Translations under genes and position numbers: made by a program
IMG/VR virus record: IMGVR_UViG_3300046665_000548
Location: 62,001-126,000 of that record
Reading direction: 5' to 3' (one strand)
DNA length: 64,000 nt
Notes under the pieces: generated by a model
Told to the model about the DNA's origin: nothing
Databases searched by the model: none
Seen by the model: only the letters and a program-made list of their open reading frames with translations
Shown here: positions 1 to 64,000 of the stretch, piece by piece
Layout of the letters: each line of letters begins with the position of its first letter
How positions within the stretch are numbered: the stretch's first letter is position 1

Positions 1-192
1 GCGAGTGGCCGAGCCTGCGCGTGATCGCCAGCGCGCTCAAAAGCAGCTTGGGAGAGATAATCACCGTCGCGAGCGAACGTCCCGTCGTGCAAGTCGATCA
101 GAGCACCGGAACAAAGCAAGGCGACTGGTTATTAAAGGCAGTGAACGATCCAGTCACCCATCGGGACTGGGCCGCTTATAGAGCCCAGGAAC

Positions 193-492
193 TTAAGAGA
201 CAGTCCCGAAAGTCGGCGGCGAATTAGTTGACCAACCATGGTGCCACATAAAGGCGCAATAAGCCGCGACATCACGCGGATCGCCCTTGTTGATGTGGTG
301 GTGCAGATGATCGCGGCAAAGTTCCTCCCAATGGCCACTCGACCATTCGTCTGAATACTTGTACTTGATTTCTGCTGCTGCGAGCTTTTCTGCAAGCGCG
401 GCGGCGAACTTAAGCACAAGATCACCAGTGTTGGGATGGAGATCGACCAAAGATGCTTCAAGTTTCTTGGTCGCTTCTTCTCTAGTTGTCAT
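193..492 (-). CDS. Phage hypothetical protein
   Basis: ORF with KGDPRDVAAYCAFMWHHG motif typical of small phage proteins; ATG at 492 chosen as start. Confidence 0.6.
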   Translation of the reverse strand: MTTREEATKKLEASLVDLHPNTGDLVLKFAAALAEKLAAAEIKYKYSDEWSSGHWEELCRDHLHHHINKGDPRDVAAYCAFMWHHGWSTNSPPTFGTVS

Positions 493-563
493 AGTGTTTC
501 TCTCAGTAATCATCGATCAAACATATATCGACAACTGTGCTCGACAAATATATTTCTTTGAAA

Positions 564-800
564 ATGAGCATAACCCATTATGAACAACAGCAGCTTGTCT
601 ACTGCTGGCTGAGAGAAGCTAATCTAGCCGCCGAATTTCCGCTTGTATATGCGGGGCATGAACTCAATAGCGACGCTTTTCTTATCCGATTCTTCCTGTT
701 AAAGCCGGTGAATGGCCTCAGTCAGTACGGAACAATTCGCATTTCGTCTGATCAGGTGAAGAGAGATTTCGTTCGGTTCAGAATAGGGCAAATCGACTAA
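564..800 (+). CDS. Small hypothetical protein, possibly a distant FKLRW-family member
   Basis: ORF ending DFVRFRIG. Confidence 0.4.
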   Translation: MSITHYEQQQLVYCWLREANLAAEFPLVYAGHELNSDAFLIRFFLLKPVNGLSQYGTIRISSDQVKRDFVRFRIGQID

Positions 801-803
801 CCG

Positions 804-2390
804 TTATACGACAACGGGCATCGCATCATCGTCAAAGAGTTCCGTGTCATGGATGTGTTCTTTAAGGTCTCCGACATCGGCCCCCCAACCAACAACAACG
901 TCCAAAATACGAATGCAAAGAAGAGTAGCCATCACAAGATCGTCGCTTTCTCCGCCCTTTGCTTTGAAGCTACTGTCGCCTGCGGATACAAAGAATTTCA
1001 GTTCTTTGATCAACTGTTTGCTCTTGACCTCCAAGCGATAGCTCTCGACAAGGCTCTTGAAACGGGCACAAGCCGATAGCTTCTTCTTCATATCGGTTGT
1101 GAAGCCTTTACGAAAACGTCTAGTCTGGCCTTTACGCTTGCGTTCCGAGACGAACATTCCGGGAAATCGCTCTTCCCCTGTGTCCTCGATGATCTGAAGG
1201 ACAGCCTCACCGATAGTGTTATTTTCAACGGTCCAGAATATTTCAGGTTCGCCGTGTTGTCCGGGATCATCTCGTAACGTGCTATCCAGGAAGTGAAGAA
1301 TTTGCATGAGCACGCGTATCTGCCCGCGAGCCGTGGTTAGGTTGTGCTGCCATTCGGCAACTTGAATCATTTCCGGAAGCTGAAAGACTTGAATAGCTGC
1401 ATGATCGCCACCCGTCCCAAGTGATGGATCGAGAGCCAGGATGTAAGTCTTGTTGGGCGTCGGATTTTGGAACCAGCGTACCGTGTTGGTGTAAAATTCC
1501 GGCTGCTCCGCTTTCATAGCTGACAAAAAGATAGGATTGATGAGGGTTTCATCGTCGGTAACGAAGTCACAGCAAAATTCTTGACGGAAACGCGCTTCTC
1601 CCAAGCTTTCGCGGTATTCCTTGGCCCATTCCTCATCGCGTTCAGGATGCTTGTCCCATGTTACCGAGATGGGGAAGAAGCCATTTCGACCAGCCTTTTC
1701 TCCAGTCGGATTACCGTACTCATCAGTGCTATCTAGTGCACCCTTCCAAATCTGGGCGAACTGATCTTCGTCGGTTCGCGGCGTCGATGTGATGATGCAG
1801 GAACCACCGGTCGAAAGAACTGGTCGGATGGAGGTCCAGAATTCGTTGGCCTTGTTTGGTGGCACGAACGCGAACTCGTCGCAGTAGAGCAGAGTGATCG
1901 AGAGACCACGACCGGCGTCCGAGGACGTAGCGCGCGATACAATCTTAGAGCCGTTGTCGAATGCAATCGTACCCTTGTTGTATTCGATGACACCAGCGCG
2001 AACCTCATCAGGAAGGTTCTCGTACGCGTATCGGATACGGTCCATAATTTCGAGCGCCTGGACCAGCTTGTTAGCTGTGATCAGGATGGTCGAATCAGGA
2101 GTGAACATCGCCTTCCACAGAATATAGGCCGCCGCGCATGTAGTTTTTCCCATTTGCCGCGCTGTGAGCGCGATGGCGTTTTTGTTTCCATGAAATGCGT
2201 TAATGAGATCGACTTGAAAAGGATATGGAACAAAAGGCTGCGCACCCTTCATGGGATGTTGAATCTTGACAAATTTCCGCATGAAATAGAGCGGGTCCTC
2301 CATACAGAGGACGAGATCAAGAAGACCTTCTTGGGTATAACTTGTCTTGGAACGCGGACGTTTTACTACGTCGTCTAATGATTTAGCCAT
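804..2390 (-). CDS. terL: Terminase large subunit (T4 gp17-like)
   Basis: Walker A ARQMGKTT, Walker B LLYCDEFAF, TSTP coupling motif, RNase H-like nuclease motifs LALDPS and DDLVMA. Confidence 0.95.
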   Translation of the reverse strand: MAKSLDDVVKRPRSKTSYTQEGLLDLVLCMEDPLYFMRKFVKIQHPMKGAQPFVPYPFQVDLINAFHGNKNAIALTARQMGKTTCAAAYILWKAMFTPDSTILITANKLVQALEIMDRIRYAYENLPDEVRAGVIEYNKGTIAFDNGSKIVSRATSSDAGRGLSITLLYCDEFAFVPPNKANEFWTSIRPVLSTGGSCIITSTPRTDEDQFAQIWKGALDSTDEYGNPTGEKAGRNGFFPISVTWDKHPERDEEWAKEYRESLGEARFRQEFCCDFVTDDETLINPIFLSAMKAEQPEFYTNTVRWFQNPTPNKTYILALDPSLGTGGDHAAIQVFQLPEMIQVAEWQHNLTTARGQIRVLMQILHFLDSTLRDDPGQHGEPEIFWTVENNTIGEAVLQIIEDTGEERFPGMFVSERKRKGQTRRFRKGFTTDMKKKLSACARFKSLVESYRLEVKSKQLIKELKFFVSAGDSSFKAKGGESDDLVMATLLCIRILDVVVGWGADVGDLKEHIHDTELFDDDAMPVVV

Positions 2391-2396
2391 GCTCTT

Positions 2397-2672
2397 TCAT
2401 TGCAAAGGAAAGATTTGAGTAACCTTTGCGAAGCGCGATGGATTGAACGGAGCGTTCGAATCGCTGAGTTTAACTTCCTTGATGATCGCGTCTATTTCGG
2501 TTCGCCAGTAGTTCAAGAACTTTTCAACTCGGGGGTACCGAGGGCTCAAGTCTAGGGTTTGCCAAATGAACTCTTGAACCAAGTTCCGGTGATCCGGAAT
2601 GTGGTAGAGAACGTTAACTGTCACCAGTGAATACCCCTTTAACCGAAGGGTAAACTCATCTTCATTACTCAT
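2397..2672 (-). CDS. usg: Usg-family protein
   Basis: GYSLVTVNVLYHIPDH...LVQEFIWQTLDLSPRYP...FLNYW matches the alphaproteobacterial Usg pattern. Confidence 0.85.
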   Translation of the reverse strand: MSNEDEFTLRLKGYSLVTVNVLYHIPDHRNLVQEFIWQTLDLSPRYPRVEKFLNYWRTEIDAIIKEVKLSDSNAPFNPSRFAKVTQIFPLQ

Positions 2673-2778
2673 AATCTTGCAAATGCGTGTGTTGTTGAGC
2701 AAATATTTAGTTCAAAACTTGATAGCTTGACAAAAACGCACCTTCGGGTAGATTGGCGCTAACGAATTTTTGGTGCAA

Positions 2779-3048
2779 ATGGCCGAGTATTTTCCACAGG
2801 GAAAGAAGCGTATGTTCCCCCACAAGGTGGTGGTTCCATGCGCCCGCGCGGCCAAAATGGACGCCTATTATGAACGGCAAGGCACTGATATTGCTGAGCT
2901 TATCGAATACGTTGACGGTGAGGAAATTGGCGGTCGGTACAGATACGGTCCGATTCGTCCTAAGCCGGACAAGTCGTCCAATTTCGAAGTGCAGTTCTTC
3001 TTCTCCAACGATAGGGCTGCTCTAGCCTTCAAAATTAGGTTTGGTTGA
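2779..3048 (+). CDS. FKLRW-family small protein
   Basis: C-terminal FFFSNDRAALAFKIRFG; downstream of a CTTGAC promoter. Confidence 0.65.
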   Translation: MAEYFPQGKKRMFPHKVVVPCARAAKMDAYYERQGTDIAELIEYVDGEEIGGRYRYGPIRPKPDKSSNFEVQFFFSNDRAALAFKIRFG

Positions 3049-3302
3049 TGGCCACGTGGAACGACAAAGGTTATAAAAATCCCAGCGAGTTTCCGTATTC
3101 CCATTACATTGAGGAAGAGGTCAGCCCGCGACAAATCATCGAGATGTCTAAGTGGTTGAATGCGGATGATGGATTGAAGGGAACTTTCTTCTTCGTCCGG
3201 GTGACGAATGCTCCCGAACATGCTTCGCGGATGAACCCTCCAGTCCAGTTCAATTTTACCGACGAGACGACCGCCATGCACTTTAAGCTCAAATACGGAT
3301 GA
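3045..3302 (+). CDS. FKLRW-family small protein
   Basis: C-terminal FNFTDETTAMHFKLKYG; overlaps the previous stop. Confidence 0.65.
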   Translation: MMATWNDKGYKNPSEFPYSHYIEEEVSPRQIIEMSKWLNADDGLKGTFFFVRVTNAPEHASRMNPPVQFNFTDETTAMHFKLKYG

Positions 3303-3450
3303 AAATGTTATTCGTACTCGTTCAAAGAGATGACTCGGGGGCGATCAGACGCACCTTTGGGCCTTACACGATTGCCGACGTAGAGTTGGCTCAGGCCACT
3401 CTGTTCAAAACCAAAGGAATACAGACGACTATTTGGGAACTAGAGCAGAT

Positions 3451-3693
3451 ATGATGGTGCACGTCATCACCATGCCTGTGAAAAAGTATTACAAAAATTG
3501 GGGGATAATAACGGATTGGTTTTGCATGATGAATGTGAAACTCGCCATGTCGGGCGACGATGGCGGTCTTGGTCCTAATGAATACGATATTGTTCGAGAC
3601 AATGAGAATCAGAACGCCAATGATGATCAGAACGCTAATTTTTTCTTCACCAATCCTCGGCTCGCGTGCCTCTTTAAGATGAGATTCGGATGA
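3451..3693 (+). CDS. FKLRW-family small protein
   Basis: C-terminal FFFTNPRLACLFKMRFG. Confidence 0.6.
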   Translation: MMVHVITMPVKKYYKNWGIITDWFCMMNVKLAMSGDDGGLGPNEYDIVRDNENQNANDDQNANFFFTNPRLACLFKMRFG

Positions 3694-5072
3694 AACTGCA
3701 TAACTCTCTATCAGGCCAAGTCGAACAGTTCATTCCACAGGACCCTAATCAGGTGACGATGTACGTCTGTGGTCCAACGGTTTATGACACCCCTCATGTC
3801 GGCAACGCGCGACCTTTGGTGGTCTTCGATCTCTTGTATCGCCTGCTCGGTGACGAGTTCGCGGCAATCAAGTATGCCCGAAACATTACGGACATTGACG
3901 ACAAGATCATGGATCGCGCCAAAGCGAACGGCGAAGACATTGGCGCGCTGACGCAACGCACGACCGCTGACTATCACGACATTGCGAAAATCTTGGGCTG
4001 CATTCCACCAACGCACGAGCCTCGGGCGACACACAATGTCGATGCCATGCAGGGCATGATTGGCAAGCTGATCCACACGGGCTATGCCTATGAGGCCGAA
4101 GGTCATGTGCTGTTCGACAGCGCCAAGCGCGGCAACGTGTACCCTCTCACGGGTCACGATCCAGACAATTTGCGCGAAGGTCATCGAATTGAGGTAGCTT
4201 CGTATAAGCGTAACGGAGCGGATTTCGTTCTGTGGAAGCCTTCGGAACCCGAGCAGCCAGGATGGGCCAGCCCGTGGGGACGAGGACGGCCGGGCTGGCA
4301 CATCGAATGCTCAGCTATGATCCAAGAGTTGTTGGGCGTCACGATTGACATCCACGGCGGCGGTAATGATTTGCGCTTTCCTCACCACGAAGCAGAGATC
4401 GCTCAATCTGAGTGCACGCATCAAGCTCCGCTCGCTCGCTATTGGGTGCACAACGGGATGTTGCTGCTCAACGGCAAGAAGATGGCCAAGAGTACCGGGA
4501 ATTTCTTTACGGTGCGTCAAATTCTCGATGGCACCGCCTTCGGTCAGAAATTTACCGGGCAGGAGGTCAGGCTTGCCCTTTTGCAGACCCACTATCGGCA
4601 TCCTCTCGATCTGACACTGGCCTCGCTCGACAATGCACGTAAGAGCTTGGACCGTTGGTTTGGTGCTCTCCTGTCGCATCGTGAGTGGTGGCATAGTCGC
4701 GCGTCGTATCCGGAACCAAATATGGTTATGGATTCTCTTCGTGACGACATGAACACGCCGGAAGCGATCATGCATCTTCACGAGATAGCAACGCGCATCA
4801 ACCGCGATCAGAACCACCCTGGGGCAGACGTGCGCGCTATGGTCCGCGCATGCTCCGCTATGGGATTGCTGCCGAACGTTACCCATCCGAAGGCAAATCT
4901 CCTGACGCCGGAAGCCAAAGCGTTGCTCAACAATCGGCTTGCGGCTCGGAAGTACGGCGACTATAGGCAGGCGGACAAAATTCGCGACGAGCTTCGTTCC
5001 AAAGCCTCTATTGAGGTGAAGGACACGAAAGCTGGTCAGCTTTGGTACTATTCTGGAGAATCAATCGCATGA
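3690..5072 (+). CDS. cysS: Cysteine--tRNA ligase
   Basis: MYVCGPTVYD, HVGN (HIGH motif), DFVLWK, GRPGWHIECSAM, DIHGGGNDLRFPHHEAE, KMAKS (KMSKS motif). Confidence 0.97.
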   Translation: MKLHNSLSGQVEQFIPQDPNQVTMYVCGPTVYDTPHVGNARPLVVFDLLYRLLGDEFAAIKYARNITDIDDKIMDRAKANGEDIGALTQRTTADYHDIAKILGCIPPTHEPRATHNVDAMQGMIGKLIHTGYAYEAEGHVLFDSAKRGNVYPLTGHDPDNLREGHRIEVASYKRNGADFVLWKPSEPEQPGWASPWGRGRPGWHIECSAMIQELLGVTIDIHGGGNDLRFPHHEAEIAQSECTHQAPLARYWVHNGMLLLNGKKMAKSTGNFFTVRQILDGTAFGQKFTGQEVRLALLQTHYRHPLDLTLASLDNARKSLDRWFGALLSHREWWHSRASYPEPNMVMDSLRDDMNTPEAIMHLHEIATRINRDQNHPGADVRAMVRACSAMGLLPNVTHPKANLLTPEAKALLNNRLAARKYGDYRQADKIRDELRSKASIEVKDTKAGQLWYYSGESIA

Positions 5073-5102
5073 CGGACCGAGGAGGACTGCGATAAATAAC
5101 GG

Positions 5103-6647
5103 ATGACTTTGCCATCCGTACGCGACCTCCTCACCATCGTTGAGAACTCCCAGCTTGATGAAGCTGGTGCTGGACCGTCTCGAATCGTCAAGCACGTTCA
5201 AGACGGTACTCCATTTTTCATGATTTCTGCTATGCGTGCAGACTTGCCGCATAGCGCGAACATGCGCCGCACTCAACTCCTCAGTGAAGAACTGGCCCAG
5301 CACGGGTTGGTCTTCATTCGGACCACAGGTGAATACCAGGAAGACGGCCAAGAGACTCCATCGCAAGAGTTGTCATTCTTCGTCATGGCTCCTGAGCATG
5401 TAAAGCTCGCCCGTTTCGTCAAGATCGGCACGACGCTCATGACCATCTTCAAACAAGATTCGATCCTTGTCGGCAATGGCGAGAACGTCTTCCTGCAATT
5501 TGCGGACGGCTCTACGCATAGCCTCGGTACGGCAGCTACCTTTGCCCCGGCCGTGCTCGCTCATCTCGGTGGCTTCAGCAAGGTCAAGGGACGCAAGTTC
5601 TCATTCACTGAACCTGATGCGGCCCCCAACGCTGTTCGCTATGGCCAGTCGCGTCCTGAGAAGAAGTTGAAACCAGAAGTCGAGCCCGAACTGACGGAGG
5701 ACGCCCCACAGGGTGCCCCCTTTCGCCTCGACCCGCTCGTAAACCCTGAAAACTACAAGATCACAGACAGCCTTGCTGATGTAAAAAATTGGCGAGCTAA
5801 GTGCTTGTATAGTGCTACGTACAATGACGCGTCAAAGAACAAGAAGACGGGTGATTGGGATACGGTTGGCTACGTGATGATCTCCAAGACTGGAGACACT
5901 ATCATTCCAATTCCTCGCGCTGATGAGCATCACATGGGCTTCGACATGCTACATGATCTCAATGATCAGCTTCGGAAGAACGCTCCGCGCGCACGTCGCG
6001 GAAAGAGTGCACCGGTTGAAGAGGTCAAGTATATCAACATTCGAGACTACTTGCCGATTTGGACTGGAGGTAACAACTACATTTACAACAAGGTAGATGT
6101 TAAGGATTACCTCGTTGTTCTTAGCAAGTACCTCAGTTATGGCGGCCCGGATGGTTTCATGAAGGGCTCAAACGACATGAGAGGCATGGTTATGAGCCTC
6201 AGTGATTTTGTTAAAAACAAGGGTCCGCACGTGATCAAGCCCGGCGAACTTGCTCCTGTTGGAAAGTCAATCTACGCTGCGCTCCAGACCGCCGCGACCG
6301 CATTGAACGCCGCTCGCGGAAATCCGCAGCGCTCCGCGATTGGAAAAGCATTTCAAGCTTCTCTGTCTCTTCTCGACTTCTTCTACAAGACGTGCGGGCA
6401 AACCAATTTGGGATGGGACGAGATCAAAGCTACGATCAAGGCCGTGTCTGCGCTCAAGAAGACGGGCGACGTTCAAAAGCTCGAAGAGATCATGTTCGGA
6501 TTTGGCAGTTTGAAGAACAAGATGCACAACGAGCTTCGTGCAACTCTCGAACGTCAGACGAAGGGCGAGAGAAGCTGGCAAGACGATGATGCCAAAGCTA
6601 CATGGGGCGATGTTGCGATGGCGGTGGACCTGTTGGGGCGCTTCTAA
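5103..6647 (+). CDS. Tagged putative virion protein with an N-terminal T3-type SAM lyase-like domain and an unknown C-terminal domain
   Basis: N-terminal tag VRDLLTIVE; ISAMRADL..ANMRR, TGEYQE..QELSFFV and FKQDSILV resemble T3 SAMase motifs; TAAATA 4 nt upstream. Confidence 0.65.
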   Translation: MTLPSVRDLLTIVENSQLDEAGAGPSRIVKHVQDGTPFFMISAMRADLPHSANMRRTQLLSEELAQHGLVFIRTTGEYQEDGQETPSQELSFFVMAPEHVKLARFVKIGTTLMTIFKQDSILVGNGENVFLQFADGSTHSLGTAATFAPAVLAHLGGFSKVKGRKFSFTEPDAAPNAVRYGQSRPEKKLKPEVEPELTEDAPQGAPFRLDPLVNPENYKITDSLADVKNWRAKCLYSATYNDASKNKKTGDWDTVGYVMISKTGDTIIPIPRADEHHMGFDMLHDLNDQLRKNAPRARRGKSAPVEEVKYINIRDYLPIWTGGNNYIYNKVDVKDYLVVLSKYLSYGGPDGFMKGSNDMRGMVMSLSDFVKNKGPHVIKPGELAPVGKSIYAALQTAATALNAARGNPQRSAIGKAFQASLSLLDFFYKTCGQTNLGWDEIKATIKAVSALKKTGDVQKLEEIMFGFGSLKNKMHNELRATLERQTKGERSWQDDDAKATWGDVAMAVDLLGRF

Positions 6648-6886
6648 TGGCGGCGATGTTCAACGGCGGGATTCGTCGCATGTCGGGAACCTTCGAGATC
6701 AAACTCGATGGTTGCGGCACTGCATCACAATGGCGCAAGATAGAAAATTGGCTTGAGAACGATGACAATACCAATGTCTCGGGCGAATATGGCCACTCTT
6801 TCAGCGGCACTCTGGCCGAACCTCTGTTACGAGTTTGGTTCACTGACGAAAAGACGGCAATCTTTACCAAGCTGTCTTGGGGATAA
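6647..6886 (+). CDS. FKLRW-family small protein
   Basis: C-terminal WFTDEKTAIFTKLSWG; TAATG coupling. Confidence 0.6.
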   Translation: MAAMFNGGIRRMSGTFEIKLDGCGTASQWRKIENWLENDDNTNVSGEYGHSFSGTLAEPLLRVWFTDEKTAIFTKLSWG

Positions 6887-6942
6887 AAGGACTTGACGAA
6901 GCTCTAATTTGTGGTAGATTGAGTCTATCACAGGAGCGATGC

Positions 6943-7326
6943 ATGGCCGACCGAGCTTACATTCTCTCGATCATTTCCGACCTGACCAAGGATGCTACCG
7001 GTTCGCGTATCCGTTTGGATTACCAGTCCATGACGGACTCGGAATTGCAAAGCACCTTCGATTTTTATTCCGATCTGCTCGAAGTCAATGAGCAGCGTGA
7101 AAGCGTTATGCGCCTCCGCGCGCAGAAGGATTGGGAACAGTCCTTGGAACGGCTTATGTCGATGGGCGCGACCTCAATGGCTCAGGCCATCGCGTGGGAC
7201 ATGGAAGCCGAGGGCGTCAACGACAATGACTACGGCTTCTACTGCTATCTCAAGGGTCTCTCGTACGATCTGGAGGCGCGCATTGTCAGCGAAGTCAGCG
7301 CGTCTGAGGAAAGGATCGCGGCATGA
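6943..7326 (+). CDS. Early hypothetical protein
   Basis: CTTGAC-N-TAGATT promoter and AGGAG RBS upstream. Confidence 0.7.
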   Translation: MADRAYILSIISDLTKDATGSRIRLDYQSMTDSELQSTFDFYSDLLEVNEQRESVMRLRAQKDWEQSLERLMSMGATSMAQAIAWDMEAEGVNDNDYGFYCYLKGLSYDLEARIVSEVSASEERIAA

Positions 7327-7622
7327 CCGATCTCACCGTGGCTAACACGATCCTTCAACAGCTTGGTGGCCCTCGCTTCACGGCGATGACCGGCGCAAAG
7401 AACTATGTGGGCGGAGAACGCAGCCTCTCGTTCCGTCTTCCGAAGGCCAATCGCGGCATCAACGGCGTCTACATCACGTCGGAGCCAAGCGACACGTACA
7501 AGATCGAATTCATTCGCGTGCAGAAGACGGAGCGCAAGGTCGTGGAGACCTGCGAGGACGTGTACTGTGATAGTCTCCAGGAAGTGTTCACCCGCGTCAC
7601 TGGCCTCTATACTCGCCTGTAA
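7323..7622 (+). CDS. Conserved phage hypothetical protein
   Basis: ILQQLGGPRFTAMTGAK...DVYCDSLQEVF...TGLYTRL pattern; ATGA coupling. Confidence 0.7.
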   Translation: MTDLTVANTILQQLGGPRFTAMTGAKNYVGGERSLSFRLPKANRGINGVYITSEPSDTYKIEFIRVQKTERKVVETCEDVYCDSLQEVFTRVTGLYTRL

Positions 7623-7832
7623 GGTACTCCCATGAGCACTCTCAGGGGCGGATGGGGGTCTTGTTTCTACTTTGAACAAGAGCGGCACGCGCTTCTGTTT
7701 TACATGACGTTCGCGGGGAAAACCTAACGCTTTTGGTTCCTGAAAAAATCTTCATCGACGTGGGGTTGATCAGACAAGCGAGACATGTAGCTTCATAGTT
7801 GTCGAATCGATTCGACTATCATGGAGCGAAAA

Positions 7833-8003
7833 ATGTCCAATCAGAATCAGGGCAACCAAGGGAACCAGCAGGGCACCCAGCAAGAGGGCGGCAACCAAAG
7901 TTCCAGTGGCGAGCAGAGCGGCGGATCGAACAACCAGAAAGGACAGCATGGCCAGCAAGGGCAGCAGTCCGACAAGGACCATCAGGGCAGCATGAAGGAA
8001 TAG
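7833..8003 (+). CDS. Small Gln/Gly/Asn-rich hydrophilic protein, general-stress-protein-like
   Basis: GGAG RBS; low-complexity Q/G/N composition. Confidence 0.5.
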   Translation: MSNQNQGNQGNQQGTQQEGGNQSSSGEQSGGSNNQKGQHGQQGQQSDKDHQGSMKE

Positions 8004-8137
8004 CGCCTAGCCTTTCTGAGCAACCCAGGTTGTTCAGACGTTCGTGTTTCACAAGAAGGAGGCCAAACCAATCTTTTTCTGTAAAATACTGATCGACATT
8101 GCCGCCTAAACAGCGGATTTATCGCTCACAACGAGCG

Positions 8138-8165
8138 AGGGCGTGGCAAAAGCCACGCCCTTTTC
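8138..8165. terminator. Intrinsic terminator
   Basis: GGGCGTGGC-AAAA-GCCACGCCC followed by TTTT. Confidence 0.7.
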
Positions 8166-8192
8166 GTTTGTGTAATTCTGGAATGAATGGGC

Positions 8193-8828
8193 TTACGACG
8201 TTGGCGGGAGCTTCTTTTTGGTAACGAAATATCGATACGCATCGAAGCTCTGATTCTCGCCCCAGCCATTGTTGGCAGTCAGCCACTCTTGGATAGGCAT
8301 CGAAGGGTCATAGATGCTCGCGATGTTCTTCTCGTTGAGGAAGCCCACGGTGAAGCCCTTCTGCGCCGACTCCGCCATACGGTCGATCCAGAAACGGCGA
8401 CCATCGTAGGTCTGACACTTGTCCGAGATCACGGAATCAAACTTACCGAGCAATTCGTCGTAGAAGACCCGCGTGGTGATCGAAGGCATACCGGCACCCG
8501 CACGCCGCCACAGTACGACCTGAGTAGCGCAGTTTCCGAGCTTGGGTACGACAAGCGGAGTAGCCTCGACGTAATAAACAAGCGCACGGTCGCGCAAGTT
8601 CAGCACGAAGAACTCCAAATTGACGTTCAGAGCATATGCGAACAGAAAGTTCGCGTTTTCCTCGATCACATGATAGTCGGTCTCGGCCAATCGCTGATAT
8701 TCGCTGTGGTTCACAGCCGGATCATTGAGGCCGAAATCTTCTGGCTTCGTGTGCAGGACAGGCATCTCGAACAGCGGCTCCGTCATTGCGCTCTCCACGA
8801 GGTCGATATGATTTCTTAAGGACTTCAT
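8193..8828 (-). CDS. Tagged protein with a GNAT-like fold
   Basis: N-terminal LRNHIDLVES; ISDKCQTYDGRRFW resembles motifs in 49185 and 53923. Confidence 0.6.
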   Translation of the reverse strand: MKSLRNHIDLVESAMTEPLFEMPVLHTKPEDFGLNDPAVNHSEYQRLAETDYHVIEENANFLFAYALNVNLEFFVLNLRDRALVYYVEATPLVVPKLGNCATQVVLWRRAGAGMPSITTRVFYDELLGKFDSVISDKCQTYDGRRFWIDRMAESAQKGFTVGFLNEKNIASIYDPSMPIQEWLTANNGWGENQSFDAYRYFVTKKKLPPTS

Positions 8829-8879
8829 TCCAAGATTCTCAACCTACCACGTTTTGTTCTGCTGTCAAGCGTTGGGCAA

Positions 8880-10160
8880 TTATTCTTGACCGATGTACGA
8901 GATTGCCTGCTGTTCAATGGCGATCATCATCTTCGAATCGTTGACTTGATCTCCGTCAGAATCCGCTGCCCACTGAACGACGATCTTCATGTTCTCGCCA
9001 CGCCCGCTCCAGCGAGCATTGCCAAAGCCGTGCTTTGCACCTACGCGCCATGGAAAGTTATAAGAACCGTTGCTGGGTCCAGCGATTTCCGACTCGAACG
9101 TATCTTCCTCGTCCAGAACTGATTCATGGAGCGTGCCAACTGCATTGTTCTGCTGGATAGCGTGAACGATCTTTTCGATGCTGGCCTTGTCTGCCAACAG
9201 ATGACGCAGGCCGAAATGCATCGGCGCAGGCCATTCTCCAAATTCACACCAACGGTAGCCTTGGCTTTCCCAGTTGAGATGCGGCTTGAATTCGTCTTCA
9301 ACGATCACAAGAAAATTGTAATAGCTAAAGCTGCGGTCTTTGAACACGAGCAGCGGCTGAATCTCTTGGATTTCTCCGTGGTACTGAGTTTCTTCGGAGA
9401 CCTCACGCTCAACAGCACGAATTGGGTCTTCCCCGCTATCGATCTTGCCTCCCCAGGTTCCCCACGTGTTAGGCTGTTCAACGTGATACTGAGGCGGAGC
9501 CTTAGAGTTGTCCGCACGATGAGCCAGCAGGATACGATTGGTAGTACGAGCCAAGATGATGCAGCCAGCGCCCTTCGCGCCATAGTATCCGGTGCGTGGA
9601 TCAGCATGTTGCGTGCTGCCAGACACGTCTGTTTCCATGAGATGGGCATATCTTCGCAGAAGCTCTTGGACGGCTTCTGGATTGCTCTTTGCTTTCTTCA
9701 ATTGATGAAGAAGCTGAGCACCCTCGCCACCGCGCACGAACACCTGCTTTCCAGCCTTGGTGTCGCGTACAGTGACGCTTCCCGTAAAGTCGGGTTCGAA
9801 AGTAAAGCGGTCATTTCCGCTAGTTCCGGCTAGCTCATCAAGCATCTCGCCTTCACGAGAACGATCCTGGCGCAGCTTAGTAGCGAGGGACTGGAAAAGA
9901 GCGCGAACCTCATCGACAGAGCATCCCAGGCGCGCGGAGACCTTCTGGAAGCCAGTGTCTGTGAGCTTTACGCCAGCAATGATTTCGTCATCGGTGATCT
10001 TTGCCTTAGATAGCATTCCATGCAGACGATCCAATGAAGACGGATCGCGCAGAGACGATGTACCCATAGGGGTTACGCCTGACGAATGCGCCGGAGGCGA
10101 CATCAATGAGGGATGAGCATTTAGTGGAGCTTTCTCACCAATGTACCTGCGCGTCATCAC
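8880..10160 (-). CDS. Multidomain protein with a NUDIX hydrolase domain
   Basis: Nudix box GGKIDSGEDPIRAVEREVSEETQY. Confidence 0.8.
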   Translation of the reverse strand: MMTRRYIGEKAPLNAHPSLMSPPAHSSGVTPMGTSSLRDPSSLDRLHGMLSKAKITDDEIIAGVKLTDTGFQKVSARLGCSVDEVRALFQSLATKLRQDRSREGEMLDELAGTSGNDRFTFEPDFTGSVTVRDTKAGKQVFVRGGEGAQLLHQLKKAKSNPEAVQELLRRYAHLMETDVSGSTQHADPRTGYYGAKGAGCIILARTTNRILLAHRADNSKAPPQYHVEQPNTWGTWGGKIDSGEDPIRAVEREVSEETQYHGEIQEIQPLLVFKDRSFSYYNFLVIVEDEFKPHLNWESQGYRWCEFGEWPAPMHFGLRHLLADKASIEKIVHAIQQNNAVGTLHESVLDEEDTFESEIAGPSNGSYNFPWRVGAKHGFGNARWSGRGENMKIVVQWAADSDGDQVNDSKMMIAIEQQAISYIGQE

Positions 10161-10939
10161 TTACCCTTGCGAACCGAATCCGTCTTGCGCTTCAAGACGT
10201 ATGTCTTGCCGCCCTTCTGGAATACCCGACCATGTTCCTTATTGTCATCATCCAGATTTCCCTGATCGCTGACTTTACCGGTGGTCTTAGCACGTGAAGA
10301 CTTTGGAGAGATTTGCGGAGCACCCTCGATGTGATCGTTGAACGCGCCGTTGTCGTCAGCGACTTCGCTCTTCGGATAATCGAGGAACTTGAATAGAGGA
10401 TTGGCGGGATCGCGGCGAGCTTCGGCGCGCTCCTTCTCGACCTTTCCGAGAACACCCAGAAAGCGAGAGTTGTATTCGTTGCCATAAAGCTGGCTGGCAT
10501 CGACCTGTTCTGCTTCCTCGTAGCCGTCCTTTGTAAGAAGCGATCCCGGCTCCAGGTTGCGACGCTTTGCTTCGTCGGCCATATCGGCTTCGGCGTTCAG
10601 CTTCTCAGTCTCATTCTCTATCGGATCATTGTCGCCACGGACGACGATGAATGATTTCGGACATCCCAGGGCGAGATGAAGTTCTTCCATCATCACGTAA
10701 GGAGATGCCGGGAAAGCGAGTTCGACATCCAGTATGTAAACCTCGACGTTCGACAGCGAGGGGAAATCTAGTGGAGCCTTCTGGAAGATCGTCTTCTTCG
10801 GCGCGGAAATGTCAAGCGGCTCATATTTCAGCAGAGCTTGCTCGATCTCATCTCTGACCTCATCCGTGACTTCCACGACGGTCTTGATTCGGTAGTTGTA
10901 GGTCCGCTCGACGGCGGCGAGATATTTACGGATATCCAT
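10157..10939 (-). CDS. Late hypothetical, probable virion protein
   Basis: TAAATA upstream; N-terminus MDIRKYLAAVE. Confidence 0.7.
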   Translation of the reverse strand: MDIRKYLAAVERTYNYRIKTVVEVTDEVRDEIEQALLKYEPLDISAPKKTIFQKAPLDFPSLSNVEVYILDVELAFPASPYVMMEELHLALGCPKSFIVVRGDNDPIENETEKLNAEADMADEAKRRNLEPGSLLTKDGYEEAEQVDASQLYGNEYNSRFLGVLGKVEKERAEARRDPANPLFKFLDYPKSEVADDNGAFNDHIEGAPQISPKSSRAKTTGKVSDQGNLDDDNKEHGRVFQKGGKTYVLKRKTDSVRKGK

Positions 10940-11052
10940 GTGAGAAATACTGCCCTTGGTCAGTGTGCCTTGTATTTATGATAGGTGGGAAATCGCTTGA
11001 ACCGCTTGACAATACTCGAAATCGTGGTAGTTTTTAACAAAAGGGATTTGAA

Positions 11053-11439
11053 ATGAAAAAACTCGTCGCGGTCTACTGGGGCATTACAACCATCGGGGCA
11101 ATGATGACCGTGGCAACCGGCCTCATGGTGGGATTTGGAATGGCCGCCGTCGCCGCTCCGCATGTTGGTCTAGCGCCCTATCAGCTTCAAACGATGTTGA
11201 TTGGGGCCGTGATCCTCATCCTTGCAGCTATCCCTTTCATGTTTACCCGAACGGCAAGATTGATTCTTGTCGCATCCGGCGTGTATTGCACCGGAGTCGC
11301 GGGATTGATAGCAACTGGCCTTGCTGGTTTTATTTCGCCGTTTGTCGGGGTATCGTCGGATATTCTCCAGACCATGGTCGTAGTCAGTGTAATCCTGACT
11401 ACGCCGTCGAGGCTTTTGAAACTGTACGAGGGAGAATAA
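11053..11439 (+). CDS. Membrane protein with about 4 TM segments
   Basis: Hydrophobic segments; CTTGAC promoter upstream. Confidence 0.65.
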   Translation: MKKLVAVYWGITTIGAMMTVATGLMVGFGMAAVAAPHVGLAPYQLQTMLIGAVILILAAIPFMFTRTARLILVASGVYCTGVAGLIATGLAGFISPFVGVSSDILQTMVVVSVILTTPSRLLKLYEGE

Positions 11440-11443
11440 AGAG

Positions 11444-11707
11444 ATGCGCCTGGGTTTCGTTGCACTATTTTGTTGTTTGGTATCCGGTCAAGTGCTGGCA
11501 GGAGAGAGCGATTGCGTCCAGTTGCGAGATTCCGATCAGCGGAACCTCTGTATGGCAAAGAATCGCCGCAGCGAGACCTACTGCACCGCCATCAACAACG
11601 AAGATCAGCGCCGCTACTGCCGCGCGGTGGTGAGCCATCGGGAAGCTGATTGCGTCGCAATTTCTGACCCCGAACTCCGAACCTATTGCCGGGGGACGAC
11701 TCGGTGA
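11444..11707 (+). CDS. Secreted Cys-rich repeat protein
   Basis: Signal peptide plus three C-x2-(I/L)-x3-(D/E)-x-R-x2-C repeats. Confidence 0.65.
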   Translation: MRLGFVALFCCLVSGQVLAGESDCVQLRDSDQRNLCMAKNRRSETYCTAINNEDQRRYCRAVVSHREADCVAISDPELRTYCRGTTR

Positions 11708-12156
11708 CTGACGCCGATCTGCTGAAACAGTTCGAGGAAGAGTTACCGGAGTTGCATCGTTCGGGCTCTCTCAAGGAAGTGCGAGAGTGGGTCTTGGATC
11801 ATGCCGAGGCCCTGATTCTGCGCAACAGCAAACCCGACATGCCATCGGCTTTTCCGGCGCAGTTCTTCGCGATGGATTTTTCGCACCATCGATACGAAAA
11901 AAATATCTACGACCGTAAAGAGGACGACTATCGATCCGGTCTGGTGTGCCATTGCGTCATGAAGATAGTAGACTTCAATAATGGTTTTCGGATTCTCGAT
12001 GGAACTGGTCTTGTTGTTCAGAACGGCAAGACATCAGCAAATGGTCTTAAACTCCACTGCGATATTCATTTCTACGAAGAAGATTGGCCTACTCTATTTG
12101 TAATGGCCAAGATGACAAGTACGGATGGAAAGTTGGCGTTCTTCCTCGCCGCTTAG
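11704..12156 (+). CDS. Hypothetical protein
   Basis: GTGA-coupled ORF. Confidence 0.55.
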   Translation: MTDADLLKQFEEELPELHRSGSLKEVREWVLDHAEALILRNSKPDMPSAFPAQFFAMDFSHHRYEKNIYDRKEDDYRSGLVCHCVMKIVDFNNGFRILDGTGLVVQNGKTSANGLKLHCDIHFYEEDWPTLFVMAKMTSTDGKLAFFLAA

Positions 12157-12216
12157 ATATTGCTGAGAGCAATCGACAGCAGGTATAAAGTCCTCTATCT
12201 CTTTTTAAGGATTTCA

Positions 12217-12753
12217 ATGTCATCTTTCATTTCGACCGTTATGGTTGTTCTAGGTCTTTCACAGCCAGCGCCCGCCGTTGAGACACACAAGGGCGTCCGC
12301 GCCCCCGCCGTCCAGTTCAATAAGTATCCCAAGCGGGAAGATCATTATCCTGGTGGCTTCTCTTGGCCGGTTTGTGCTGGCAAGAAAGAGAAGATGTCAG
12401 AGTGTGTTACTGATGGCGATACGGTTCGCATCAAGTTTAAGGCGTATCGTCTTATCGACCTCGACACGCCAGAGACCAAGGCGTCGAACCGCTGCTCCAC
12501 TCCTGAAAAAGAAGCGGCAGCCAAAGCTCTCGGCGCGAAGGCCAAGCAAACCGTTGTGACGATGTTATCTACGGCGAAAGATATCGTTGTTACGGTATAC
12601 ATCGATCCGCTGACAAAGGACCCGGTGACCGACAAGTACGGTCGGACCCTCTCAAATATTTCAGCAGATGGTAAGGATGTGGCCTCTGTACTGATCAGCA
12701 GCGGTCTAGGCCATCACTATGATGGCGGAACAAAGACTAAGTGGTGCGACTGA
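12217..12753 (+). CDS. Thermonuclease (SNase-family) with a signal peptide
   Basis: VTDGDTV, RLIDLDTPE, DKYGRTL, LISSGLG motifs. Confidence 0.85.
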   Translation: MSSFISTVMVVLGLSQPAPAVETHKGVRAPAVQFNKYPKREDHYPGGFSWPVCAGKKEKMSECVTDGDTVRIKFKAYRLIDLDTPETKASNRCSTPEKEAAAKALGAKAKQTVVTMLSTAKDIVVTVYIDPLTKDPVTDKYGRTLSNISADGKDVASVLISSGLGHHYDGGTKTKWCD

Positions 12754-12769
12754 TAGTATCGTCTAATGA

Positions 12770-12796
12770 AAGGCTCCCAGTGGGAGCCTTTTTTTA
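12770..12796 (+). terminator. Intrinsic terminator
   Basis: AAGGCTCCCA-G-TGGGAGCCTT plus T-run. Confidence 0.75.
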
Positions 12797-12848
12797 TCGG
12801 ACAAGTTCTACTGCCTGCTAAATACAGGAGAATAATTGTAGGACTAAA

Positions 12849-15593
12849 ATGCCGAACTCTGCTGAACAACTACGCGAATGGCTGCGCCTCTTCGAAGATG
12901 ATACCGATTCGTCGTCGGATTCCTCTTCGGACTCCTCAACCTCAGATTCGTCTAGTGATACATCAACCGATTCGACTAAAACCGATACGAAGGCATCAGA
13001 GCCCGCATCGAGTCCGTCTGAGCCAGCATCAGCCCCTTCGGAACCAGCATCGACCTCCGCGAGCGCACCTAGTTCTGCGTCGTCTGGATCGGATTCGAAG
13101 CCTGCTACTCCGTCCGCAACGACGGACGTGGCCTCAGTAAGTCAGCCAGTTGCTTCCACCCCGTCTCCGGTGGCCGTTCCTACGTCAGCTTCAACGTCAG
13201 CTTCAACGTCGGCGGCTATGCCCGCTTCGACGCCTAGTTCGAGCCCGGCGACTGTTTCTACGTCACTGGCATCAGCGCCAACGCCAACTTCGACAACTGC
13301 ACCTACATCCGTTCCAATCAAATTCGACGCTAATAAGATCGGAGGAGAAGGTGGAGCCTCAGCACTTCTAGGTAAGATGGGATATCCGCCAGTCAACATC
13401 CTGGGCAACGGCCCGTCTCAGCTTGGTATTTCAAGTGCCTCGAAGGAACCTAATGCTAACCCCGCCAGCATTATCAATGCTATGGGTGGGCGAGATCGCG
13501 TAACACAAGGACTGTCGAACCTTTCGACAACGGAGCGCGGCCAAGTATCGAGCGCATTTGGCGGAGAGCAACAGCTTCAGGCTGCACTCGATGGCAAAAC
13601 TGAATTCACTCCGCCTGCTGCCGCTGCTGCGGCTAAGGCTGCTCCATCACAAAGCGCTCCTGCGATGCCAGCTTCATCGCCTGTTTCAGCGCCAGCTACC
13701 TCTGCGGCACCGTCTGCTACGCCTTCCGCGTCGAAACCTGCTGCCGCTGCTTCGACGGCCACGCCTTCGACGGCCACGCCTTCGGCTGCTGCGACGCCTT
13801 CGGCTGCTGCGACGCCTTCGGCTGCTGCGACGCCTTCGGCTGCTGCACCATCAACATCTTCATCTACAAATTCTGACGCTACCACCGCGAACGCCAGAAT
13901 GGCCGCATTGCTTGGCCAGAAGAATGTTAGTGACACCACGCCTGATCCGACTAAGGCTTCTGAGCCATCAAAGGCGGCCAGCGTACCCAGCACATCGACA
14001 CCCAGCACAACAAGTGGCGCGGCACCGTCTGCATTGGCAACAAGTCCAGCTAAGACTGCACCAGCCAACGCAACCGAGACCAAATTTGGTGACATCGGCG
14101 CGCTTTCCGGAAAATACGAGTCGGGTGGAAAAAGCGTTCATATGGTCAGCACTGGTAAAGACGATCCAGGAGGTGTTTCATACGGTCGCAATCAGCTTTC
14201 GACCAAAGACAGTATGCCTGCCTATCTACGCGCACCAGAATCCGCTGCGTATCGAGACCAACTAAAAGCGGCAGGTCCAGTCGGTAGCCCTGCCTTCAAT
14301 CAGGCATACAAGGATGTCGCCGCGCGTGATCCAGATGGTTTTCAAAAGTCACAAAATGACTTCTTGATGAGAACGCACTACGATCCAGTGAAGAGTGTTG
14401 CCGATAAGCAAGGTTTCGACACGAACAGTCGAGCCGTGCAACAGGCACTATTCAGCACTAGCGTTCAACATGGACGTGCTGCCGATATTGTGAGAAATGC
14501 CGGAGACATGACCGGCAAGACACCGCAACAGCAGATCAACGCACTTTATGACGCACGAACTGCGTACACACAAGGATTGCCTAATCTTCCAGATAATACA
14601 AAAGCTAGCGTAATAAATCGTTTCGGTAATGAGAGAAACGATGCTCTCGCAATCGCCAGCAGTCCGAACGACAAAAATCCCTTCGACAATAACACGGCAA
14701 CTGCGTCGAACGGAAGCGCCCCTGCGACGAGCGGAAGTAAACCTGCGACCGGGGGCACACAGGTAGCATCAAACTCTCCTGTGGCTCCGAGCAACCACAT
14801 GGACATCGCTCGGTCTATGGTCGGAAAGAACTCGGATCAGGCTCGACAAGATATTACATCTAGAGGCGGTAAGTTCAATAACGGCGTCTGGTGTGCAGAC
14901 TTTGCGAACGATGTTCTCAAGCAGAGTGGACAGCAAGGTAGCGGTAGTTCAATGGCGAAGAGCTTCTTGAACGTCGGTACGAAGGTGGACGCGTCAGAGG
15001 CTAAAAATGGCGACATCGTTGTATTCAATCGCGGCGCTCCGGGCTCCGCGTCGGGTCACGTTGGTTTTGTGGACAGGGTTAATCCAGATGGCAGTGTCAG
15101 AGTTCTGGGCGGAAATCAGGGCGGTCAAGTTAGTATCAAAAACTTTCCCGCAAGCCAAGTTGTCGGTTTCCGAAGAATTGACGGCGCGGGCACGGGAACT
15201 GGCAACGGCGGCACGGCAGTAGCGGCAAACTCTAACACGTCGAACGGAAATGCTTCCAGCAAACCTGCTACGAGCAATGCTGGTAGCTCTGGATCAGCCA
15301 GTAGCGCACCGACCAAAACAGCAAGTAACACAGCGCCGTCAGCGTCCAGCAACACTCGTTCGCAAGATACTCCTGCTTGGACTCCTAGGATTGCATCGTC
15401 ATCCGATGGCCCAGACCTGAAGCGTCCCAAGTCTGCCGATGACACGCCAACTACGGTCCAGGCCAGCACAGACACTCCTGGCGGTGTTGTTACGCCTAGC
15501 TACAGCGCGCCAACACCTAACGCATCACCGAACTTCTTGGCATCGCTTGAGCGTAGCAGGCGACGAGGAGGCAGTTCGAGAATGGCTGCCTAA
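12849..15593 (+). CDS. Large virion-associated peptidoglycan hydrolase with lysozyme-like and NlpC/P60-CHAP domains and S/T/A/P linkers
   Basis: LSGKYESGG..STGKDDPGGVSYG (muramidase-like); WCADFAN..GDIVVF..GHVGFV..LGGNQ (CHAP/NlpC-P60); N-terminal LREWLRLFE; TAAATA upstream. Confidence 0.8.
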   Translation: MPNSAEQLREWLRLFEDDTDSSSDSSSDSSTSDSSSDTSTDSTKTDTKASEPASSPSEPASAPSEPASTSASAPSSASSGSDSKPATPSATTDVASVSQPVASTPSPVAVPTSASTSASTSAAMPASTPSSSPATVSTSLASAPTPTSTTAPTSVPIKFDANKIGGEGGASALLGKMGYPPVNILGNGPSQLGISSASKEPNANPASIINAMGGRDRVTQGLSNLSTTERGQVSSAFGGEQQLQAALDGKTEFTPPAAAAAAKAAPSQSAPAMPASSPVSAPATSAAPSATPSASKPAAAASTATPSTATPSAAATPSAAATPSAAATPSAAAPSTSSSTNSDATTANARMAALLGQKNVSDTTPDPTKASEPSKAASVPSTSTPSTTSGAAPSALATSPAKTAPANATETKFGDIGALSGKYESGGKSVHMVSTGKDDPGGVSYGRNQLSTKDSMPAYLRAPESAAYRDQLKAAGPVGSPAFNQAYKDVAARDPDGFQKSQNDFLMRTHYDPVKSVADKQGFDTNSRAVQQALFSTSVQHGRAADIVRNAGDMTGKTPQQQINALYDARTAYTQGLPNLPDNTKASVINRFGNERNDALAIASSPNDKNPFDNNTATASNGSAPATSGSKPATGGTQVASNSPVAPSNHMDIARSMVGKNSDQARQDITSRGGKFNNGVWCADFANDVLKQSGQQGSGSSMAKSFLNVGTKVDASEAKNGDIVVFNRGAPGSASGHVGFVDRVNPDGSVRVLGGNQGGQVSIKNFPASQVVGFRRIDGAGTGTGNGGTAVAANSNTSNGNASSKPATSNAGSSGSASSAPTKTASNTAPSASSNTRSQDTPAWTPRIASSSDGPDLKRPKSADDTPTTVQASTDTPGGVVTPSYSAPTPNASPNFLASLERSRRRGGSSRMAA
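13760..13845 (+). repeat. In-frame 18-bp tandem repeat encoding (A)TPSAA
   Basis: CGCCTTCGGCTGCTGCGA-type unit repeated about four times within the linker. Confidence 0.8.
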
Positions 15594-15596
15594 ACG

Positions 15597-15857
15597 CTAC
15601 CACCAAGGTTCAGTTGACGAGATACCCTCGTCAACAACTATGATGCGTTCAGCAGGAAGCAAATAGGGGTGGTTCTCTATGTATTTTGCACGGACGCGTT
15701 CCGAACAATCAGTATCGTAGAATTCACCAACCGCAGCACCGTACATTTCAGATGCGACAGAAACAAAGTTGTAGAATATTTTATAGGTTCTAACCGAAAC
15801 CTTCATAAGAAATACACCTAGCAATCTTCTCACATGGTACCCTAACCATAAAAACAT
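15597..15857 (-). CDS. Hypothetical protein
   Basis: ORF fills the gap; start uncertain. Confidence 0.35.
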   Translation of the reverse strand: MFLWLGYHVRRLLGVFLMKVSVRTYKIFYNFVSVASEMYGAAVGEFYDTDCSERVRAKYIENHPYLLPAERIIVVDEGISSTEPWW

Positions 15858-15874
15858 CGACTATAAATAAACGG

Positions 15875-16312
15875 ATGTCTTATCTTTTCCTGAAAGGGGC
15901 TTCGGGCGCGGTTCAACCCCACACGTCATTCCGCTTCCGCGTCGATCTTTACAACCTTCTCCATAAGCTTCACGACGTTGACGAAGTATTCAGTCAATGC
16001 GTGATGAGCGCCGAACTCAATTTTACAGAAGGTTTGCTTAAGGTGAAGGTTGCCTCTCCGGTCAACGGAGCGCTAGACGAATTCCTGGAGCTACTATTCA
16101 AAGATTCGGTTTGGGTGCTTCGAGTTGTTCTTCTCGATAACGACAATGATCCGACTGTCGGCTATCGCTTAACCGACCCTTTTTTGGTCTCGCACAGTCT
16201 CGGGGGATTAAGTTATGATAATCCCGAAAACGTGTATCATGAGTTCGGTTTCGGCTTCATGAGCAAGCACTACGAACGCCTTAGTCCTTCTTTGAAAGCG
16301 CTTGTGCCCTAA
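15875..16312 (+). CDS. Divergent tail-tube-like protein
   Basis: QPHTSFRFRV and LSYDNPE resemble QPKPKHRFRV and FDYGSAE of 18628..19209; TATAAATA upstream. Confidence 0.5.
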   Translation: MSYLFLKGASGAVQPHTSFRFRVDLYNLLHKLHDVDEVFSQCVMSAELNFTEGLLKVKVASPVNGALDEFLELLFKDSVWVLRVVLLDNDNDPTVGYRLTDPFLVSHSLGGLSYDNPENVYHEFGFGFMSKHYERLSPSLKALVP

Positions 16313-16805
16313 GCTGCTTGATCAACTCGTTCCGATCTTCGTGGACAATCGCCTGAGCATTGATGGCACCAGGAATCGATCCTTCAGGACCTGCAATGGC
16401 GCGATCAAGCTCAAGCTTCTTCTGGTTCAAAGCAAGCTGCATCGCTTTTAATTGCGCATCTCGCTTGGAGTCCTTCGCGTCCTTTGCCATACGAAGGAAC
16501 TGACCGGCAACTTCAAATGTGCGAGACTGGCGCGCTGGGTCAACGTTCCAACCCATGTCCACCATATCTTCATACATCTTGAGCGCACGATCCGAGATGT
16601 CGTCCATCGCGTCGCCGTGGTCTTTGCCCTCAATCAGACTGAGGCTCTTTTCCGCAATATCGAGCGTCTTGGCCATTTCAGGCGTATCCGCAGAATTTTC
16701 TACTTCATCTTCATAGATTGTTTTTTCACGCTTTAGTACGCCCTCTTCCTTGAGGATGTCGTCAAGATGAGGGAGCCCGAGAGCATCTTCTAATCCACGA
16801 GTCAC
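16281..16805 (-). CDS. Helical protein, possible terminase small subunit
   Basis: Coiled-coil protein of suitable size after the gp4-like gene; function inferred only. Confidence 0.4.
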   Translation of the reverse strand: MTRGLEDALGLPHLDDILKEEGVLKREKTIYEDEVENSADTPEMAKTLDIAEKSLSLIEGKDHGDAMDDISDRALKMYEDMVDMGWNVDPARQSRTFEVAGQFLRMAKDAKDSKRDAQLKAMQLALNQKKLELDRAIAGPEGSIPGAINAQAIVHEDRNELIKQLRAQALSKKD

Positions 16806-17273
16806 TTACTTTCTCCTATCGTATTTAAATAGCGAGCTTTCAGTGATTACTTGAAAATCGATGCCGCGCTGGGTGCAGTATATTACAGCAGCCTTCCACT
16901 TTGCAGCATTGATCGCTTGTACGTGTATGGTGATCGGTTTGACCTTCAGAGGCTTACCTGTTCTCTCGGAGACAGGCTGATAACCTGGGGTCTCCTTCAA
17001 AGGCTTGATCTCAAGCATCGTCTTTTTCTTGTTTCCGTTTTTGTCTTGATAGATGACAAGAAAATCCGGAATATAGAATGTCCATTTGCCTGTGAATGGA
17101 TTTTGATAGGGGATGCTGACAGACTCTGACGACCACGCAACCACGCTGGGATGCTTGTCGAACCTTTCCATGCACTTCAACTCCCAACGCGAGCGAAACG
17201 TAATAGGATGCTTCCCTACGTACTTGCCAGGATTGGTAGGAGTGAACTGTCCCTTGTAAGTATTCATGCTCAT
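16806..17273 (-). CDS. Head completion nuclease (T4 gp4-like, TnsA-type)
   Basis: YKGQFTPTNPGKYVG, RSRWE, WSSE, YIPDF, EIKP, NAAKW, ITE motifs. Confidence 0.9.
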   Translation of the reverse strand: MSMNTYKGQFTPTNPGKYVGKHPITFRSRWELKCMERFDKHPSVVAWSSESVSIPYQNPFTGKWTFYIPDFLVIYQDKNGNKKKTMLEIKPLKETPGYQPVSERTGKPLKVKPITIHVQAINAAKWKAAVIYCTQRGIDFQVITESSLFKYDRRK

Positions 17274-17860
17274 TCGGGGTCTCCTCCGATACGCCCAGAG
17301 TTGAAGCCGAGTTGGCTGGTAGATGGCCGTTGAGCATTCATGATGCCAAAGGCACGCTTAGATAAAGAAAAGCCTCTGCTATCGCGACTATCCCACGTAT
17401 TGGGTGCATCCGTGTCGTGGTCAAAACCGTTGATGAATACTTGCTCTCTTGCAGGTTGGGTGCCTTTGATGTAGTCGGCAGCAAGAATTGCCGCTACTAC
17501 CGAATTAGCAAAATCAGTATCGTCAGCGGAGATTGCCGCCCTAGCTACGTCTACCTTAGCTGGATCAAGGCTAGATTGTTTCGTATACGGTGCTGAAAGA
17601 TACTGGGACGATCCGTCTGCCGGGTTCTTAATCGCACTAGTCAGGTTGAGAGCAGATGCGAGCGCGACGTTGTTCACAGCGGCAAACGACAAATCAGCGC
17701 TAAGCGATACGGGCGCAGGAAGAACACTCGGCGTAGATATAACTGAACCGAAGTCGAAAGTGCCATGCGAGACCAACGATCCCGTCCCTACAGACGAGTC
17801 ATAGCGACGCATGTCAGGGATTGCCGGTTGATATCGTCCTGGAGAGTTACGGCGTGCCAT
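17270..17860 (-). CDS. Hypothetical structural-module protein
   Basis: Coupled ORF within the tail operon. Confidence 0.55.
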   Translation of the reverse strand: MARRNSPGRYQPAIPDMRRYDSSVGTGSLVSHGTFDFGSVISTPSVLPAPVSLSADLSFAAVNNVALASALNLTSAIKNPADGSSQYLSAPYTKQSSLDPAKVDVARAAISADDTDFANSVVAAILAADYIKGTQPAREQVFINGFDHDTDAPNTWDSRDSRGFSLSKRAFGIMNAQRPSTSQLGFNSGRIGGDPE

Positions 17861-18623
17861 CGTCGGGCTCGATCACGTCGCCATCAAACTGGCCACTGCC
17901 CTCAGCGAACGCTTCACCAACGGTTTCGTTGGATAAGATCGCCTGTGGCTTTCCGTTGTTGACGTAAATGATCGCCTCGTATGCTACTACCATTGTGAAT
18001 AGCCCAATCCCGCTGTCTTCGTACGAAAGATCGTCCGCATCAAAGCTAGTTATTTTAGGATTGATGATGTCGAATTGAATGAACTTGCCGCCGAAGACCT
18101 GATACACCGAAATAGTGTCAAAGAAGAATTGGACGTTCTCTTCCATTTCACTCTGAGATGCCCGACGTGGCGCGAAGCCGAAGCCGAAACCATCCTCAGT
18201 GGCTGTATCTCGATATTCGTCAGCCATAACATCCCAGCGGAAATCGTCGCGAGCTTTATCGTGACGAAAGTCTCCGAAATAGTGCTGCGCGTAGTCGTTC
18301 CACATCTGACCGGCTGTGTTGTCAACAGTGTCGTAGAACGTCACTTTCATCTGTTGCAATTTGTAGCCAGTGTATACTTGACGCTTCTTATTATACTGGT
18401 TGAGTTCCTGAACCTCAGGTGTCACACCTGGGCGATCAACCGCTTTAACGCGATAGCTAAGGTCACGCTGCCACGTACGCTGACTAGCTTGAGATGCGGC
18501 TGTATCGTTGCCGCGTCTAAAGTTGACATAGAAAAGATTCTTCGGCCTGGGAGCGGCAGGACCGTCCAGACCGAAGATTCTACTAGCTTGATGTGGTGTC
18601 CGAAGAAACCGCGTCAATGACAT
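17847..18623 (-). CDS. Tail tube-like/baseplate tube initiator (gp54/gp19-like)
   Basis: VKAVDRP..ELNQYNKKR..VTFYDT..NPKITSFDADDLSY tube-fold pattern. Confidence 0.7.
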   Translation of the reverse strand: MSLTRFLRTPHQASRIFGLDGPAAPRPKNLFYVNFRRGNDTAASQASQRTWQRDLSYRVKAVDRPGVTPEVQELNQYNKKRQVYTGYKLQQMKVTFYDTVDNTAGQMWNDYAQHYFGDFRHDKARDDFRWDVMADEYRDTATEDGFGFGFAPRRASQSEMEENVQFFFDTISVYQVFGGKFIQFDIINPKITSFDADDLSYEDSGIGLFTMVVAYEAIIYVNNGKPQAILSNETVGEAFAEGSGQFDGDVIEPDDGTP

Positions 18624-18627
18624 CAGA

Positions 18628-19209
18628 TTACATCATTGGTCCGGAGAGCAATTCCGGGTTCTCAGGCATCAGGCCACCAAGCTGCGTTGCGTTGTCGTAA
18701 CGAACAGACATTTGGATGGTCATTGGCTCAGCAGAACCGTAATCGAAACCGTCGTAGTTGATGCTTTCAAGGAAGCAGTTTTCCAGATACCACTGCTCAA
18801 GAACGCCATCGTTACCGCCGTCAAGCGTTTCGATGTACATTTCGAACTTGTAGTTCGAACCAGCGAGCGGAGAGGTCTGCTCGAAATGGTTCATCTGCTT
18901 CTGCTCTTGGTGACCGATCAGCTTAGCAACAGCGTTCGTAACGTCGTCACGAACTGAAAGCTCAACTGGCGACCACTCAGCCTTGCCTGCGTAGTAAGCG
19001 ATGCTGTTGTAGGAATCGACCTTAACAGCGCCCTGGCTACGGGACGGACGGCTGACGTGCATAACCTGTTGTGTGAGTTCAAGACCGCCTGCAATCGGAC
19101 CGAACTTGAAGACGCGTACGCGGAAGCGATGCTTTGGCTTTGGCTGAAGAATGCCACCGCGTCCAGCACCACCTCCCAAAGGTACGCCAAAATTCTGTAA
19201 TGTGCCCAA
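18628..19209 (-). CDS. Tail tube protein (gp19-like), TTG start
   Basis: LQPKPKHRFRV..RPS..YYAGKAEWSPVELSVRDD..W.LENCF..YDNA; AGGAG RBS and TAAATA promoter. Confidence 0.85.
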   Translation of the reverse strand: MGTLQNFGVPLGGGAGRGGILQPKPKHRFRVRVFKFGPIAGGLELTQQVMHVSRPSRSQGAVKVDSYNSIAYYAGKAEWSPVELSVRDDVTNAVAKLIGHQEQKQMNHFEQTSPLAGSNYKFEMYIETLDGGNDGVLEQWYLENCFLESINYDGFDYGSAEPMTIQMSVRYDNATQLGGLMPENPELLSGPMM

Positions 19210-19352
19210 GGACTTAGCTCCTTTTGTTAATGTTATTGTTGAGCATAAATTTGAGCTTCTAGCTCGCGTTCAACTCCCTACAAGTATTTAGCGGAAGTTG
19301 ATCTATTCGGTTATTATACGAGTATAAATAGGCATGAATACATTGCAAAACT

Positions 19353-20084
19353 TTGGAGTTACTTTTGGACTACTACGTATACTTGTTGCTTGATCCCAGG
19401 AATTATTGCATCCCATTTTATGTTGGTAAGGGAAGAGGGGATCGAGCAAAGGCTCATCTCCAAGAAAACAGGATGTCGGAGAATCCGCGCAAGGCGGCAA
19501 AAATTAGAAAAATCAGAGCGGCGGGATTGGAGCCACTTATCCAGTATTGGCAAACTGGGATGGAAGAAGACGCGGCTTATCAACTTGAAGAGCTACTGAT
19601 AGCCCGGTTCGGAAGAGCTAAAATCGACACTGATGGAATTCTTACAAACCTCCTTGCCGATGCTCGACCGCCAAGTGCATTGGGACGATCTCCATCAGAG
19701 GAAACCCGAAAAATTTTAAGTGAGCGACAACTCGGTGATCTAAATCATCGTTTTGGAAAGCGTTGGACCGAAGAACAAAACCAGTCTCGATCAGCTTGGA
19801 ACAAAGCAAACGGCATCAAACCTCCTGTACGCTCGGGACCGATGTCTGACGAACAGAAGGCAGCAATCGGCAACGGCAATCGTGGGAAGAAGCGTTCAGA
19901 AGAGGTTTGCGCAAAGCTTAGTCAACAGCGCAAGGGTCGTAGTCACAAACCGCCGACTGAAGAGACAAAGCGTAAAATCAGCGAGGCGCAAAAAGGCGTA
20001 CCTCGCCGCAAGATGACTCCTGAAGAAAAAATTGCTCATTCAGAACGCGTGAAGCTTGCTTGGGCGAGGCGTAAGGGTCTCTAA
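19353..20084 (+). CDS. GIY-YIG (LEM-3-like) homing endonuclease with NUMOD3-type repeats; true start uncertain
   Basis: YYVYLLLDPR..FYVGKG..R..H, E..LI, LTN; repeated SEETRKILS/TEETKRKISEA motifs. Confidence 0.85.
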   Translation: MELLLDYYVYLLLDPRNYCIPFYVGKGRGDRAKAHLQENRMSENPRKAAKIRKIRAAGLEPLIQYWQTGMEEDAAYQLEELLIARFGRAKIDTDGILTNLLADARPPSALGRSPSEETRKILSERQLGDLNHRFGKRWTEEQNQSRSAWNKANGIKPPVRSGPMSDEQKAAIGNGNRGKKRSEEVCAKLSQQRKGRSHKPPTEETKRKISEAQKGVPRRKMTPEEKIAHSERVKLAWARRKGL

Positions 20085-20329
20085 TGGCTCAAATTCTCGA
20101 ATTACCATTCGAGGTGATCTATGACCCGTATCACTCCGGCCGACATTTCGCTTTGAAGGCGGAAATTGTTGAATGGTGCTACGCCAATCTCCAAGGACAT
20201 TACGAAGTTGAGTATGTCCGCGAAAACGTGAAGATGAAGAAGGGTCGTGTGCATTCATACACGATGAGCTTCTTCGGTGTATTTATGGATGAGAACGACG
20301 CCTTGCTGTTCAAGCTGCGCTGGCTATAA
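20084..20329 (+). CDS. FKLRW-family small protein
   Basis: EIVEWC...FMDENDALLFKLRWL. Confidence 0.7.
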   Translation: MAQILELPFEVIYDPYHSGRHFALKAEIVEWCYANLQGHYEVEYVRENVKMKKGRVHSYTMSFFGVFMDENDALLFKLRWL

Positions 20330-20336
20330 ATAGTCG

Positions 20337-21209
20337 ATGCGATATCATGAATTACTTGGTTTAGACGAAAACGTTGTTTTGGATGAAATGCCAGTTGCTC
20401 ACTATCAGACAGTGGGCAACTTTGATAAGGCGTCCTCGTTCAAACATGAGGATGACAGAAAAATCCTGACGAACCCGAAAGCGATTGCAAAGCTTCATAA
20501 GAAATTTGCGAACAATCGTTTCGATTTCAATATGTTCTTCGTGAACGTTCCGGGTATGGGTAAACACCTGGAGACCGGTGTTGTGGATGCCGAATGGATT
20601 CAGCAGAACATGCCCAAAGTCTGGCCTGAAATTCAACAGAACCTCAGCAACAATTCAATCAATATCATTTTCACAAACAACAGCGCGACGCCTCGTTATC
20701 CTATGACGGCTTGGATCATCGCTCATAGATTTGGCCACGCAGTTGACCGATATAATAAGGGCAAGAAAACGTTCGATGATATTCGCAGAACATGCACGGA
20801 TTACGCTGAACAAATCCTCCAGATATACAACACAAAGCTTCCAGCGGAACAACGATATGGCTACGGATATAACCAACCGGCCAAAGGTGCTCCAACTCGC
20901 ACGAAAACCTTGCACAATCTGTGGAAACAAATCGGCGGCATGAAGTCTGCCAGAGATGGCACACTCCGAGACGAGTACGAGTTCTACCACGAAATGTGTG
21001 CGGAATATCTGATTACGGGCGAGATCAAACTCCGTCCAATTGAAGGCGGTCTGATCACAGGATATTCCTATGGCCGACCACAGACGAGGCACTGCGCCCC
21101 CGGCGACCAGCAGTATCTCAACAGCCTTATCAATGACCTTGGCGAGACGTTGACCAACGAATACGAGAACGTCGTATCGTCAATGGTTGGTAGCATTCTC
21201 GTGATGTAA
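20337..21209 (+). CDS. Late tagged protein with a degenerate zincin-like motif
   Basis: TATAAATA 4 nt upstream; MRYHELLGLDE; WIIAHRFGHA and downstream EFYHEMCAEY. Confidence 0.6.
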   Translation: MRYHELLGLDENVVLDEMPVAHYQTVGNFDKASSFKHEDDRKILTNPKAIAKLHKKFANNRFDFNMFFVNVPGMGKHLETGVVDAEWIQQNMPKVWPEIQQNLSNNSINIIFTNNSATPRYPMTAWIIAHRFGHAVDRYNKGKKTFDDIRRTCTDYAEQILQIYNTKLPAEQRYGYGYNQPAKGAPTRTKTLHNLWKQIGGMKSARDGTLRDEYEFYHEMCAEYLITGEIKLRPIEGGLITGYSYGRPQTRHCAPGDQQYLNSLINDLGETLTNEYENVVSSMVGSILVM

Positions 21210-21277
21210 AAAAAAGGCCGCCCTCAAGGCGGCCCAAGTCAAGGGAGGAAACGCCCATCGCGCGTCGCGATGGAACG
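21208..21277 (-). ncRNA. suhB/MmgR-type alphaproteobacterial small RNA
   Basis: Minus strand: hairpin, then GGGCGTTTCCTCCCTTGACTT, then GGGCCGCC-TTGA-GGGCGGCC and T8; TTGACA-N17-TAAAAG promoter at 21311-21283. Confidence 0.75.
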
Positions 21278-21329
21278 GCCATCTTTTATGTCGATTTCCC
21301 CGTGGTGTCAAATAAATTCGTAATTTGGT

Positions 21330-21593
21330 TCAGCCGTCGAAGACATTTTCCAGCCCGGCTAGAATCGACATCCACTTTTCCTTGGAATTGTAATCCGATC
21401 TAATCTTCGTGCCGCCCTCCATCGAGAATTCGATGTAGTAGTTGTTCGGGCCATAGCGCCAGGATCGAATACCCAACAGTCTTGACCGTCTGATCCTGAG
21501 ATGAATAAGACCTTTGAACCTGATGATGATCGCATCGAATTTCAATTCAACCGTTGCTTCATCGTTTGAAGTAGGTTCTGTAGCTGAGTCCAT
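21330..21593 (-). CDS. Hypothetical protein
   Basis: AAGGA RBS. Confidence 0.6.
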   Translation of the reverse strand: MDSATEPTSNDEATVELKFDAIIIRFKGLIHLRIRRSRLLGIRSWRYGPNNYYIEFSMEGGTKIRSDYNSKEKWMSILAGLENVFDG

Positions 21594-21900
21594 CTGTATT
21601 CCTTATTCGAAAATGAAAAGTGTAGCGGGGCTGGTTTGATCAGAACCATCCGAAGTTTCACCCCCAGGGCTTAGGTTACCCACCCGCTACGACCTAACTA
21701 CCGTTGTGCCAAGGTAAAATCCTGGACACTTGCACGCGCCGCCATGCCACAGGCGGAATACCTTTACGCGACTCTAGCGCACGCCTCCCAGTCACCCACG
21801 TGCAAGTTATATGGGTTCAGGACCTGAGTCCTCTTACGGTGCCAGCCTAAGCTGACTTGCTCAATATAGCCAGCAACGTTGGTCACACCAATATATTAGA

Positions 21901-22137
21901 TCAATTGCTGAACGCGATTCTGAACATGGTGGCAATAGATGCCCCAGTTAGCTCGACCGTGTATCCAGGACCTGCTGCATAGTTGTCCAACAGTATACAT
22001 GGCCAGATCGCGTGGCTTCCCAACGCATTTTCTTTAAGCCATTCTGTTACTTCGTTTTGATCTATCTCTTCATTGGAAATTTTGAAGCGATAGACCGACT
22101 CTTCAGGGGTCAAATTTATGAATGCAATAACCTTCAT
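21901..22137 (-). CDS. FKLRW-family small protein
   Basis: EVTEWL...ATMFRIAFS; TAAATA 7 nt upstream. Confidence 0.6.
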   Translation of the reverse strand: MKVIAFINLTPEESVYRFKISNEEIDQNEVTEWLKENALGSHAIWPCILLDNYAAGPGYTVELTGASIATMFRIAFSN

Positions 22138-22165
22138 CGGCCGATATTTAGTCCCTCAGAAACGA

Positions 22166-22193
22166 AAAAGGCGGCCCGAAGGCCGCCTTTTTG
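22166..22193. terminator. Bidirectional intrinsic terminator after the tail sheath gene
   Basis: AAAAGGCGGCC-CGAA-GGCCGCCTTTT. Confidence 0.8.
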
Positions 22194-22216
22194 AACATGA
22201 TGTTCACGTTTTGTTC

Positions 22217-25153
22217 TTAGACGCTGCTCTGCTGATTACCCGAGCCACGAGCGGTCGGGAAAGTCATGGCGGCGGCCGAGGAGAGAACACGAACCGGCAC
22301 GTAGATGAATTCGATGGCCTTGATCGGCTTGATCAGGATATCGACCCACAGTTCGTTGCGGTCGCGGCGCTCAGGGGTGTTATTCGATTCGTCGCAGAGA
22401 ACCGCAAAGTCCTCAAGAGCGCGAAGAGTAATAAGACCGGTGAGGAAGCGTTCGGTAACCAACTTGGCCGAATCACGAGTCTGCTGATCGTTCTGTTCGA
22501 AGAGGAACGGCTTCATCAGAAGGTCGAGATTGAACTTCAGGTAGTTCGCGAGACGCGCGACGTTTACGCGGTTGAGTGCGCTATCAAGCGGGTGAAGCGT
22601 CTTCTGACCGTACACGACCAGACCACGGTTTGCGATGAACGCAATCGGGTTGATCTTGTTGAGGTACAGAACGTCGCGCTGGCCCTGGTTGAGGTGAACA
22701 GGCTTGTACTCGTTCTCGCTGGTGAGATAACCGACGCTGGTAGCGTTGGATACCATACCGCGCTGGAAACCAGCCGGAGCGAACCATGGGTAAGCCACCT
22801 GATCGTTGTACGCGTAGGTGCGCAGAGCGATTGTGGACGGCGGAACCATGATCTCGAAACCATCGAGGTTAGTCGAGAGACCCCAAGGGTAGTAAAGACC
22901 CGTGTAGGTCGGAGACGTAACACTCGCGAGACCTTCGTCACCCGGCGAGACGGCCAATTTGGCGTTGGTTGCCCAATCCTGAACCGCAGTGCCGTTCGGC
23001 TTAAGGCGAGCCGGAGTATCACCGATGATGAAGCTGACCTCCTTCTGATCCAGATTGAGGGTGCCCATCTCATCCATCAGTTCCGGATAACCAGGAGCAG
23101 CGATGAGATTGTAGTAGATGACCTCAGAGCGAACGTCTTCGTTTGCAGTGACGACAGCCTGCATTGCACGGACAATCATCTGACGTTGTGCCTTGCGGCC
23201 CATCCAAGGAGCGCCGTCGTAACGGTTTCCAGAGGCGGTTACCCAACGGCCGAGGGTGTCAACTGGCGGCATGAGGTAGTTGTCCTCACCGACAGAGTAC
23301 GATGTCTGGCCGTAGTTGGTCTCAGGATCAAAGTGACCTTCCTTGAAGTAGTTTGGCTGCCATTCCTTGACGTTGTAGGTCGAGAAGCGGGTGTTGAAGA
23401 GCAGCATGCCGTCTGGGTGTACCAGAGCCTGAGGAGCATCTGGATCAACGTAGTCGGACACGAGCATGTCAGACATCAACTCAGAGAATGCTGTGCTGTG
23501 ACCGAGCGCTTCACCGTTGTCGTCCATCGTTGGGCCAGCGTTTTCGCGGGCGTCAGCAAAGACGATACCGAACGGGGTAGTCTGGTCAGTCAGATCAACG
23601 CGCTTCCAACGAAGAGAGGTCTCGTCGTAACGGTACAGAGCCGGATAGTTTTCGAGATCAGACGTATCGATCCAGAGATCGTAGTCAACCAGCGCGGTAT
23701 CGTCGCTCTGGGTGATCGGTTCTGAACCGGAGAGAATGACGCCCTTCGGATCGGTCGAAGGATAGCGCTTGCGGTAACCCTGCCAAATCTGACCAGTGCC
23801 GACCATGACATCGACGTGGAAATCTGCATTGTACCAGAGAGTACCTTCTTCTGGGTCCTGCGACGGAGGAACAGCGGAAGCGACGTAGGTCAGGTCTGTC
23901 CACATCGTGCCATCCCAGCGACGAAGCACCTGGACGCCCGTGGATGGATCGAACGCGACGTAAACGTTACCAACGCTTGGAACACCAAGAGTGAAGGCGC
24001 GCAGGTCCTTGTTGGTGTCGCCGTCATTGAGAGTCGAGTCGTAAACGAAGAACGGAGCGGTGCGAACTGTCCACTGCTGAGTTGTAGCAGAGTAGACCTT
24101 CACATCCCACTTAGCGCCACGGTTCGGGCTGGTGCCCTTGATCCAAACGTCACCGGAGGCAGAACCAGCCGGGTACTGAGCGTCGGAGGTGCGAACAATG
24201 CGGTTGCCCTTGGTCGTTCCAGCGGTGATACCGAGGACCGTAAGCGGCGTTCCGGTTACGTTGGCGATTGCGATGTCACCACCGGCAGTGTTCGTGAGAA
24301 CAAGACGATTGTTGCTGATCGCAGCAGTGAGGCTTGGAACAGCAGCGGCGGTGATGTCCGTGACAACGTTCGCCAGAGTACCGGTGCCGGTCGAGAACGT
24401 GACCGTGTGCGGACCGTTGCCGGTGTTGATGCTGATCGAGTTGCCGACAGTAACGCTGGCAGGAGAGACGGAACCAGACACCACGGTTGGACGAGCGGCC
24501 TTCCAGCCCGTGCTACCCAGAGCGTACCAAGAACCTGCGATCTTTTCGTAGAACTTGTTGTCGTGAGTTGCGACCACAACTGCGTAGTCACCGTCAAGAC
24601 CGTAGCCGGGCTTCGGAACGTAGGCACTGTTGACGAGAACCGTATCGGTTTCGTATGCAACGCGAACACGCTTGTGGACCCATGCAGCGCCTGCAATCAG
24701 GTTACCATTCGACTTGAACAGACCCCATTCGGTTGTGCTGGTGTCGAGCCAGTAAGTGCCAGGAGCCGGAGGAGCAGTCGGTGCCAGATTTGCGTGTGCA
24801 AGCTGAGCAAGATCGATGTCAGCGCGCAGGATGTAGGCACGGTTCGCAATACCCAGATACGAGTAAGCGGCGTGAAGACCGTATTCGTTCAGTTCCGAAC
24901 CATGCAGCGGCGTGCCTTCCAGCGTCTGGAAGGTTGGGTTGCCGTAGTTCTGCACGAGATCGCGCTGGCTTGTGGCGAGGTAGAGCGGGTTAGCAACAGG
25001 CGAAGTCAGAGGGGCGTAATCCGTGCCTCCTGGCGTCAGCTTGTTGTTGGCAGTCGCGATCACGATCAGAGGGACAGTACCGGGTCCCGCACCACCGTAG
25101 AACGACTGGTCGAGAATTTGTACGTCTACGCCGGGCGAGACTAGAATTGTCAT
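22217..25153 (-). CDS. Tail sheath protein (gp18-like) with large insertion domains
   Basis: LVSPGV N-terminus; PWFAPAG..RG, RDVLY..KINPI, YGQKTL, RVNVARL, FEQND, IKPIKAIEFIY. Confidence 0.95.
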   Translation of the reverse strand: MTILVSPGVDVQILDQSFYGGAGPGTVPLIVIATANNKLTPGGTDYAPLTSPVANPLYLATSQRDLVQNYGNPTFQTLEGTPLHGSELNEYGLHAAYSYLGIANRAYILRADIDLAQLAHANLAPTAPPAPGTYWLDTSTTEWGLFKSNGNLIAGAAWVHKRVRVAYETDTVLVNSAYVPKPGYGLDGDYAVVVATHDNKFYEKIAGSWYALGSTGWKAARPTVVSGSVSPASVTVGNSISINTGNGPHTVTFSTGTGTLANVVTDITAAAVPSLTAAISNNRLVLTNTAGGDIAIANVTGTPLTVLGITAGTTKGNRIVRTSDAQYPAGSASGDVWIKGTSPNRGAKWDVKVYSATTQQWTVRTAPFFVYDSTLNDGDTNKDLRAFTLGVPSVGNVYVAFDPSTGVQVLRRWDGTMWTDLTYVASAVPPSQDPEEGTLWYNADFHVDVMVGTGQIWQGYRKRYPSTDPKGVILSGSEPITQSDDTALVDYDLWIDTSDLENYPALYRYDETSLRWKRVDLTDQTTPFGIVFADARENAGPTMDDNGEALGHSTAFSELMSDMLVSDYVDPDAPQALVHPDGMLLFNTRFSTYNVKEWQPNYFKEGHFDPETNYGQTSYSVGEDNYLMPPVDTLGRWVTASGNRYDGAPWMGRKAQRQMIVRAMQAVVTANEDVRSEVIYYNLIAAPGYPELMDEMGTLNLDQKEVSFIIGDTPARLKPNGTAVQDWATNAKLAVSPGDEGLASVTSPTYTGLYYPWGLSTNLDGFEIMVPPSTIALRTYAYNDQVAYPWFAPAGFQRGMVSNATSVGYLTSENEYKPVHLNQGQRDVLYLNKINPIAFIANRGLVVYGQKTLHPLDSALNRVNVARLANYLKFNLDLLMKPFLFEQNDQQTRDSAKLVTERFLTGLITLRALEDFAVLCDESNNTPERRDRNELWVDILIKPIKAIEFIYVPVRVLSSAAAMTFPTARGSGNQQSSV

Positions 25154-25295
25154 TTGGTATATACTCCCTTGAAGAGTTCTTTTGATTATTTATGCGAAGG
25201 CACAGACTTCATTGGCTTAAAAGCCACACTTTTCCGCGCGACCCATCTTGTGCTGGTATTTACTTGGAGGGAGCCAAGAAGGTGTTACAAGGCGA

Positions 25296-25325
25296 CTTGA
25301 CAAATGCTCAATTCAGTGTAGATTG
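25296..25325 (+). promoter_or_regulatory. Early sigma70-type promoter CTTGAC-N17/18-TAGATT (representative)
   Basis: Similar elements near 2726, 6892, 11005, 55644, 60784 and 61790, and on the minus strand near 8868, 28935, 35878 and 38866. Confidence 0.7.
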
Positions 25326-25351
25326 GTTGAAATTCTCAGGGAGATATCCGG

Positions 25352-26254
25352 ATGAGCTTTGTTGACCGTCTTCTCGTGCCCGGCGACCGAGTGGTCTGTA
25401 AGATGGACCGCGAATCTCGTAGCTGGGGCCACAAGGGTCCTCCGAATGGGACCCTCGGGACGTTCAAGGGGGCGACTCGTTTCCTTCGGGAGCGCTCTCG
25501 CTACGGCAATGACCGTTATTTTTACGAGCCCGGCATTTACGAGGCCAACGGCGTCGCCATGATCGATTGGGACGACGGTAGCTCGGACGTTAGCGGCTGG
25601 GCTCACGAGTTGGCGGACAAGGCGGAATACAAGCGCCGTCTCGATGCCTATCACGCGATCAAGGACAAGCCCTTCGGCTACGGCGAAAACGTCATCAAGG
25701 TCGGGGAACTGCCGGAAACCAAGTTCTACGAACTCGACATCGTTCGCATCCTGAACGGCTTTGAGGACATGACCGACAGGGGCTACGGAGCACGAATCGC
25801 CGCCGTAGAGTGGGGCTGGAAGAAGGAAGACGGCCTCAGCGTTTACCGAGTCGAATGGATCGATAAGAACGGCGAGTATGCTCGCGCCGGGCACACGTAT
25901 ATGAACGATAGTCAGTTGGAGCTAGTCGAGCGCGGCAACGTGTGGAAGGAATTCCACGGTGAGCCTCTGATCTTCAAGGATTTGAGGGAAGAGATCGCGT
26001 TTGCTCAAGGCATGGGGCGTTACAAGGAGGTTCGCAATCCAGCGAGCAATCTCTTCTCGTGGACCGGCCGGGAGGCAATCGAAGCGGTTCGTGACGGGAT
26101 CGCAGACGGCTTCTCGCTGGCTGGTGCATTCCTCGGCGTGCCGCCGCGCCCGAGCCTTCACAAGTTCGAAGATCGTGACCTGGGTGAACGTGTACGTCAG
26201 GCCACCATCGCAGGGTTCGAGGGGGTTGTTGACCCCGACGACCGGCTCACGTGA
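25352..26254 (+). CDS. Early hypothetical protein
   Basis: CTTGAC-N-TAGATT promoter; GGAG RBS. Confidence 0.75.
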   Translation: MSFVDRLLVPGDRVVCKMDRESRSWGHKGPPNGTLGTFKGATRFLRERSRYGNDRYFYEPGIYEANGVAMIDWDDGSSDVSGWAHELADKAEYKRRLDAYHAIKDKPFGYGENVIKVGELPETKFYELDIVRILNGFEDMTDRGYGARIAAVEWGWKKEDGLSVYRVEWIDKNGEYARAGHTYMNDSQLELVERGNVWKEFHGEPLIFKDLREEIAFAQGMGRYKEVRNPASNLFSWTGREAIEAVRDGIADGFSLAGAFLGVPPRPSLHKFEDRDLGERVRQATIAGFEGVVDPDDRLT

Positions 26255-26440
26255 GGGCAAAGCAATGACGTATGTAGCTGCATTTCTGCTAGTCTACTCT
26301 TGGACCGACTGCGGCAGCGGCGTGAGTTGCTACCGCTTCGAGAACGTCGTCCCCGGTATCGCTTCGGACGACGATTGCAAGGCGCTTGGTAAAGCTCTCA
26401 CGGCCGATAAGACGGATCGGCCGAGGTTCAAGTGCACGTC

Positions 26441-27013
26441 TTATGCGATGGCCGGTCGTTCATAACCCATCAGGGTTCGGATAGCCTCTTTCCCATTGGC
26501 CAGAAGGTCTCTAGAGCCCACAGCGGCATAGACGCCTTCTGGTACGGGAGGTGTGTCGATAGGCGTCCAGAGCCCTTCCCAGGCGTACCAAGTGCTATCT
26601 GATTGATCGTAGACGTAGGCTTTGCAGGGTGCCGAGTCGAAGCGGTCAAGGAACATCTGTACGGCCCACGCGGTGCCACCCTGAACCATACCCTTCTTGA
26701 TCGTTGATACCGCGTAAAGGCTTTCCGAGTCCCGGACCTGATACCAGTTTCGACGCAGGAGATTTGTCGCAAAAGGGCTCTTAGGCGGGAACTGTCTTTT
26801 CATGGTCTTGTTCGCTCGCTCCAGATACGGATCGGCTTCCATCAATTGATCGAGCGTCAGGACGGCAACTTCCGAATATGGAGCTTTGGAACGAGCCCCC
26901 TCGAAGCTCCAATGCACGACCATATCGCCGCGCTTGCCTGCGACCATTCCCCACTGCATATCCGCGCCATCCGCTCCACCGGAAAGGCAAATTGGTTTTT
27001 CCCCCACGATCAT
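26441..27013 (-). CDS. SLOG-superfamily (DprA/YspA-like) nucleotide-binding protein
   Basis: CLSGGADGAD, RNWYQV, GGTAWAV motifs. Confidence 0.6.
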   Translation of the reverse strand: MIVGEKPICLSGGADGADMQWGMVAGKRGDMVVHWSFEGARSKAPYSEVAVLTLDQLMEADPYLERANKTMKRQFPPKSPFATNLLRRNWYQVRDSESLYAVSTIKKGMVQGGTAWAVQMFLDRFDSAPCKAYVYDQSDSTWYAWEGLWTPIDTPPVPEGVYAAVGSRDLLANGKEAIRTLMGYERPAIA

Positions 27014-27657
27014 TTCAGCAATCCTTCGGTTCTCGCAAACAGAGCGTCGAGGGTGCTATCGTTTTCAATCGTCGCATCGACCGGGAAACCGATCCAAGCC
27101 CATTCCGAAATATGGATGCCCGTCTTGACCATTTCGTCGTGAGCTTGAGGAGCATGCAGGAAGGTGTCGCTGTTCGCGGCGTCTGCCATGCTGTACCATT
27201 CCGGCTCAGGGCCGCGCTTCACTCGGAAGGTACGACCACCGAGCGACTTGATCATTTTCAATTCGTTCGGAAAACGAGCGTCGGTAAGGACGACCTTAGC
27301 CTGTCCTCCGTGCTCGGACTGGAGATTCCAGACGCGGCGTTCGACGTTAGAAATCCACAGATCGTTATTGAAATGCTTTCTCAGACACTCGGTGCCGACA
27401 TTCTGGAGAGCCCATCGCGGCGTGAAATGAGGAATGTCGAGCTTTGCTGCCCACCAGGGATCGATTTGATCACGCCATTCGCGGCTCTGAGGGTTCTTCC
27501 CATCGAGCAAGACGCGATCCCAACAGAAGATCGCCGCGCATGTGTCTTTGAGGGCGTCGGCAAATGCCATGTCAAAGAAACCGTGTTCTTCGACCAGATA
27601 CCGACCTACTGTGTCTTTACCACTTCCAATGAAGCCAACTAATGCAATGATGTCCAT
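27010..27657 (-). CDS. Deoxynucleoside monophosphate kinase (T4 gp1-like)
   Basis: GFIGSGKDT, FADALKD, TPRWALQ.VGTE, DARFPNE, HISE motifs. Confidence 0.9.
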   Translation of the reverse strand: MDIIALVGFIGSGKDTVGRYLVEEHGFFDMAFADALKDTCAAIFCWDRVLLDGKNPQSREWRDQIDPWWAAKLDIPHFTPRWALQNVGTECLRKHFNNDLWISNVERRVWNLQSEHGGQAKVVLTDARFPNELKMIKSLGGRTFRVKRGPEPEWYSMADAANSDTFLHAPQAHDEMVKTGIHISEWAWIGFPVDATIENDSTLDALFARTEGLLK

Positions 27658-27717
27658 AGTACCAAGAGATTTGATTATCTCTCGATACTACTCACCATGT
27701 CATGTAATTGTCGAAAT

Positions 27718-27942
27718 TTACCTGCGCAGGAATAGAAAGACAGCTATAGCGCCACCGATCAGAAGAATGTATGGGAATATGAAAATCAACGCCAGGACAG
27801 TGATAATAAGCAATGCGAACAACAATTTATTGATGATCAGCAAGCCATTAGACGCCGCCGCAGGCGAACCTGGAATAGATGCTATTAACAAGAATAGAAT
27901 CACAGGTATTGCCAGGATAAGACCTAAGACTGCGAGAAACAT
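27718..27942 (-). CDS. Small membrane protein
   Basis: Two long hydrophobic segments. Confidence 0.5.
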   Translation of the reverse strand: MFLAVLGLILAIPVILFLLIASIPGSPAAASNGLLIINKLLFALLIITVLALIFIFPYILLIGGAIAVFLFLRR

Positions 27943-27952
27943 TCTCTATCCT

Positions 27953-28489
27953 TCACCAAGGCGGCTTGATACCGCTCTGCTGCAACACTGCAATCAGAGC
28001 TTCGGCGTTACCGAGTGCGTCATTGACCGCCGTATGATCGTGGGGAGCCTTACGGAGGCGCTTCCATTTCTTATTTGCGTTGAGATCGCGGGACAGGCCG
28101 CAATACAGATCGCCAATTCGTCTAGCTGAATGACCGAACAAAGTCTTGCCGAGATGCTGGACCGTGTAGCTGTTGATCCACATACAATCAAACGCAGGAT
28201 TGTCCGACCATAGATTACGGCGGCCGGGCGCAATCTCTTCGAGCCATGCTTCAAGCTCCTGGAGGGCTTCCTTGGGCGACTTGCCACGCGAGATGCTTTC
28301 CTCGCGGGTAACGCCAATGGATTTCAGTGCCTCTGGAACGAAGTTGTCCGTTTGAGGCGCGATAGCTCGGCCGAAGCTCGGCAATGGTCCAGTTTCGACA
28401 ATCTTGACGACACCGATCTCGATCATAGAAAAGACGGGCGGGGCTGGCCCGTCCGCCTCTACATCGATCACAAAGTGATATTGCTTCAC
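27953..28489 (-). CDS. DEDDh 3'-5' exonuclease
   Basis: IDVEADG, NPAFD, HTAVNDA motifs. Confidence 0.85.
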   Translation of the reverse strand: MKQYHFVIDVEADGPAPPVFSMIEIGVVKIVETGPLPSFGRAIAPQTDNFVPEALKSIGVTREESISRGKSPKEALQELEAWLEEIAPGRRNLWSDNPAFDCMWINSYTVQHLGKTLFGHSARRIGDLYCGLSRDLNANKKWKRLRKAPHDHTAVNDALGNAEALIAVLQQSGIKPPW

Positions 28490-28926
28490 GCCATCAAATC
28501 CAGATCGGCCATCAGGACGGAAAGCAGCAGGTCTTTACGCCCGAAGACATAACCACAGGTGTCCAGCGGGATCAGATGGAAGGAGTCGCCATCCTTGAGC
28601 GGATAGCTAGGGTCATGCGTGATGTCCGCGTGAAAACCCAAGCGTTGGGCCATTGCGACCTTCGTGCGCATCTGACGCTCGGTCACACCCAGGCAAATGC
28701 AGGTACCGAAACCCTTGCCGGTCTCGCCCTCCCATTCTTGCAGAAGCTTGCCCAGATCAGCACTTCCCTGACGAGCATGAAACACACACTGGTTCGCGGC
28801 ATGCGTACCCTGAGCCACCGCCTTGCCCGGATTCATCGAGCCTAGATCAGTTCGCATCAGGATGTACAAGTATACAGGGGCTTGTTTGATTTCGTCCATA
28901 CAACCGCTTTTAGCCAAAATCGCCAC
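28486..28926 (-). CDS. Peptidyl-tRNA hydrolase, Pth2 family
   Basis: YILMRTDL.SMNPGKAVAQGTHA, ITHDP, TCGYVFG. Confidence 0.75.
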   Translation of the reverse strand: MAILAKSGCMDEIKQAPVYLYILMRTDLGSMNPGKAVAQGTHAANQCVFHARQGSADLGKLLQEWEGETGKGFGTCICLGVTERQMRTKVAMAQRLGFHADITHDPSYPLKDGDSFHLIPLDTCGYVFGRKDLLLSVLMADLDLMA

Positions 28927-28941
28927 TACGTCAAGTGTTTT

Positions 28942-29190
28942 TTAGAACCAACGTAGCTTGAAAAGAGTCGCTTCGCGTACCGAATTGAAGATCAGGTCGT
29001 ATTGAATCTCGTCCCCAGTCTGGGGCTCTTTACGTTTCTGGTGGACGATTTTCAAGCTAGGTATGATGCTCTCGGCCATGAGCCAATCGATAACGTCATC
29101 ATTCAGCACGAAATTAGCCGTGTCGCCATACCACCAAATCGCATGGTCGTTAATCAGATGACGCGGCAACCTGATAGTAATCAAATCCAT
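28942..29190 (-). CDS. FKLRW-family small protein
   Basis: DVIDWL...FNSVREATLFKLRWF. Confidence 0.7.
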   Translation of the reverse strand: MDLITIRLPRHLINDHAIWWYGDTANFVLNDDVIDWLMAESIIPSLKIVHQKRKEPQTGDEIQYDLIFNSVREATLFKLRWF

Positions 29191-29423
29191 CGAAGTTTGA
29201 AATGTAGAAGATCGTTCGAGCATGCAAATACAACACAATATCCGGGAAACGACTCTGAAACGTTTATGAACAAAGACACTGGTTCAGTAAGGGTTTGATC
29301 ACACCAAGTTACTACATCGTCATCTAAACGGATATAATAAGCGTCTGGTTCGCCGTCATCGTACGCAACGGTCGCGATAACCAGATCAGTTTCGAATGGC
29401 AGACTAAGTTCGTTCATAGCCAT
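29181..29423 (-). CDS. FKLRW-family small protein
   Basis: DVVTWC...FACSNDLLHFKLRWI. Confidence 0.7.
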   Translation of the reverse strand: MAMNELSLPFETDLVIATVAYDDGEPDAYYIRLDDDVVTWCDQTLTEPVSLFINVSESFPGYCVVFACSNDLLHFKLRWI

Positions 29424-29719
29424 CGCATTTTAAAAGCGATAAAATCAGCAAAGGACGCGAAGGTCACTCGGATCAAATCTGTATTGAGAACTATCTCGAC
29501 AGTATCGAGGATTATCTCGTTCTCGTAAGCTATATGACGATGGCTCTCTGAAACGATGGGGCCTATATGATCGGTGCACCATTCGCGGACTTCAGCCGAT
29601 AAATGAGCGTGAACGCACCATTGGTAATTTTCCCATTCTTCGTAATCTTTGTCGATTAAAGCAGAGGAGAGTGGGATGTCCGCAACGTGTAATCTGATTC
29701 CCCCACTCTGCGAACCCAT
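29414..29719 (-). CDS. FKLRW-family small protein
   Basis: EVREWC...FASFADFIAFKMRWL. Confidence 0.7.
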   Translation of the reverse strand: MGSQSGGIRLHVADIPLSSALIDKDYEEWENYQWCVHAHLSAEVREWCTDHIGPIVSESHRHIAYENEIILDTVEIVLNTDLIRVTFASFADFIAFKMRWL

Positions 29720-29724
29720 GACCT

Positions 29725-30492
29725 TTATCCGATCACGAAGCCGTAGCCTTCGCCCTGATCAATCAACATTTTAAGTTCTTCATCCAAGCGTTGAATTTCA
29801 GCAAGAGCTTCGTTTTTGATCGCGTCGCCATTGAAAGTGACACCACCTTGAGGACCCGCGAGGTTTGCAAACTTGGTACGTGCCTCGCCTTGAATTAACT
29901 TGCACTGAGATATGGAATAATCACGAATCCAAGGCTTAGCGTATACGTCGCTCATAATAATTTCTTCTGGGCGAGCCAAATAGCAATGGACGCAGATTTC
30001 TTCAGGAGCGTGAAACTGACGATGGAGCGTAAGCTTCTTGCTTACGCCGTCCCACGAATACATAACGTCACGCCCAAACATACGACCAGCGAGTTCTTGG
30101 AACTGCATAGCAAAGTCATACATCGCGAGACTACCAGCGCCGCCTCCACCGAGACCACCTGGATTCTGGACCATATACATGTTGTTGGTCATTGCGAGCG
30201 AGAACGGATCGATGCTTGCGCCGCCTGCCGAGCCGCCAATCGTGCGGCGATACAAGTACATAACTTGCTGAACTTCATTCGGAAGCGTGTATGTGGCCAC
30301 ATCCGGCTGCACCGTTAGAAATACAAACGACTCTTCCAGCGCAGTGCCAGAACGCTGACGGTAGCGATCTAGTGCGACCGTAATAGCATAGTCGTAATGC
30401 TCTGGATCGAGTTCGTTATCAACGATGCCTCCACCAAGCCTGAGTTTGATTTCGGAGATGAGCTTGTCGCGCGCAGTGATTTGGTTGGCCAT
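29725..30492 (-). CDS. Neck protein (T4 gp13-like)
   Basis: IKLRLGGGIVDNELD, WIRDYS, KFANLAGPQGGVTFNG, C-terminal FVIG. Confidence 0.85.
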   Translation of the reverse strand: MANQITARDKLISEIKLRLGGGIVDNELDPEHYDYAITVALDRYRQRSGTALEESFVFLTVQPDVATYTLPNEVQQVMYLYRRTIGGSAGGASIDPFSLAMTNNMYMVQNPGGLGGGGAGSLAMYDFAMQFQELAGRMFGRDVMYSWDGVSKKLTLHRQFHAPEEICVHCYLARPEEIIMSDVYAKPWIRDYSISQCKLIQGEARTKFANLAGPQGGVTFNGDAIKNEALAEIQRLDEELKMLIDQGEGYGFVIG

Positions 30493-30581
30493 GAGATTAT
30501 TTAGCGGTTGACATGGCGTGAAGGAAACCTTAGCGGAGATCGACCAATTTTGGTCCTTATTTTATTTTCATTGAGGTTATT

Positions 30582-31063
30582 ATGAAGTTACCGCCGTCAA
30601 AGCCGTGCAAGAACGCGCCAAGCTGAACCGGGACGTAAAAGAATCGGTGATCACTTCGCTGGGGTTCTCTGATCTGTTTGAGATAGAGGGTATCCAAGTT
30701 GAGAATATAGACTTTAGTGCCATTTACCTAAAGTCCATCGAAGAGCGTATGCTGGCCGAGGTGGAGGTGCAGAAGCTGCGTCAGCATGCAGAGCGCGAAA
30801 AAGTGCAAGCAGACATCACGGTCACTAAGGCCAACGCAGAAGCCGATGCCCGTCTCGCAAATGCGAAGGCTGAATCAGAAGCGATTCGCCTTCGCGGCGA
30901 TGCACAAGCGCAGGCAATCAAGGCGCGCGCTGGTGCTCTTGCAGATAACCCGCTGCTGATCCAGCTTACGCTGGCAGAGAAGTGGAACGGCCAGGGACCG
31001 ACCAGCGTTATTCCTGGCACGACGGTGCCGATGATTGGCGTGGGAACTAACCTCGGTAAATGA
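30582..31063 (+). pseudogene. Truncated SPFH/prohibitin-family gene
   Basis: Only the C-terminal SPFH/coiled-coil part is present (SIEERMLAEVEVQK..EKWNG); the ATG with an RBS at 30582 is out of frame. Confidence 0.6.
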
Positions 31064-31196
31064 CCCTATAAATATCTCTACGAATGAACCAAAAAATGGC
31101 TGGGAGACCAGCCATTTTCATTCGTCCTCTCTTGTTTGAACGCATCGAACAGCTTACACAATTCAGTGCTAATTTGTCCCAACTAGGTCAAAAACA

Positions 31197-32885
31197 ATGT
31201 TCCGGCTGTGGAAACGCTTCGAAGGAGAACCAAGGTCCGTTACATGGCATCTTATCGTCTTTGCAATGGCGCTCTATTTTCCCGTCGTGGGGCTCTCGGC
31301 GGTACTGGCTTATCGCTACGTCGAGAATGAACAGGCTGATGTCAAATACGGGGCGCTTTCGGCCGCCAGAAGTTTCGAGGGGACAGTAACCACGCAAGTA
31401 CAAGGCTTGCGCGCCGCAGCACTTGCACTGGCTAGTGCTCGTGAACTCAAAGTTGGTGAGCTTGACGAATTTTACACTCGCGCTAAGGAAGCCGTAGACA
31501 ACGGGTCATGGGTCGTATTGCGTGATCGAACCGGTAAACAGGTTTTAAACACGAGATTATCTCGCGACACCCCTTTACCGCAGCGACACACAGACGAAAA
31601 GGGATTGGCTCAAGTCCTAGCTGGGCGAGAATATCTGTCCGACGTGTTCAAAGGGCCTCACGCCGGGCAAGACGTTGTTTATTACAGCGTACCAGTATGG
31701 GCTAACGGGCAAGTCTTGTACGAGCTTTCTGTTGCGATTACGGCTTCTACATTCAATGATCTGGCCTCCAAGGAAGCTCCGCGCTGGCAGATCGCTCTAG
31801 TCGGCCGTGACCTCAATATTATCATGCGCAATCCTCGCCTTGATGTTGTGGGGAAACCTATCTCGGATTCCTCAAAGAGGGAGTTGGAGATCAATCCCAA
31901 ACCAGGGGTGGATTACCTCTACGCGAATAAAGTGATATCCGTCTCTGGTCAAACCTTGATTGGCGGGTTCAGACGCATGCCGAATGGCTGGACGATCTTT
32001 GTCGCGGTGGGAGAGGATGTCTACCTTCAGCCGGTCTGGAGAGCTATTTGGGCCGGTGCGCTGCTTACTCTTATTTTCATCGTTGTCCCGCCGCTTCTCG
32101 CCGGTCTCATCGGGTTACGGATCACCAGCGCAATCGACCGCCTCGTGTGGAAAGCCGAGCATCTGGCGCGCGGCGAAGTCGTGGAACCACCGGTCACGAA
32201 GGTAAAAGAAGTAAACATGGCGGCTATCGCCATGCACCTCGCAGCTAAGCAGATCAAGGCGGAAAACGCCCATCAGCGTCTATTGGTTCAGGAATTGAAC
32301 CACCGCGTCAAAAACACGCTGGCGTCGATCCAAGCCATTGCCCGCCGCACGTTCAACGGCGTGGACAGGGAGAACTATGGGCGGTTTGAGGGGCGTATCC
32401 TCGCCCTATCAGCTACGCACAATCTTTTGACTGATCAGCAATGGACCGGTGCAGACATACGCGACATCGTGAAAAGCGAGCTTTCGCCTTACAAGAATGT
32501 TTATACCGATGGCGATAAGGTCATCCTTCACGCTAGAGCGGCAGTTAGTCTTGCGACTGTTTTCCACGAGCTTGTTACAAATGCCTCTAAGTTCGGCGCT
32601 CTGTCTGTGCCGGACGGCAAAGTCGAGTTAACGTGGCGTGCCTTCAAGGGGAACTCTGGTAGTACGTCCATCGAACTAGATTGGGTAGAAACTAATGGAC
32701 CACGCGTAAATGGGACTCGAAAAAAGGGCTTCGGCACCACGCTTATCCAGACCAGTATCCAACACGAACTCCAGGGTACAGTTGAAATCTACTACGAGCC
32801 TCACGGATTGAGATGTCATATCTCTATTCTCATGTTTGAAGAGAAACCGATGATGAACCCAACCGTCGAGGAAGTTGCTGCGTAA
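31197..32885 (+). CDS. HWE-family sensor histidine kinase with an extracytoplasmic Cache-like domain
   Basis: ELNHRVKNTLA H-box, HELVTNASKFGALS N-box, WVETNGP, GFGT; two TM helices. Confidence 0.92.
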   Translation: MFRLWKRFEGEPRSVTWHLIVFAMALYFPVVGLSAVLAYRYVENEQADVKYGALSAARSFEGTVTTQVQGLRAAALALASARELKVGELDEFYTRAKEAVDNGSWVVLRDRTGKQVLNTRLSRDTPLPQRHTDEKGLAQVLAGREYLSDVFKGPHAGQDVVYYSVPVWANGQVLYELSVAITASTFNDLASKEAPRWQIALVGRDLNIIMRNPRLDVVGKPISDSSKRELEINPKPGVDYLYANKVISVSGQTLIGGFRRMPNGWTIFVAVGEDVYLQPVWRAIWAGALLTLIFIVVPPLLAGLIGLRITSAIDRLVWKAEHLARGEVVEPPVTKVKEVNMAAIAMHLAAKQIKAENAHQRLLVQELNHRVKNTLASIQAIARRTFNGVDRENYGRFEGRILALSATHNLLTDQQWTGADIRDIVKSELSPYKNVYTDGDKVILHARAAVSLATVFHELVTNASKFGALSVPDGKVELTWRAFKGNSGSTSIELDWVETNGPRVNGTRKKGFGTTLIQTSIQHELQGTVEIYYEPHGLRCHISILMFEEKPMMNPTVEEVAA

Positions 32886-32900
32886 TCTCTAAATAGGTGT

Positions 32901-33983
32901 ATGCCAAGGCTTACACTGTGGAATTCCGGTCGCCGCTCGAACGACTACAACTTCATCGATAAAAGTATTTCGGAGTTCTTCGGAATTTCTGGAACTGCTA
33001 TCTATGTGCACAAGTACATTGGACCGTACGATACCCGAGAACCTAATGAGGATGGCACGCCGTTGACGCCAATCTCTCTAGGCGAAACCTCGATCCAGGA
33101 TGTTCTGTTCTTAGAAAACCGTGACCGCAAGTACGGCAAAGAGGTGTACGAGCTACGCGGTTGTTACAACGTCCAGGATCAAGACTTTGACCTTCGTCAG
33201 TTCGGTGTGTTTCTGACCGGAGATACTATCTTCATCGAATTCCATCTGAATGACATGCTCAATCTTATGGGCCGACGATTGATCGCTGGCGATGTGATAG
33301 AGCTACCGCATCAGCGCGACGACTCGGCCCTGAATGACGCACCTGCCATCAACAAATTCTACGTCGTCCAGGACTCCAGCCGTGCGACTGACGGCTACTC
33401 TCCAACATGGTGGTCACACATCTGGCGCGTAAAGTGCGGCCCGATGACAGACGCTCAGCAGTACAGCGACATTCTCGACAGTGCGCCGAAAGACCCATTT
33501 GGGCGCGACAAGGATGGCAAACTCAAGGATATTCTATCGACCATCGATACCGAGCTTGATATCACTGATCAGATCAACGATGAGGCCATTGCGAACGTTA
33601 GACGCCGTAACTTCGAAACCCGTCAGTTCTACGTCGTTCCTGGCGACGAAACGACCCGTCAAAACCCGTGGATTTTTGCAGGCGACGGTGTTCCTCCGAA
33701 CGGTGCCGCACTAGTCGGTTCTGGTCGAACTTGGCCCGCCAGTCCGGCCGATCAGTCCTACTATCTTCGCACCGACTACGACCCTCATGCGCTCTTCCGT
33801 TTCAGCGGTGGCGTGTGGCGTCAGCAGGAACTCGATTATCGTGGCGAGAACTGGAGCGCGATGGCTCGCGTCTTGAAGACGTTTATCAACAACGATAGCG
33901 AGACCCACATGAAGGACGGCACAGTCTTCAAGGAGAAGCAGCCGCTCTATAAGGCGGTCAAGCTGCGCCCGGACAAGCTCTAA
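32901..33983 (+). CDS. Neck/head-closure protein (T4 gp14-like)
   Basis: IQDVLFLENRDRKY, DLRQFG.FL, GDVIELPH, WWSHIWRVK; late promoter. Confidence 0.75.
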   Translation: MPRLTLWNSGRRSNDYNFIDKSISEFFGISGTAIYVHKYIGPYDTREPNEDGTPLTPISLGETSIQDVLFLENRDRKYGKEVYELRGCYNVQDQDFDLRQFGVFLTGDTIFIEFHLNDMLNLMGRRLIAGDVIELPHQRDDSALNDAPAINKFYVVQDSSRATDGYSPTWWSHIWRVKCGPMTDAQQYSDILDSAPKDPFGRDKDGKLKDILSTIDTELDITDQINDEAIANVRRRNFETRQFYVVPGDETTRQNPWIFAGDGVPPNGAALVGSGRTWPASPADQSYYLRTDYDPHALFRFSGGVWRQQELDYRGENWSAMARVLKTFINNDSETHMKDGTVFKEKQPLYKAVKLRPDKL

Positions 33984-34040
33984 CCCTTACTACAGGTGAG
34001 GATATCGACGGCATAGTTAAGGTTAGTCGTAAAAGGCTAA

Positions 34041-34526
34041 TTATGCCTTCGATTTGAAGGCTTCAAACGTGCCGAACACGTGATCCCAAAGCGTCGAGGT
34101 GACACCAAAATTCACCTCCAGACCACGATGATGCATGAGATGCCTCATCTTTGCCGGGTACATCCAACCCTCTACTGGAATTCGCCAGTGGTGAATTCCA
34201 TGATGCATGCAGATGTAGCAAAAATATCCTGCTGTTATCCCGACAACGAGAGATGATGGAAGCACAAGCGTTAGAACCAGGAATATCGCTAGGCTATGGA
34301 AGCTCGAATAGCCCGTCTTGCCAGATGGCTTCGCATGATGTTCCTGGTGCGATTTTCTCGCGAAAGGCACGTTGTGGAAGACCACACGATGGATAAGATA
34401 TTCAAGCGGTGACCAAAGCAGGAAGCCAACCAAGACAACTATTGGATTGATACTCGTGACAAAACAAAGCACTACCATCAAGAATGGCATGCTCACAAAA
34501 TCCAAATAGTATTCTAATTTGTTCAC
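34041..34526 (-). CDS. Fatty acid hydroxylase/sterol desaturase family protein
   Basis: His boxes EYLIHRVVFH, HQEHH, HHGIHH, HLMHH and NFGVTS.LWDHVFGT. Confidence 0.88.
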   Translation of the reverse strand: MNKLEYYLDFVSMPFLMVVLCFVTSINPIVVLVGFLLWSPLEYLIHRVVFHNVPFARKSHQEHHAKPSGKTGYSSFHSLAIFLVLTLVLPSSLVVGITAGYFCYICMHHGIHHWRIPVEGWMYPAKMRHLMHHRGLEVNFGVTSTLWDHVFGTFEAFKSKA

Positions 34527-34529
34527 CCA

Positions 34530-34916
34530 TTATTTAGGGCGGGACTCGATTAATACGCCGATTTTCCCGGCGACTCGTTTGCCTTGCCATCGCGAATCAT
34601 CTGAGCCTTCACCGGCAGAGAGAAATACAAACGACTCATCTGTTAATTCTAGTTTTTCTCGAAGCTCGATAAGCCGAGGGAGAATTTGTTCGTACACGCA
34701 AGGGCTAAAACTGAACCCCTTATATGCGAAAAGCCCGCGATCATCGGAGCAACCTCTGACGATGTTTTCGAATTCCGGATCGTTTTCCCCAGTCAGCCAT
34801 CCCATGTCCTGGAACCACTCTGTATGAGAGCGCTGATCGTTATACGGGGCTATTTCAATTCTACCTTTTATTATCGCGAACATTCGACGCGGACGATTGA
34901 AACAAATCGAGGTCAC
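34530..34916 (-). CDS. Hypothetical protein
   Basis: Coupled ORF in an early operon. Confidence 0.6.
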   Translation of the reverse strand: MTSICFNRPRRMFAIIKGRIEIAPYNDQRSHTEWFQDMGWLTGENDPEFENIVRGCSDDRGLFAYKGFSFSPCVYEQILPRLIELREKLELTDESFVFLSAGEGSDDSRWQGKRVAGKIGVLIESRPK

Positions 34917-35221
34917 GGACCCTTCTCCTGAAAACTTTCGATCAGGCTGGCAATATTTCGAGCGCCTGTCGGATTTTGACTATGAATATAAAAACCCATC
35001 GCCTTTAGCGACAGGCTGTGATCGAGACAAAAATCAATTAACCAATGAGCAAAAATCATTGCGGTGTCATCACCGCCGAGATCGTGATCGAACGAAATGT
35101 AGTACGGAATTCCGCGCTCTTCAACCGTTTTGCACGCCTCGCTAGAAGTGCGAACGACCACCCAAGGACTCCCATCCTGGGGTGGCTCGCGTTCGTCATC
35201 TATGAAGAGCCTGTATGTCAT
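34913..35221 (-). CDS. Cyclic-phosphate-processing receiver-like domain protein
   Basis: LFIDDER, ISFDHDLG, IHSQNPTG motifs. Confidence 0.8.
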   Translation of the reverse strand: MTYRLFIDDEREPPQDGSPWVVVRTSSEACKTVEERGIPYYISFDHDLGGDDTAMIFAHWLIDFCLDHSLSLKAMGFYIHSQNPTGARNIASLIESFQEKGP

Positions 35222-35821
35222 TCATGCCTGCTCGTCTTGAACCTGCCAAAGCTTGGCTTGAACGTCGGAATGACTAAGGGCACTGGTGAACAGAAGTTCT
35301 TCTTCCCAAGTTTCCTTATTTGGATGATCATCATCGACGTGGTAGATGCGGTATGCGCGCACGGTAAGGTCTTTTTCACCTTCAAGGTGTTCAACCTCAT
35401 ATCGATAAGAGAGGTCCCACGGAGCAATCTTGCGCCAGTCTCGTGCCGTTTCCATGAGACGAACACCGCCTCCTTGGCCAGAAGGTGTTTGTTGGCGTCG
35501 AAGGAGTTTGGCGTACATTCCTTCTTCGAAAGAAGTATCAGTGCCTTCCTTCTTGTAGCGCTTAATCCGCTCTCGGTAATCAGCGATTTGCTCTTTACGC
35601 AAATCTTCTCCACTCAGTTTATTGGCGGCTACGAAGGCGGCAGCAAAGTCGTCCGCTTCATATCGAGGAAGCGGCCATGCGTAATTGAGGGCGGCCTTCA
35701 GCCAAAATACCGCACCAGAGGTTCCATTGATGGGATAACCGTCATGATGCTTGTAGACGTGGTACTGCTCGCGTTTGCGACCGTCGCGGCCAATAAAAGT
35801 GTACATCGCCCGTGTGCTCAT
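35222..35821 (-). CDS. Conserved phage hypothetical protein
   Basis: MSTRA..VYKHHDGYP motif; AGGAG RBS; CTTGAC promoter. Confidence 0.7.
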   Translation of the reverse strand: MSTRAMYTFIGRDGRKREQYHVYKHHDGYPINGTSGAVFWLKAALNYAWPLPRYEADDFAAAFVAANKLSGEDLRKEQIADYRERIKRYKKEGTDTSFEEGMYAKLLRRQQTPSGQGGGVRLMETARDWRKIAPWDLSYRYEVEHLEGEKDLTVRAYRIYHVDDDHPNKETWEEELLFTSALSHSDVQAKLWQVQDEQA

Positions 35822-35945
35822 TGCCGCCGATCTCCTACCTGAAAAGGCAAGTTTAACTGATTTGAGCAATCCGTCAAGCAACACAAAGATTTTGACCTTT
35901 GGTCGCCCCATTAGTTATTCTCCAAACATGATCTCAGAGGCACCA

Positions 35946-36311
35946 ATGCGAGAAAAGATTACCAATGCTCTTTCTACTCTCCTGAAACCTATTGTGCATT
36001 TCAGCGAGAACCGAGGGTATATTACGCCTGCTCTTATTGCCACTTGCGACTATTCGGAAGAGTGGGAAGATGATGAAGGGGATCATCAGGAAACTATTAC
36101 GTTTTATCTGATGGAATACCCGTCCGGACGGCGCGACTGGAGAGTTTACGAGTACGGCCAGTGCGCGGACGAAGGCACCCATACGGCGTACCTCAGGGAT
36201 ATTCTCGTCTGGACCTACGGCGGCCCGCTACCCCGCAACGCCAAGAAGATTGGCGCAACCATCCTGGAAGTCATCAACATCGAACCGGCCGAACAGCCGC
36301 CAGCAGCCTAA
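35946..36311 (+). CDS. Hypothetical protein
   Basis: GAGG RBS. Confidence 0.6.
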   Translation: MREKITNALSTLLKPIVHFSENRGYITPALIATCDYSEEWEDDEGDHQETITFYLMEYPSGRRDWRVYEYGQCADEGTHTAYLRDILVWTYGGPLPRNAKKIGATILEVINIEPAEQPPAA

Positions 36312-36432
36312 TCAGGCTTCAAAAGCGCCATTGCGGCCTTGATGTTGTATTCCACACCCGGCTTGTAGCCCTGATCGTTCGCGCTCAGGGCGGCCCTTAG
36401 GAAATCCCTGATTTTTTGCCTGCTCTCTTTGC

Positions 36433-36921
36433 TCATGACTGGTTCCTGAGAGTTAGCCGATGAAGCTCGTTAGCCCGCTCAATAGCGGCTCTGAGAGTAT
36501 CGGAAAGGGTCGAATACACAGGCGTGTTGAACCGAGACGCCAGCGCGTCCAGATATCCGCATTTTGGTGCGTTTGTCGGGTGACCAAGGATCACGCGGCC
36601 TGACTGAATCTTGAGGCCGAATTCAACGTTGGTCGTAAACGCGGGCATACTGACGAGATCGCGGGGTATCCAAAACACCACCACAGTTGACTGATCGATG
36701 GCTTCCCACTCCCAGTTGACCTGTGCGTCATAATTATTGTGGGCGGTCCAGTCATCCGCCTCCGGGACGAACACCTGACCGTCAAACGGCTCTAGGATCG
36801 CTAGCGCCTCCAGTATTGTCAGTGCTTCCTGTCTCCACGACTCGGTTTGCGGGTCGCGCGGCGTGGGACCGGCAAGAAAAATGGATTTCTGGAGCGGCTG
36901 TAGTGCGTATACGACTTGCAT
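36433..36921 (-). CDS. Nucleoside 2-deoxyribosyltransferase-like protein
   Basis: IFLAGPTPR..SWR, QVNWE, VFWIPR, TTNVEFG motifs. Confidence 0.8.
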   Translation of the reverse strand: MQVVYALQPLQKSIFLAGPTPRDPQTESWRQEALTILEALAILEPFDGQVFVPEADDWTAHNNYDAQVNWEWEAIDQSTVVVFWIPRDLVSMPAFTTNVEFGLKIQSGRVILGHPTNAPKCGYLDALASRFNTPVYSTLSDTLRAAIERANELHRLTLRNQS

Positions 36922-37205
36922 TAATATTTCCCATCCCAACGTCTTGGTTCGGCTTTTGGAGTTGGAGGTTTTTCGTAAACCAGCACGTGACCATCCTTAC
37001 CAGCGGACTCCACGCAGTCATCGCAAATATTCACGACTAGCCACGTATCGATGCCGTCAGACAGCGGGTCCATAATTCTGCTGCCATAGTGGCCGTGCGT
37101 GTTGAATGCCAGCCCGCCATAGGGCTGGTTATCCACATGAACGTTGTCCAGATGCTTCTTACAGACGATGCAGGGGAGCGCCCCGCCCGGCTTCCATTCG
37201 GTCAT
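36921..37205 (-). CDS. Small Zn-binding hypothetical protein
   Basis: CxxC...GHYGS...CDDC. Confidence 0.6.
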   Translation of the reverse strand: MTEWKPGGALPCIVCKKHLDNVHVDNQPYGGLAFNTHGHYGSRIMDPLSDGIDTWLVVNICDDCVESAGKDGHVLVYEKPPTPKAEPRRWDGKY

Positions 37206-37208
37206 GAT

Positions 37209-37433
37209 TCACCACTCGAAATACACGTCGCCCTTGAGGCAGATATCCGGAACCTTGACATTCTTGAAGCCGCGCTTCTCCAACTCTTCACCGATTGTAC
37301 GGCAGAACCAGTCTTCGACGTAGACACGGATATACGAGGCGCTTGGACCGGCGTCGCGGTCTTTCACGGCAGCCTCGATCCTCGCGTCAAGGTCATCAGT
37401 TTGGCCCTGGCGGGCCATGTCAGCGGTAAACAT
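37209..37433 (-). CDS. Hypothetical protein
   Basis: ORF in an operon. Confidence 0.55.
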   Translation of the reverse strand: MFTADMARQGQTDDLDARIEAAVKDRDAGPSASYIRVYVEDWFCRTIGEELEKRGFKNVKVPDICLKGDVYFEW

Positions 37434-37580
37434 CTTCGTCGTTCCTAGCGGCCCAAGCTTTTTTCAACTCTTCGAGATCGAATCGGCGGTATCGGCGCGG
37501 CACATTTGCTTTATCAAGCATGGCGTGAGCTTCAAGCAAATAGGCTTCGGTATCAAACAGGGCGCGTGCCAGTAAATCCA

Positions 37581-37784
37581 TTACGTCCACCTCAACTGGA
37601 ATGCCAGCGCAAGCTTGTCATCGGAAATCCCGATCCGCACGCCCTTTACTAACCAAAGGTGCGGAAGCTCTTGGTCTTGTAACCATTCCGTATGATCCCG
37701 ACGATGTTGCCACATCGGAACGTAGAAAACATGCTTCCATTTTTTCGCTTTCGGCGCAGCTATGTATGCGAAAGTTTTTCTCAC
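37581..37784 (-). CDS. FKLRW-family small protein
   Basis: HTEWL...DDKLALAFQLRWT. Confidence 0.6.
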   Translation of the reverse strand: MRKTFAYIAAPKAKKWKHVFYVPMWQHRRDHTEWLQDQELPHLWLVKGVRIGISDDKLALAFQLRWT

Positions 37785-38806
37785 GCCACTCGCAGCTTAT
37801 TAGGCACTACCGCCTGACCCATCATCCAATGCTTGGCCGTCATCACGTGGCCCTTACGAACCCACTTGGCCGCCTTGTGGCGAAACTCGCTATAGGAGAA
37901 CGAATCAGCCACGCGAAGCACGTAGCCCTCATCCTTCTCCCAGGACAGCGCCTTCTCGATCTCATGCAACCGCTTCTCGTCGTAAATCCCGTCATACAAG
38001 ACACCGACCGGCGTGATCCCGAGTAACTTGAACCAGTCCAACGTATCGTCCCAGGAGAGACAGACATTGGCCTCGTTCCAGATCGAAAAACCAAGCAGGT
38101 AGCTTGGCAAATCTTCGTACGCGATAGAATGCTGCGCGAACAGGTTTTCCCCGCACACGCGCCAGCCTTCCGGAATATCGTGAGCGATACCGGACCAAAA
38201 GTTCTTAACCCAATCCCGTGACACATGATGCCGAGAATCCAGCGAACGAGCGTGGATGTAGTCGGTGTACATGGTCGTCTGTTCGCCATCCATCTTGGCG
38301 GTGACGATCACGCGCTGACCTTCGAAGGCGTGCATGCCCTCGATACGGCGATCATCGTCATTCATGCCGGGCGACCACGCAATGTGATTGGTGCGCGGAT
38401 ATTTGACGTACTGCGAGAACTCATGCAGGTGACCGGCGATGATCTTCTGAACCGATTCGTCATAGAACAGTTCGCCGCGAAGGCGGGTGCCATTCGGCAA
38501 GATCGGGTTGCCCCACTTGTCGATCTGCTGATCCGCATAGAGATGCGGCGGGACCACCTTCTTGGTGATCTTGGCTGCCAGCCGAACATCCTCAACTGCA
38601 ATATCCGTGCGCTCACAGGCGAGATGATGCTCTTCGCAAACACTCACGCCATTATCGAGATAATAGCCGCCGTCCACAAAGAGCCGTCGCTCGATGATGT
38701 GATGGGCATCCTTGGCTGGGGCATCGCAGAATACGCACTTATGGCCGTCGCGGGCGAAAACGCCGTTGCGAAAGTCGTCCCGCGTAAGGAGACGAGGGGT
38801 AGACAT
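37781..38806 (-). CDS. HNH-domain/RNA ligase fusion protein
   Basis: N-terminal RDGHKCVFC..DAHHI..NGVSVCEEHH; ligase motifs KYPRT, AKMDG, GENL, EGYVLR, AKWVR. Confidence 0.85.
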   Translation of the reverse strand: MSTPRLLTRDDFRNGVFARDGHKCVFCDAPAKDAHHIIERRLFVDGGYYLDNGVSVCEEHHLACERTDIAVEDVRLAAKITKKVVPPHLYADQQIDKWGNPILPNGTRLRGELFYDESVQKIIAGHLHEFSQYVKYPRTNHIAWSPGMNDDDRRIEGMHAFEGQRVIVTAKMDGEQTTMYTDYIHARSLDSRHHVSRDWVKNFWSGIAHDIPEGWRVCGENLFAQHSIAYEDLPSYLLGFSIWNEANVCLSWDDTLDWFKLLGITPVGVLYDGIYDEKRLHEIEKALSWEKDEGYVLRVADSFSYSEFRHKAAKWVRKGHVMTAKHWMMGQAVVPNKLRVA

Positions 38807-38872
38807 GGCTCGCCTCCTCAAAAATCGTTGGAATACCGTTTTACCAAAAAATAGCTTTTCGTCAAGTCTATT

Positions 38873-39415
38873 TTAGATACCGCCACCCGTCGTCAAAAGA
38901 CGGAGCGATTTGATGGCTCGAACGACTTCGGGCTTCTTTGTTAGCCTATCCAGCCCCGAAACTAGCGGAGCGGTCAATTCCTGGCTCCCACCGTGGTAAG
39001 AAAACGTCCGATGGCGCACATGACGCCAGAATTCCTCGGGAACGTCAGTGTCCGGGATTATCTTGGACCATCGCCAATCCTCTACCTCGCTACCAACACC
39101 GATTTTTCTGTTGTCTATCCGCTCGTTCTTCGAACGCCCATAACTATCCCGTAGCTCACGGAGGAATACAGCGTAAGTGTAATAGGTGAAGCCGTTTCCT
39201 TCCTCGAAGGTGTCGATCAGGTGCGCATCAAATCCAGATAGATCGATACCAGATTCTTCCTCAACCTCACGCAGCATGCAGGCCAGCGGGTCTTCTCCCG
39301 CTTCGGCCATCCCTCCGAAAGTCCCCCAAGTCAGCGGTTCGCTCTCGCCCATGCCGCGTAGGCAGGTCAAGACATGGCCATTCTGAAAGATAAGTGCACC
39401 GGCTCCAAAGCTCAT
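38873..39415 (-). CDS. NUDIX hydrolase
   Basis: GGMAEAGEDPLACMLREVEEESG. Confidence 0.85.
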   Translation of the reverse strand: MSFGAGALIFQNGHVLTCLRGMGESEPLTWGTFGGMAEAGEDPLACMLREVEEESGIDLSGFDAHLIDTFEEGNGFTYYTYAVFLRELRDSYGRSKNERIDNRKIGVGSEVEDWRWSKIIPDTDVPEEFWRHVRHRTFSYHGGSQELTAPLVSGLDRLTKKPEVVRAIKSLRLLTTGGGI

Positions 39416-39485
39416 AAAATGATCTTACCAAAGAAAAGGAAAAGTTCCAGCTAAATATTCGCACAACAACCAACCGAGGACTTAT

Positions 39486-40097
39486 ATGTCCATCAATAGA
39501 GATACCTTCTTCCAAACCATCCGAGGCAGTCTTTTCGGCGGGCATTTCACGCAAGATCAAGTAAATGGCCTCGATACGCTTACCGACGTGTGGGAAGCTA
39601 GCGGGTATACTGACAAGCGTTGGTTTGCTTACATGCTAGCTACGGCGTTTCATGAGACCGCCCAAACGATGCAGCCGATCCACGAACGCGGCGGCAACGC
39701 ATATTTCACCAAAATGTACGACATTCGCGGAAACCGTCCCTCTCTAGCTCGGCAGATGGGCAACATCAGCCCAGGCGATGGTGCCAAGTATTGCGGTCGC
39801 GGTTACGTGCAGTTGACATGGCGCGTCAATTATCACCGCATGGGTGAATTGCTTGGTCTCGATCTTGAGAACAATCCAGATTTGGCCATGCAGCCAGATG
39901 TCGCAGCTAAGGTGATGTTCGAGGGCATGACCAAGGGCGAAAGCCGAAAAGGCGACTTTACTGGCGTCTCTCTGGAAAAATATTTCAACAGCACCACCGA
40001 AGATTGGGTGAACGCTCGACGCATCATCAACGGGACCGATTGTGCCCAGGCCATTGCCGCCTATGCAAAGAAATTCAACGCAGCACTCTCTGCTTGA
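39486..40097 (+). CDS. Endolysin, glycoside hydrolase family 19
   Basis: [29 protein letters not shown]; late promoter. Confidence 0.88.
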
Positions 40098-40119
40098 TCA
40101 CTACTAATATAGACCATAG

Positions 40120-40150
40120 AAAAAGGCCGGGCGCGAATGCCCGGCCTTTC
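40120..40150. terminator. Bidirectional intrinsic terminator
   Basis: AAAGGCCGGGC-GCGAAT-GCCCGGCCTTT. Confidence 0.75.
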
Positions 40151-40164
40151 TCGTTGCATGACGA

Positions 40165-40539
40165 TTATTGCATACAGCGGTCGATTGTTCGATTGCTCTG
40201 ATTGACCAAGCAAAGCTGATTGCCGTTCTGGACGTATTGAACGTCTTTCACGCCTAGATCGGCAGGGAAGCTCTGTAGTTGAGTTGACGATGGTACGGTT
40301 GATCCTGCTGACAGGCTGTTGCTCGAAGCAGTAGTCGTTGCTGATGCTGAACTGCTGGACCCCTTGTTCTGAGAAGCCCACCACGACTTGATCTTGCTTT
40401 CCTGCTCTGAGGAAAGACTGACCTTCTGAGCGCCGCCCGCACTGAGGCTTCCGCTGCTTGTCGGTTGCTCGGCGGCTGAAGCCATCACCGCTGCACCCAT
40501 AGTCATCACTGTGGCCAAGAGAACTGTACGAAACTTCAT
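40165..40539 (-). CDS. Exported small protein, DUF1236-like
   Basis: Signal peptide; LSSEQESKI..GSTVP..LQSFP..YV..LV....R.I pattern. Confidence 0.55.
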   Translation of the reverse strand: MKFRTVLLATVMTMGAAVMASAAEQPTSSGSLSAGGAQKVSLSSEQESKIKSWWASQNKGSSSSASATTTASSNSLSAGSTVPSSTQLQSFPADLGVKDVQYVQNGNQLCLVNQSNRTIDRCMQ

Positions 40540-40770
40540 GTTTCTGATCCTCGTCATTCGCGCTTGAGGCGGCGGGATGCCACCTCGCAACGCGATAATG
40601 AAGATGCTCTCAAACCGTTCCGGGTACCAGAGGAATTTTGATAGGACTTCAGCTACTAATAAAAGAAGGGCATCCCTTTTTCAGAGACGCCCTTCAAAAC
40701 GCGGGGTAAGAATGCAACCAAGGTCAGGAGACCCAACAATATTTACTCAACCCAATATCGAAGGTCGGTT

Positions 40771-41196
40771 TTAACCGGTCCAAACAACCTGCAATTCAGG
40801 AGGATTGCCAGCGAACGCATTTTTCACATATTCGTTCTCGATGATCTGAGTGGTCATACCACGAAGGTCTTTTCCGGCCGGGGAGTTCTGCGAAAAATAC
40901 GGGTACAACTTGATCTCATTCAATGTGAGAATAAGTCTCTCGCCGCCCAAACCAACCTTGCGTCGAATGTCGTGATGCGTAGCAAGATAAGCGTCCCAGA
41001 TGAACAGACCCTTTGGACCTAGAAGTCCTCTCGCCTCTTTAGAAACAAACTGCGAAACTACGCGATTGAATTCAGAACGACCTGGGTTCTTGAAAATTCG
41101 AAGATTTCCAAGTCCAGGGATTTCATCGTGTACGTAAAGAGATTCGGAGAGCGCATCGTCCAGCGCTGGGAAAAACAGGATGTCTGAAACTTTCAT
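40771..41196 (-). CDS. Late protein with a KNP-RG-WDA-H domain
   Basis: IFKNP..RGLL..FIWDAYLATH shared with 50670 and 51670; TAAATA upstream. Confidence 0.65.
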   Translation of the reverse strand: MKVSDILFFPALDDALSESLYVHDEIPGLGNLRIFKNPGRSEFNRVVSQFVSKEARGLLGPKGLFIWDAYLATHHDIRRKVGLGGERLILTLNEIKLYPYFSQNSPAGKDLRGMTTQIIENEYVKNAFAGNPPELQVVWTG

Positions 41197-41537
41197 GATC
41201 AACTATTTAGTGAGACTTCCTATGAAGGCAGCCGTCAAAGAACTCGCCAAACAACTCGACCCAGAATGCTGGCAAGATTATCGCGATCAACCGAAGAATA
41301 TTCAAATCATACTGGATGCACGTCGATCTCAATCATTGACCGCAGCGCGTAAGCAGCTAACAAAGGATCAGAACCGCGATTACTCGCGATCCTGATCAGT
41401 CAACTTCTCACGCAGTCTCTCGATCTCATCAGCCGCCATGGTTAGTGCCAGTTTGAGGTATGGACCTCGATCAGTGGCAAAACTGCGAAGAATTTGGGGG
41501 AGATTTTCATCACGCCACCAGTCAGGCGACGGGAGCA

Positions 41538-42236
41538 TCAAACTTCCATCTTGAAGATTTGCTCTACCAGTTCAGTGGTCATGTCGTCGCGCATACGATC
41601 AGCAAGATCGGAATCGCGTTGATCCAGCACGGGATCGCGCATCAACTGAAGGACGGTATGCTTCTTGTCCACATTGATGAGCTTCGCCTCTTCACTGGTC
41701 AAACGAGATAGAGCCGCCAGCTTGAACTTTTCACGCATGTCGTCAGCATCCGCGAATAGACCGAGCGAGGCATCTTCACAGCCAAGGGTCACGCGAACCA
41801 GACGCAACGTCTTTGAGTCAACTTCGCTTGTATCCCAAGAGAATACATCATCAATAACAATGCGCTTCCAAAGCTCCTGCATCTCTGATGTGATCTTCGG
41901 CATAAGCGCAGTGATCGTGCTCGATACCCGTAGGGTGGTTCCGTAGGAAAAATCCACAAAATTCCAGACCTTGCCCTCGTTGGTGTTCACCTTGACCACG
42001 AAAACGTAGCCGCTTTGTGCATCCAGACGCTGCTTTGTGGCCTTCAGCTTTTCCTTCTTCTTCGGCTTTTGCTTACGAGACTTCGACGGGTAGCTATCGT
42101 CACAAGCTTCAGTCTGTCCATAGTCAGAAATGGTCTTAGCCATCTTAATTGACTTGCTGGAGTAATGGCGTTTGCGCTTCAAACTACTTCCAGCGGCAGA
42201 AACGCTTTTCATATTAGAGTAACCCTTAGTAGCCAT
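41538..42236 (-). CDS. Hypothetical protein with a basic N-terminus
   Basis: GAGG RBS. Confidence 0.6.
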   Translation of the reverse strand: MATKGYSNMKSVSAAGSSLKRKRHYSSKSIKMAKTISDYGQTEACDDSYPSKSRKQKPKKKEKLKATKQRLDAQSGYVFVVKVNTNEGKVWNFVDFSYGTTLRVSSTITALMPKITSEMQELWKRIVIDDVFSWDTSEVDSKTLRLVRVTLGCEDASLGLFADADDMREKFKLAALSRLTSEEAKLINVDKKHTVLQLMRDPVLDQRDSDLADRMRDDMTTELVEQIFKMEV

Positions 42237-42301
42237 AGCAAAAACCTCAAAGTATGAAATCATAAAACACGACGCCAAGGTAAAGCGTCAATAAATACGA
42301 G

Positions 42302-43666
42302 ATGATCGAAAAACTAGACCATTGGTACGACGCGCAGATGCGTCGCTTCCTTGCCCAAATTGTCAGAGCCTTCTCTGGATTTCAATATACAACGGGCTGG
42401 AAGGACGGGCAGGCACCTCAGGCCATGCAGGTTCCGTGTCGTTTGGCGTCAACGGACCGAATGGTCGCGAATATGATCAAAAATGGTTCCGAGAACACCC
42501 TGAATACGGTCCCGATGATCGTCATCTATCAGACTGGTATTGCCGGTCGCCGCCAGGATGTGCAGAACCTTAACCACGTCGATTCCCGTGTTGTTCAAGA
42601 ACGCGCCATCGATCCGGTCAGCGGGAAGTACACACCCCTGAAGGGTCACGGCTACACCGTGCAGAGAATGATGCCACGTCCGTTCGAAATGACGGTCAAC
42701 GTTGATATCTGGACTTCAACCACAGATCAAAAGCATCAGCTATTCGAGCAGATCGCAACCATCTTCTATCCGGACATCTACATCCAGAATTCCGACAATG
42801 CTCTCGACTGGACCGCGATGACCACAATGGAATGGGTTGACTGCCAATGGTCGTCCAGAGCTATTCCGGTCGGCACTAACGACGAAATCGACGTGTTGAC
42901 GATCAGTTTCCGTCTTCCAATCTGGATTTCTCCTCCCGCCAAGGTCATGCAGATGAAGCTCATCGAGCAGGTCATCTCGAACATCCATGACGGTCGCCAC
43001 ACCGACGAGATCAGCGCAGACAATCATCTGTTCCGGCACATCACGACGCCGGGCAATCACTCGGTTCGTGTAGAAAACGGCAAAATACTTCTTCTCGGTC
43101 CAGAGGGGTCTGAGCATGGAGCAGACGGCAACACCTATACGTGGAAAAAGCTCATCGATCTGTACGGCGTTCTACGGCCGACACTGAGCACCATTCACCT
43201 TCTTACTAGTACCGATTTGGACGACCGCACGCGCGATGTCATCGGCACGATCCAGTACGACAACAACAATCCAAACGAAATCTTCTTCCAGATCGATCCG
43301 GACACTTTACCGCAGAATACGATGGACCCAATTAATGCGGTCATCGATCCGCGCGAGCATTGGGCCGGTAAGGGTCTTCCAGCCGCAACAGAAGGTCAGC
43401 GTTATCTTCTTCTGCACAGCATAATGCCAGACTCCATCGCCTGGGGCTCTCTCGAAGCAAACGAGAACAGCATCATTGAGTATCAGAACGGAGAGTGGAT
43501 CGTTGCTTTCGACGGCAAACCAGAAACCAACCCAACGCCACAACGCGTGCTGAACCTCGGTAGCTCACGCCAACTAAAGTTCGCTACCAGCGTTGAAGAC
43601 CAGTGGGAATGGTCGCTCGCCATCGACGGAACCTACTACCCCGGCACTTGGCGTCTCGACCTCTGA
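42302..43666 (+). CDS. Tail terminator/sheath stabilizer (T4 gp15-like) with a C-terminal extension
   Basis: WYDAQMRRF, DIWT...QK.QLFEQI...F.P, LTISFRLPIWISPPAKV. Confidence 0.8.
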   Translation: MIEKLDHWYDAQMRRFLAQIVRAFSGFQYTTGWKDGQAPQAMQVPCRLASTDRMVANMIKNGSENTLNTVPMIVIYQTGIAGRRQDVQNLNHVDSRVVQERAIDPVSGKYTPLKGHGYTVQRMMPRPFEMTVNVDIWTSTTDQKHQLFEQIATIFYPDIYIQNSDNALDWTAMTTMEWVDCQWSSRAIPVGTNDEIDVLTISFRLPIWISPPAKVMQMKLIEQVISNIHDGRHTDEISADNHLFRHITTPGNHSVRVENGKILLLGPEGSEHGADGNTYTWKKLIDLYGVLRPTLSTIHLLTSTDLDDRTRDVIGTIQYDNNNPNEIFFQIDPDTLPQNTMDPINAVIDPREHWAGKGLPAATEGQRYLLLHSIMPDSIAWGSLEANENSIIEYQNGEWIVAFDGKPETNPTPQRVLNLGSSRQLKFATSVEDQWEWSLAIDGTYYPGTWRLDL

Positions 43667-45472
43667 TGCAAATCTCGCAACAGATCGTTCAATAGTCTTG
43701 ACGTTGCGATTGCACAAATTCGCGATTTTACGGAACGAATAACCCAGTTCCGTTCGAATGCGATACCACATGTGACGGCGCGCACCCTGATTGGGATCGT
43801 GCCGCCCACCCTCGCGTAACAAGTCTTCAACAGTCAGGCCGTATTCATCGACAATCTCGTTCATGATCCGATGTCCGCCCGGCATCAGTCGATCCATTTC
43901 GGCGGCCCTCTTGGGATCAACAATCGCAATGTGCAGGCCGCTCTCTTTGTCCCTACACAGATCAGGACGCAGCCGCTGAGGCTCAATGCCCATCACGCGG
44001 CTCACAGTGGCCACCATCGGTTCGCTTACGTAGCCGCGCCTTGCCCACTGGAAAATCGCGCTGTCGTGCTTCACGCCCAACATAGCGGCAAGCCGCTGTC
44101 TGTTTCCAGCACGCGCAATGATCTCATCAAGCGCCGCTTTTGCGACAGAGATATCCTCGGGTTCCCAATGCAGAAACGGGCGAGGCTTCGATGACGAACC
44201 TCGACGCCGGAATTTGATGCGATCAGGAACGGCACCAGGAATATCCTTGTACGTCATACCACGGAGCATCGCCCCCATCGCCTGATTATCGATACCAAGC
44301 TCTTTCTCAAGAGTGCGCATCGTGACTTGACCAGTGGCATACATGCGCCGAGCCCAAATAACCTGCTCGTCAGTTAACAGTCTGAATTTACCCTTCGCAG
44401 AAACAGCTTCCGGCACAAAACCGTAGTGGTTTCCGGACAAGCATTGCTGAATATACCCTTTCGACAGTCCGTGAGCTTCCGCAAGTTGCTGCTGCGTGAC
44501 GTTGCCGTTCTGATAGACGAGCCGCATGAACAGCACTACCTCGGGCTCAAGACTTCTCTCAACTCCGGCAACGATGCGCTCGACCGGATTAGGAATTTTC
44601 GCAAACGGACCATGGCCAAGCAGCGCCTTACGGATCATCTGAGGATGCGAGTTATACTTGTCGGCCATCTCAAACAGAGTGACTTTACCCAGATTCACCC
44701 GGTAGAAATGACGCATTTCCTGGACTTCTCGTACTCGGAAATACGCAGCATTAGAGAGAACTTCCTCTGCCTCAAAACCTTTATATCGGTCGTACGGCTT
44801 TTCTCCCTTGAGCATTTTCTGTATCGTGCGGCGCTTAGTCTTAAGCTCAGCCGCAAGATGATCGAGAGCAATTCTTCCCTTGGCGGCTTCGTAACGCTGA
44901 CGCAAAGCCAAAACTGTATCTTTGTCAAACCTCACAGGAGGTGCGATCTCATCCGCAGTCAAAGCGCCAGGAATATTGCTGAACGAACCATTACCGAGCA
45001 ACAGGCTTTCAAAGTTGCGACCGGTCATGCCGTGCTTTCTTCCGAGCACAGCTAAGTGTCCGCCATACTTACGATAGCGATTACGGATAGCTCTGACCTG
45101 CTTGTCAGAAATGTCCGCAGCACGAAGACGGGGCAAAGCCTCCGCTACCTGCTTGTAAGTCTTCCCCGTCAGCAGATCGCGAACAGCACCCCGCGTAATA
45201 CCGAGTTCGGATTCAAGTTGTTCAGTAGTCTTCTCGCCCTTTTTGAAAGCTAGTCGCGAAGCGATAACCGTTTCGTCACTAAACGATGTGGATGGTAGAA
45301 CCGATACCGGATCAGGAACATGCGCATATGACTTGCCAAGCAGCAGACTATTGACTGAGGATCGAACCATGGAGAGTTCAGCCATAAGTTGCTGAACAGA
45401 CTTTTCTCCATTTTTCACGGCCTGACGCGCCGCCGATACCACCTCGTCGCTGAGTTTGCGCTTGCCCATCAT
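43574..45472 (-). CDS. Multi-HTH DNA-binding protein: 7 HTH repeats, a Cro/YdaS-like HTH and a DnaA C-terminal-like domain
   Basis: Repeats of L(S/T)DE.V..xR....G......LA...G.....I...L.G..Y..(V/I)P; LRPDL; ARRHMWY..R..LGYSF.KIA...NR..TI. Confidence 0.75.
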   Translation of the reverse strand: MMGKRKLSDEVVSAARQAVKNGEKSVQQLMAELSMVRSSVNSLLLGKSYAHVPDPVSVLPSTSFSDETVIASRLAFKKGEKTTEQLESELGITRGAVRDLLTGKTYKQVAEALPRLRAADISDKQVRAIRNRYRKYGGHLAVLGRKHGMTGRNFESLLLGNGSFSNIPGALTADEIAPPVRFDKDTVLALRQRYEAAKGRIALDHLAAELKTKRRTIQKMLKGEKPYDRYKGFEAEEVLSNAAYFRVREVQEMRHFYRVNLGKVTLFEMADKYNSHPQMIRKALLGHGPFAKIPNPVERIVAGVERSLEPEVVLFMRLVYQNGNVTQQQLAEAHGLSKGYIQQCLSGNHYGFVPEAVSAKGKFRLLTDEQVIWARRMYATGQVTMRTLEKELGIDNQAMGAMLRGMTYKDIPGAVPDRIKFRRRGSSSKPRPFLHWEPEDISVAKAALDEIIARAGNRQRLAAMLGVKHDSAIFQWARRGYVSEPMVATVSRVMGIEPQRLRPDLCRDKESGLHIAIVDPKRAAEMDRLMPGGHRIMNEIVDEYGLTVEDLLREGGRHDPNQGARRHMWYRIRTELGYSFRKIANLCNRNVKTIERSVARFASEVETPSAGVVGSVDGERPFPLVFNAGSEL

Positions 45473-46053
45473 TATTCCCAGTTTAGATTGAACGTACTGT
45501 TGTCGAACGCAGTAGTAGCTTGCATCAATCGCGCACGAGTCGCGTCGGCTTCTTCTTTCGAGACGATCTCGAAGTAATGCTTCGCCGCCTTCTGCTTGTA
45601 ATGGTTTTCGATCTTGCCTCCGGGCTGCATCATGCGGTCGTAAGCGTAATTGCGAACAATTTCTCGAACCTCTTCGCGCGCGACAATGATGTCCCATTTC
45701 TTGATGAGAAACGGACCACGCCCGGCAGTAATGGCTTTCGAGACCAAATGAGGAAGCGGCTGAAGCGTCCATTCAGTTCTGGGAGTTGCCTCCCAAACAT
45801 CGTCGCCCTCCCAGTCTTCAAGTACCGATCCATCGTGATTGCCGTCGCGAAAGCTGAAGGTGAATTCTTTGTCGCCAAGCGTGATAATGCCGTGCGCACG
45901 TGCATTAATCGCGTCGATGCGATCATGTTCCAAGATCATGATACAATCGTGCTTTCCCCACTGGCCCGTAGCTTCAGCAAGCATCATCAGCACATCTTCG
46001 CGCTGATCTTCGGGAACATCTCGCTCAAAACGTTCTTGTGCAGTCGTTGTCAT
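45472..46053 (-). CDS. Hypothetical protein
   Basis: GAGGGG RBS; coupled to the next gene. Confidence 0.65.
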   Translation of the reverse strand: MTTTAQERFERDVPEDQREDVLMMLAEATGQWGKHDCIMILEHDRIDAINARAHGIITLGDKEFTFSFRDGNHDGSVLEDWEGDDVWEATPRTEWTLQPLPHLVSKAITAGRGPFLIKKWDIIVAREEVREIVRNYAYDRMMQPGGKIENHYKQKAAKHYFEIVSKEEADATRARLMQATTAFDNSTFNLNWE

Positions 46054-46062
46054 GTGTTCCCC

Positions 46063-46323
46063 TCAGCGTCTACGTTGCGGCTCTTCGCCATCAATTCTAG
46101 TCGTGACGTGCATACTCGATGAGATATGCAGTATTTCCCTGTCCTCGCCGTGCCGTCCCTGATCCCATTTCATAGAGATCGTATCCGACCATGGGTCTTT
46201 CCAACCCGGACGAAAGCTCATGCTGACGTTATCAACGTTGAACGTCTTGCATACCGCAGCAATGGCGCGGCAAAACTCGACGTGATGATCTGGAATTGAA
46301 ATTTTTGGTACTGTTTCGGTCAT
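46063..46323 (-). CDS. Hypothetical protein
   Basis: ORF upstream in the same operon. Confidence 0.55.
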   Translation of the reverse strand: MTETVPKISIPDHHVEFCRAIAAVCKTFNVDNVSMSFRPGWKDPWSDTISMKWDQGRHGEDREILHISSSMHVTTRIDGEEPQRRR

Positions 46324-46441
46324 GGTTTAACGGTATATCGACAGTCCTGAGCCGTAAACCAAAAAATATTCGCTTTCTTTGCATTTTTCAGTTGTAACGG
46401 TTTGGGGAACTGTGTATAAATACGTTCTCTTGATTGGTTAC

Positions 46442-46516
46442 GCGAATGTAATTCAGTGGTAGAATGCCTCGTTGCCAACGAGGTCGCCGTGGGTTCGAGC
46501 CCCACCGTTCGCTCCA
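46442..46516 (+). tRNA. tRNA-Gly(GCC)
   Basis: Cloverleaf; anticodon arm CCTCG-TTGCCAA-CGAGG; GGTTCGA; encoded CCA. Confidence 0.92.
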
Positions 46517-46533
46517 GTCAGAAAGTTGTTTGT

Positions 46534-46610
46534 CGCGGGGTGGAGCAGCCCGGTAGCTCGTTAGGCTCATAACCTAAAGGTCGGTGGTTCAAATCCATCT
46601 CCCGCAACCA
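46534..46610 (+). tRNA. Initiator tRNA-fMet(CAT)
   Basis: CGCGGGG start with C1:A72 mismatch; TTAGG-CTCATAA-CCTAA; CCA end. Confidence 0.92.
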
Positions 46611-46655
46611 AACATTGAAAGAAATTGCCGACCTCAAAGGGTTGGCCAAGAGTGA

Positions 46656-46732
46656 CGCGGGATGGAGCAGTCAGGTAGCTCGTCGGGTTCATATCCCGGA
46701 GGTCGGTGGATCGAAGCCATCTCCCGCAACCA
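46656..46732 (+). tRNA. Second, variant initiator-type tRNA-Met(CAT)
   Basis: CGCGGGA start; TCGGG-TTCATAT-CCCGG; T-loop ATCGAAG; CCA end. Confidence 0.85.
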
Positions 46733-46766
46733 TTAAACGGTCTCCTTGTCCCGATAGACAGGAAAT

Positions 46767-46842
46767 GGGGCCTTAGCTCAGTTGAGAGAGCGATTCGCTG
46801 GCAGTGAATAGGTCGTCAGTTTGATCCTGACAGGCTCCACCA
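46767..46842 (+). tRNA. tRNA-Ala(GGC)
   Basis: G3:U70 pair; loop CTGGCAG; atypical T-loop TTTGATC; CCA end. Confidence 0.85.
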
Positions 46843-46850
46843 CATAGTTC

Positions 46851-46925
46851 GGGCTAGTAGTTCAGCGGGAGAACGTTGCCTTTGCAAGGCAAATGTCGGG
46901 GGTTCAATTCCCTCCTGGTCCACCA
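46851..46925 (+). tRNA. tRNA-Ala(TGC)
   Basis: G3:U70 pair; TTGCC-TTTGCAA-GGCAA; CCA end. Confidence 0.88.
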
Positions 46926-47118
46926 CACTGCGCCTGTTTGACCTTCGGGAAGACAGGCTTTTATTACGGATGAGACCGGTTTACACCTACGGGGCCAAAC
47001 CGGGCCAATCTCACCGTAAGGCCCCTGGGGCTTAGTCCAGGCGCGGCCGGAGCGAAATCCGGTAGAGGGCTGCACGGGACGCCGGATAGTCTGCGGAGGG
47101 GTGGGAACCCCTTCCAAT

Positions 47119-47194
47119 GCGAACGTAGCTCAGTTGGTAGAGCGTCTGATTTCCAATCAGAATGTCGTGAGTTCGAATCTCATCGTTCGCTCCA
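47119..47194 (+). tRNA. tRNA-Gly(TCC)
   Basis: TCTGA-TTTCCAA-TCAGA; GTTCGAAT; CCA end. Confidence 0.92.
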
Positions 47195-47734
47195 TTTTTT
47201 CTTCCATATCTCAATGTAATTCCTAACCTTCTCTTCAACGAGAGGGCGGAATTTGCTGTGCCAATACTGATGGTGCGTAGGGCACATAGGTATTAGGTTC
47301 GCTGGATCATTGTTCTGATGATTTTCATCAAGATGATGCACGGAAACGATATTTCTCTCATCACACACTACGCATTGTTTTTCGTGATGCCCGAAGCAGA
47401 TAGTGGTGTATTTTGTGATCTCGATATTTCTTCTGGATGCCCAGTCGAGTCCTGATCCTCTGTGATTTGAGCAACTGCGGCTACAAAAATACTTTTCCTT
47501 TAGAGGATACTGTTTTTCTCTTTCCCTTATCGAAAAATCCTTCGCGCAAGCATGGCACGCTACTGTGTAGGTTTTCATATCCCCAAGCTGTTTGCTGATG
47601 TATCGCCGTTGGGCATCCGCAAGTGCTTGAGTATCGTTCCTCTTTGGATTATGAGAACACCAACGAGAATGATTGGCTTTCTGACTGGTCGAGGAATATT
47701 CGAAGGTTTCGTCGCAATGAGCACATTTCCACAT
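47180..47734 (-). CDS. HNH homing endonuclease with Zn-finger modules
   Basis: CxxC motifs, FCSRSC, VHHLDENHQNNDPANLIPMCPTHH; TAAATA 4 nt upstream. Confidence 0.88.
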   Translation of the reverse strand: MWKCAHCDETFEYSSTSQKANHSRWCSHNPKRNDTQALADAQRRYISKQLGDMKTYTVACHACAKDFSIREREKQYPLKEKYFCSRSCSNHRGSGLDWASRRNIEITKYTTICFGHHEKQCVVCDERNIVSVHHLDENHQNNDPANLIPMCPTHHQYWHSKFRPLVEEKVRNYIEIWKKKWSER

Positions 47735-47836
47735 ACCTTATTTATGTGGAGTGCTAAGCTATCGCTTAATCAGATGCGATATCGATGTATTCCTAGCTAG
47801 GGGGTGTGTACTTGGCGCGAATATACGGCTTATCAT

Positions 47837-48061
47837 ATGCGTACTGATCTCACCGAAAAAGAGCACAAGTTGCTTCACCTGCTTTGGAATAATGGCCTTA
47901 AGGGTTCTATGTGTTGGATTCGTCGGGATGAAGATGAGGACACGAATTCCAGTTTAACATCTCTCATTGAGCGTGGATTAGTGGCGCGAAAAGATAACGG
48001 CTGGTTCATCTATATTACTGAAGACGGCGAGTTTTTGATTCGCTTCTACGGGAAACCCTGA
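47837..48061 (+). CDS. MRTDL winged-helix paralog 1
   Basis: MRTDLT..E..LL...SLIERGLV...ITEDG...R.YGKP. Confidence 0.75.
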   Translation: MRTDLTEKEHKLLHLLWNNGLKGSMCWIRRDEDEDTNSSLTSLIERGLVARKDNGWFIYITEDGEFLIRFYGKP

Positions 48062-48273
48062 TGCGCACTGATCTAACCGAGATGGAGCACAAAATGCTCT
48101 ACGACATCTCAAATGACACAGGGTATTGTTGGATTAATCGGTATGAGCATCCGAAAGCCAATGCTTCAATGGCATCTCTTATCGAACGTGGCTTAGTGAG
48201 AAAAGAAAAAAGCTTTTTCGTCAAGATCACTGAGGACGGCGCGCTTTTGGCACGTCTCTATGGGAAGCCCTAA
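48061..48273 (+). CDS. MRTDL winged-helix paralog 2
   Basis: Same pattern; TGATG coupling. Confidence 0.75.
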   Translation: MRTDLTEMEHKMLYDISNDTGYCWINRYEHPKANASMASLIERGLVRKEKSFFVKITEDGALLARLYGKP

Positions 48274-48518
48274 TGCGCACTGATCTGAACAACAACGAGC
48301 TTTGGTTGCTTGAATTTATTAATGACTGCGCGAGTGGCCGCTGTCACCCTCCTCGCGCTTACACGATTCGTGAGGTAGTGATTCTTCAAAAAGCACCTCT
48401 TTTAAGGTTGCTCGCGGATGGCATGGTAATAAAACGACCAGGAGAGAATCCCGCTATCGTGGACATTTACCCCACTGACGATGGCTTATTCATGCTTAGG
48501 CTTCATGGGGTGATCTGA
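48273..48518 (+). CDS. MRTDL winged-helix paralog 3 (divergent)
   Basis: Same termini; TAATG coupling. Confidence 0.7.
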   Translation: MRTDLNNNELWLLEFINDCASGRCHPPRAYTIREVVILQKAPLLRLLADGMVIKRPGENPAIVDIYPTDDGLFMLRLHGVI

Positions 48519-48739
48519 TGCGAACTGATCTCACCGATGATGAGCACTGGTATCTTATCTACGTCGATTTTCATTCTGATCAAGGAAGAAAGTTTATCGG
48601 GTGGGTTTCTTCTTTCCACAAATCCGTAGACGCTTTGGTTGAGCGCGGCCTGATCGAGAAAACGGAAGACAAAAACAGTGTTTGGATTAAATCCACTCCA
48701 GATGGCGTACTCTTGGCCCGACTCTACGGAGAGCCGTAA
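48518..48739 (+). CDS. MRTDL winged-helix paralog 4
   Basis: Same pattern. Confidence 0.75.
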   Translation: MRTDLTDDEHWYLIYVDFHSDQGRKFIGWVSSFHKSVDALVERGLIEKTEDKNSVWIKSTPDGVLLARLYGEP

Positions 48740-48951
48740 TGCGCACTGATCTCACCCACCCGGAGCACATGCTACTCCAGGAAATATCGGATCATAGTGG
48801 TTTTGCTTGGCTTTCTCCGGATGATGACAAGGAAACGAATTCTTGCATAGCATCTCTCATTGATCGTGGATTGGTGAGGATACAAAATGTCTGGTTCATC
48901 TATATTACTGATGATGGCGAGCTTTTGCTTCGTATGTACGGAGAGCCCTGA
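48739..48951 (+). CDS. MRTDL winged-helix paralog 5
   Basis: Same pattern. Confidence 0.75.
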   Translation: MRTDLTHPEHMLLQEISDHSGFAWLSPDDDKETNSCIASLIDRGLVRIQNVWFIYITDDGELLLRMYGEP

Positions 48952-49169
48952 TGCGCACTGATCTCACCGAAATGGAGCACAAGTTGCTTCACCACATATC
49001 GCGAGTCGATAAGCAAGGTTTCGCTTGGCTTTCTCGTGACGAAGATGAGGTCACGAATTCTTGTCTGTCATCTCTCGTTGATCGTGGATTAGTGACGAGA
49101 GAAAATGGCTGGTTCATCTCCATTACCGAGGACGGCAAGCTTTTGATTCGTATGTACGGGAAGCCGTAG
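48951..49169 (+). CDS. MRTDL winged-helix paralog 6
   Basis: Same pattern; close to paralog 1. Confidence 0.75.
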   Translation: MRTDLTEMEHKLLHHISRVDKQGFAWLSRDEDEVTNSCLSSLVDRGLVTRENGWFISITEDGKLLIRMYGKP

Positions 49170-49173
49170 CGTC

Positions 49174-49179
49174 TAAATA
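49174..49179 (+). promoter_or_regulatory. Late promoter box TAAATA (representative)
   Basis: Also at 5093, 15864, 19325, 20327, 32890, 42292, 46417 and 53450, and on the minus strand before 30492, 41196, 47734, 58861, 25153 and 19209; resembles the T4 gp55 late promoter TATAAATA. Confidence 0.75.
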
Positions 49180-49184
49180 CTCGC

Positions 49185-49877
49185 ATGAACATGCGCGACA
49201 TCATCACTCTCATTGAAACTCAAGAGCTAGACGAGATTGAACTCGGTGGCCAGTTGGACAGTTCGTTTGTTGATGATCTCGACAAGAAAGATTTGAGCAG
49301 CGATCAGCTTGATCTTTTCGAACCAACCACGACGGGTCAGCCGCGTCTTCCCGCCAATATGAAGTTGATCGGCCGTACGGGTGCGTATTACGTGGCGCAA
49401 CGCACCGGGCCGCTTCCTGGGCAATCTCAATCCAAAGACGAACATCTATACGTGTTCATCAAAGACAATAAAGCTGCGGGCTATATCTGCCTGTATCCGT
49501 GGAGCGGCGATCACGTCAATTATCCGCATCAAGTGAGCTACCAGCCTGATCTGCACGGCAAGGGTCTTCGCACGGCGGCTGTAATGGTTATGCCGGATTT
49601 TCGCGGACAGAACCTTGGCCCGACTATGTACAAATGGGTTTTGGAGAACGTTTGCGACTACATCATTGCCGATGCCACTCACACCCAGGGCGGCGCTGCA
49701 CTCTGGAAGAGAATGCGGGCGATGAAAAATGTGTTTGCGGTAGAGATTTGGAATGCTGACAAATACGAGACGCAACCACGTTGGCACAGGCATGTGTATG
49801 ATCGTGACCACTACATTCCGTGGATCACATTAAGAGGGCGCGAACATAACATTCGGACCGGGGAGGACGACGAATGA
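49185..49877 (+). CDS. Tagged protein with a GNAT acetyltransferase-like domain
   Basis: MNMRDIITLIE tag; VMPDFRGQNLGPTMY acetyl-CoA motif A. Confidence 0.75.
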   Translation: MNMRDIITLIETQELDEIELGGQLDSSFVDDLDKKDLSSDQLDLFEPTTTGQPRLPANMKLIGRTGAYYVAQRTGPLPGQSQSKDEHLYVFIKDNKAAGYICLYPWSGDHVNYPHQVSYQPDLHGKGLRTAAVMVMPDFRGQNLGPTMYKWVLENVCDYIIADATHTQGGAALWKRMRAMKNVFAVEIWNADKYETQPRWHRHVYDRDHYIPWITLRGREHNIRTGEDDE

Positions 49878-50365
49878 ATATGCGCGATCTTATGACGCTC
49901 GTTGAGGCGCGCGGAGGAACGAAGCTTTATCACGGTTCAAAGAAATCGTTTCCTGTTGGGTTTGTTCTTGAGCCTCAGAAAGATGGCTATGTTCACGCCA
50001 ACAGTGGCGATGAGTTTGATGCGCAAATCAAGATCACGGAGCAGTTGCTCGAAAAATTTCGACCATCAGATCAATTATCCAGATACGAGTCTGTTTTCGT
50101 AACAACAACCCCCGCTACTATTGAGTATGCTGGCGGCAGTACAAACCACGTTTATGTGGTCGAGCCACTTGGACCAATCTTTTTCGGCAATCTCTACTGG
50201 TACAGTCAGATCGAGAATGCAGCATTTGATATCGATGACTATGATCCAGATGAATTGCGTTCTTGGGCGCAAAACTACTGGGCTGCTAAACCATCTGGTC
50301 AATCAGAAACGTATGAGTATCGAACCAATAAGGCGCGGATCGTCAAAGAGGTAAAATGGCGATGA
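49874..50365 (+). CDS. Tagged protein with an ADP-ribosyltransferase (Arr-like) domain
   Basis: MNMRDLMTLVE tag; LYHGS..FPVG..L, VFVT, VYVVEPLG, terminal YEY. Confidence 0.65.
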   Translation: MNMRDLMTLVEARGGTKLYHGSKKSFPVGFVLEPQKDGYVHANSGDEFDAQIKITEQLLEKFRPSDQLSRYESVFVTTTPATIEYAGGSTNHVYVVEPLGPIFFGNLYWYSQIENAAFDIDDYDPDELRSWAQNYWAAKPSGQSETYEYRTNKARIVKEVKWR

Positions 50366-50673
50366 ACATGCGCGACCTGATCTCTATCTGTGAAGCTGAA
50401 GACCTCAAAGCGTTGATGGCCAGCATTCGCGAACGTAACAATGCGGCTGAGGTTATGCTGCGGGATGCACTGTCTAACTCCTCACGACTGGCGCTTGTTC
50501 ACCCCGAGGGCAAGAAGATTTTGGTCAGCAAGTCTCTCGACCCCGACTACAAGTGGCGTCTCACTTACTTTGACGACGCTGGTCCATCGGGCCACGTCGA
50601 ATATCGTGATATCACGCGCGAGATGTCCAACGAAATTGCGATGGCTCTCAAGAACGGGTACGTGCGATCATGA
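50362..50673 (+). CDS. Tagged protein with an unknown domain
   Basis: MNMRDLISICE tag; WRLTYFDDAGPSGH. Confidence 0.7.
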   Translation: MNMRDLISICEAEDLKALMASIRERNNAAEVMLRDALSNSSRLALVHPEGKKILVSKSLDPDYKWRLTYFDDAGPSGHVEYRDITREMSNEIAMALKNGYVRS

Positions 50674-51038
50674 AGATGCGCGATCTTATCGACCTTACCG
50701 AGAGTGCAATTACAGCGACATCCATGGATGGACGCAAAGTTATTATTCTAAAGAACCCTTCTCCGGTTGTTCTGCTTGATAGGTTGAGGCGAACCAGGTC
50801 GTTGCGTGGAATTGTAGTTGGCCAAGATTTGTTTTGGGCCAACAGTTACTCTTTGATTCATGTTCAAATAGGCAAAGCCGTTGGTGCTGCTGATGGTTAC
50901 GGGGATGCCCGGCTCGACCTTAAATACAAAGACGGCGGCGCGAAGCTTTTCATTCTACCGCATAATAAATCGTTCGATGAAATTTCTGCACTGCCTCAGG
51001 TACAGAGATTACAGAACTACATTGCGGAGAAGACTTGA
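50670..51038 (+). CDS. Tagged protein with a KNP-RG-W-H domain
   Basis: MKMRDLIDLTE tag; ILKNPS..LRGIV..LFW....LIH. Confidence 0.7.
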   Translation: MKMRDLIDLTESAITATSMDGRKVIILKNPSPVVLLDRLRRTRSLRGIVVGQDLFWANSYSLIHVQIGKAVGAADGYGDARLDLKYKDGGAKLFILPHNKSFDEISALPQVQRLQNYIAEKT

Positions 51039-51670
51039 TGAATATGCGCGATCTCATGAAGCTTTGTGAGGCTCGGTATAGCCCACCCAAGCCACTCGAT
51101 GGCGGCCCGAAGATCGATGATAACAATCAGTACGGTTCATCGGCTCGTCGCCCAATGTTGCTCAGTCTTCCCGCTAGCCAACCGCAAAGTGCCTACCTTT
51201 TTCACGGTGCTCCTCTCGATCATCTCGTGTCTATTTTGCGAGACAATTGTATCAGCACCGGCATCAATTGGCGCGGTGAAGGCGAGCGCGTAGCATGCAC
51301 CCGCAATTGGAAGATAGCGCTAGGCTTTGGAAACCAAGGCGACTTTGATATGTTTCCGGCATTCCTGGTGCTGGACTGGGCTAAGCTAGCAAAGAAGTAT
51401 CACATCGTGTCTTACGAAGACTGTGACATGCATGGAGAGGCATGGAAAACTAGCGAACAGGAAGAAGCTGTCTGCGGAGAGATCACGCCTCTCAGTTCTT
51501 ATTTGATTTCGATCAATGTTGCGCCGGAAGTTCTTCTGGCTGCAATGCAGGATCGCGAATATGCTGATTGGGTTGTTGGCGAAAAGAGTTTCTTCTCGTC
51601 TCCTAGATATTGGTTCGCGGCTCTTCAGAGATTGTCTCAATCTCCAAAACTGAACGCTTGGAGACCCTGA
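51038..51670 (+). CDS. Tagged protein with an ADP-ribosyltransferase-like domain
   Basis: MNMRDLMKLCE tag; YLFHG, VACTRN..IA..F, LVLD, EQEE. Confidence 0.6.
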   Translation: MNMRDLMKLCEARYSPPKPLDGGPKIDDNNQYGSSARRPMLLSLPASQPQSAYLFHGAPLDHLVSILRDNCISTGINWRGEGERVACTRNWKIALGFGNQGDFDMFPAFLVLDWAKLAKKYHIVSYEDCDMHGEAWKTSEQEEAVCGEITPLSSYLISINVAPEVLLAAMQDREYADWVVGEKSFFSSPRYWFAALQRLSQSPKLNAWRP

Positions 51671-52407
51671 TGGATATGCGCGATCTCATGATCCTATTCG
51701 AGGGCAAAGCAGTAAAGGTTGAGATCGATGATCAACTGCCATTCCGGGTATACATCAATCCAACTCCGCAGCAGATGATGTCTGGTCGTCAGCGCGGTTT
51801 GATCGACACTGAAGGCAACCTGTATGTTTGGGACGCTTATCAGGCGACTCACGACAGTGTTGCGAACGAATTGGGTATCACCTGGGAAAGCGCATTGCTT
51901 CTTGAACCGGACAAGATTGAGATCGTTGGCGGCGACAAAAATCTTGAAAACTGGGTTCATATCAATCGAGCATACGGTGGCAAAATGCCTTTTGTTGAAA
52001 ACTCGCAGCAATATCCGGCCGAGACGTTCATGCATGAAGCCGAAGCCAGCTTGGCCCCCATGTCCGGAAACGTCTCCGCAATCCTAATACCTCAAGACGG
52101 CGATACCGTTGAGATTAATCACATCAGCGCGATGCCGATGCGCTCGGGTTGGGGCACAAAAGCAATGAATATTATCGTTTCGTTGGCAGACCGATGCGGC
52201 GTGACCCTAACGCTTGAGGTCGATAATGACTCGGACGATTGGGGCCATGACGACGAAGACGAGAGCCAACCCACTGACGATACAGCATCAATTCCGTCCA
52301 ACGATGATTTGATGGGTTGGTATGGCGGCTATGGATTTTCTGTTGCTGACGGTCTTTCCTCGCGCATTCAGATGGTAAGAAAGCCGAATACGGCTTTACC
52401 AATTTAA
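51670..52407 (+). CDS. Tagged two-domain protein: KNP-RG-WDA-H domain plus GNAT-like domain
   Basis: MDMRDLMILFE tag; INPT..RGLID..VWDAYQATH; RSGWGTKAM..IV.LADRCGVTLTL..LMGWYGGYGF. Confidence 0.7.
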   Translation: MDMRDLMILFEGKAVKVEIDDQLPFRVYINPTPQQMMSGRQRGLIDTEGNLYVWDAYQATHDSVANELGITWESALLLEPDKIEIVGGDKNLENWVHINRAYGGKMPFVENSQQYPAETFMHEAEASLAPMSGNVSAILIPQDGDTVEINHISAMPMRSGWGTKAMNIIVSLADRCGVTLTLEVDNDSDDWGHDDEDESQPTDDTASIPSNDDLMGWYGGYGFSVADGLSSRIQMVRKPNTALPI

Positions 52408-52458
52408 CTTCCCGGTGTAGTGCTTACCGCTTCTCTCAACCCGAGGAGGCTCTACTAC

Positions 52459-53385
52459 ATGAAGTCTAGCAGTTTAGCGTTGATAGACCACACGGCGGTG
52501 ACTGCATTGCAGAATCTGCCAAAGACCCGGAAGATTACTCGGCAAGTCGCCGGGTTCGATGTCGAGGACGTAGTACCGTATACGTCTGATGATATCACAC
52601 AGGGTTTCAAACAAGACGCCGACGCTTTGCGGGCTTCGCTGTCCAGTGCGGGCATCACGCCTCTGGCGGTTATTCCCACGGTCTGGTGGGATCGGATTGT
52701 TACCCGATCCAAGCTGGTCGATTTCGAGCCGTCTGGGAAAGGAACGGTCGGCGTCCATCTCTCCGAATATGCGACGGCAATCAAACGCGGATGGTATAAG
52801 ACGATCTCGTTTTTCGCCACATGGTTTACGTTGGCGTTCGCCGTATCCGCTATTCTCTATCACACCGCTCCGATCAACATGTATGGCGTCGTGTTGCTAC
52901 CTTTGATCCCGACCGTGCTCGCGACTGCGGCGCTGGCCAATTGGTGGGAATCGGCGTGGGCATGGATCGTATCCAGTGTCTACACGATGACGCGCGGCGG
53001 CAACAAACGGCTTCTTGTCGAAATATTGAGAAAGAGCAAGGACGGCTACAGCGCACGGCATGTTGGCGTGACTCTTCCTCGGCCTCCTTCTAACGTCATG
53101 GACATCTTGCTCAAAGCTGATCGTGCACAGATGAGAATGCGCGTGGCGGCAGTTCCGGAAGCGGTTCAGTTGGCACAGAGCCCGCGTCAGCTTATCGCAA
53201 ACGAGGTCAGAGACCAGTGGTCGCAGGAAGCTCTGGAGCGTCGCGAAGCGGCTCGCGTGCGTGCGCTTGATCCGATCATCTACGTCATGAAGGGTTCGGC
53301 GGTGGCCGTGATCGCTCAGTTCGGTGACTTTCCCATCGAGCAGCGCATCGTGGAAGAGGTTGTTCAGAGCCGTCCTGTCGCCTAA
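52459..53385 (+). CDS. Membrane protein (2 TM)
   Basis: GAGGAGG RBS; C-terminal DPIIY...AVIAQFGDFP.E. Confidence 0.7.
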   Translation: MKSSSLALIDHTAVTALQNLPKTRKITRQVAGFDVEDVVPYTSDDITQGFKQDADALRASLSSAGITPLAVIPTVWWDRIVTRSKLVDFEPSGKGTVGVHLSEYATAIKRGWYKTISFFATWFTLAFAVSAILYHTAPINMYGVVLLPLIPTVLATAALANWWESAWAWIVSSVYTMTRGGNKRLLVEILRKSKDGYSARHVGVTLPRPPSNVMDILLKADRAQMRMRVAAVPEAVQLAQSPRQLIANEVRDQWSQEALERREAARVRALDPIIYVMKGSAVAVIAQFGDFPIEQRIVEEVVQSRPVA

Positions 53386-53406
53386 CTACCGAACGATACG
53401 AACACG

Positions 53407-53440
53407 AAAGGGCTGGCCGAAAGGCTGGCCCTTTTTCTTT
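53407..53440 (+). terminator. Intrinsic terminator
   Basis: AAAGGGCTGGCC-GAAA-GGCTGGCCCTTTTT. Confidence 0.75.
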
Positions 53441-53461
53441 TGGCAGTCATAAATACTCACC

Positions 53462-53923
53462 ATGAATATGCGCCATTTCATTTCGCTTTGCGAAAGCCAC
53501 TTGTCAGATGCTTTTGAGGGGATCGACAAGCCAACATTAGTTCTCCCGGCCGGGACCGTTCTTTTTCACGGCACGGATCGCCCGGCCAGTGAGTGGGACC
53601 CGCGTGTTGACCCGATTTGGGGACCGGCATGGTTTGGAGCCGACTTTGAGGTGGCTAACAGTTACGCCAAATTTCAGCGCAGTGGCGAGAATGGCGAGCC
53701 GTACATCATTCAGTATAGCACCAACCGTAGCCTCAAGCTTCTAGAGGCTTCTGCGCCAGAAATTGCGGCGGTGATGGATGAATTGTACGACACCTACATG
53801 ACGGATGAAATCGCGGGTGCCATGCACGATCTTGGCTTCGAAGGCTGGCACATCAAAGATACCGAGGTCATGATCGCGGACGGCAACGCGCTTGATTTCG
53901 TCAAGATATTGAAGGTGCAATAA
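53462..53923 (+). CDS. Tagged protein with an ADP-ribosyltransferase-like domain
   Basis: MNMRHFISLCE tag; LPAGTVLFHGT, AWFG....A..YA, GFEGW...TEVMI. Confidence 0.65.
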   Translation: MNMRHFISLCESHLSDAFEGIDKPTLVLPAGTVLFHGTDRPASEWDPRVDPIWGPAWFGADFEVANSYAKFQRSGENGEPYIIQYSTNRSLKLLEASAPEIAAVMDELYDTYMTDEIAGAMHDLGFEGWHIKDTEVMIADGNALDFVKILKVQ

Positions 53924-54525
53924 TGGATATGCGCTCTCTCATTAGTCTTTGTGAAGACTACTCCGGACCTCCTTTCAAACCACGCAGCAAGTCACCAAAG
54001 TCATTCACGGTTCAGGACAACCTTGTGATTGTCCAGGACAGTGACAAAACCATTTGGGCCTACAACGGAACGCCACGTTCGAACTGGCATCCTGAGGCAA
54101 ATGGCAAAAAGATCGGCGGCGTGCTGCTCCAAGACCATGCTTCCCACGGTGAGGATGCGTGGTCAGTTTATAAGTCGGGCGTCGATAAGCCTTATCAGCG
54201 CAAGGGAGTTGCAAGAGCGCTCTACACGCAAGCCGAACAGAATGCTGCCGCTAAGGGCAAGTCGTTCGTACCATCGGGCTCCGTGTCGGATGATGCATTC
54301 CATTTCTGGAGCAATTTTAGGCCAGAGCGTATTGCAAAGGATGGGCGCAACTGGGCTCAGCATTACGTTGGCAAGCAGGTTCACTTTCAGGATCGCGACT
54401 GGGTAATTACTAGCGCAGCAAGAAGCGACGGAAGATACTTTATGGCGAAACTAGTGAACGGAGACAACACTACGGGTATCCCTCGCCAGATCGTCATCGA
54501 CCAGCTTGGGGATTTCTACAAATGA
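53923..54525 (+). CDS. Tagged protein with a GNAT acetyltransferase-like domain
   Basis: MDMRSLISLCE tag; VDKPYQRKGVARALY. Confidence 0.75.
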   Translation: MDMRSLISLCEDYSGPPFKPRSKSPKSFTVQDNLVIVQDSDKTIWAYNGTPRSNWHPEANGKKIGGVLLQDHASHGEDAWSVYKSGVDKPYQRKGVARALYTQAEQNAAAKGKSFVPSGSVSDDAFHFWSNFRPERIAKDGRNWAQHYVGKQVHFQDRDWVITSAARSDGRYFMAKLVNGDNTTGIPRQIVIDQLGDFYK

Positions 54526-55046
54526 ATATGCGCTACTTGATGAATCTCTGCGAATCTCAAGACCCAGAGATCGAAAAACTTTTAAAGATGGACCCTTTCA
54601 GCAAGGGCAGTGCGTACACTCCGCACTCTCGCGAGAAGCAACTTAAGGCGAAAGAGGCAAGTGCTGCTACGAGAGAATTGAAGGCGATCATCAAGGACGC
54701 AAAACAGTCCGGCGTAGTCATTGAACTTTATCCGTCTGTCCAGACGTACAGCAGCGACATTCCTATGAAATGGATTGAGAACAACTCAGTCAAAGGTACC
54801 GCCGCCAAGTATATGCAGATGATCTGCGATCTCGCAGATCGATACGGACTAGAATTGAACCTGCGCGCGCAGTTGGGAGAGCCGAAACTAGTCGAATACT
54901 ACAAACGCTTCGGCTTCGTTATTTCGCCAGATCAAGAAGCGGCAGTCAAACTTGGTCTATACGGACGAGATGACATCCCAGGAAACAAACTAATCGGAAC
55001 GTCGCCATTTATGTGGCGTCTTCCAAGAACGGAGCAGACCTTATGA
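54522..55046 (+). CDS. Tagged protein with a GNAT-like domain
   Basis: MNMRYLMNLCE tag; KGTAAKYMQMICDLADRYGLELNL..LVEYYKRFGF. Confidence 0.7.
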   Translation: MNMRYLMNLCESQDPEIEKLLKMDPFSKGSAYTPHSREKQLKAKEASAATRELKAIIKDAKQSGVVIELYPSVQTYSSDIPMKWIENNSVKGTAAKYMQMICDLADRYGLELNLRAQLGEPKLVEYYKRFGFVISPDQEAAVKLGLYGRDDIPGNKLIGTSPFMWRLPRTEQTL

Positions 55047-55636
55047 ACATGCGAGACCTGATGAGGCTGTGTGAAGATGCAGCAACGCCATTCCAACCAG
55101 AAGCGCCCGCACCTCAAGACGCCGCGCCAGAACAAACTCCGTTCGAGAAGTGGTTTGCTGGTTCAAAGATTGTCGATGCTTCCGGCAATCCTCTCAAAGT
55201 CTATCATGGAACGTCGAAGGATCAGAATTTTCGGGCGTTCAAGATGAACAAGAACGGTATTTGGTTCACAGCCGATCCCGCCGAAGCGTCTCAATATTCG
55301 GTAGAAAACGACAGCATGGGTCACAAGTACGACAATGGCAAGTTCAATCCCGTGCACACGGCGTCCCGTGTTATTCCCTGCTATGTGCGCGCACTCAAGG
55401 TGATGTACTACGACGTATGGCCGGATCAAATTCGTCTGGCTGATAATTACAAGCGCGCTCAAGGTATCGTGTTCGATCAACTTAGATCGCAGGGTTACGA
55501 TGCCGTAGTTACTGGTGGACTCGTAGTCGCCATTGGAAGCCCGAATCAGATCAAGTCGGCAATCGGAAATCAAAAATTCGATCCATCGAAGAAGAACATC
55601 GATGAGGATGACGACGATCCCAGCACCAAATCCTAA
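55043..55636 (+). CDS. Tagged protein with an ART-PolyVal-like ADP-ribosyltransferase domain
   Basis: MNMRDLMRLCE tag; WFAGSKIVD..GNPLKVYHGT, GIWFT..P..ASQYS, GYDAV, NQIKSAIGN. Confidence 0.75.
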   Translation: MNMRDLMRLCEDAATPFQPEAPAPQDAAPEQTPFEKWFAGSKIVDASGNPLKVYHGTSKDQNFRAFKMNKNGIWFTADPAEASQYSVENDSMGHKYDNGKFNPVHTASRVIPCYVRALKVMYYDVWPDQIRLADNYKRAQGIVFDQLRSQGYDAVVTGGLVVAIGSPNQIKSAIGNQKFDPSKKNIDEDDDDPSTKS

Positions 55637-55699
55637 AAAATCGCTTGACTGATAGCCATTTTCTGGCATGTTCGTATCCCTAAGATAGGGAACCATGCA

Positions 55700-55906
55700 T
55701 TGGCGGAAATAGAGCAAATAACCACGCGCGAACAGCGTTTGGCCGACCTTGCCACCGTCGCGAGCTTTCTCGTGTGGTGCGAGGAAGACGGGAACCCCAT
55801 GTACGGGGCGCGCACTGCGCTAGAAACTCTTGCGGCTTTTTCTCGAATCACCGGCATAAGCGTGGCTGATCTGGCAAAAGTCGCCCATGCGGGTGAGAAA
55901 AGCTGA
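55700..55906 (+). CDS. Early hypothetical protein
   Basis: After a CTTGAC promoter; start uncertain. Confidence 0.5.
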   Translation: MAEIEQITTREQRLADLATVASFLVWCEEDGNPMYGARTALETLAAFSRITGISVADLAKVAHAGEKS

Positions 55907-56562
55907 TGTTCCCATTAGCCGAAAACGACATTGTGACGCTTATGGATGTCGAGCTTGACTGGTGCCGCGAGCATCAGGATGTGCCAGAAGCGGCATGGGT
56001 GCTCAGTCTTCATGAAGCGACCAAACGCTCTGGCGAAACGCCCCAACTTCATCAGGAATTGATGAACGCGGCCATCGCGTTGCGGAAAATTCATCCGCGT
56101 CCGCTCGCCATCATCGACAAATTTTTCGCCTGGGTAATGATTAACCCTGACGCGCAAGTCGAAGCCATTCCCGCGTTCCTCGAAAATGGCATGGTCAACA
56201 TAATGTTGGCCTGCGACATGGAACATGTTCGCTCTCTTCAACCTAAAGCGTTGGTGATCGAGAAAGAATTTTCCTGCAAAATCAACATGTTTAGGTTCGA
56301 TTTTGATCGGGTGATACCCGACGAGGAAATCGAAAATCTCCAGTCCGAGAACATCAAGACCAAGACTGTCCAGGAGATTTTTGCGTTCATCGGTCCCGCG
56401 CCAACGGGCGACGAGACCATTCTCGGCGTCATGACGAATGTTGGCGGCATGCCGCTCGCTCACGCGGACACCGAAGAGATCAAGAAATTCTGGAGTGCCG
56501 CGAGCATGATCAAGCAGTCAGGCCAGAAGGTCGAATTGCGCCGCTTCCTGCGGAGCAAGTAA
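55906..56562 (+). CDS. Hypothetical protein
   Basis: TGATG-coupled ORF. Confidence 0.65.
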   Translation: MFPLAENDIVTLMDVELDWCREHQDVPEAAWVLSLHEATKRSGETPQLHQELMNAAIALRKIHPRPLAIIDKFFAWVMINPDAQVEAIPAFLENGMVNIMLACDMEHVRSLQPKALVIEKEFSCKINMFRFDFDRVIPDEEIENLQSENIKTKTVQEIFAFIGPAPTGDETILGVMTNVGGMPLAHADTEEIKKFWSAASMIKQSGQKVELRRFLRSK

Positions 56563-56883
56563 ATGACTGAGCGCGCCGAATCTTACGTTGCGATTATCGT
56601 TAGCGCCGTCGTTTCGTTGATCGTATCGCTGGGAATGCTCGGTTACACTGTATACGGAACCATGCAGGAGCATCACCGTATTGAACTCCAACTTGCTGAA
56701 CGAGAGGGGCGCAATCTAGCCGCCTATCTTGTCTTTTGCACGCAGGCCAGCGAATGGGCAGAGAAATTTCAACACGTCACTGACACGAACATTCCTACAG
56801 TCTCGAAGAGTTGTCGCGAGGCTGAGACAAAAGTCTATGGTCGTGCCGTGACGTTCTTAACGAAAAGAGGCGAAAGTCTATGA
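56563..56883 (+). CDS. Membrane-anchored hypothetical protein
   Basis: N-terminal TM helix. Confidence 0.6.
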   Translation: MTERAESYVAIIVSAVVSLIVSLGMLGYTVYGTMQEHHRIELQLAEREGRNLAAYLVFCTQASEWAEKFQHVTDTNIPTVSKSCREAETKVYGRAVTFLTKRGESL

Positions 56884-57821
56884 CGGGTAAAATGGAAATG
56901 CATAGCGTCGGTGAAGGCGATTCCAGCCAGATCGGCAAGGGACCAGCAAAGCCGGTCGATCCCTCGCACGCCTCCACCAAAGCTCTCGTTCGCCATCTGC
57001 GGCGCTACGCGAAAGACTGGTGGCTTAAGGCACCGGATGACGAGAGGAATGACAAGTCGCGTTCGTTTGCACCCATGATCATCGCGGTTTGCGCGAATGG
57101 TGATCTTGTTCCTGTCGTAGCCGCAATGGCGTTCGATGAGGACGAGAAGGAACATTTCGCCTTACACATGCGCAAGATGTTCCAGGAGTGGAATGTCGTT
57201 CGCTATGCATTCATGAGCGAAGCCTGGGTGGCAACGTATGAAGGCCCTGATCCACGCGTCGATGGCGGGTTGCCTGAACACTTGAAACCGGCTAACCGGC
57301 ATGACCGCAAAGAGGTCATAACGATTTGCGCGGCGAGCAAGAACGAGGAGTCCGATTTCTACGCTCTGGAAATGATTCGAGATTGGAATACCGGACTGGT
57401 GGTTGACCTTGTTCCGCTCGATACTGGTATGCGGGGCGTGCCGAAGGGCAGGGGCCTCAAGATGTCCGGCCGGTTCATGGAGCTTCTGGAGCCCCCTCCG
57501 TATGTGGGCAACCCAGCCTTGGACCCGGAAAACGTGTCACAGTTCGCCATGCTTTCGGTGATCCTGGAAGCCCCGGAATTCATGCGTGATCGCTACGAAA
57601 AGTTTGGTCAAGATTTCGAGCAGGTCAAAGCAACTGGCTTGGAAATCAAGCAGCGACTTCAAACTGCCGTTGATAATCTCGAAAATGCGCCAGAGCCGGA
57701 ATGGAAAAGTCGCATCGCAGAACTGACCCCGGTCTACCAAGAAGCGATGGAATACGCGAAGAAGATGTTGACCGACATTAACGAGCGAAAGGCTCGCGAA
57801 AATCCGGGTCACCTAAACTAA
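56880..57821 (+). CDS. Hypothetical protein
   Basis: Coupled ORF; FMSEAWV..DRKEVI motif. Confidence 0.65.
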   Translation: MTGKMEMHSVGEGDSSQIGKGPAKPVDPSHASTKALVRHLRRYAKDWWLKAPDDERNDKSRSFAPMIIAVCANGDLVPVVAAMAFDEDEKEHFALHMRKMFQEWNVVRYAFMSEAWVATYEGPDPRVDGGLPEHLKPANRHDRKEVITICAASKNEESDFYALEMIRDWNTGLVVDLVPLDTGMRGVPKGRGLKMSGRFMELLEPPPYVGNPALDPENVSQFAMLSVILEAPEFMRDRYEKFGQDFEQVKATGLEIKQRLQTAVDNLENAPEPEWKSRIAELTPVYQEAMEYAKKMLTDINERKARENPGHLN

Positions 57822-58325
57822 CACGCAGCCGACAAGGTGATATCGTGGTGCCGTACCGCCGTTCATGGCGGTATGGGCCACAGTCGTGTCTACCATCCAC
57901 GTGTAGGAGTTCGCTGGCATGTGCAGGAACTCTTTGACATCGGGGAAAAGCATCATAGCCTGCGGGTTCGTGATCAACGGGATATGCAGCCGTGGTCCGA
58001 AGTCCTTGTGGATAGAGTAGCATCCCCTCGGCGGCACCATCATGATTCTGAAGCGACCAATCTTGTAAGGTGAATTCAGAAAGACCTCGTGCAAATATGA
58101 CCCGACATGATCGGGATGAAATTCAGTAAATTGACTTTCAGTATATCCAATTGCAAGTCGCCCCGTGCTGAACGTGTAGCGATCTTCGGCTGAAATGTCT
58201 GGCGGATTTACCAACCCGATCTGGTTTACTCCGTCCTTGAACCCTACGCTTTCCACAAGCTTCAGGCATTCGGCCGCGAGACGAATGGTGTTAACTCGAT
58301 AGTCTAGTCTCTCGTAAAGCTTCAT
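57813..58325 (-). CDS. 2OG-Fe(II) oxygenase, Asp/Asn beta-hydroxylase-like
   Basis: GRFRIM..P..YSIHKD..RLHIPLITN..HTAMNGG..RYHLV. Confidence 0.8.
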   Translation of the reverse strand: MKLYERLDYRVNTIRLAAECLKLVESVGFKDGVNQIGLVNPPDISAEDRYTFSTGRLAIGYTESQFTEFHPDHVGSYLHEVFLNSPYKIGRFRIMMVPPRGCYSIHKDFGPRLHIPLITNPQAMMLFPDVKEFLHMPANSYTWMVDTTVAHTAMNGGTAPRYHLVGCVLV

Positions 58326-58861
58326 TATCTTGCTCTCAAGTTCAGCACCGAAATCAAAACCTCGGCTGGCTGAGCCAGAGCCCATGATACGGTTTCCGCG
58401 ACCTTTACCGGCGACAGCGCTAGCCTATCACCGATTTGTTCAGCAGACATCGGTGTGTTAACGAGTCCTGGTTTGATATTGATGATGCGACCGGCAAATA
58501 GTGGGGAAAGTTGAGCACAAGCTTTATCGAGTGCCGTTTTGTGGACAGCGTATTCGCTGGGTCGCTGATAGGGGAATTCCGGGGAAAGGCTGCTGATACA
58601 GACAATGGTCTTGTTTGCCAAGCCAGTCCAGCGATAGTAAAAATGATACAAGATGTCTACTTGAGCCATTCCGTAGTAGGCGTTGTTGATCAGTACATCA
58701 AAGTCCTTGGCCATTTTTCCAAGCTCAAAAGCCGATCCTTCTTTTCTAAGATCGAAACCGGTAGCTCGTGAGAAATTCACCACCTCGTGGCCTTCGGCAC
58801 TAATCACATCCGTTATAGCTTTTCCTATTCCAGAAGTGCCGCCCGTAATCGCTATTTTCAT
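58325..58861 (-). CDS. Short-chain dehydrogenase/reductase
   Basis: ITGGTSGIG, INNA, Y-x3-K (YAVHK); TAAATA 5 nt upstream. Confidence 0.88.
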   Translation of the reverse strand: MKIAITGGTSGIGKAITDVISAEGHEVVNFSRATGFDLRKEGSAFELGKMAKDFDVLINNAYYGMAQVDILYHFYYRWTGLANKTIVCISSLSPEFPYQRPSEYAVHKTALDKACAQLSPLFAGRIINIKPGLVNTPMSAEQIGDRLALSPVKVAETVSWALAQPAEVLISVLNLRAR

Positions 58862-58896
58862 ACCCCTATTTACTAGCCCATAGAGGGCGAACTATA

Positions 58897-59181
58897 ATGA
58901 TCCCATTGTCGCGATCCGACTTCTTTGGGGGCAAAATGTTCATAGACGGCAATTACGTATTTGGTCTTCTCAAACAGAACCTTTCCGTCAATCAGCCAGT
59001 GGTGATGGGACGTACAACTGATCCGCATCTCGACGGGAAAACCGGGAAGATCATGGGTAAGTCATCGGAGGGGCTGTGTGACTTCTACATCATCGAGCTT
59101 GACGAGCCTTACCCGGACAATCCGAGACAAGGACATCGAGCCATCACGCTGACCGAAGCGTGCATCTGTCCAATTGTCTGA
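58897..59181 (+). CDS. Small SH3-like hypothetical protein
   Basis: Beta-rich GKTGKIMG..YIIELD. Confidence 0.5.
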   Translation: MIPLSRSDFFGGKMFIDGNYVFGLLKQNLSVNQPVVMGRTTDPHLDGKTGKIMGKSSEGLCDFYIIELDEPYPDNPRQGHRAITLTEACICPIV

Positions 59182-59193
59182 ACGGAGAATATT

Positions 59194-59727
59194 GTGCGAG
59201 ATAACCGACGATATCTGCATCACGCCTTCACCATCTATTCGGTAGATGGCGAGACGCTCGATAAAATATCGATTGAGACTATTCGGGACTGGCTTCGGAC
59301 AAACGCACGTGGGTTTCGCTTAATTTGGGCTCCTCCTGGTTCTCGCCATTGGCTAAGTCCAAGTAAGGCCAAAATATTCTTGGCGCGCGACAACGAAGCG
59401 GTTGCTTTCAAGCTTCGTTGGAGTGACGACCTGGAGCCGCGAGACATATTTCCAGGTTGGCAAACTTATAGTGGGGCCAACGCGAAAATGCGTTTCGACG
59501 TTTCACCAAACGTCGCAAAATACTACTTGGACGAATACTCATGCTTCGAATACAAATCTTCCTTAACGAAGACCTCATCGCAGAAGCTGACGCCACAAAC
59601 GTCAGCTACTATCGCTCACATGGCTACGACGTTACAGCTACAACCCATGCATCAAAAGACGGCTCTCATGACAGGCATGAGTTTGACCTCAAGCATCGAA
59701 ATGGTGACCAAACCGTTTGGAAGCTGA
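59194..59727 (+). CDS. FKLRW-family protein with a C-terminal extension overlapping the next ORF
   Basis: IRDWL...NEAVAFKLRWS. Confidence 0.5.
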   Translation: MRDNRRYLHHAFTIYSVDGETLDKISIETIRDWLRTNARGFRLIWAPPGSRHWLSPSKAKIFLARDNEAVAFKLRWSDDLEPRDIFPGWQTYSGANAKMRFDVSPNVAKYYLDEYSCFEYKSSLTKTSSQKLTPQTSATIAHMATTLQLQPMHQKTALMTGMSLTSSIEMVTKPFGS

Positions 59728-59780
59728 TAGAAGAGATTTCACGAGAGATCGCTGTACGGGAGAAGAAAGACAATGGCTGA
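59541..59780 (+). CDS. Hypothetical protein
   Basis: Plausible composition; coupled to 59773. Confidence 0.5.
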   Translation: MLRIQIFLNEDLIAEADATNVSYYRSHGYDVTATTHASKDGSHDRHEFDLKHRNGDQTVWKLIEEISREIAVREKKDNG

Positions 59781-59955
59781 GTGCGGACATTGCGGTAAAC
59801 ACGTCAAGGGTATTCGCGACCATATCGAAATGAAGCACGGCGACCATTTCTACGAAATGGGGCCAGACAATCGTTACTACAGTTACAAATTTCTACGGGA
59901 CACTGCGCCCGGATTAGTGATTGTCAAACCACATTGGGATTCCACTTACAAATGA
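59773..59955 (+). CDS. Small C2H2 Zn-finger protein
   Basis: CGHC..DHIEMKH. Confidence 0.55.
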   Translation: MAECGHCGKHVKGIRDHIEMKHGDHFYEMGPDNRYYSYKFLRDTAPGLVIVKPHWDSTYK

Positions 59956-60788
59956 TCATTGACGGCAAAGCTCTGGCAGCGAGTATCAGAGCGAAAATTG
60001 CAGATGAGGTGTCTTCTCTAAATTTAGTTCCAGGTCTTGCAGTTGTTATCGTAGGAGATGATGCGGCCTCGAACATTTACGTTCGCAACAAAGCTAAATT
60101 TGCTGAACAAGTTGGAATTGATTCATCTATTCATTATCTTCAACACGAAAGCAGTGTTGAGCATGTGCTGGAAACGATCTGGCGACTTAATGCCGATCCG
60201 ACCGTGCATGGCATCCTAGTGCAGCTTCCTTTGCGTGGAATGGATGCGCAGAAGGTGATAGAAGCGATTGACCCAAAGAAGGATGTCGATGGTTTTCATC
60301 CGGTCAACGTTGGTCAGATGATGATCGGTCTTCCCGGTTTGCGCCCATGCACGCCCGTTGGCTGCATCAAACTCATCAAGACAGTTCAGGAAGATTTGAC
60401 CGGAATGAATGCTCTCGTGATCGGAGCATCAAACATCGTCGGAAAACCGATGGCGCAATTGCTGCTGGCCGAGAACTGCACTGTCACGCAAGCACACATT
60501 CACACCAAGAACCTTCCGGCCATTGCTCGTCGGGCCGACATCATTGTCGTGGCCGCTGGCGTCCCAGGTCTGGTGAAGCCGGATTGGGTACAGCCCGGCG
60601 CTATCGTGATCGACGTGGGGATCAACCGTGTTGTTGACCCGATGACATTCGCGACCAAGATCGTCGGTGACGTAGACCCGGCCGTCCAAAATGTCGCCAG
60701 AGCGATGACGCCTGTTCCGGGCGGGGTTGGTCCAATGACCATCGCCTGTCTTCTGGAGAATACCGTCAAGGCTGCAAAAAACGCTTGA
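59952..60788 (+). CDS. folD: Bifunctional methylene-THF dehydrogenase/cyclohydrolase
   Basis: IIDGK, YVRNK, GILVQLPL, KDVDGFHP, PCTP, IVGKP, IDVGIN, TPVPGGVGPMT. Confidence 0.96.
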   Translation: MIIDGKALAASIRAKIADEVSSLNLVPGLAVVIVGDDAASNIYVRNKAKFAEQVGIDSSIHYLQHESSVEHVLETIWRLNADPTVHGILVQLPLRGMDAQKVIEAIDPKKDVDGFHPVNVGQMMIGLPGLRPCTPVGCIKLIKTVQEDLTGMNALVIGASNIVGKPMAQLLLAENCTVTQAHIHTKNLPAIARRADIIVVAAGVPGLVKPDWVQPGAIVIDVGINRVVDPMTFATKIVGDVDPAVQNVARAMTPVPGGVGPMTIACLLENTVKAAKNA

Positions 60789-60839
60789 CGAACGTCAAAA
60801 TCTTGGTATTCTTGATGTAATGCAGAGCGAGGAGTTAGC

Positions 60840-61046
60840 ATGAGCATCTTGAATTGCAACATCTCAATGAACGACAAGGTGATTCGGATTTCGAATCTTA
60901 ACGCCGCCTATTCCACTATTTCCAGGCACCGGACCATGGACACGGGTCCAGTTCTGGCCTCCCTGCAAAACGAGATCGACGCTCTGAATAAGTCCGTCGA
61001 AGGCGATGTCGCCATGTACCGGTCGAACGGTAACCGCTGGCCGTAA
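60840..61046 (+). CDS. Early hypothetical protein
   Basis: CTTGAC promoter; GAGGAG RBS. Confidence 0.55.
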   Translation: MSILNCNISMNDKVIRISNLNAAYSTISRHRTMDTGPVLASLQNEIDALNKSVEGDVAMYRSNGNRWP

Positions 61047-61093
61047 GCGAGCGGTTCGACACTTGCGATCCCGGATCAATTTTGGAGTTTAAC

Positions 61094-61405
61094 ATGGCAC
61101 GCAACGTCAGCGGTTCACTGCTTCCCTCGAACTCGCCCGAAATTCTCAAGCCGGTCGAGACTCCCTTTGGGGTCTTGCAGGTGCGAGTTCTCGAACAACT
61201 CGACGCTCATGGCTTGTTCCTCAAGCATGAGCGCGGAGAAACCATTCTGGCAGAGCACGGCAACGGGTTTTCGTGCTTCGAGCTTGGCGAGCGTATGGTC
61301 AAGGGCGATGAAAAGCGCGTTCGTGATCAGGCCAAGTACATTCTCGACTGCGGCGGCATGGCCCGCAATATCGAGCATATCGTCAGCTATATGAAGATCG
61401 ACTGA
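61094..61405 (+). CDS. Hypothetical protein
   Basis: GGAG RBS. Confidence 0.6.
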   Translation: MARNVSGSLLPSNSPEILKPVETPFGVLQVRVLEQLDAHGLFLKHERGETILAEHGNGFSCFELGERMVKGDEKRVRDQAKYILDCGGMARNIEHIVSYMKID

Positions 61406-61409
61406 ACCT

Positions 61410-61757
61410 ATGGCGAATTCATTAAATCGAAATTGCGAAGAATGGGGCTTCAAGCCAAAGCCGGACGGCTCCCACCCTGTTCGCGGCGACAAAGTTCGCA
61501 TGTTCAACTGGTATAACGACAAATTCGAAGACACCCAGGTCGCTAAAAGCGGCCAGTACCCGAGCATGTGGCTAAAGAAGGGTGAAAAGCGATTCGGTTG
61601 CGAAGTCTACTATACCTCCATGAGTAAGCCTTGGAACGCCAAAGAAAAGCGTTTTGAGGCCGAGGAAGTTCCCATCGAGCGAACGACTTCTGCGCTTGTC
61701 GAAGAACAGTTTCAATGGGACGCCGAGAATAATCGCTGGAACGTCTACCTCGTCTAG
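61410..61757 (+). CDS. Hypothetical protein
   Basis: ORF in an operon. Confidence 0.6.
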   Translation: MANSLNRNCEEWGFKPKPDGSHPVRGDKVRMFNWYNDKFEDTQVAKSGQYPSMWLKKGEKRFGCEVYYTSMSKPWNAKEKRFEAEEVPIERTTSALVEEQFQWDAENNRWNVYLV

Positions 61758-61822
61758 TTGGTAAAAACGCTTGACGTAAGTCCAATCTGTGGTACCTTAG
61801 GATATCAACGGAGAACGATTCG

Positions 61823-62062
61823 ATGCCTGCTCGCGAAATGGTCATTTGGGCGAACCGCACCGGCACCACGCTGCTCCCCGACAACGACCAGTGGACGAAC
61901 CGCTTCGAGGTCCATTCGGAAACCTCCTCGCGCGTCTACATCATCGCGCAGAACAAGGCGAACAAGACCTGGGGCTGCTCCTGCATGGGCTGGAAGCGTC
62001 ACCGCAACTGCAAGCACCTGGGCGCTGTTCAGCCCGCGCTCGCCAAGATCACGGCGCACTGA
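61823..62062 (+). CDS. SWIM-type Zn-finger protein
   Basis: WGCSC.GW....CKHL; CTTGAC promoter and GGAG RBS. Confidence 0.75.
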   Translation: MPAREMVIWANRTGTTLLPDNDQWTNRFEVHSETSSRVYIIAQNKANKTWGCSCMGWKRHRNCKHLGAVQPALAKITAH

Positions 62063-62233
62063 TGACCTCCAACGAGAGAGAATTACTGCTACAGATCGGC
62101 CGTTGCATGTCTATGCTTATGGCCGAGGCTTCAAGGGGTCATCCGCACCGAACCCTGTTTGAAGATGTTCGAAACGAGCTAATCGGATCGATGGCGAAGG
62201 TGCGTGAAGAATCACCTAAAGAGGTAGGCTGAA

Positions 62234-62602
62234 ATGGGTCGCGCTCGTCTCACCCCGGAAGAACGTGATGCCAAGCGCCGCGAGCGTGCTAAGTTCTCGT
62301 TCTCGGACGCCGCCTACACCCATTACAATCCGAAGACCGAAGGCTATGGTTCCTACGAAGAGTGGGTGCACACGGCCGAACAGCTTCTGAACGACAAGGG
62401 CATTGCTCGCCCGCAGCGCGCCGATACGCAGTTGCAGCGCGATCTCGCGACGCTGTACTTGGACGCGCTGCCGGAGACTGGCGCGATGCTCAAGACGGCA
62501 TTCCGCAACACCCTCAAGATCGTCCATCCGGACGTTGGCGGTTCGAACGAAGCGACGGTCGAGGCCATCAAGGCTTTCGAGCGCCTGTCGAAGCACTATT
62601 GA
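62234..62602 (+). CDS. Protein with a C-terminal DnaJ (J)-like domain
   Basis: LKTAFR....VHPDVGGS......I.AFERL. Confidence 0.75.
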   Translation: MGRARLTPEERDAKRRERAKFSFSDAAYTHYNPKTEGYGSYEEWVHTAEQLLNDKGIARPQRADTQLQRDLATLYLDALPETGAMLKTAFRNTLKIVHPDVGGSNEATVEAIKAFERLSKHY

Positions 62603-62773
62603 AGGATATCCAGATGGTCTCCGCGTCGAGCAAGAAGGAAATGAAGCAGTCGTTCACCAACGTCGCGAAATTTCTGTCCGGTGTACTGGTTGGCGTTGCG
62701 ATGCTGAAGTTTGGTTTTGGCGAGCGAGACGCAATCGCGGCGGCGGCGGGCATCCCGCTGATCGTCGGCTTCT

Positions 62774-63016
62774 TTGTGGATTGAGGACATGGGAATCACT
62801 CGCGACAAGTTTCTGCTGAGGCACGTCACGTTCGGAAAGCGTGACGAACACGGCAACTATACTGTCAACTACAAGGGGCAGCGCATCGGTGATGTTGTCG
62901 AAGACGGCGGCTACTGGTATGGTTGCCCAACGGGTCAGTCCAAGATCGAAGCGTCTTCGCGCCACAATGCCAGCGAGGCCCTGCTCGACGCCTGGATCGC
63001 GGAGCACGGGGAATAA
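62774..63016 (+). CDS. Hypothetical protein
   Basis: ORF in an operon; start probably at the internal ATG. Confidence 0.5.
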   Translation: MWIEDMGITRDKFLLRHVTFGKRDEHGNYTVNYKGQRIGDVVEDGGYWYGCPTGQSKIEASSRHNASEALLDAWIAEHGE

Positions 63017-63235
63017 TGGCAAACACTGACGTAACATCTTCATTGAGCCGTTGCCGGTTCAGAGTCATGCTCTGGATTGATCTTCTCCCGGAAGAAGCAA
63101 AGGCAGAAGCGTCGATGGCAATGGATGCACTGATGCATACTGCTATTCGTGAAATCGAGCAGGCGTACCGGGATGGTATGACTCACCGATCCGATGCGGT
63201 GCAGTCTCAAAAGATGAAGAACGGAAAATAGGAGG

Positions 63236-63595
63236 ATGGACCCGTTTTTCTTCTTGACCAGCGATAATCCTCGCGTTCTTACCGAGGACGAGGTTCGGGA
63301 CCTGTTTCTCAAACGTGTGGCGGCTATCTCCAACTACTGGGCTACGAACAAAATCGACGGCGAGCAGGGCTCGGTCAAGGGTCGCTGCGAAGGCGTAGCA
63401 TTCTCCATACTTGCGCTGCTCGATGGCTCCAATGTCGGAATGCCCGGCATGAAGGTTATTCCGAACCCGCACGCCGAGGATGAAGAATATCTTCGGGGCG
63501 ATGGTAAGAATTGGTTTCCGGATGACGTGGATATCGCCGGAGGTCTTCACGAGCATATCCACAAATATTTCAACAACACTCCAGGGGATAAGTGA
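63236..63595 (+). CDS. Conserved phage hypothetical protein
   Basis: AGGAGG RBS; GVAFSILALLDG...LHE. Confidence 0.65.
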   Translation: MDPFFFLTSDNPRVLTEDEVRDLFLKRVAAISNYWATNKIDGEQGSVKGRCEGVAFSILALLDGSNVGMPGMKVIPNPHAEDEEYLRGDGKNWFPDDVDIAGGLHEHIHKYFNNTPGDK

Positions 63596-64000
63596 TGGGC
63601 GAGTATGCACGCAAGCTTCGAGCACGGACGCTCGGCAACACACAAGCCCCAACGGCGGCAGCCGATGCGCCGAAGCAAATGACCAACAGCGAATTTCTCC
63701 ATCAGCGCCAGATGTTCTGCGTGATCGATGGTATTCCATACGTGGCCGCGCCAAACGATTCGCGCTACCATCGGGAATGGATGAACGAACTTGTCGATGG
63801 CGGCCACATTGATGATCGAACCTACAATCAGTCGCCGCGTGGTTTCTACCTTGCGCCAGACATGGTTTGGTATCGCGGGCCGATGCAGCCCGTTGGTATG
63901 CGTGACATTACCGAAAAAATTGCGGTCCTCACGCTGATGATGGCGTTGCCGCAAGAGACCATGGTTTATTCGGGCGCGCGGTCGGGGCACGACGACGTGC

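What the first reader, a model, noticed from the sequence alone, without database searches (positions are those of the whole stretch)
43574..45472. Unusual DNA-binding protein: seven tandem HTH repeats plus Cro-like and DnaA domain IV-like modules
Seen: seven repeats of about 52-65 aa resembling the HTH tails of phage HNH endonucleases but with no nuclease domain, then a Cro/YdaS-like unit ending LRPDL, then a DnaA C-terminal-like unit. The 3' end overlaps the convergent gp15-like gene by 93 nt. Inference: a long-footprint modular DNA binder, such as an origin or DnaA-box competitor, a genome organiser or a master regulator.
Basis: partly seen in the sequence, partly recalled or inferred. Interest (0 to 1): 0.6.

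Follow-up and report, generated by a model that had tools for sequence, protein, structure and literature searches.

The report
Nuclease-free nine-module HTH DNA binder
A 607-kb soil-type phage encodes a 632-residue protein made only of DNA-binding modules (seven helix-turn-helix repeats of the homing-endonuclease-tail kind, one Cro-type and one DnaA-domain-IV-type module); it belongs to an uncharacterised locus kept beside the tail gene gp15 in related huge phages, and its DNA target and role are unknown.

Summary
Window 43574..45472 (-) encodes a 632-aa basic protein (pI 9.8). It has seven tri-helical HTH repeats (aa 1-436), a Cro/YdaS-type module (aa 437-519, ending LRPDL) and a DnaA-domain-IV-type module (aa 520-606). 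No nuclease domain is present. The last 26 aa lie in the 93-nt overlap with convergent gp15 and are constrained by the gp15 frame, not their own.

- **Repeat family.** The repeat is the HTH unit of the DNA-binding tails of phage HNH_3/NUMOD4 and GIY-YIG endonucleases. Nuclease-free arrays of 2-8 units form a rare, unnamed metagenomic family: 224 hits among 1.84 billion representatives.
- **Conserved locus.** In seven independent loci, arrays spread over one to three genes sit convergent with gp15. Where upstream sequence exists, they run divergent from a conserved tRNA cluster. Each locus carries 7 to 17 HTH-type modules.
- **Selection.** dN/dS against the closest homologue is 0.11.
- **Cultured relatives.** Phosso and Atu_ph07 lack the repeat.
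- **DnaA-like module.** It has lost five of the six DnaA-box base-contact residues, so a DnaA-box competitor is unlikely.

Best reading: a sequence-specific, long-footprint DNA binder acting on the phage genome, probably regulatory or architectural. The target is unknown. I class it as a new variant of a known kind, of moderate interest.

The parts
43574..45472 (-). Whole gene: 632-aa HTH-array protein (P0001)
   Evidence: The start is set by the TAATG overlap with the upstream ORF and by homologue P0002.
45284..45472 (-). HTH repeat 1 (aa 1-63). It is a lineage-specific duplicate of repeat 2 and is absent from P0002.
45113..45283 (-). HTH repeat 2 (aa 64-120)
44930..45112 (-). HTH repeat 3 (aa 121-181)
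44741..44929 (-). HTH repeat 4 (aa 182-244)
44552..44740 (-). HTH repeat 5 (aa 245-307)
44378..44551 (-). HTH repeat 6 (aa 308-365). This is the 'PEVVLFMRL' type, conserved as a pair with repeat 7 across the family.
44165..44377 (-). HTH repeat 7 plus a basic linker (aa 366-436). It gives the best match to endonuclease tails.
43916..44164 (-). Cro/YdaS-type all-alpha HTH module (aa 437-519; LRPDL at aa 501-505)
43655..43915 (-). DnaA-domain-IV-type HTH module (aa 520-606). Its recognition motif is NRNVKTIERS where DnaA has GRDHTTV.
43574..43654 (-). Disordered C-terminal tail (aa 607-632) and stop codon, lying inside the overlap with gp15. It shows no sign of selection in its own frame.
   Evidence: pLDDT below 50; pS 0.05 and pN 0.23 against L002
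42302..43666 (+). Convergent T4 gp15-type tail sheath stabiliser gene; the conserved neighbour of the array locus
45472..46323 (-). Two upstream co-oriented ORFs (193 aa at 45472..46053; 86 aa at 46063..46323). They have no family match and are absent from L002. They probably share an operon with the array gene.
46324..46441 (.). Divergent control region. It holds a conserved sigma-70-like tRNA promoter (TTG.AA.G ... TATAAATA on the + strand) and contains TTATACACA.
46442..47194 (+). tRNA cluster Gly(GCC)-Met-Met-Ala(GGC)-Ala(UGC)-Gly(UCC). It runs divergent from the array operon, and this layout is kept in related loci.

Best explanation
The gene encodes a nuclease-free, purely modular DNA-binding protein of a huge phage related to Agrobacterium phage Atu_ph07 and Sinorhizobium phage Phosso.

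Nine small helical DNA-reading modules are strung on flexible, partly basic linkers:
- seven tri-helical HTH units of the kind that form the DNA-binding tails of phage HNH and GIY-YIG homing endonucleases;
- one Cro-type HTH;
- one DnaA-domain-IV-type HTH.

Shown: the modules, their folds, their homology, the absence of a nuclease, purifying selection, and a conserved genomic position.

Inferred:
- Each module puts its recognition helix into a major groove and reads a few base pairs.
- The linkers, which carry the conserved Y-K-x-[VI]-P-G-A-V-P motif, follow the backbone or minor groove as in endonuclease tails and paired or Tc3-type bipartite domains.
- One molecule therefore reads either one very long composite site (several tens of base pairs) or a cluster of sites.

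The most likely role is sequence-specific regulation or architectural organisation of the phage's own DNA. One candidate target is the control region it shares with the divergent tRNA cluster. Host replication control is less likely. Related phages achieve the same total with two or three adjacent array genes, so the functional unit is the locus, with 7-17 HTH modules, rather than this exact fusion.
For: Architecture and folds.

No nuclease. The modules, the linkers and the low-confidence tail account for the whole length.

Family: 224 relatives among 1.84e9 representatives, nearly all arrays of 2-8 units. Over 407 units the scaffold positions are nearly invariant (R10 95%, G40 95%, V6 86%). 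Positions 31-36, at the start of helix 3, are the most variable.

Repeat individuality: each repeat is kept individually between the window and L002. Helix 3 identity is 56-78% between orthologues and 23% between paralogues.

Selection: dN/dS is 0.11 overall and 0.07-0.14 per module.

Charge: pI is 9.8.

Conserved locus: the arrays are convergent with gp15 in the window, L002, L003, L004, L005/6, L007/8 and L012, while gp15 identity falls to about 50%. The divergent tRNA cluster is kept.

Precedents for tandem HTHs reading long sites:
- the TnsD C-terminal HTHs (PMC10293859);
- the bipartite Tc3, paired and CENP-B domains that top the Foldseek list.

Precedent for a DnaA-like DNA-binding domain in a phage-type transcription activator: GafA of RcGTA (PMC9638019).
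Against: No DNA target was found:
- there are no iteron-like or periodic repeats near the gene or in the intergenic regions;
- the one abundant genomic motif is an ordinary promoter consensus, and it is not found in front of this operon.

No expression data exist. The position among structural genes fits a classical early regulator poorly. The variable repeat number and the fission and fusion of genes would also fit a fast-evolving conflict function. DNA binding itself is inferred, not measured.
Confidence: 0.55

Rival explanations
1. This is a derivative of a homing endonuclease that kept only the targeting part. It would occupy the recognition site of a related endonuclease, for example in the neighbouring tRNA region. 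That occupancy would either protect the phage from cleavage by competing phages, or guide a free-standing nuclease such as the adjacent small HNH protein (47180..47734, -) in trans.
For: The repeat is the HTH of endonuclease tails. A GIY-YIG enzyme with seven such repeats exists (P0046). A free-standing HNH gene flanks the tRNA cluster in the window, L005 and L007. The tRNA adjacency is conserved.
Against: L002, the closest relative, has no HNH gene at that place. The HNH protein and the array are separated and on different strands. Purifying selection and positional conservation over about 50% gp15 divergence are not typical of selfish-element debris. No interaction was tested.
Confidence: 0.2
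2. This is a genome-architecture or packaging factor. A single chain or locus presents many HTHs, much as an oligomeric small terminase ring or a nucleoid protein does. It would wrap or mark phage DNA, for example for pac-site recognition or condensation of a 607-kb genome.
For: In T4 the gene after gp15 is the small terminase gene 16 (established gene order, from my own knowledge). The array locus is gp15's constant neighbour. Single repeats resemble a small-terminase HTH at Z 4.8.
Against: The orientation is convergent, not co-linear. The large terminase lies about 41 kb away (window 804..2390). No oligomerisation domain is present. The fold match is generic for HTH. Cultured relatives package DNA without this locus.
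Confidence: 0.12
3. This is a host-directed factor. The DnaA-domain-IV-like module competes with host DnaA for DnaA boxes at oriC or DnaA-regulated promoters, and the array adds affinity.
For: The fold and remote homology to DnaA domain IV are real. A TTATACACA box lies in the control region of the window and L002.
Against: Five of the six base-contact residues differ in P0001, and P0002 differs again (RRDPKTV) (residue list from PMC7561715). The module is missing from most loci of the family. Box frequency is at chance. There is no skew feature.
Confidence: 0.06
4. This is a decaying or non-functional remnant, a pseudogenised endonuclease tail array with no role.
For: There is no catalytic domain. 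The C-terminal tail is unselected. Repeat number varies between loci.
Against: The 1.9-kb frame is intact. dN/dS is 0.11 across all modules. The AF2 modules are confident. Synteny is conserved in seven loci.
Confidence: 0.03

Closest known systems
DNA-binding tails of phage HNH_3/NUMOD4 and GIY-YIG homing endonucleases (I-HmuI-, I-TevI- and Seg-type enzymes)
   Same: It has the same HTH unit by sequence (phrog_6156, phrog_59; HNH_3 in 35 of 150 relatives) and by fold (BFVD hits). It follows the same principle of small modules on linkers reading a long site. One relative couples GIY-YIG to seven repeats.
   Different: It has no nuclease domain. Its seven repeats compare with the two to four usual in the HNH_3-bearing relatives. 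Cro-type and DnaA-IV-type modules are added. It holds a conserved, non-mobile-looking position in the genome and is under purifying selection.
Bipartite or multipartite HTH DNA-binding domains: Tc3/mariner transposase, Pax paired domain, CENP-B(1-129), c-Myb R1R2R3, and the Tn7 TnsD C-terminal HTH array
   Same: Tandem tri-helical HTHs joined by linkers each read a subsite. These domains are the top Foldseek and VIA matches of the two-repeat model. TnsD uses several HTHs to read attTn7 (PMC10293859).
   Different: The matches are weak: E at least 0.17 and Z at most 5.8, which shows a shared fold only. Those proteins have two to four modules and an effector domain. This one has nine modules and no effector.
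Cro / YdaS family (Pfam PF15943, PF14549; Xylella prophage Xfaso 1 Cro 3bd1, P22 Cro 1rzs)
   Same: The module profile hits 3bd1 at 2e-12, including the terminal LRPD[LV]F motif. Relatives pass the Pfam cut-off. The predicted fold is all-alpha.
   Different: Here it is a domain inside a 632-aa protein, not a free protein of about 70 aa. Its own Pfam score is just under the cut-off (28 against 30). Its dimerisation and operator are unknown.
DnaA domain IV (PF08299; 1j1v, 3pvp) and DnaA-like DNA-binding domains of phage-type regulators such as GafA of RcGTA
   Same: The fold matches (TM 0.62-0.64, rmsd 2.1-2.4 A). Remote homology runs through P0148. GafA shows that such a domain can serve a phage-derived transcription activator (PMC9638019).
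   Different: It has no AAA+ or other DnaA domains. The DnaA-box-reading residues are not conserved. No sequence link to GafA was tested.

Membership tests
Homing endonuclease (HNH_3/NUMOD4 or GIY-YIG type) | HTH/NUMOD-type modular DNA-binding tail | tested here: met
   phrog_6156 at 1.4e-9 and phrog_59 at 1e-5. Relatives carry HNH_3, NUMOD4, NUMOD3 or GIY-YIG. BFVD gives endonuclease matches.
Homing endonuclease (HNH_3/NUMOD4 or GIY-YIG type) | Catalytic nuclease domain | tested here: not met
   P0001 has no nuclease family in Pfam or PHROGs. All 632 aa are assigned to HTH modules, linkers and a disordered tail.
Tri-helical HTH DNA-binding domain (each of the seven repeats) | Three-helix fold with helix 2-turn-helix 3, matching known HTH domains | tested here: met
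   AF2 gives three helices per repeat, with pLDDT 89.7 for R6-R7. VIA Z is 4.5-5.8 to Hin, DeoR, GcrA, CENP-B, Tc3, Myb and sigma region 4. Pfam HTH_3 and MarR_2 score above the cut-off in repeat 6. Relatives reach E 1e-28.
Tri-helical HTH DNA-binding domain (each of the seven repeats) | Actual DNA binding | not testable with these tools
   Only indirect evidence: pI 9.8 and a hypervariable recognition helix on a conserved scaffold.
Cro / YdaS (PF15943, PF14549) | Sequence match at the family threshold | tested here: inconclusive
   The protein's own score is 28.0 bits against a cut-off of 30. The module's relatives P0047, P0073, P0124, P0011 and P0010 pass. Profile A5 hits Cro 3bd1 at 2e-12.
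Cro / YdaS (PF15943, PF14549) | Small free-standing repressor acting at an operator | tested here: not met
   The module is an internal domain (aa 437-519) of a 632-aa protein. No operator was identified.
DnaA domain IV (PF08299) | Sequence match at the family threshold | tested here: not met
   It scores 18.1-20.8 bits against a cut-off of 31.5. Homology is supported only transitively, through P0148 (60.5 bits) and profile A4 against 3pvp at 7e-6.
DnaA domain IV (PF08299) | Domain IV fold | tested here: met
   Foldseek 3pvp_A gives probability 1.00, TM 0.64 and rmsd 2.1 A over 73 columns. 1j1v_A gives probability 1.00 and TM 0.62.
DnaA domain IV (PF08299) | DnaA-box base-contact residues R399, P423, D433, H434, T435, H439 (PMC7561715) | tested here: not met
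   The aligned residues are R557 (possibly kept), R581, N590, V591, K592 and R596.
DnaA initiator | AAA+ domain III and N-terminal domains | tested here: not met
   Bac_DnaA and AAA give no hit. The rest of the protein is HTH repeats.
Small terminase | N-terminal HTH plus an oligomerisation core, adjacent to the large terminase | tested here: not met
   There is only a generic HTH fold match (Z 4.8). The large terminase lies about 41 kb away. No terminase family hit passes its cut-off (Terminase_5 scores 13.9 bits against 20.3, E 0.054).

The most novel reading that the evidence does not exclude
The tRNA-to-gp15 'HTH-array locus' may be a previously undescribed system of a clade of huge phages. 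Its 7-17 individually specialised HTH modules would together read a very long or multipartite DNA address with a modular, evolvable code: a conserved scaffold with hypervariable positions in the recognition helix. It would be a natural nuclease-free counterpart of homing-endonuclease targeting, used for phage genome control or inter-phage competition. It might also be usable as a programmable DNA-binding scaffold.
Probability: 0.12. Interest if true: 0.75.

Novelty: new variant of a known kind. Interest (0 to 1): 0.45.

Why it matters
Huge phages carry many unexplained genes. This one shows a clear design made only of DNA-reading modules. It appears to be derived from homing-endonuclease tails, is kept under selection, and holds a fixed genomic position across diverged relatives, while the number of modules and genes varies.

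If its targets can be mapped, it would show how a 0.6-Mb phage addresses long or multiple DNA sites. It would also show whether endonuclease targeting domains were domesticated for regulation or for competition between phages. The module-per-subsite layout could interest protein engineers.

The finding is not a new fold or a new principle. Tandem HTH readers and nuclease-free HTH proteins are known, and no function has been demonstrated here.

Tried and rejected
- **INPHARED phages.** tblastn of P0001 found no match. Megablast of the 10-kb surroundings found only a tRNA.
- **IMG/VR scans.** Scans with P0001 and with A2 confirmed no relatives. A7 was too variable to search with.
- **Word search with the C-terminal 196 aa.** Nothing was found, so no free Cro+DnaA-C architecture was detected within that length range.
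- **Repeat profile against PDB by sequence.** Only insignificant hits.
- **Foldseek of the full-length model.** Uninformative, apart from the DnaA DNA-binding-domain rows.
- **Search for a DNA target.**
  - Tandem repeats, direct and inverted repeats around the gene gave nothing periodic.
  - Alignment of the control regions of four loci showed only the tRNA promoter conserved.
  - Genome-wide k-mers gave only a sigma-70-like promoter consensus, absent in front of this operon.
- **Origin hypothesis.** Cumulative GC skew of the whole genome has no global extreme at the locus. There are only local turns, which may follow gene orientation. DnaA-box count is at chance.
- **Upstream 193-aa ORF.** It is not the 193-aa gene seen upstream in L005. 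The aligned fragments of that gene ('MDENHHNN') suggest an HNH protein.
- **Sequencing runs.** One soil metagenome holds 5% of the sampled words and there is no RNA run.
- **ESM Atlas.** It gave only leads consistent with the above.
Full report
**1. The gene**

The window is positions 62001-126000 of a 607,744-bp IMG/VR virus record. The finding's coordinates are right. The ORF at 43574..45472 (-) encodes 632 aa, stored as P0001.

Its ATG shares one base with the TAA of an upstream 193-aa ORF (TAATG). That fits translational coupling in an operon that starts with an 86-aa ORF at 46323. The longer 732-aa reading runs out of frame through the 193-aa ORF and has no homology there. The closest homologue begins directly at the first repeat.

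**2. Seven repeats**

Residues 1-63, 64-120, 121-181, 182-244, 245-307, 308-365 and 366-436 align with invariant V, R, G, L, G (A1). A profile of them finds exactly these seven places in the whole 607-kb genome, at E 1e-21 to 7e-26, and nothing else.

AlphaFold2 gives every repeat three helices of about 12, 8 and 9 residues, separated by low-confidence linkers:
- the full-length model has mean pLDDT 74.6, above 90 in repeats 3 and 5-7;
- the two-repeat model R6-R7, built with 32 homologous pairs, has pLDDT 89.7.

Fold comparison of that model gave these results:
- Single repeats superpose on the Hin recombinase, DeoR/SorC, GcrA, CENP-B, Tc3, c-Myb, KorB and sigma-region-4 HTHs at Z 4.5-5.8. 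That is modest, as expected for 50-residue domains.
- The pair resembles bipartite domains (SETMAR/Mos1, Pax6, CENP-B, Tc3, DUX4), but weakly, at E 0.17 or more.
- Among viral models it matches HNH and intron-associated endonucleases and 'HTH DNA-binding domain proteins'. Four matches have E at most 1e-3.

By sequence, repeat 6 passes Pfam HTH_3 and MarR_2. Repeat 7 matches the tail of phrog_6156 'endonuclease' at 1.4e-9, and repeats 1-2 match phrog_59 'HNH endonuclease'. No nuclease family matches anywhere in the protein.

**3. The two C-terminal modules**

Cro/YdaS-type module:
- Residues 448-505 score 28 bits on YdaS_toxin, against a cut-off of 30.
- Relatives of this module pass the cut-off: a free 73-aa protein, a tandem pair, and the tails of other arrays.
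- A profile of eleven such modules hits the all-alpha Cro of Xylella prophage Xfaso 1 (3bd1) at 2e-12. The match includes the terminal LRPDxF. P22 Cro is also hit.

DnaA-domain-IV-type module:
- Residues 535-594 score only 18-21 bits on Bac_DnaA_C, against a cut-off of 31.5.
- The exhaustive search links this segment to P0148 at E 7e-5 over 1.84e9 proteins. P0148 is a 159-aa protein that scores 60.5 bits on Bac_DnaA_C.
- A three-sequence profile hits M. tuberculosis DnaA-DBD at 7e-6.
- The AF2 model superposes on 3pvp and 1j1v with probability 1.0, TM 0.62-0.64 and rmsd 2.1-2.4 A.

The fold and remote homology are therefore real. The DNA-reading residues are not. DnaA reads its box with R399, P423, D433, H434, T435 and H439 (PMC7561715, citing Fujikawa 2003; also PMC9638019). 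The aligned residues here are R557, R581, N590, V591, K592 and R596. P0148 keeps D-H-T-H.

**4. The overlap with gp15**

The downstream convergent gene at 42302..43666 (+) is a T4 gp15-type tail sheath stabiliser (PF16724 at 3e-16; phrog_11196 at 2e-96). The overlap is 93 nt.

The last 26 residues of P0001 lie inside it and are predicted disordered. Compared with the closest homologue, this segment has almost no synonymous change (pS 0.05) but many non-synonymous ones (pN 0.23). The rest of the gene shows dN/dS of 0.11 with saturated dS. The tail is therefore constrained by the gp15 reading frame on the other strand. It is probably a run-on, not a functional part. More distant loci have no such overlap.

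**5. Relatives**

The word search found three relatives. The exhaustive search found 224 at E at most 1e-3, 49 at E at most 1e-10 and 7 at E at most 1e-30. All ten that were looked up are unnamed metagenomic proteins.

A repeat HMM shows that nearly all are arrays of 2-8 units. Of the 150 best:
- 35 carry HNH_3 and 19 carry a YdaS/Cro module;
- others carry NUMOD4, NUMOD3 or GIY-YIG;
- one GIY-YIG enzyme has seven repeats (P0046).

The closest relatives (P0002-P0035) are mostly arrays without any other domain.

Over 407 aligned units the scaffold is nearly invariant (R10 95%, G40 95%, V6 86%, L/F1 96%). The first residues of helix 3 (positions 31-36) are the most variable.

Between the window and its closest homologue each repeat is kept individually. 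Helix 3 identity is 56-78% between orthologues and 23% between paralogues. Repeat 1 is an extra copy of repeat 2.

**6. A conserved locus**

In every contig with enough sequence, the array gene or genes lie convergent with a gp15 homologue.

| Locus | HTH-type modules and genes |
|---|---|
| Window | 7 repeats + Cro + DnaA-IV, one gene |
| L002 | 6 repeats + Cro + DnaA-IV, one gene |
| L003 | 8 + 4 repeats, two genes |
| L004 | 7 + 5 + 5 repeats, three genes |
| L005/6 | 4 repeats + Cro, then 2 repeats |
| L007/8 | 6 + 4 + 5 repeats, three genes |
| L012 | at least 1 + 4 + 5 repeats |

gp15 identity to the window is 89% in L002 and about 50% in the others.

On the other side, a tRNA cluster starting Gly(GCC)-Met-...-Ala-Ala is transcribed divergently in the window, L002, L004, L005 and L007. 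A small HNH gene follows it in the window, L005 and L007, but not in L002. The shared control region conserves only a sigma-70-like tRNA promoter.

By TerL (61% and 54% identity) and gp15 (42% and 38%), the nearest cultured phages are Sinorhizobium phage Phosso and Agrobacterium phage Atu_ph07. Their gp15 neighbourhoods have no array. The repeat profile finds nothing in either genome, whereas the same query found all seven repeats in the window's own genome. The locus therefore belongs to an uncultured subclade.

**7. What it does**

Shown:
- nine HTH-type modules and no catalytic domain;
- a basic protein (pI 9.8);
- purifying selection;
- a fixed genomic position.

Inferred: it is a sequence-specific DNA binder whose modules each read a subsite. 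It would cover a long composite site or a cluster of sites, in the manner of endonuclease tails, paired or Tc3 domains and the HTH array of TnsD (PMC10293859).

I favour a regulatory or architectural role on phage DNA. GafA of RcGTA is a precedent for a DnaA-like DNA-binding domain in a phage-type activator (PMC9638019). No target was found, though.

Rivals:
- site occupation or targeting related to homing endonucleases at the tRNA region;
- a packaging or organiser role;
- competition with host DnaA, which is the least supported;
- a dead remnant, which is disfavoured and by the synteny.

**8. Verdict**

The protein is best filed as a nuclease-free variant of the modular HTH tails of phage homing endonucleases, enlarged and fused to Cro-type and DnaA-IV-type modules. 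It is part of a conserved but plastic HTH-array locus of a clade of huge phages. It is not a member of the homing endonuclease, Cro repressor or DnaA families in the strict sense. The function remains to be measured.

Noticed in passing
window 8874(-), 11000(+), 28940(-), 55639(+), 60779(+), 61765(+); about 30 good copies in G000: A strongly conserved promoter-like motif, AAAAACGCTTGACG-N13-15-TGGTAnnnT (A-tract, -35, extended -10), recurs through the 607-kb genome. It is probably the phage's host-sigma-70 (early) promoter class. No copy lies in front of the HTH-array operon.
   Followed up: partly
window 46442-47194 (+) and L002, L004, L005, L007: The tRNA cluster Gly(GCC)-Met-(Met)-Ala(GGC)-Ala(UGC)...Gly(UCC) keeps its order and its divergent layout next to the array locus in all related contigs. 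A small zinc-finger/HNH endonuclease gene (window 47180..47734, -) overlaps the last tRNA by 15 nt.
   Followed up: partly
window 46411-46419 (-): TTATACACA, an exact match to the DnaA-box consensus TTWTNCACA, overlaps the -10 element of the conserved tRNA promoter in the window and L002, the two loci whose protein has the DnaA-IV-like module. L005 and L007 differ at these bases. This could be coincidence, because the box count in the window is at chance.
   Followed up: partly
window 43574-43666: The overlap of the two convergent genes shows frame-specific constraint. The array protein's tail has pS 0.05 and pN 0.23, while gp15 is 89% identical between the two phages. No terminator-like site was found between the genes.
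   Followed up: yes
window 48725-49159 and ORF 47804..48061: A 218-bp unit occurs twice in tandem (79% matches). It encodes small paralogous proteins that begin MRTDLT.(K/T)EHKLLH, and a third, more diverged copy lies just upstream. Their function is unknown.
   Followed up: no
window 37781..38821 (-): An RNA ligase (PF09414; phrog_24030 at 1e-135) has an N-terminal 80 aa that match HNH endonuclease families. A NUDIX gene (38873..39415) and a glycoside-hydrolase-19-type endolysin (39486..40097) lie next to it.
   Followed up: no
L013 (P0046) and P0128: P0046 is a GIY-YIG endonuclease with seven of the same HTH repeats. P0128 is a 1257-aa protein with many HTH units and no nuclease hit. Long HTH arrays therefore occur both with and without nucleases.
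   Followed up: partly
window 804..2390 (-); L009, L010: TerL and gp15 place the phage near Sinorhizobium phage Phosso (469 kb) and Agrobacterium phage Atu_ph07 (490 kb). This suggests an alphaproteobacterial host.
   Followed up: partly

What the first reader, a model, noticed from the sequence alone, without database searches (positions are those of the whole stretch)
47837..49169. Six-copy tandem array of small winged-helix genes (MRTDL family)
Seen: six consecutive 70-81 aa ORFs, each linked by TGATG or TAATG overlaps, begin ATGCG(C/T/A)ACTGATCT and mostly end (I/S)T.DG....R.YG(K/E)P. Copies 1, 5 and 6 are visibly similar in DNA, while copy 3 is much diverged and the middle segment varies most. 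L(I/V)(E/D)RGL(V/I)...IT.DG is a MarR/wHTH signature. Inference: a gene accordion with diversified recognition surfaces, acting as regulators or defence-protein binders, directly upstream of the effector cassette.
Basis: partly seen in the sequence, partly recalled or inferred. Interest (0 to 1): 0.65.

Follow-up and report, generated by a model that had tools for sequence, protein, structure and literature searches.

The report
Six tandem mini winged-helix genes
A 608-kb giant phage, related to Sinorhizobium and Agrobacterium jumbo phages, carries six back-to-back genes (once seven) for 70-81-residue proteins that are only the core of a MarR-type winged-helix domain; the family is real, old and almost unique to this phage, but what the copies bind is not known.

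Summary
Window 47837-49169 (+) has six intact paralogous ORFs of 70-81 aa. They are joined by TGATG/TAATG stop-start overlaps, and each starts with the box ATGCGNACTGATCT. I also found the decayed 3' end of a seventh copy just upstream, beside an HNH endonuclease gene.

Two AlphaFold models and all fold searches place the proteins on the MarR winged-helix core (Z 9.4-10.0). They lack the MarR dimerisation helices and the wing Asp-x-Arg, most are acidic, and none reaches a Pfam cut-off.

The copies are old (dS 0.46 to saturated) and under purifying selection (omega 0.26-0.54; scaffold 0.1-0.3, variable helix and wing tip 0.3-1.0). This is a stable paralogue array, not a recent accordion.

A full HMMER search of 1.84 billion representatives found two true relatives. 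Both lie on one 652-bp metagenome contig, again in tandem (at least three copies) and again just after a tRNA gene.

The function is not shown. My best guess is a lineage-specific set of small nucleic-acid-binding regulators with different targets. Protein binding is a serious rival.

The downstream "effector cassette" carries a shared 11-residue leader ending (L/I)-x-E, in a phage with a T4 gp21-type prohead protease. It probably encodes capsid-packaged, injected proteins.

The parts
46417..46423 (+). TAAATAC promoter-like motif (within TATAAATAC) just before the tRNA cluster. It is the only such motif on the + strand upstream of the array.
   Evidence: One search lists the site. In one search, 46 of 66 genomic TAAATAC sites are followed within 45 nt by the ATG of an ORF of at least 60 aa, against a mean of 20% for 60 permuted 7-mers.
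46442..47194 (+). Cluster of six tRNA genes: Gly-gcc, Met-cat x2, Ala-ggc, Ala-tgc, Gly-tcc.
   Evidence: ARAGORN and Rfam RF00005. In the only relative, a tRNA 3' end also lies about 95 nt before the first copy.
47180..47734 (-). HNH endonuclease gene (184 aa) inserted between the tRNA cluster and the array. Its 3' end overlaps tRNA-Gly-tcc by 15 nt on the opposite strand. It has an ATAAATA motif 4 nt before its ATG.
   Evidence: Pfam HNH_2 at 22.3 bits against a cut-off of 21, and PHROGs HNH endonuclease families. Sequence read. The relative's contig has no such insert.
47784..47836 (+). Relic of a seventh copy ('copy 0'). Only its last ~15 codons remain (...LGGVYLARIYG), with an in-frame stop and a degraded YG.P-stop/ATG junction that has no Shine-Dalgarno sequence.
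   Evidence: Translation and hmmsearch. Local alignment: 16 of 17 bases match the 3' end of copy m2 of L007, a 45-nt alignment matches the 3' end of copy 4, and p is about 0.004 against shuffles.
47837..48061 (+). Copy 1, 74 aa, pI 5.6.
   Evidence: AF2 model at pLDDT 75.4 shows a wHTH fold. Best MarR-core match Z 9.4.
48061..48273 (+). Copy 2, 70 aa, pI 7.9.
   Evidence: Sub-threshold Pfam hits to HTH_27, TrmB and EarA.
48273..48518 (+). Copy 3, 81 aa, the most diverged copy (27-34% identity to the others), with a longer wing. It ends ...RLHGVI.
   Evidence: AF2 model at pLDDT 83.5, pTM 0.73. Z 10.0, rmsd 2.1 A over 70 residues to a MarR core. Atlas TM 0.69-0.75 to MarR clusters.
48518..48739 (+). 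Copy 4, 73 aa, pI 5.2.
   Evidence: Sub-threshold MarR_2 hit. One 151-nt public contig spans the copy 3/4 junction.
48739..48951 (+). Copy 5, 70 aa, pI 4.4.
48951..49169 (+). Copy 6, 72 aa, pI 5.8. Youngest pair with copy 5 (dS 0.46).
   Evidence: The ESM Atlas's own model matches HTH_45, MarR and Fe_dep_repress clusters at TM 0.74-0.82.
49174..49180 (+). TAAATAC promoter-like motif in the 15-nt gap between the stop of copy 6 and the first leader-bearing gene.
49185..52407 (+). Six contiguous genes with unrelated bodies. All start M-(N/K/D)-M-R-D-(L/I)-x-x-(L/I)-x-E. The first has a GNAT domain. This is context, not part of the wHTH family.
53406..53435 (+). Strong intrinsic-terminator-like hairpin (13-bp stem, T tail). 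It is the first one downstream of the array on the + strand.

Best explanation
The region holds six intact, translationally coupled paralogous genes, plus the stump of a seventh. Each encodes a 70-81-residue protein that is only the winged-helix core of a MarR-type regulator: helix, short strand, a reduced first HTH helix, recognition helix, beta-hairpin wing and a short C-terminal helix.

Shown:
- The fold.
- The common descent of the copies by old tandem duplication.
- Purifying selection on the structural scaffold, with much freer change in the segment before and at the start of the recognition helix and at the wing tip.
- Stop-start overlaps, with a GGAG/GGGA Shine-Dalgarno sequence embedded in the conserved YG(E/K)P codons 7-8 nt before the next ATG.
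- Conservation of the layout 'tRNA gene(s), then tandem copies' in a second, distant phage contig.
- Loss of most of a seventh copy next to an HNH endonuclease gene.

Inferred: the six proteins are made together from one polycistronic message. That message starts at or after the tRNA cluster. Each protein acts as a small nucleic-acid-binding factor with its own target. This would be a lineage-specific expansion of phage-specific transcription or DNA-organising factors, of the kind jumbo phages often carry.

The confidence figure is for this functional reading. That the array is a real family of MarR-core wHTH genes I hold at about 0.9.
For: - Fold: AF2 models of copy 1 (pLDDT 75) and copy 3 (pLDDT 83.5). 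VIA-align top hits are almost all MarR cores, at Z 9.4 and 10.0 with rmsd 2.1-2.9 A over 69-72 residues. Foldseek gives TM 0.65-0.76. The Atlas gives TM 0.69-0.82.
- Sequence: 10 of the 13 weak profile hits in PDB are MarR-family regulators. They align the end of the recognition helix, the wing and the motif T-E-D-G-x-L-L. The sub-threshold Pfam hits are nearly all wHTH families.
- Selection: omega is 0.26-0.54 overall, 0.11-0.32 on the scaffold and 0.32-0.98 on the variable parts.
- Positive residues kept at backbone-contact positions of MarR proteins: R46 in ERGL and R/K51-52 after GLV (the position mapping is my own knowledge of MarR-DNA complexes).
- Coupling signals read.
- Conserved tandem layout after a tRNA in L007.
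- Literature: 92% of jumbo phages encode their own HTH/wHTH transcription factors (1-15 each), and phage G has a ~35-copy expansion of a small DNA-binding Zn ribbon (PMC7824862).
Against: - Five of six copies and both outside relatives are acidic (pI 4.4-6.0).
- The wing is three residues shorter than in MarR and lacks the Asp-x-Arg whose Arg enters the minor groove.
- In copies 1, 5 and 6 the first HTH helix is replaced by a short acidic loop (D/E-rich) and is modelled with low confidence.
- The MarR dimerisation helices are absent. A homodimer prediction gave no verdict, which is not evidence either way.
- No Pfam, NCBIfam or PHROGs family reaches its threshold.
- No DNA target, operator repeat or expression data were found.
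Confidence: 0.4

Rival explanations
1. The mini winged helices are protein-binding modules, not nucleic-acid binders. Each would be a diversified binder that neutralises or retargets a host protein (a defence component or another host factor), or that handles the neighbouring packaged effectors.
For: - Acidic pI in 7 of 8 family members.
- Acidic loop in place of the first HTH helix, no wing Arg and no dimerisation helices.
- Extreme rarity and fast turnover typical of conflict genes: only one other contig among 1.84 billion representatives, and absent from the closest isolates Phosso and Atu_ph07.
- Location beside at least 10 genes for probable injected proteins, including GNAT and ART-PolyVal enzymes.
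- The variable surface has omega up to about 1.
Against: - No partner was identified.
- No omega clearly above 1.
- Block arrangement (six wHTH genes, then six leader genes) rather than interleaved cognate pairs.
- A promoter-like motif separates the array from the cassette.
- Winged helices of the MarR type are overwhelmingly DNA binders (fold hits).
Confidence: 0.3
2. The MRTDL proteins are themselves virion cargo. Their conserved N-terminus would be a capsid-targeting or processing signal like that of the downstream genes.
For: - The N-terminus M-R-T-D-L is invariant, and Glu9 is invariant in the six copies.
- The phage has a T4 gp21-type prohead protease, which cleaves after Glu (PMC5694885).
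- The genes next door carry a leader that starts similarly (M-x-M-R-D-L).
Against: - An (L/I)-x-E motif at a fixed place is present in only 3 of 6 copies and in neither outside relative.
- Residues 5-13 align with the MarR 'L-T-x-x-Q-x-x-x-L' start of the first core helix and are modelled as that helix, so cleavage would destroy the fold.
- The relatives have Gln in place of Arg2.
Confidence: 0.07
3. A recent 'gene accordion': copy number was amplified under acute selection and the copies are now diversifying.
For: Tandem head-to-tail layout. A relic seventh copy shows that copy number has changed.
Against: - Pairwise dS runs from 0.46 (youngest pair) to saturation, and DNA identity is 45-79%.
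- There are no long identical tracts beyond the 14-nt start box.
- Purifying selection acts throughout.
- Tandem copies that are equally diverged from each other exist in a distant relative.
Confidence: 0.05
4. The ORFs are non-functional leftovers or an assembly artefact.
For: No expression data. Copy 1 has no recognisable Shine-Dalgarno sequence. Read support is limited to one 151-nt contig.
Against: - Six open frames of the same length class, with omega well below 1.
- Conserved fold-defining residues.
- Homologues open and in tandem in an independent sample.
- The copies are too different to be collapsed or expanded by an assembler.
Confidence: 0.03

Closest known systems
MarR family transcriptional regulators (Pfam PF01047, PF12802, PF13463)
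   Same: Same winged-helix core topology and the same core sequence pattern: L-T-x-x-E/Q-x-x-L-L at the first helix, L-(I/V)-(E/D)-R-G-L-(V/I) at the end of the recognition helix, and (I/L)-T-x-D-G-x-L-L after the wing. Best structural matches are Z 9.4-10.0.
   Different: Half the size (70-81 aa against about 140-160). No N- and C-terminal dimerisation helices and no ligand pocket. The wing is 3 residues shorter and lacks Asp-x-Arg. The first HTH helix is reduced in the short copies. Mostly acidic. Best Pfam score is 15.5 bits against a cut-off of 27.
Small stand-alone winged-helix proteins of viruses and plasmids (SSV1 F-93, TubR; unnamed phage clusters in BFVD and the ESM Atlas)
   Same: Single-domain wHTH proteins of about 70-100 aa encoded by mobile elements. 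TubR scores Z 9.4/8.8. F-93 and many uncharacterised phage proteins appear in Foldseek. A 96-aa phage cluster scores TM 0.75.
   Different: No detectable sequence relationship. Those proteins are single-copy and, where studied, dimeric DNA binders (my own knowledge). This one is a six-copy array.
Lineage-specific expansions of small DNA-binding proteins in jumbo phages (for example the ~35 Zn-ribbon copies of Bacillus phage G; PMC7824862)
   Same: A giant phage multiplies a minimal DNA-binding-type domain into many paralogues of unknown targets.
   Different: Different fold (wHTH, not Zn ribbon). Strictly tandem and translationally coupled. Only six or seven copies.
Poxvirus-type gene accordion
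   Same: Tandem head-to-tail copies with evidence of gain and loss (the relic copy).
   Different: The copies are old and diverged, under purifying selection, and the array is conserved in a distant relative.
T4 internal-protein locus next to the tRNA genes (context only)
   Same: In T4 the hypervariable ipI locus lies beside the tRNA cluster, which carries a homing endonuclease gene (my own knowledge). T4 internal proteins share only a short capsid-targeting sequence that gp21 removes (PMC3012670, PMC5694885). Here the order is tRNA cluster, HNH gene, wHTH array, then at least 10 genes with a shared leader ending (L/I)-x-E. The phage has gp21-, gp22- and gp23-like head genes.
   Different: T4 has no wHTH array there. 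The MRTDL proteins do not carry the leader.

Membership tests
Winged helix-turn-helix fold | Helix - strand - helix - recognition helix - beta-hairpin wing topology. | tested here: met
   Models of copy 1 and copy 3. Z 9.4-10.0 to wHTH cores over 69-72 residues. Caveat: the first HTH helix is short and of low confidence in the 70-74-aa copies.
MarR family (Pfam PF01047/PF12802) | Score at or above Pfam's gathering cut-off. | tested here: not met
   Best MarR_2 scores are 15.5 and 15.0 bits against a cut-off of 27. Two copies have no hit at all. The profile against PDB MarR chains reaches only E 0.011.
MarR family (Pfam PF01047/PF12802) | N- and C-terminal helices (alpha1, alpha5, alpha6) that form the obligate dimer interface. 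| tested here: not met
   The proteins span only the equivalent of MarR residues about 30-113 (chain ranges). There are 6 residues before the first core helix and about 10 after the wing.
MarR family (Pfam PF01047/PF12802) | Conserved Asp-x-Arg in the wing, whose Arg contacts the minor groove. | tested here: not met
   In the alignment to OhrR and a Bradyrhizobium MarR, the wing is 3 residues shorter and has (E/D/K)-N-x at that place. The role of the motif is from my own knowledge.
Gene accordion (recent adaptive amplification) | Near-identical copies, with copy number that differs between close relatives. | tested here: not met
   DNA identity 45-79%, dS at least 0.46. No close relatives were available to compare copy number.
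T4-type capsid-targeted internal proteins (asked for the MRTDL proteins) | A shared N-terminal leader ending in the protease site (L/I)-x-E at a fixed position. | tested here: not met
   L-T-E at residues 5-7 in only 3 of 6 copies and in 0 of 2 relatives. By contrast, all 10 downstream leader genes have it.
Sequence-specific DNA-binding transcription factor | Demonstrated binding to a defined DNA site, with an effect on transcription. | not testable with these tools
   No operator-like repeat was identified. This needs EMSA, DAP-seq or reporter assays.

The most novel reading that the evidence does not exclude
The six proteins are not transcription factors but a diversified panel of acidic, monomeric winged-helix 'decoys or adaptors'. 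Each would bind a different protein, for example host defence sensors or the neighbouring capsid-packaged effectors. They would be produced in fixed stoichiometry by translational coupling. That would be a new use of the MarR core as a protein-recognition scaffold in a phage-host conflict locus.
Probability: 0.15. Interest if true: 0.6.

Novelty: new member of a known kind. Interest (0 to 1): 0.35.

Why it matters
Giant phages carry hundreds of orphan genes, and this array shows how one such family is built and maintained. A minimal MarR-core winged helix was duplicated at least seven times. It is held in a translationally coupled string next to the tRNA genes, is conserved as an array in a second lineage, and has been eroded at one end next to a homing-endonuclease gene.

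If the copies have distinct DNA or protein targets, they offer a compact natural series for studying how a 70-residue winged helix changes specificity. Read together with the neighbouring leader-bearing genes, the array marks a T4-like 'tRNA / internal-protein' plastic region in a 608-kb phage.

As it stands it is an ordinary kind of thing, a phage-specific wHTH expansion, in an unusually neat arrangement.

Tried and rejected
- **Homodimer prediction of copy 6:** no verdict (score 0.01, mark 0.32). This is not evidence for or against binding.
- **Read support and expression:** one run held 6% of the sampled words, and only one 151-nt contig lay on the array. There were no RNA runs, so expression is untested.
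- **Relatives elsewhere, all blank:**
  - megablast against 50,697 phage records;
  - peptide-pattern scan of IMG/VR;
  - a degenerate junction pattern in IMG/VR and in JGI metagenomes;
  - the 5.8-billion word search, which returned self hits only;
  - flanking genes in IMG/VR;
  - two calls that failed because the 8-row alignment was too diverse.
- **P0009 (1146 aa, 6 stretches):** a cadherin-like repeat protein, so a compositional false positive.
- **Closest isolates Phosso and Atu_ph07:** no MRTDL homologue at E up to 1, no leader pattern, and only tRNA matches at the DNA level.
- **Phosso's six small overlapping ORFs after its tRNA-Gly:** they looked analogous, but hhalign gave probability 0.3%. 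Unrelated.
- **Gene conversion between copies:** no identical tracts beyond chance except the 14-nt start box.
- **Programmed -1 frameshift fusing the copies:** GGGAAAC occurs at one junction only and in the wrong phase (my reading). Rejected.
- **A seventh 'MRTDL' box at window 28857 (-):** it is the RTDL motif of a PTH2 peptidyl-tRNA hydrolase (Pfam E 7e-9). About 0.2 such hits are expected by chance. Coincidence.
- **Tree of the eight proteins:** too short to resolve whether the duplications predate the split of the two phages.
- **PHROGs and NCBIfam:** nothing usable.
- **Literature search for the Pfam name MLPTv:** nothing relevant.
Full report
**What the window is.** The window is bases 62001-126000 of a single 607,744-bp virus record (51.7% G+C), rated complete by CheckV.
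- Its head genes are T4-like: a gp23-type major capsid protein (PF07068, E 2.5e-93), a gp21-type prohead protease (PF03420, 95 bits) and a coiled-coil gp22-like scaffold between them.
- The capsid protein is 83.6% identical to that of Sinorhizobium phage Phosso (469 kb) and 71.7% identical to Agrobacterium phage Atu_ph07 (490 kb).
- An alphaproteobacterial sRNA family (mmgR/suhB) also matches in the window.
- A rhizobial or other alphaproteobacterial host is therefore likely. This is inference.

**The observation.**
- Six ORFs on the + strand (47837-48061, 48061-48273, 48273-48518, 48518-48739, 48739-48951, 48951-49169) encode 74, 70, 81, 73, 70 and 72 residues.
- The junctions are TGATG, TAATG, TGATG, TAATG and TGATG.
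- Each gene begins ATGCG(T/C/A)ACTGATCT. Five of six end with (I/S)T.DG....R.YG(K/E)P.
- Copies 1, 5 and 6 are the closest (72-79% DNA identity). Copy 3 is the outlier (45-49%).
- A profile of the six finds exactly these six places in the whole genome.

- *Shine-Dalgarno in the coding sequence.* The conserved YG(E/K)P codons (TACGG[A/G]GA/AA...) contain a GGAG/GGGA Shine-Dalgarno sequence 7-8 nt before the next ATG. The C-terminal motif is therefore under double constraint, and the genes are built for translational coupling.
- *Start box.* The 14-nt start box is conserved beyond the needs of the protein. Codon 3 is ACT in 6 of 6 copies, although ACT is only 20% of Thr codons in this genome. 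Codon 4 is GAT in 6 of 6. I have no tested explanation. Translation re-initiation context is the obvious candidate.
- *Relic copy.* Just upstream of copy 1, at about 47784-47836, lie the last ~15 codons of a seventh copy (...LGGVYLARIYG). It has an in-frame stop and a degraded junction. It matches the 3' end of a relative's copy at 16 of 17 bases and aligns over 45 nt with the end of copy 4 (p about 0.004). The rest of that copy is gone.
- *HNH insert.* In the place of the lost part sits an HNH endonuclease gene on the opposite strand (47180-47734). It abuts the last tRNA gene. The relative's contig has no such insert. Loss of copy 0 through this insertion is inference.

**What the proteins are.**
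- No curated family reaches threshold, but the sub-threshold Pfam hits are nearly all winged-helix families: MLPTv-like_HTH, MarR_2, HTH_27, TrmB, EarA, HTH_45 and WH_AprA. PHROGs and NCBIfam give nothing useful.
- AlphaFold models of copy 1 (pLDDT 75.4) and copy 3 (pLDDT 83.5, pTM 0.73) give the same layout. It runs helix 7-18/20, a poorly defined stretch, recognition helix 34-45 (32-48 in copy 3), a beta-hairpin wing and a C-terminal helix.
- An exhaustive structural comparison puts MarR-family cores at the top for both models: Z 9.4 and 10.0, rmsd 2.1-2.9 A, 69-72 residues. TubR and other wHTH domains follow.
- Foldseek against PDB and BFVD agrees. So do the ESM Atlas's own model of copy 6 and an Atlas shape search with copy 3.
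- A sequence profile of the family hits MarR regulators in PDB weakly (E 0.011-0.5). It aligns the end of the recognition helix, the wing and the T-E-D-G-x-L-L motif.

**Departures from MarR.**
- The proteins cover only the equivalent of MarR residues about 30-113, so the dimerisation helices are missing.
- The wing is three residues shorter and lacks the Asp-x-Arg motif.
- In the 70-74-residue copies the first HTH helix is reduced to a short loop. That loop is strongly acidic in copies 1, 5 and 6.
- pI is 4.4-6.0 for five copies and both outside relatives; only copy 2 is near neutral (7.9).

**Evolution.**
- Pairwise dS is 0.46 for the youngest pair (copies 5 and 6), 0.56-0.64 within the 1/5/6 group, and at or near saturation otherwise. 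Overall dN/dS is 0.26-0.54.
- Split by region, the scaffold (residues 1-13, 43-50, 58-74) has omega 0.11-0.32. The variable parts (14-42, 51-57) have omega 0.32-0.98. No estimate is reliably above 1.
- Apart from the start box, no identical tracts suggest gene conversion.
- This is a long-standing paralogue array with birth-and-death dynamics (the relic copy), not a recent accordion.

**Relatives.**
- The 5.8-billion-protein word search returned only the six proteins themselves.
- The exhaustive HMMER search of 1.84 billion cluster representatives added two true relatives of 73 and 80 aa (E 5.5e-8 and 2.2e-6) and one false positive.
- Both relatives lie on one 652-bp ENA metagenome contig. Its order is the 3' end of a tRNA gene, about 95 nt, copy (157-378), copy (378-620) joined by TGATG, then the start of a third copy joined by TAATG. 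The copies there begin MQTDL and end LLARIYGEP.
- The tandem, overlapping layout next to tRNA genes is therefore conserved across roughly 25-38% protein identity. The family is otherwise unseen. It is also absent from Phosso and Atu_ph07.

**Transcription context.**
- The heptamer TAAATAC behaves like a T4-type late promoter in this genome. 46 of 66 sites are followed within 45 nt by the start of a sizeable ORF, against 20% for permuted controls.
- In this stretch it occurs before the tRNA cluster (46417), between copy 6 and the next gene (49174), and after the strong terminator at 53406-53435 (53450).
- None lies directly before copy 1. No sigma-70-like site was found in the 102-nt gap before it.
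- The array may therefore be read through from the tRNA promoter, or it may use an unrecognised promoter. It is separated from the cassette by a promoter-like site. Copy 1 has no recognisable Shine-Dalgarno sequence.

**The neighbouring cassette (context).**
- Ten genes between 49185 and 55636 begin M-x-(M/I)-R-x-(I/L/F)-(I/L/M)-x-(L/I)-x-(E/D), typically MNMRDLxxLxE, as do at least nine more elsewhere in the genome. Their bodies are otherwise unrelated.
- Two have GNAT domains and one has an ART-PolyVal ADP-ribosyltransferase domain.
- T4 internal proteins share only a ~10-residue capsid-targeting sequence, which gp21 removes by cleavage after Glu (PMC3012670 and PMC5694885).
- This phage has the gp21-type protease. 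Its capsid protein has an L-N-E-A site where the T4 propeptide is cut (the T4 site is from my own knowledge).
- I read the leader as a capsid-targeting and cleavage signal, and the cassette as packaged, injected proteins. This is inference.
- The MRTDL proteins do not share this leader. Their N-terminus is the first helix of the fold.

**Function.**
- *Shown:* the fold, the descent of the copies, the pattern of selection, the coupling signals and the conserved layout.
- *Not shown:* any ligand.
- *Best reading (0.4):* a lineage-specific set of small nucleic-acid-binding factors with different targets. This fits the MarR-core fold, the retained basic residues at the end of the recognition helix and at the start of the wing, and the placement of variation on the usual DNA-reading surface. 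It also fits the known habit of jumbo phages to encode 1-15 of their own HTH/wHTH factors and to expand small DNA-binding domains (PMC7824862).
- *Main rival (0.3):* protein binding. The acidity, the lost wing Arg, the reduced first HTH helix, the absence of dimerisation helices, the rarity of the family and the conflict-type neighbourhood all point that way.
- *Minor rivals:* virion cargo (0.07), recent accordion (0.05), junk or artefact (0.03).

**Verdict.** This is a real, neatly organised and almost orphan wHTH paralogue array. It is a new member of a known kind (phage-specific winged-helix expansions). It is moderately interesting in itself. Much of its interest comes from the plastic locus it belongs to: tRNA genes, a homing endonuclease and packaged effectors.

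Noticed in passing
window 49185-55636 (+); also genome positions 142228, 142775, 144176, 181624, 250285, 254111, 258214, 522076, 522618: At least 19 ORFs of the genome (10 of them here: 49185, 49874, 50362, 50670, 51038, 51670, 53462, 53923, 54522, 55043) start with an 11-residue leader M-x-(M/I)-R-x-(I/L/F)-(I/L/M)-x-(L/I)-x-(E/D). Their bodies are unrelated; two are GNAT and one is ART-PolyVal. The phage has a T4 gp21-type prohead protease, so this looks like a capsid-targeting sequence cut after (L/I)-x-E, marking a large set of packaged or injected proteins.
   Followed up: partly
window 46417-46423, 49174-49180, 53450-53456 (+); 66 sites genome-wide: TAAATAC (often N-TAAATAC-T) behaves like a T4-type late promoter. 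70% of sites are followed within 45 nt by a gene start, against 20% for permuted 7-mers. The ATG often lies only 4-6 nt downstream, which would give leaderless or near-leaderless mRNAs.
   Followed up: partly
window 47180-47734 (-): An HNH endonuclease gene with Cys-rich N-terminal motifs is wedged between the tRNA cluster and the array. Its end overlaps tRNA-Gly(tcc) by 15 nt on the other strand, and it has an ATAAATA motif 4 nt before its start. It is probably a homing endonuclease whose insertion removed most of a seventh wHTH copy.
   Followed up: partly
window 21201-21286 (-): Rfam match to the alphaproteobacterial sRNA mmgR/suhB (RF00519), 42.8 bits against a gathering score of 41. This would be a host-type regulatory RNA carried by the phage.
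   Followed up: no
window 43574-45772 (-), true start probably near 45470: A large ORF made of about seven tandem ~55-residue helix-turn-helix repeats, with many overlapping HTH Pfam hits (MarR_2, HTH_3, YdaS, HTH_23 and others). It is a second repeated DNA-binding architecture right next to the array, here within one polypeptide.
   Followed up: no
window 28486-28926 (-): A PTH2-type peptidyl-tRNA hydrolase (Pfam E 7e-9). Its own R-T-D-L motif accounts for the only other near-copy of the 14-nt start box in the genome.
   Followed up: yes
genome 402146-413620 (-) and 584540-589209 (+), outside the window: Other tandem paralogue arrays in the same phage: eight copies of a 400-480-aa protein (plus one dispersed copy), and seven copies of 210-250-aa proteins in two interleaved families. 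Tandem expansion is a habit of this genome.
   Followed up: no
L021 5870-7354 (PV764938.1 391869-393356), Sinorhizobium phage Phosso: The closest isolate has six small (70-95 aa), mostly overlapping ORFs between a tRNA-Gly and a tRNA-Cys. They share a C-terminal ...M-L-L-K-L motif. The position is analogous, but there is no detectable relation to the MRTDL family.
   Followed up: yes
window 47837-49169, first 14 nt of each copy: The box ATGCGNACTGATCT keeps its synonymous positions (ACT 6 of 6 at 20% genomic usage; GAT 6 of 6) although dS elsewhere is near saturation. It contains GATC and supplies a TGA in the third frame. The reason is unexplained.
   Followed up: partly

Follow-up and report, generated by a model that had tools for sequence, protein, structure and literature searches.

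The locus at positions 49185-55636 of the window (the whole 64,000-nucleotide stretch that was analysed) is dominated by an N-terminal leader peptide of 11 residues, with the consensus M-N-M-R-D-L-(M/I)-x-L-(C/I)-E. It is present on ten genes in a row, namely four ADP-ribosyltransferase (ART)-like genes, two GNAT genes and four genes without an assigned function. An earlier note on this DNA had focused on the four ART-like genes and had missed the leader, which is found on ART and non-ART genes alike. About ten further genes elsewhere in the genome also bear it, and the total of tagged genes is put at about 20-26. Sequence features and the analogy with phage T4 lead us to lean, on balance, towards the view that the tagged proteins are effectors that are targeted to the capsid and injected into the host.

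The array and its leader peptide

The phage genome that carries the window has a size of 607,744 bp (~608 kb), and its terminase is nearest to those of Sinorhizobium phage Phosso and Agrobacterium phage Atu_ph07. The array adjoins a tRNA cluster. Its genes, all on the + strand, form two transcription units, which are divided by an intrinsic-terminator-like hairpin (53406..53435, + strand) with a 13-bp stem and a T run. Both units have a promoter-like TAAATA hexamer upstream (+ strand), at 49174..49179, 5 nt upstream of the ATG of the first array gene, and at 53450..53455, 6 nt upstream of the ATG of the second unit. TAAATA is the core of the T4 late promoter. In the genome as a whole, 77 of its 210 copies are located 3-9 nt upstream of an ATG-started ORF, and it is also found upstream of virion genes and of the tRNA cluster. 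The internal array genes have overlapping stop and start codons and a Shine-Dalgarno-like sequence of their own. The array gene products are single-domain proteins of 103-245 aa. The first unit is closed by a gene without leader (52420..53385), for a 321-aa product with a hydrophobic central segment and no match in a Pfam search.

The two GNAT acetyltransferases of the array are encoded at 49185..49877 (230 aa, leader MNMRDIITLIE; Pfam Acetyltransf_1 E 2.7e-5, over the cut-off) and at 53923..54525 (200 aa, leader MDMRSLISLCE; Acetyltransf_1 E 3.8e-6). The former is 33% identical to the leader-tagged L073_7670 from another phage contig. Among the four proteins without an assigned function, the 103-aa product of 50362..50673 (leader MNMRDLISICE) gave no match in family searches. 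The 122-aa product of 50670..51038 (leader MKMRDLIDLTE) has weak BLASTP similarity to tagged genes at genome positions 144176 and 142228, and the latter gene is also 40% identical to the N-terminal domain of the 245-aa product of 51670..52407 (leader MDMRDLMILFE). The 174-aa product of 54522..55046 (leader MNMRYLMNLCE) is 30% identical to the tagged L073_12758 over the C-terminal part of the latter, for which only faint GNAT matches are on record. The mature parts behind the leader are mostly unrelated to one another, and they have a median pI of 5.8.

When the leader was searched for as a degenerate DNA pattern, the genome gave 18 matches, compared to 0 for the reversed control. The leader codons show synonymous variation, with free third positions and retained amino acids, and comparison of the DNA upstream of the leader-bearing genes revealed no conservation. 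Selection therefore acts on the peptide. Among the 19 leaders defined by a regular expression, position 9 is L in 18 and I in one, position 11 is E without exception, and position 12 is S, A or G in 13 cases. The L-x-E at the leader end is the cleavage motif of T4 gp21.

Similar leader arrays are present on two other metagenomic phage contigs. In L073, at least ten consecutive genes start with x-I-R-H-Y-I-x-L-V-E and encode cargo that is partly common and partly different; the tagged array of L074 has five genes. The peptide pattern is kept in these arrays, but the residues differ. Homologs of the 53462 and 49874 products in other phages have other N-termini, which also end in hydrophobic-x-E. 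These data bear on the possibility that conservation at the 5' end of the coding sequences serves the RNA rather than the peptide, for instance as a signal to start translation on near-leaderless mRNAs. The short distance between TAAATA and many start codons suggests very short 5' untranslated regions, as would suit such a signal. However, we regard this explanation as very improbable in view of the free third codon positions, the presence of the leader on internal operon genes with overlapping stop and start codons and their own Shine-Dalgarno-like sequence, and the retention of the peptide pattern with different residues in other phages.

The four ART-like proteins

The four ORFs were confirmed at their starts (49874, 51038, 53462 and 55043), as was a [YF]HG[TSA] strand near each N-terminus (LYHGS, LFHGA, LFHGT and VYHGT, in this order). 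The pattern [LVIM][YF]HG[TSA] occurs 15 times among the 1,246 genomic ORFs of at least 100 aa, with 12 of the 15 occurrences within the first 75 residues, and its presence near the N-terminus in four genes is beyond chance. The earlier note had described the genes as paralogs of different ART subfamilies. BLASTP and phmmer comparisons among the four proteins detected no pairwise similarity, and hhalign gave no match between the family profiles of 51038 and 55043 (probability 8%). The proteins thus represent four distinct ART families and are not paralogs. As to the fold, the ART assignment holds for 55043 and 51038, probably extends to 53462 as a distant ART-PolyVal relative, and is tentative for 49874.

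The 51038 protein (51038..51670, 210 aa, leader-tagged) has, according to its AF2 model (pLDDT 88), the fold of the ART superfamily. Among the PDB matches listed, the best 50 are all ART-fold proteins, and the closest are Tpt1/KptA (VIA Z 10.5, rmsd 2.0 over 93 residues) and DarT (VIA Z 8.3 over 132 residues). With these, 51038 shares the NAD-binding ART fold and the [YF]HG motif, whereas an invariant E-x-E and a nearly invariant Arg are its family's own. In the 93 homologs, H56, E140 and E142 are invariant, and R89 and D113 nearly so. In the Tpt1 comparison only chain residues 83-177 align, and the N-terminal RNA-binding lobe of Tpt1 is therefore absent. At the Pfam level 51038 has no membership, and there is no Pfam model for its family. 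Homologous domains in larger proteins match Tox-ART-HYD1 (2.6e-7) and PTS_2-RNA (1.3e-4), and homologs occur in proteins of 1186-4167 aa together with ART-PolyVal, GNAT or NUDIX domains. Nucleic-acid targets, which had been suggested for some of the ARTs, are in line with the nucleic-acid-directed activity of the nearest structural neighbours; among the array ARTs, the 51038 type would be the likeliest to have such a target. The leader forms a helix of its own in the model (residues 3-14), followed by a low-confidence linker of ~35 residues before the ART domain. In many standalone 51038 homologs the N-terminal helix lies directly against the ART domain, which speaks against a separate tag; there, the helix may be a part of the fold.

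The 53462 protein (53462..53923, 153 aa, leader-tagged) scores under the cut-off for Pfam ART-PolyVal (PF18760, 13.1 bits), but profile-profile comparison with an ART-PolyVal alignment gives an hhalign probability of 91% (E 1e-6). The Atlas places it near ART-PolyVal clusters by features (0.93) and near RES NAD+ phosphorylases by structure (TM 0.67-0.69). His and Glu are kept, with H36 and E135 invariant in four homologs. The 49874 protein (49874..50365, 163 aa, leader-tagged) can only tentatively be called ART-like, of a DUF2441/Arr-like type. It misses the threshold of Pfam Arr-ms (PF12120; E 0.064, 13.9 bits versus a cut-off of 25), a homolog also matches weakly (0.009, 16.6 bits), and a genome-wide search for Arr found none. 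Its neighbours by Atlas structure are DUF2441 (TM 0.70), a toxin-antitoxin protein (0.73) and an Arr-ms cluster (0.47). Its own structure model was unsuccessful (pLDDT 36).

The 55043 protein (55043..55636, 197 aa, leader-tagged) is an ART-PolyVal protein (PF18760, E 5.7e-14, 53.5 bits versus a curated cut-off of 31.2, profile positions 1-137 of 140). The ART-PolyVal active site is of the H-Y-D type, with His in strand 1, an aromatic residue in strand 2 and a catalytic Asp, or Glu, in strand 5 (PMC5512222). The earlier note was right that 55043 lacks an acidic residue, although the expected residue is this strand-5 Asp or Glu and not a canonical Glu. VYHGT supplies the His, and Trp occupies the aromatic position of strand 2. 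At the start of strand 5, D or E is found in 7 of 12 aligned ART-PolyVal sequences, but 55043 reads G-G-L-V-V-A-I-G. One-off decay can be rejected, since the two closest relatives, both from other phages, also lack the strand-5 acid, which is therefore a conserved state of the subfamily. The very closest, the L005 domain of a 3085-aa polyvalent protein (54% identity over the matched segment), has in addition replaced the motif-1 His by Thr.

From the sequence, the catalytic competence of 55043 appears doubtful. The missing acid and the exchanged His of its nearest relative would fit a catalytically dead NAD+ or ADP-ribose binder, a decoy or sponge instead of a transferase, which had already been raised as an alternative. 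Against this, 55043 keeps the His, the G(Y/F)D motif and the P-N-Q-I-K-S tail, and its subclade keeps a V-E-N-D acidic motif and A-D-N-Y-K-R-A-Q across three phages at 37-48% identity, which indicates purifying selection on some function. A dead binder is thus conceivable, but we rather doubt it. The subclade may possibly catalyse the reaction with an acidic residue that has moved elsewhere. The weak ART status of 49874 and the doubtful competence of 55043 count against the reading of the array as injected effectors. Both NUDIX genes of the window (8880 and 38873) could be confirmed. The earlier note had suggested that they could handle ADP-ribose products; this putative link has a parallel in other phages, where homologous ART domains share a protein with NUDIX domains. 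Multiple ARTs are already known from jumbo phages, with at least ten in Bacillus phage G (PMC9503650).

Proposed capsid targeting and injection

We propose for the leader the role that the capsid targeting sequence (CTS) has in the T4 internal proteins, namely to dock the protein on the prohead scaffolding core. A gp21-type (Peptidase_S77) prohead protease would remove the leader after L-x-E, and the mature protein would stay in the head and enter the host with the injected DNA. There, the ARTs could modify host proteins or nucleic acids with host NAD+ early in infection, like T4 Alt. The leader with its conservation as a peptide, the protease gene, the ART folds and the homologous arrays in other phages are observed; from these we infer packaging, cleavage, injection, targets and activity, the first two by analogy. 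The T4 CTS has 10 residues, MKTYQEFIAE, and is cut at its I-A-E end (PMC8442874; PMC9026906); in Alt, a packaged ART, the cut lies at ITE-6 (PMC5694885). No sequence homology links the leader to the T4 CTS, and the two are alike only in length, position and hydrophobic-x-E end. The genome encodes a protease of the Peptidase_S77/gp21 family (PF03420, 95 bits, E 1.3e-27; PHROG head maturation protease, phrog_207, 3e-56). In its T4-type major capsid protein, LFE-6, LCE-18 and LNE-54 are found just ahead of the Gp23 domain.

Alternatively, the leader may be a tag that serves a different purpose, and the proteins may be active only in the cell that makes them. It might mark them for timed degradation by a phage or host protease, let them bind a common chaperone or partner, or direct them to a compartment or membrane. 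A conserved and portable peptide is indeed silent on destination. In contrast to the T4 internal proteins, the cargo is not basic, and a search for the leader pattern gave no match in Atu_ph07, the nearest cultured relative, and only one in Phosso, despite the T4-type heads of both; these observations also count against capsid targeting. We nevertheless consider such a role unlikely, because the invariant L-x-E end, followed by a small residue, agrees with the cleavage specificity of the S77 family to which the encoded protease belongs, the cargo types of the array are those of virion-delivered polyvalent proteins (PMC5512222; PMC9503650), and the late-promoter-like motif is common to the array and the virion genes.

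Comparison with known delivery systems

Like T4 IPI, IPII, IPIII and Alt, the array combines a short N-terminal peptide with an (L/I)-x-E end on otherwise unrelated small proteins, a gp21-family prohead protease and clustering in a variable locus, here beside the tRNA cluster. The cargo also includes ARTs, as in the case of Alt. In contrast to T4, with its 3-4 tagged genes, there are about 20-26 tagged genes in a 608-kb phage that is known from sequence alone, and the cargo is enzymatic. With the polyvalent proteins (Iyer et al. 2017), the array shares ART-PolyVal, a second ART family, GNAT and nearby NUDIX, and such giants contain direct homologs of 55043 and 51038 as domains. Here, however, the proteins are separate, of 9-28 kDa and each with its own leader, instead of parts of one multi-domain chain.

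A wider reading, which we consider possible but somewhat short of probable, is that a clade of very large phages loads at least two dozen separate small enzymes, among them ARTs, GNATs, an ATP-grasp enzyme and many proteins without an assigned function, into the head for injection by means of a portable tag of 9-11 residues. The tagged proteins would then be an "unbundled" counterpart of the polyvalent proteins, with a tag consensus that drifts between phages. If the leader does target the capsid, it would join two known delivery strategies, those of the T4 internal proteins and of the polyvalent proteins, and the sequence alone would reveal what this uncultivated 608-kb phage injects as its "first-strike" proteome, some 20-26 proteins that mostly lack an assigned function. 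The combination of leader, L-x-E and S77 protease would be a simple rule to find injected effectors in metagenomic phages, and the tag, together with its protease, could be put to use for the packaging of other cargo of choice. The four ART-fold proteins, among them the Tpt1/DarT-like family with its 93 relatives, would be candidate agents of early host takeover or of counter-defence.

The ejection-protein paralogs of the giant phages SPN3US and phiKZ are head proteins that also have conserved N-terminal propeptides, which a prohead protease cuts after Glu. In SPN3US, gp53 and gp54 have an identical 15-residue N-terminus (PMC5694885). The protease of these phages is of the S80 type and cleaves at A/S-x-E sites, as opposed to S77 and L-x-E here, and their propeptide joins paralogs, whereas the leader described here joins unrelated cargo.

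A common leader on mostly unrelated proteins

The phage record from which the window derives (607,744 bp, with the window as bases 62001-126000) is rated complete, and a T4-type large terminase, a tail sheath and a baseplate hub are among the genes of the phage. By terminase identity, the nearest cultured phages are Sinorhizobium phage Phosso (61%, 469 kb), Agrobacterium phage Atu_ph07 (53%, 490 kb) and the Pseudomonas PA5oct group (50%). The DNA of the array locus did not match any of 50,697 phage records.

All ten genes of the array at 49185-55636 open with the same leader, M-(N/D/K)-M-R-x-(L/I/F)-(M/I)-x-(L/I)-x-E, and the array is broken only by a 321-aa gene without leader and by a strong terminator. 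Genome-wide, the strict pattern is found in 19 ORFs; one or two more are picked up by a position-specific scoring matrix, and several by looser forms. The looser forms include the starts of a 514-aa SAM-methyltransferase-like protein (MTLPSVRDLLTIVE; window 5103-6647, plus strand) and of a 208-211-aa ORF adjoining a NUDIX gene (MKSLRNHIDLVE; window 8193-8828, minus strand). At least six further genes, four of them ART-PolyVal-like, open with the shorter M-R-Y-x-E-(I/L)-(I/L)-x-E, and an R2K-clade ATP-grasp protein (Pfam 7.9e-21; genome 15188-15958, plus strand, locus L070) has the short form MRDLIAFLE as its start. The mature parts of the tagged proteins are mostly unrelated. They comprise two GNATs in the array and, elsewhere in the genome, the R2K ATP-grasp protein and a DUF7178 protein, the only domains that Pfam matched in ten tagged proteins beyond the window.

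A degenerate DNA pattern for the leader has 18 matches in the genome, against none for a reversed control, and occurs once in Phosso and not in Atu_ph07. The third-codon positions of the leader vary freely, and no conservation is seen in the DNA upstream of it. The possibility that the leader is recently duplicated DNA was rejected, because its codons vary synonymously. In IMG/VR, the exact DNA pattern has 37 matches, by our estimate about the number expected by chance; only two belong to true leaders, and these lie on a 785-864-aa protein for which Pfam was uninformative.

The hexamer TAAATA is found upstream of both array units, several virion genes and the tRNA cluster (in the window, at 46417-46422, 49174-49179 and 53450-53455). 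The T4 late-promoter consensus is TATAAATA, and a full copy, containing one TAAATA, lies 20 nt upstream of the tRNA cluster. The placement of TAAATA fits T4-like late transcription. Of the genome's 210 TAAATA hexamers, 77 sit 3-9 nt 5' of the ATG of an ORF of 60 aa or more, which suggests T4-late-like promoters and near-leaderless mRNAs.

Capsid targeting as the best reading of the leader

The leader is best read as a capsid-targeting tag; we infer that the tagged proteins would be packaged, cleaved and injected. T4 internal proteins carry a 10-residue capsid targeting sequence (CTS), MKTYQEFIAE, with a single cut by gp21, and the CTS alone is enough for the packaging of foreign proteins (PMC8442874, PMC9026906). 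T4 Alt is a packaged ADP-ribosyltransferase (ART), cleaved at ITE-6 (PMC5694885). All 19 strict leaders have Glu at position 11; at position 9, 18 have Leu and one has Ile, and 13 have Ser, Ala or Gly at position 12. The genome encodes a gp21-family (S77) protease, the gene of which (369555-370202, minus strand) adjoins a coiled-coil, scaffold-like gene, and the Gp23-type capsid protein has LFE-6, LCE-18 and LNE-54 directly N-terminal of its conserved domain. In the model of the array protein 51038, the leader is a separate helix, joined to the domain by a low-confidence linker. Homologs of the array proteins 53462 and 49874 in other phages have different N-termini, which likewise end in hydrophobic-x-E.

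The T4 CTS and the leader are not homologous, and the tagged cargo is not basic. A predicted complex between the S77 protease and the first 45 residues of 51038 scored 0.00, a result that counts neither for nor against binding. In many 51038 homologs that stand alone, the N-terminal helix lies directly against the domain, and in these it could belong to the fold. Hypervariable, CTS-tagged internal proteins are already established for T-even phages (PMC9026906), as are the expansion of ARTs in jumbo phages and their packaging into heads (PMC9503650, PMC5512222). The literature searched contained no account of a 600-kb-class phage with a large, clade-conserved array that has solo versions of polyvalent-protein domains as cargo.

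Four families of ART-like proteins

The earlier note had described four ART-like paralogs starting at 49874, 51038, 53462 and 55043. The four ORF starts are correct, and all four proteins have the [YF]HG[TSA] strand. Paralogy had to be rejected: pairwise comparison detects no sequence similarity among the four, and the family profiles of 51038 and 55043 do not match each other. The four represent four families. The motif [LVIM][YF]HG[TSA] occurs 15 times in genome ORFs of at least 100 aa, in 12 cases at most 75 residues from the ORF start, and therefore marks a real protein class.

By Pfam, 55043 is a significant ART-PolyVal member. Three homologs of 53462 are known, and one of them (P0003) has, like 53462 itself, a sub-threshold ART-PolyVal match, in the same part of the profile; profile-profile comparison of the 53462 homolog alignment with an ART-PolyVal alignment gives 91% probability. 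In the ESM Atlas, the neighbours of 53462 are ART-PolyVal clusters when features are compared, and RES NAD+ phosphorylases when structures are.

The 51038 protein is an orphan by word-based search, yet has 93 relatives by full HMMER. Some of them are domains of 1186-4167-aa proteins that also bear ART-PolyVal, GNAT or NUDIX domains, and in two of these large proteins the 51038-matching stretch also matches Tox-ART-HYD1 or PTS_2-RNA. An AF2 model from a 44-sequence alignment reached pLDDT 88, and among the PDB matches listed, the top 50 were all ART-fold proteins, with Tpt1/KptA (Z 10.5, rmsd 2.0, 93 residues) and DarT (Z 8.3, 132 residues) at the head. In the family, H56, E140 and E142 are invariant, and R89 and D113 nearly so.

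The assignment of 49874 as ART-like is tentative. The protein has weak Arr-ms matches, one homolog, DUF2441 and toxin-antitoxin proteins as structural neighbours in the Atlas, and an AF2 model of pLDDT 36 from a 2-sequence alignment. A tblastn search of phages with 49874 gave no match, and a profile of 49874 and its homolog gave noise against the PDB, as did phmmer searches of PDB sequences with all four proteins (FliL, collagenase). No relatives of the 49874, 53462 or 51038 family turned up in the related-locus search of IMG/VR.

The suspicion that 55043 lacks an acidic residue was borne out. ART-PolyVal has been described as an H-Y-D family (PMC5512222), and Asp or Glu opens the last strand in 7 of 12 members (alignments A4 and A7). 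In the same alignments, this residue is absent from 55043; it is also absent from a paralog at genome 346486 and from the two sequences closest to 55043, one a domain in a 3085-aa polyvalent protein and the other encoded by a 45-kb podovirus. The subclade retains other conserved motifs, V-E-N-D and A-D-N-Y-K-R-A-Q, which argues that the loss is a conserved state and not decay. In the polyvalent protein, which holds the closest 55043 relative (contig L005, 4415-13672), the motif-1 His is replaced by Thr (V-V-Y-T-G-T), in addition to the missing strand-5 acidic residue.

An N-terminal [YF]HG[TS] strand is present in nine further ORFs, at genome 6005, 142742(-), 188012(-), 224055(-), 280150, 341698, 346486, 501747(-) and 561186, with ART-PolyVal matches for 280150 (1.3e-11) and 346486 (2e-6). 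Judged by this motif, the genome contains about 13 ART-like genes. The 399-aa protein encoded at genome 341698-342897 (plus strand, locus L056) has an ART-like segment with FHGS at its N-terminus, together with DUF6513 (1.4e-20) and an adenylate-kinase domain (6e-10).

Related arrays and neighbouring genes

On a 32-kb contig (L073), the closest 51038 homolog is found among at least ten genes in a row with the start x-I-R-(H/R)-(Y/F)-I-x-(L/I)-(V/I)-E, which share part of their cargo with the window array and differ in the rest. A third contig (L074) has five genes with such starts. Among the neighbours of the 53462 homolog P0005 on its contig, no shared leader was found. L073 also carries a leaderless 660-aa PAS/HWE histidine-kinase gene between leader-tagged genes (10740-12722) and a NADAR-domain gene upstream.

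Directly upstream of the array in the window are six tandem small paralogs of 70-85 aa (47837-49169, plus strand), which start MRTDL(T/N) and end (L/M)(Y/H)G, with overlapping stop and start codons between most of them; Pfam had no match for the three that were searched. Further upstream, six tRNA genes are clustered at 46442-47194, in the order Gly, Met (two), Ala (two), Gly. The cluster is followed by an HNH endonuclease gene (47180-47734, minus strand), the 3' end of which overlaps the last tRNA gene on the opposite strand.
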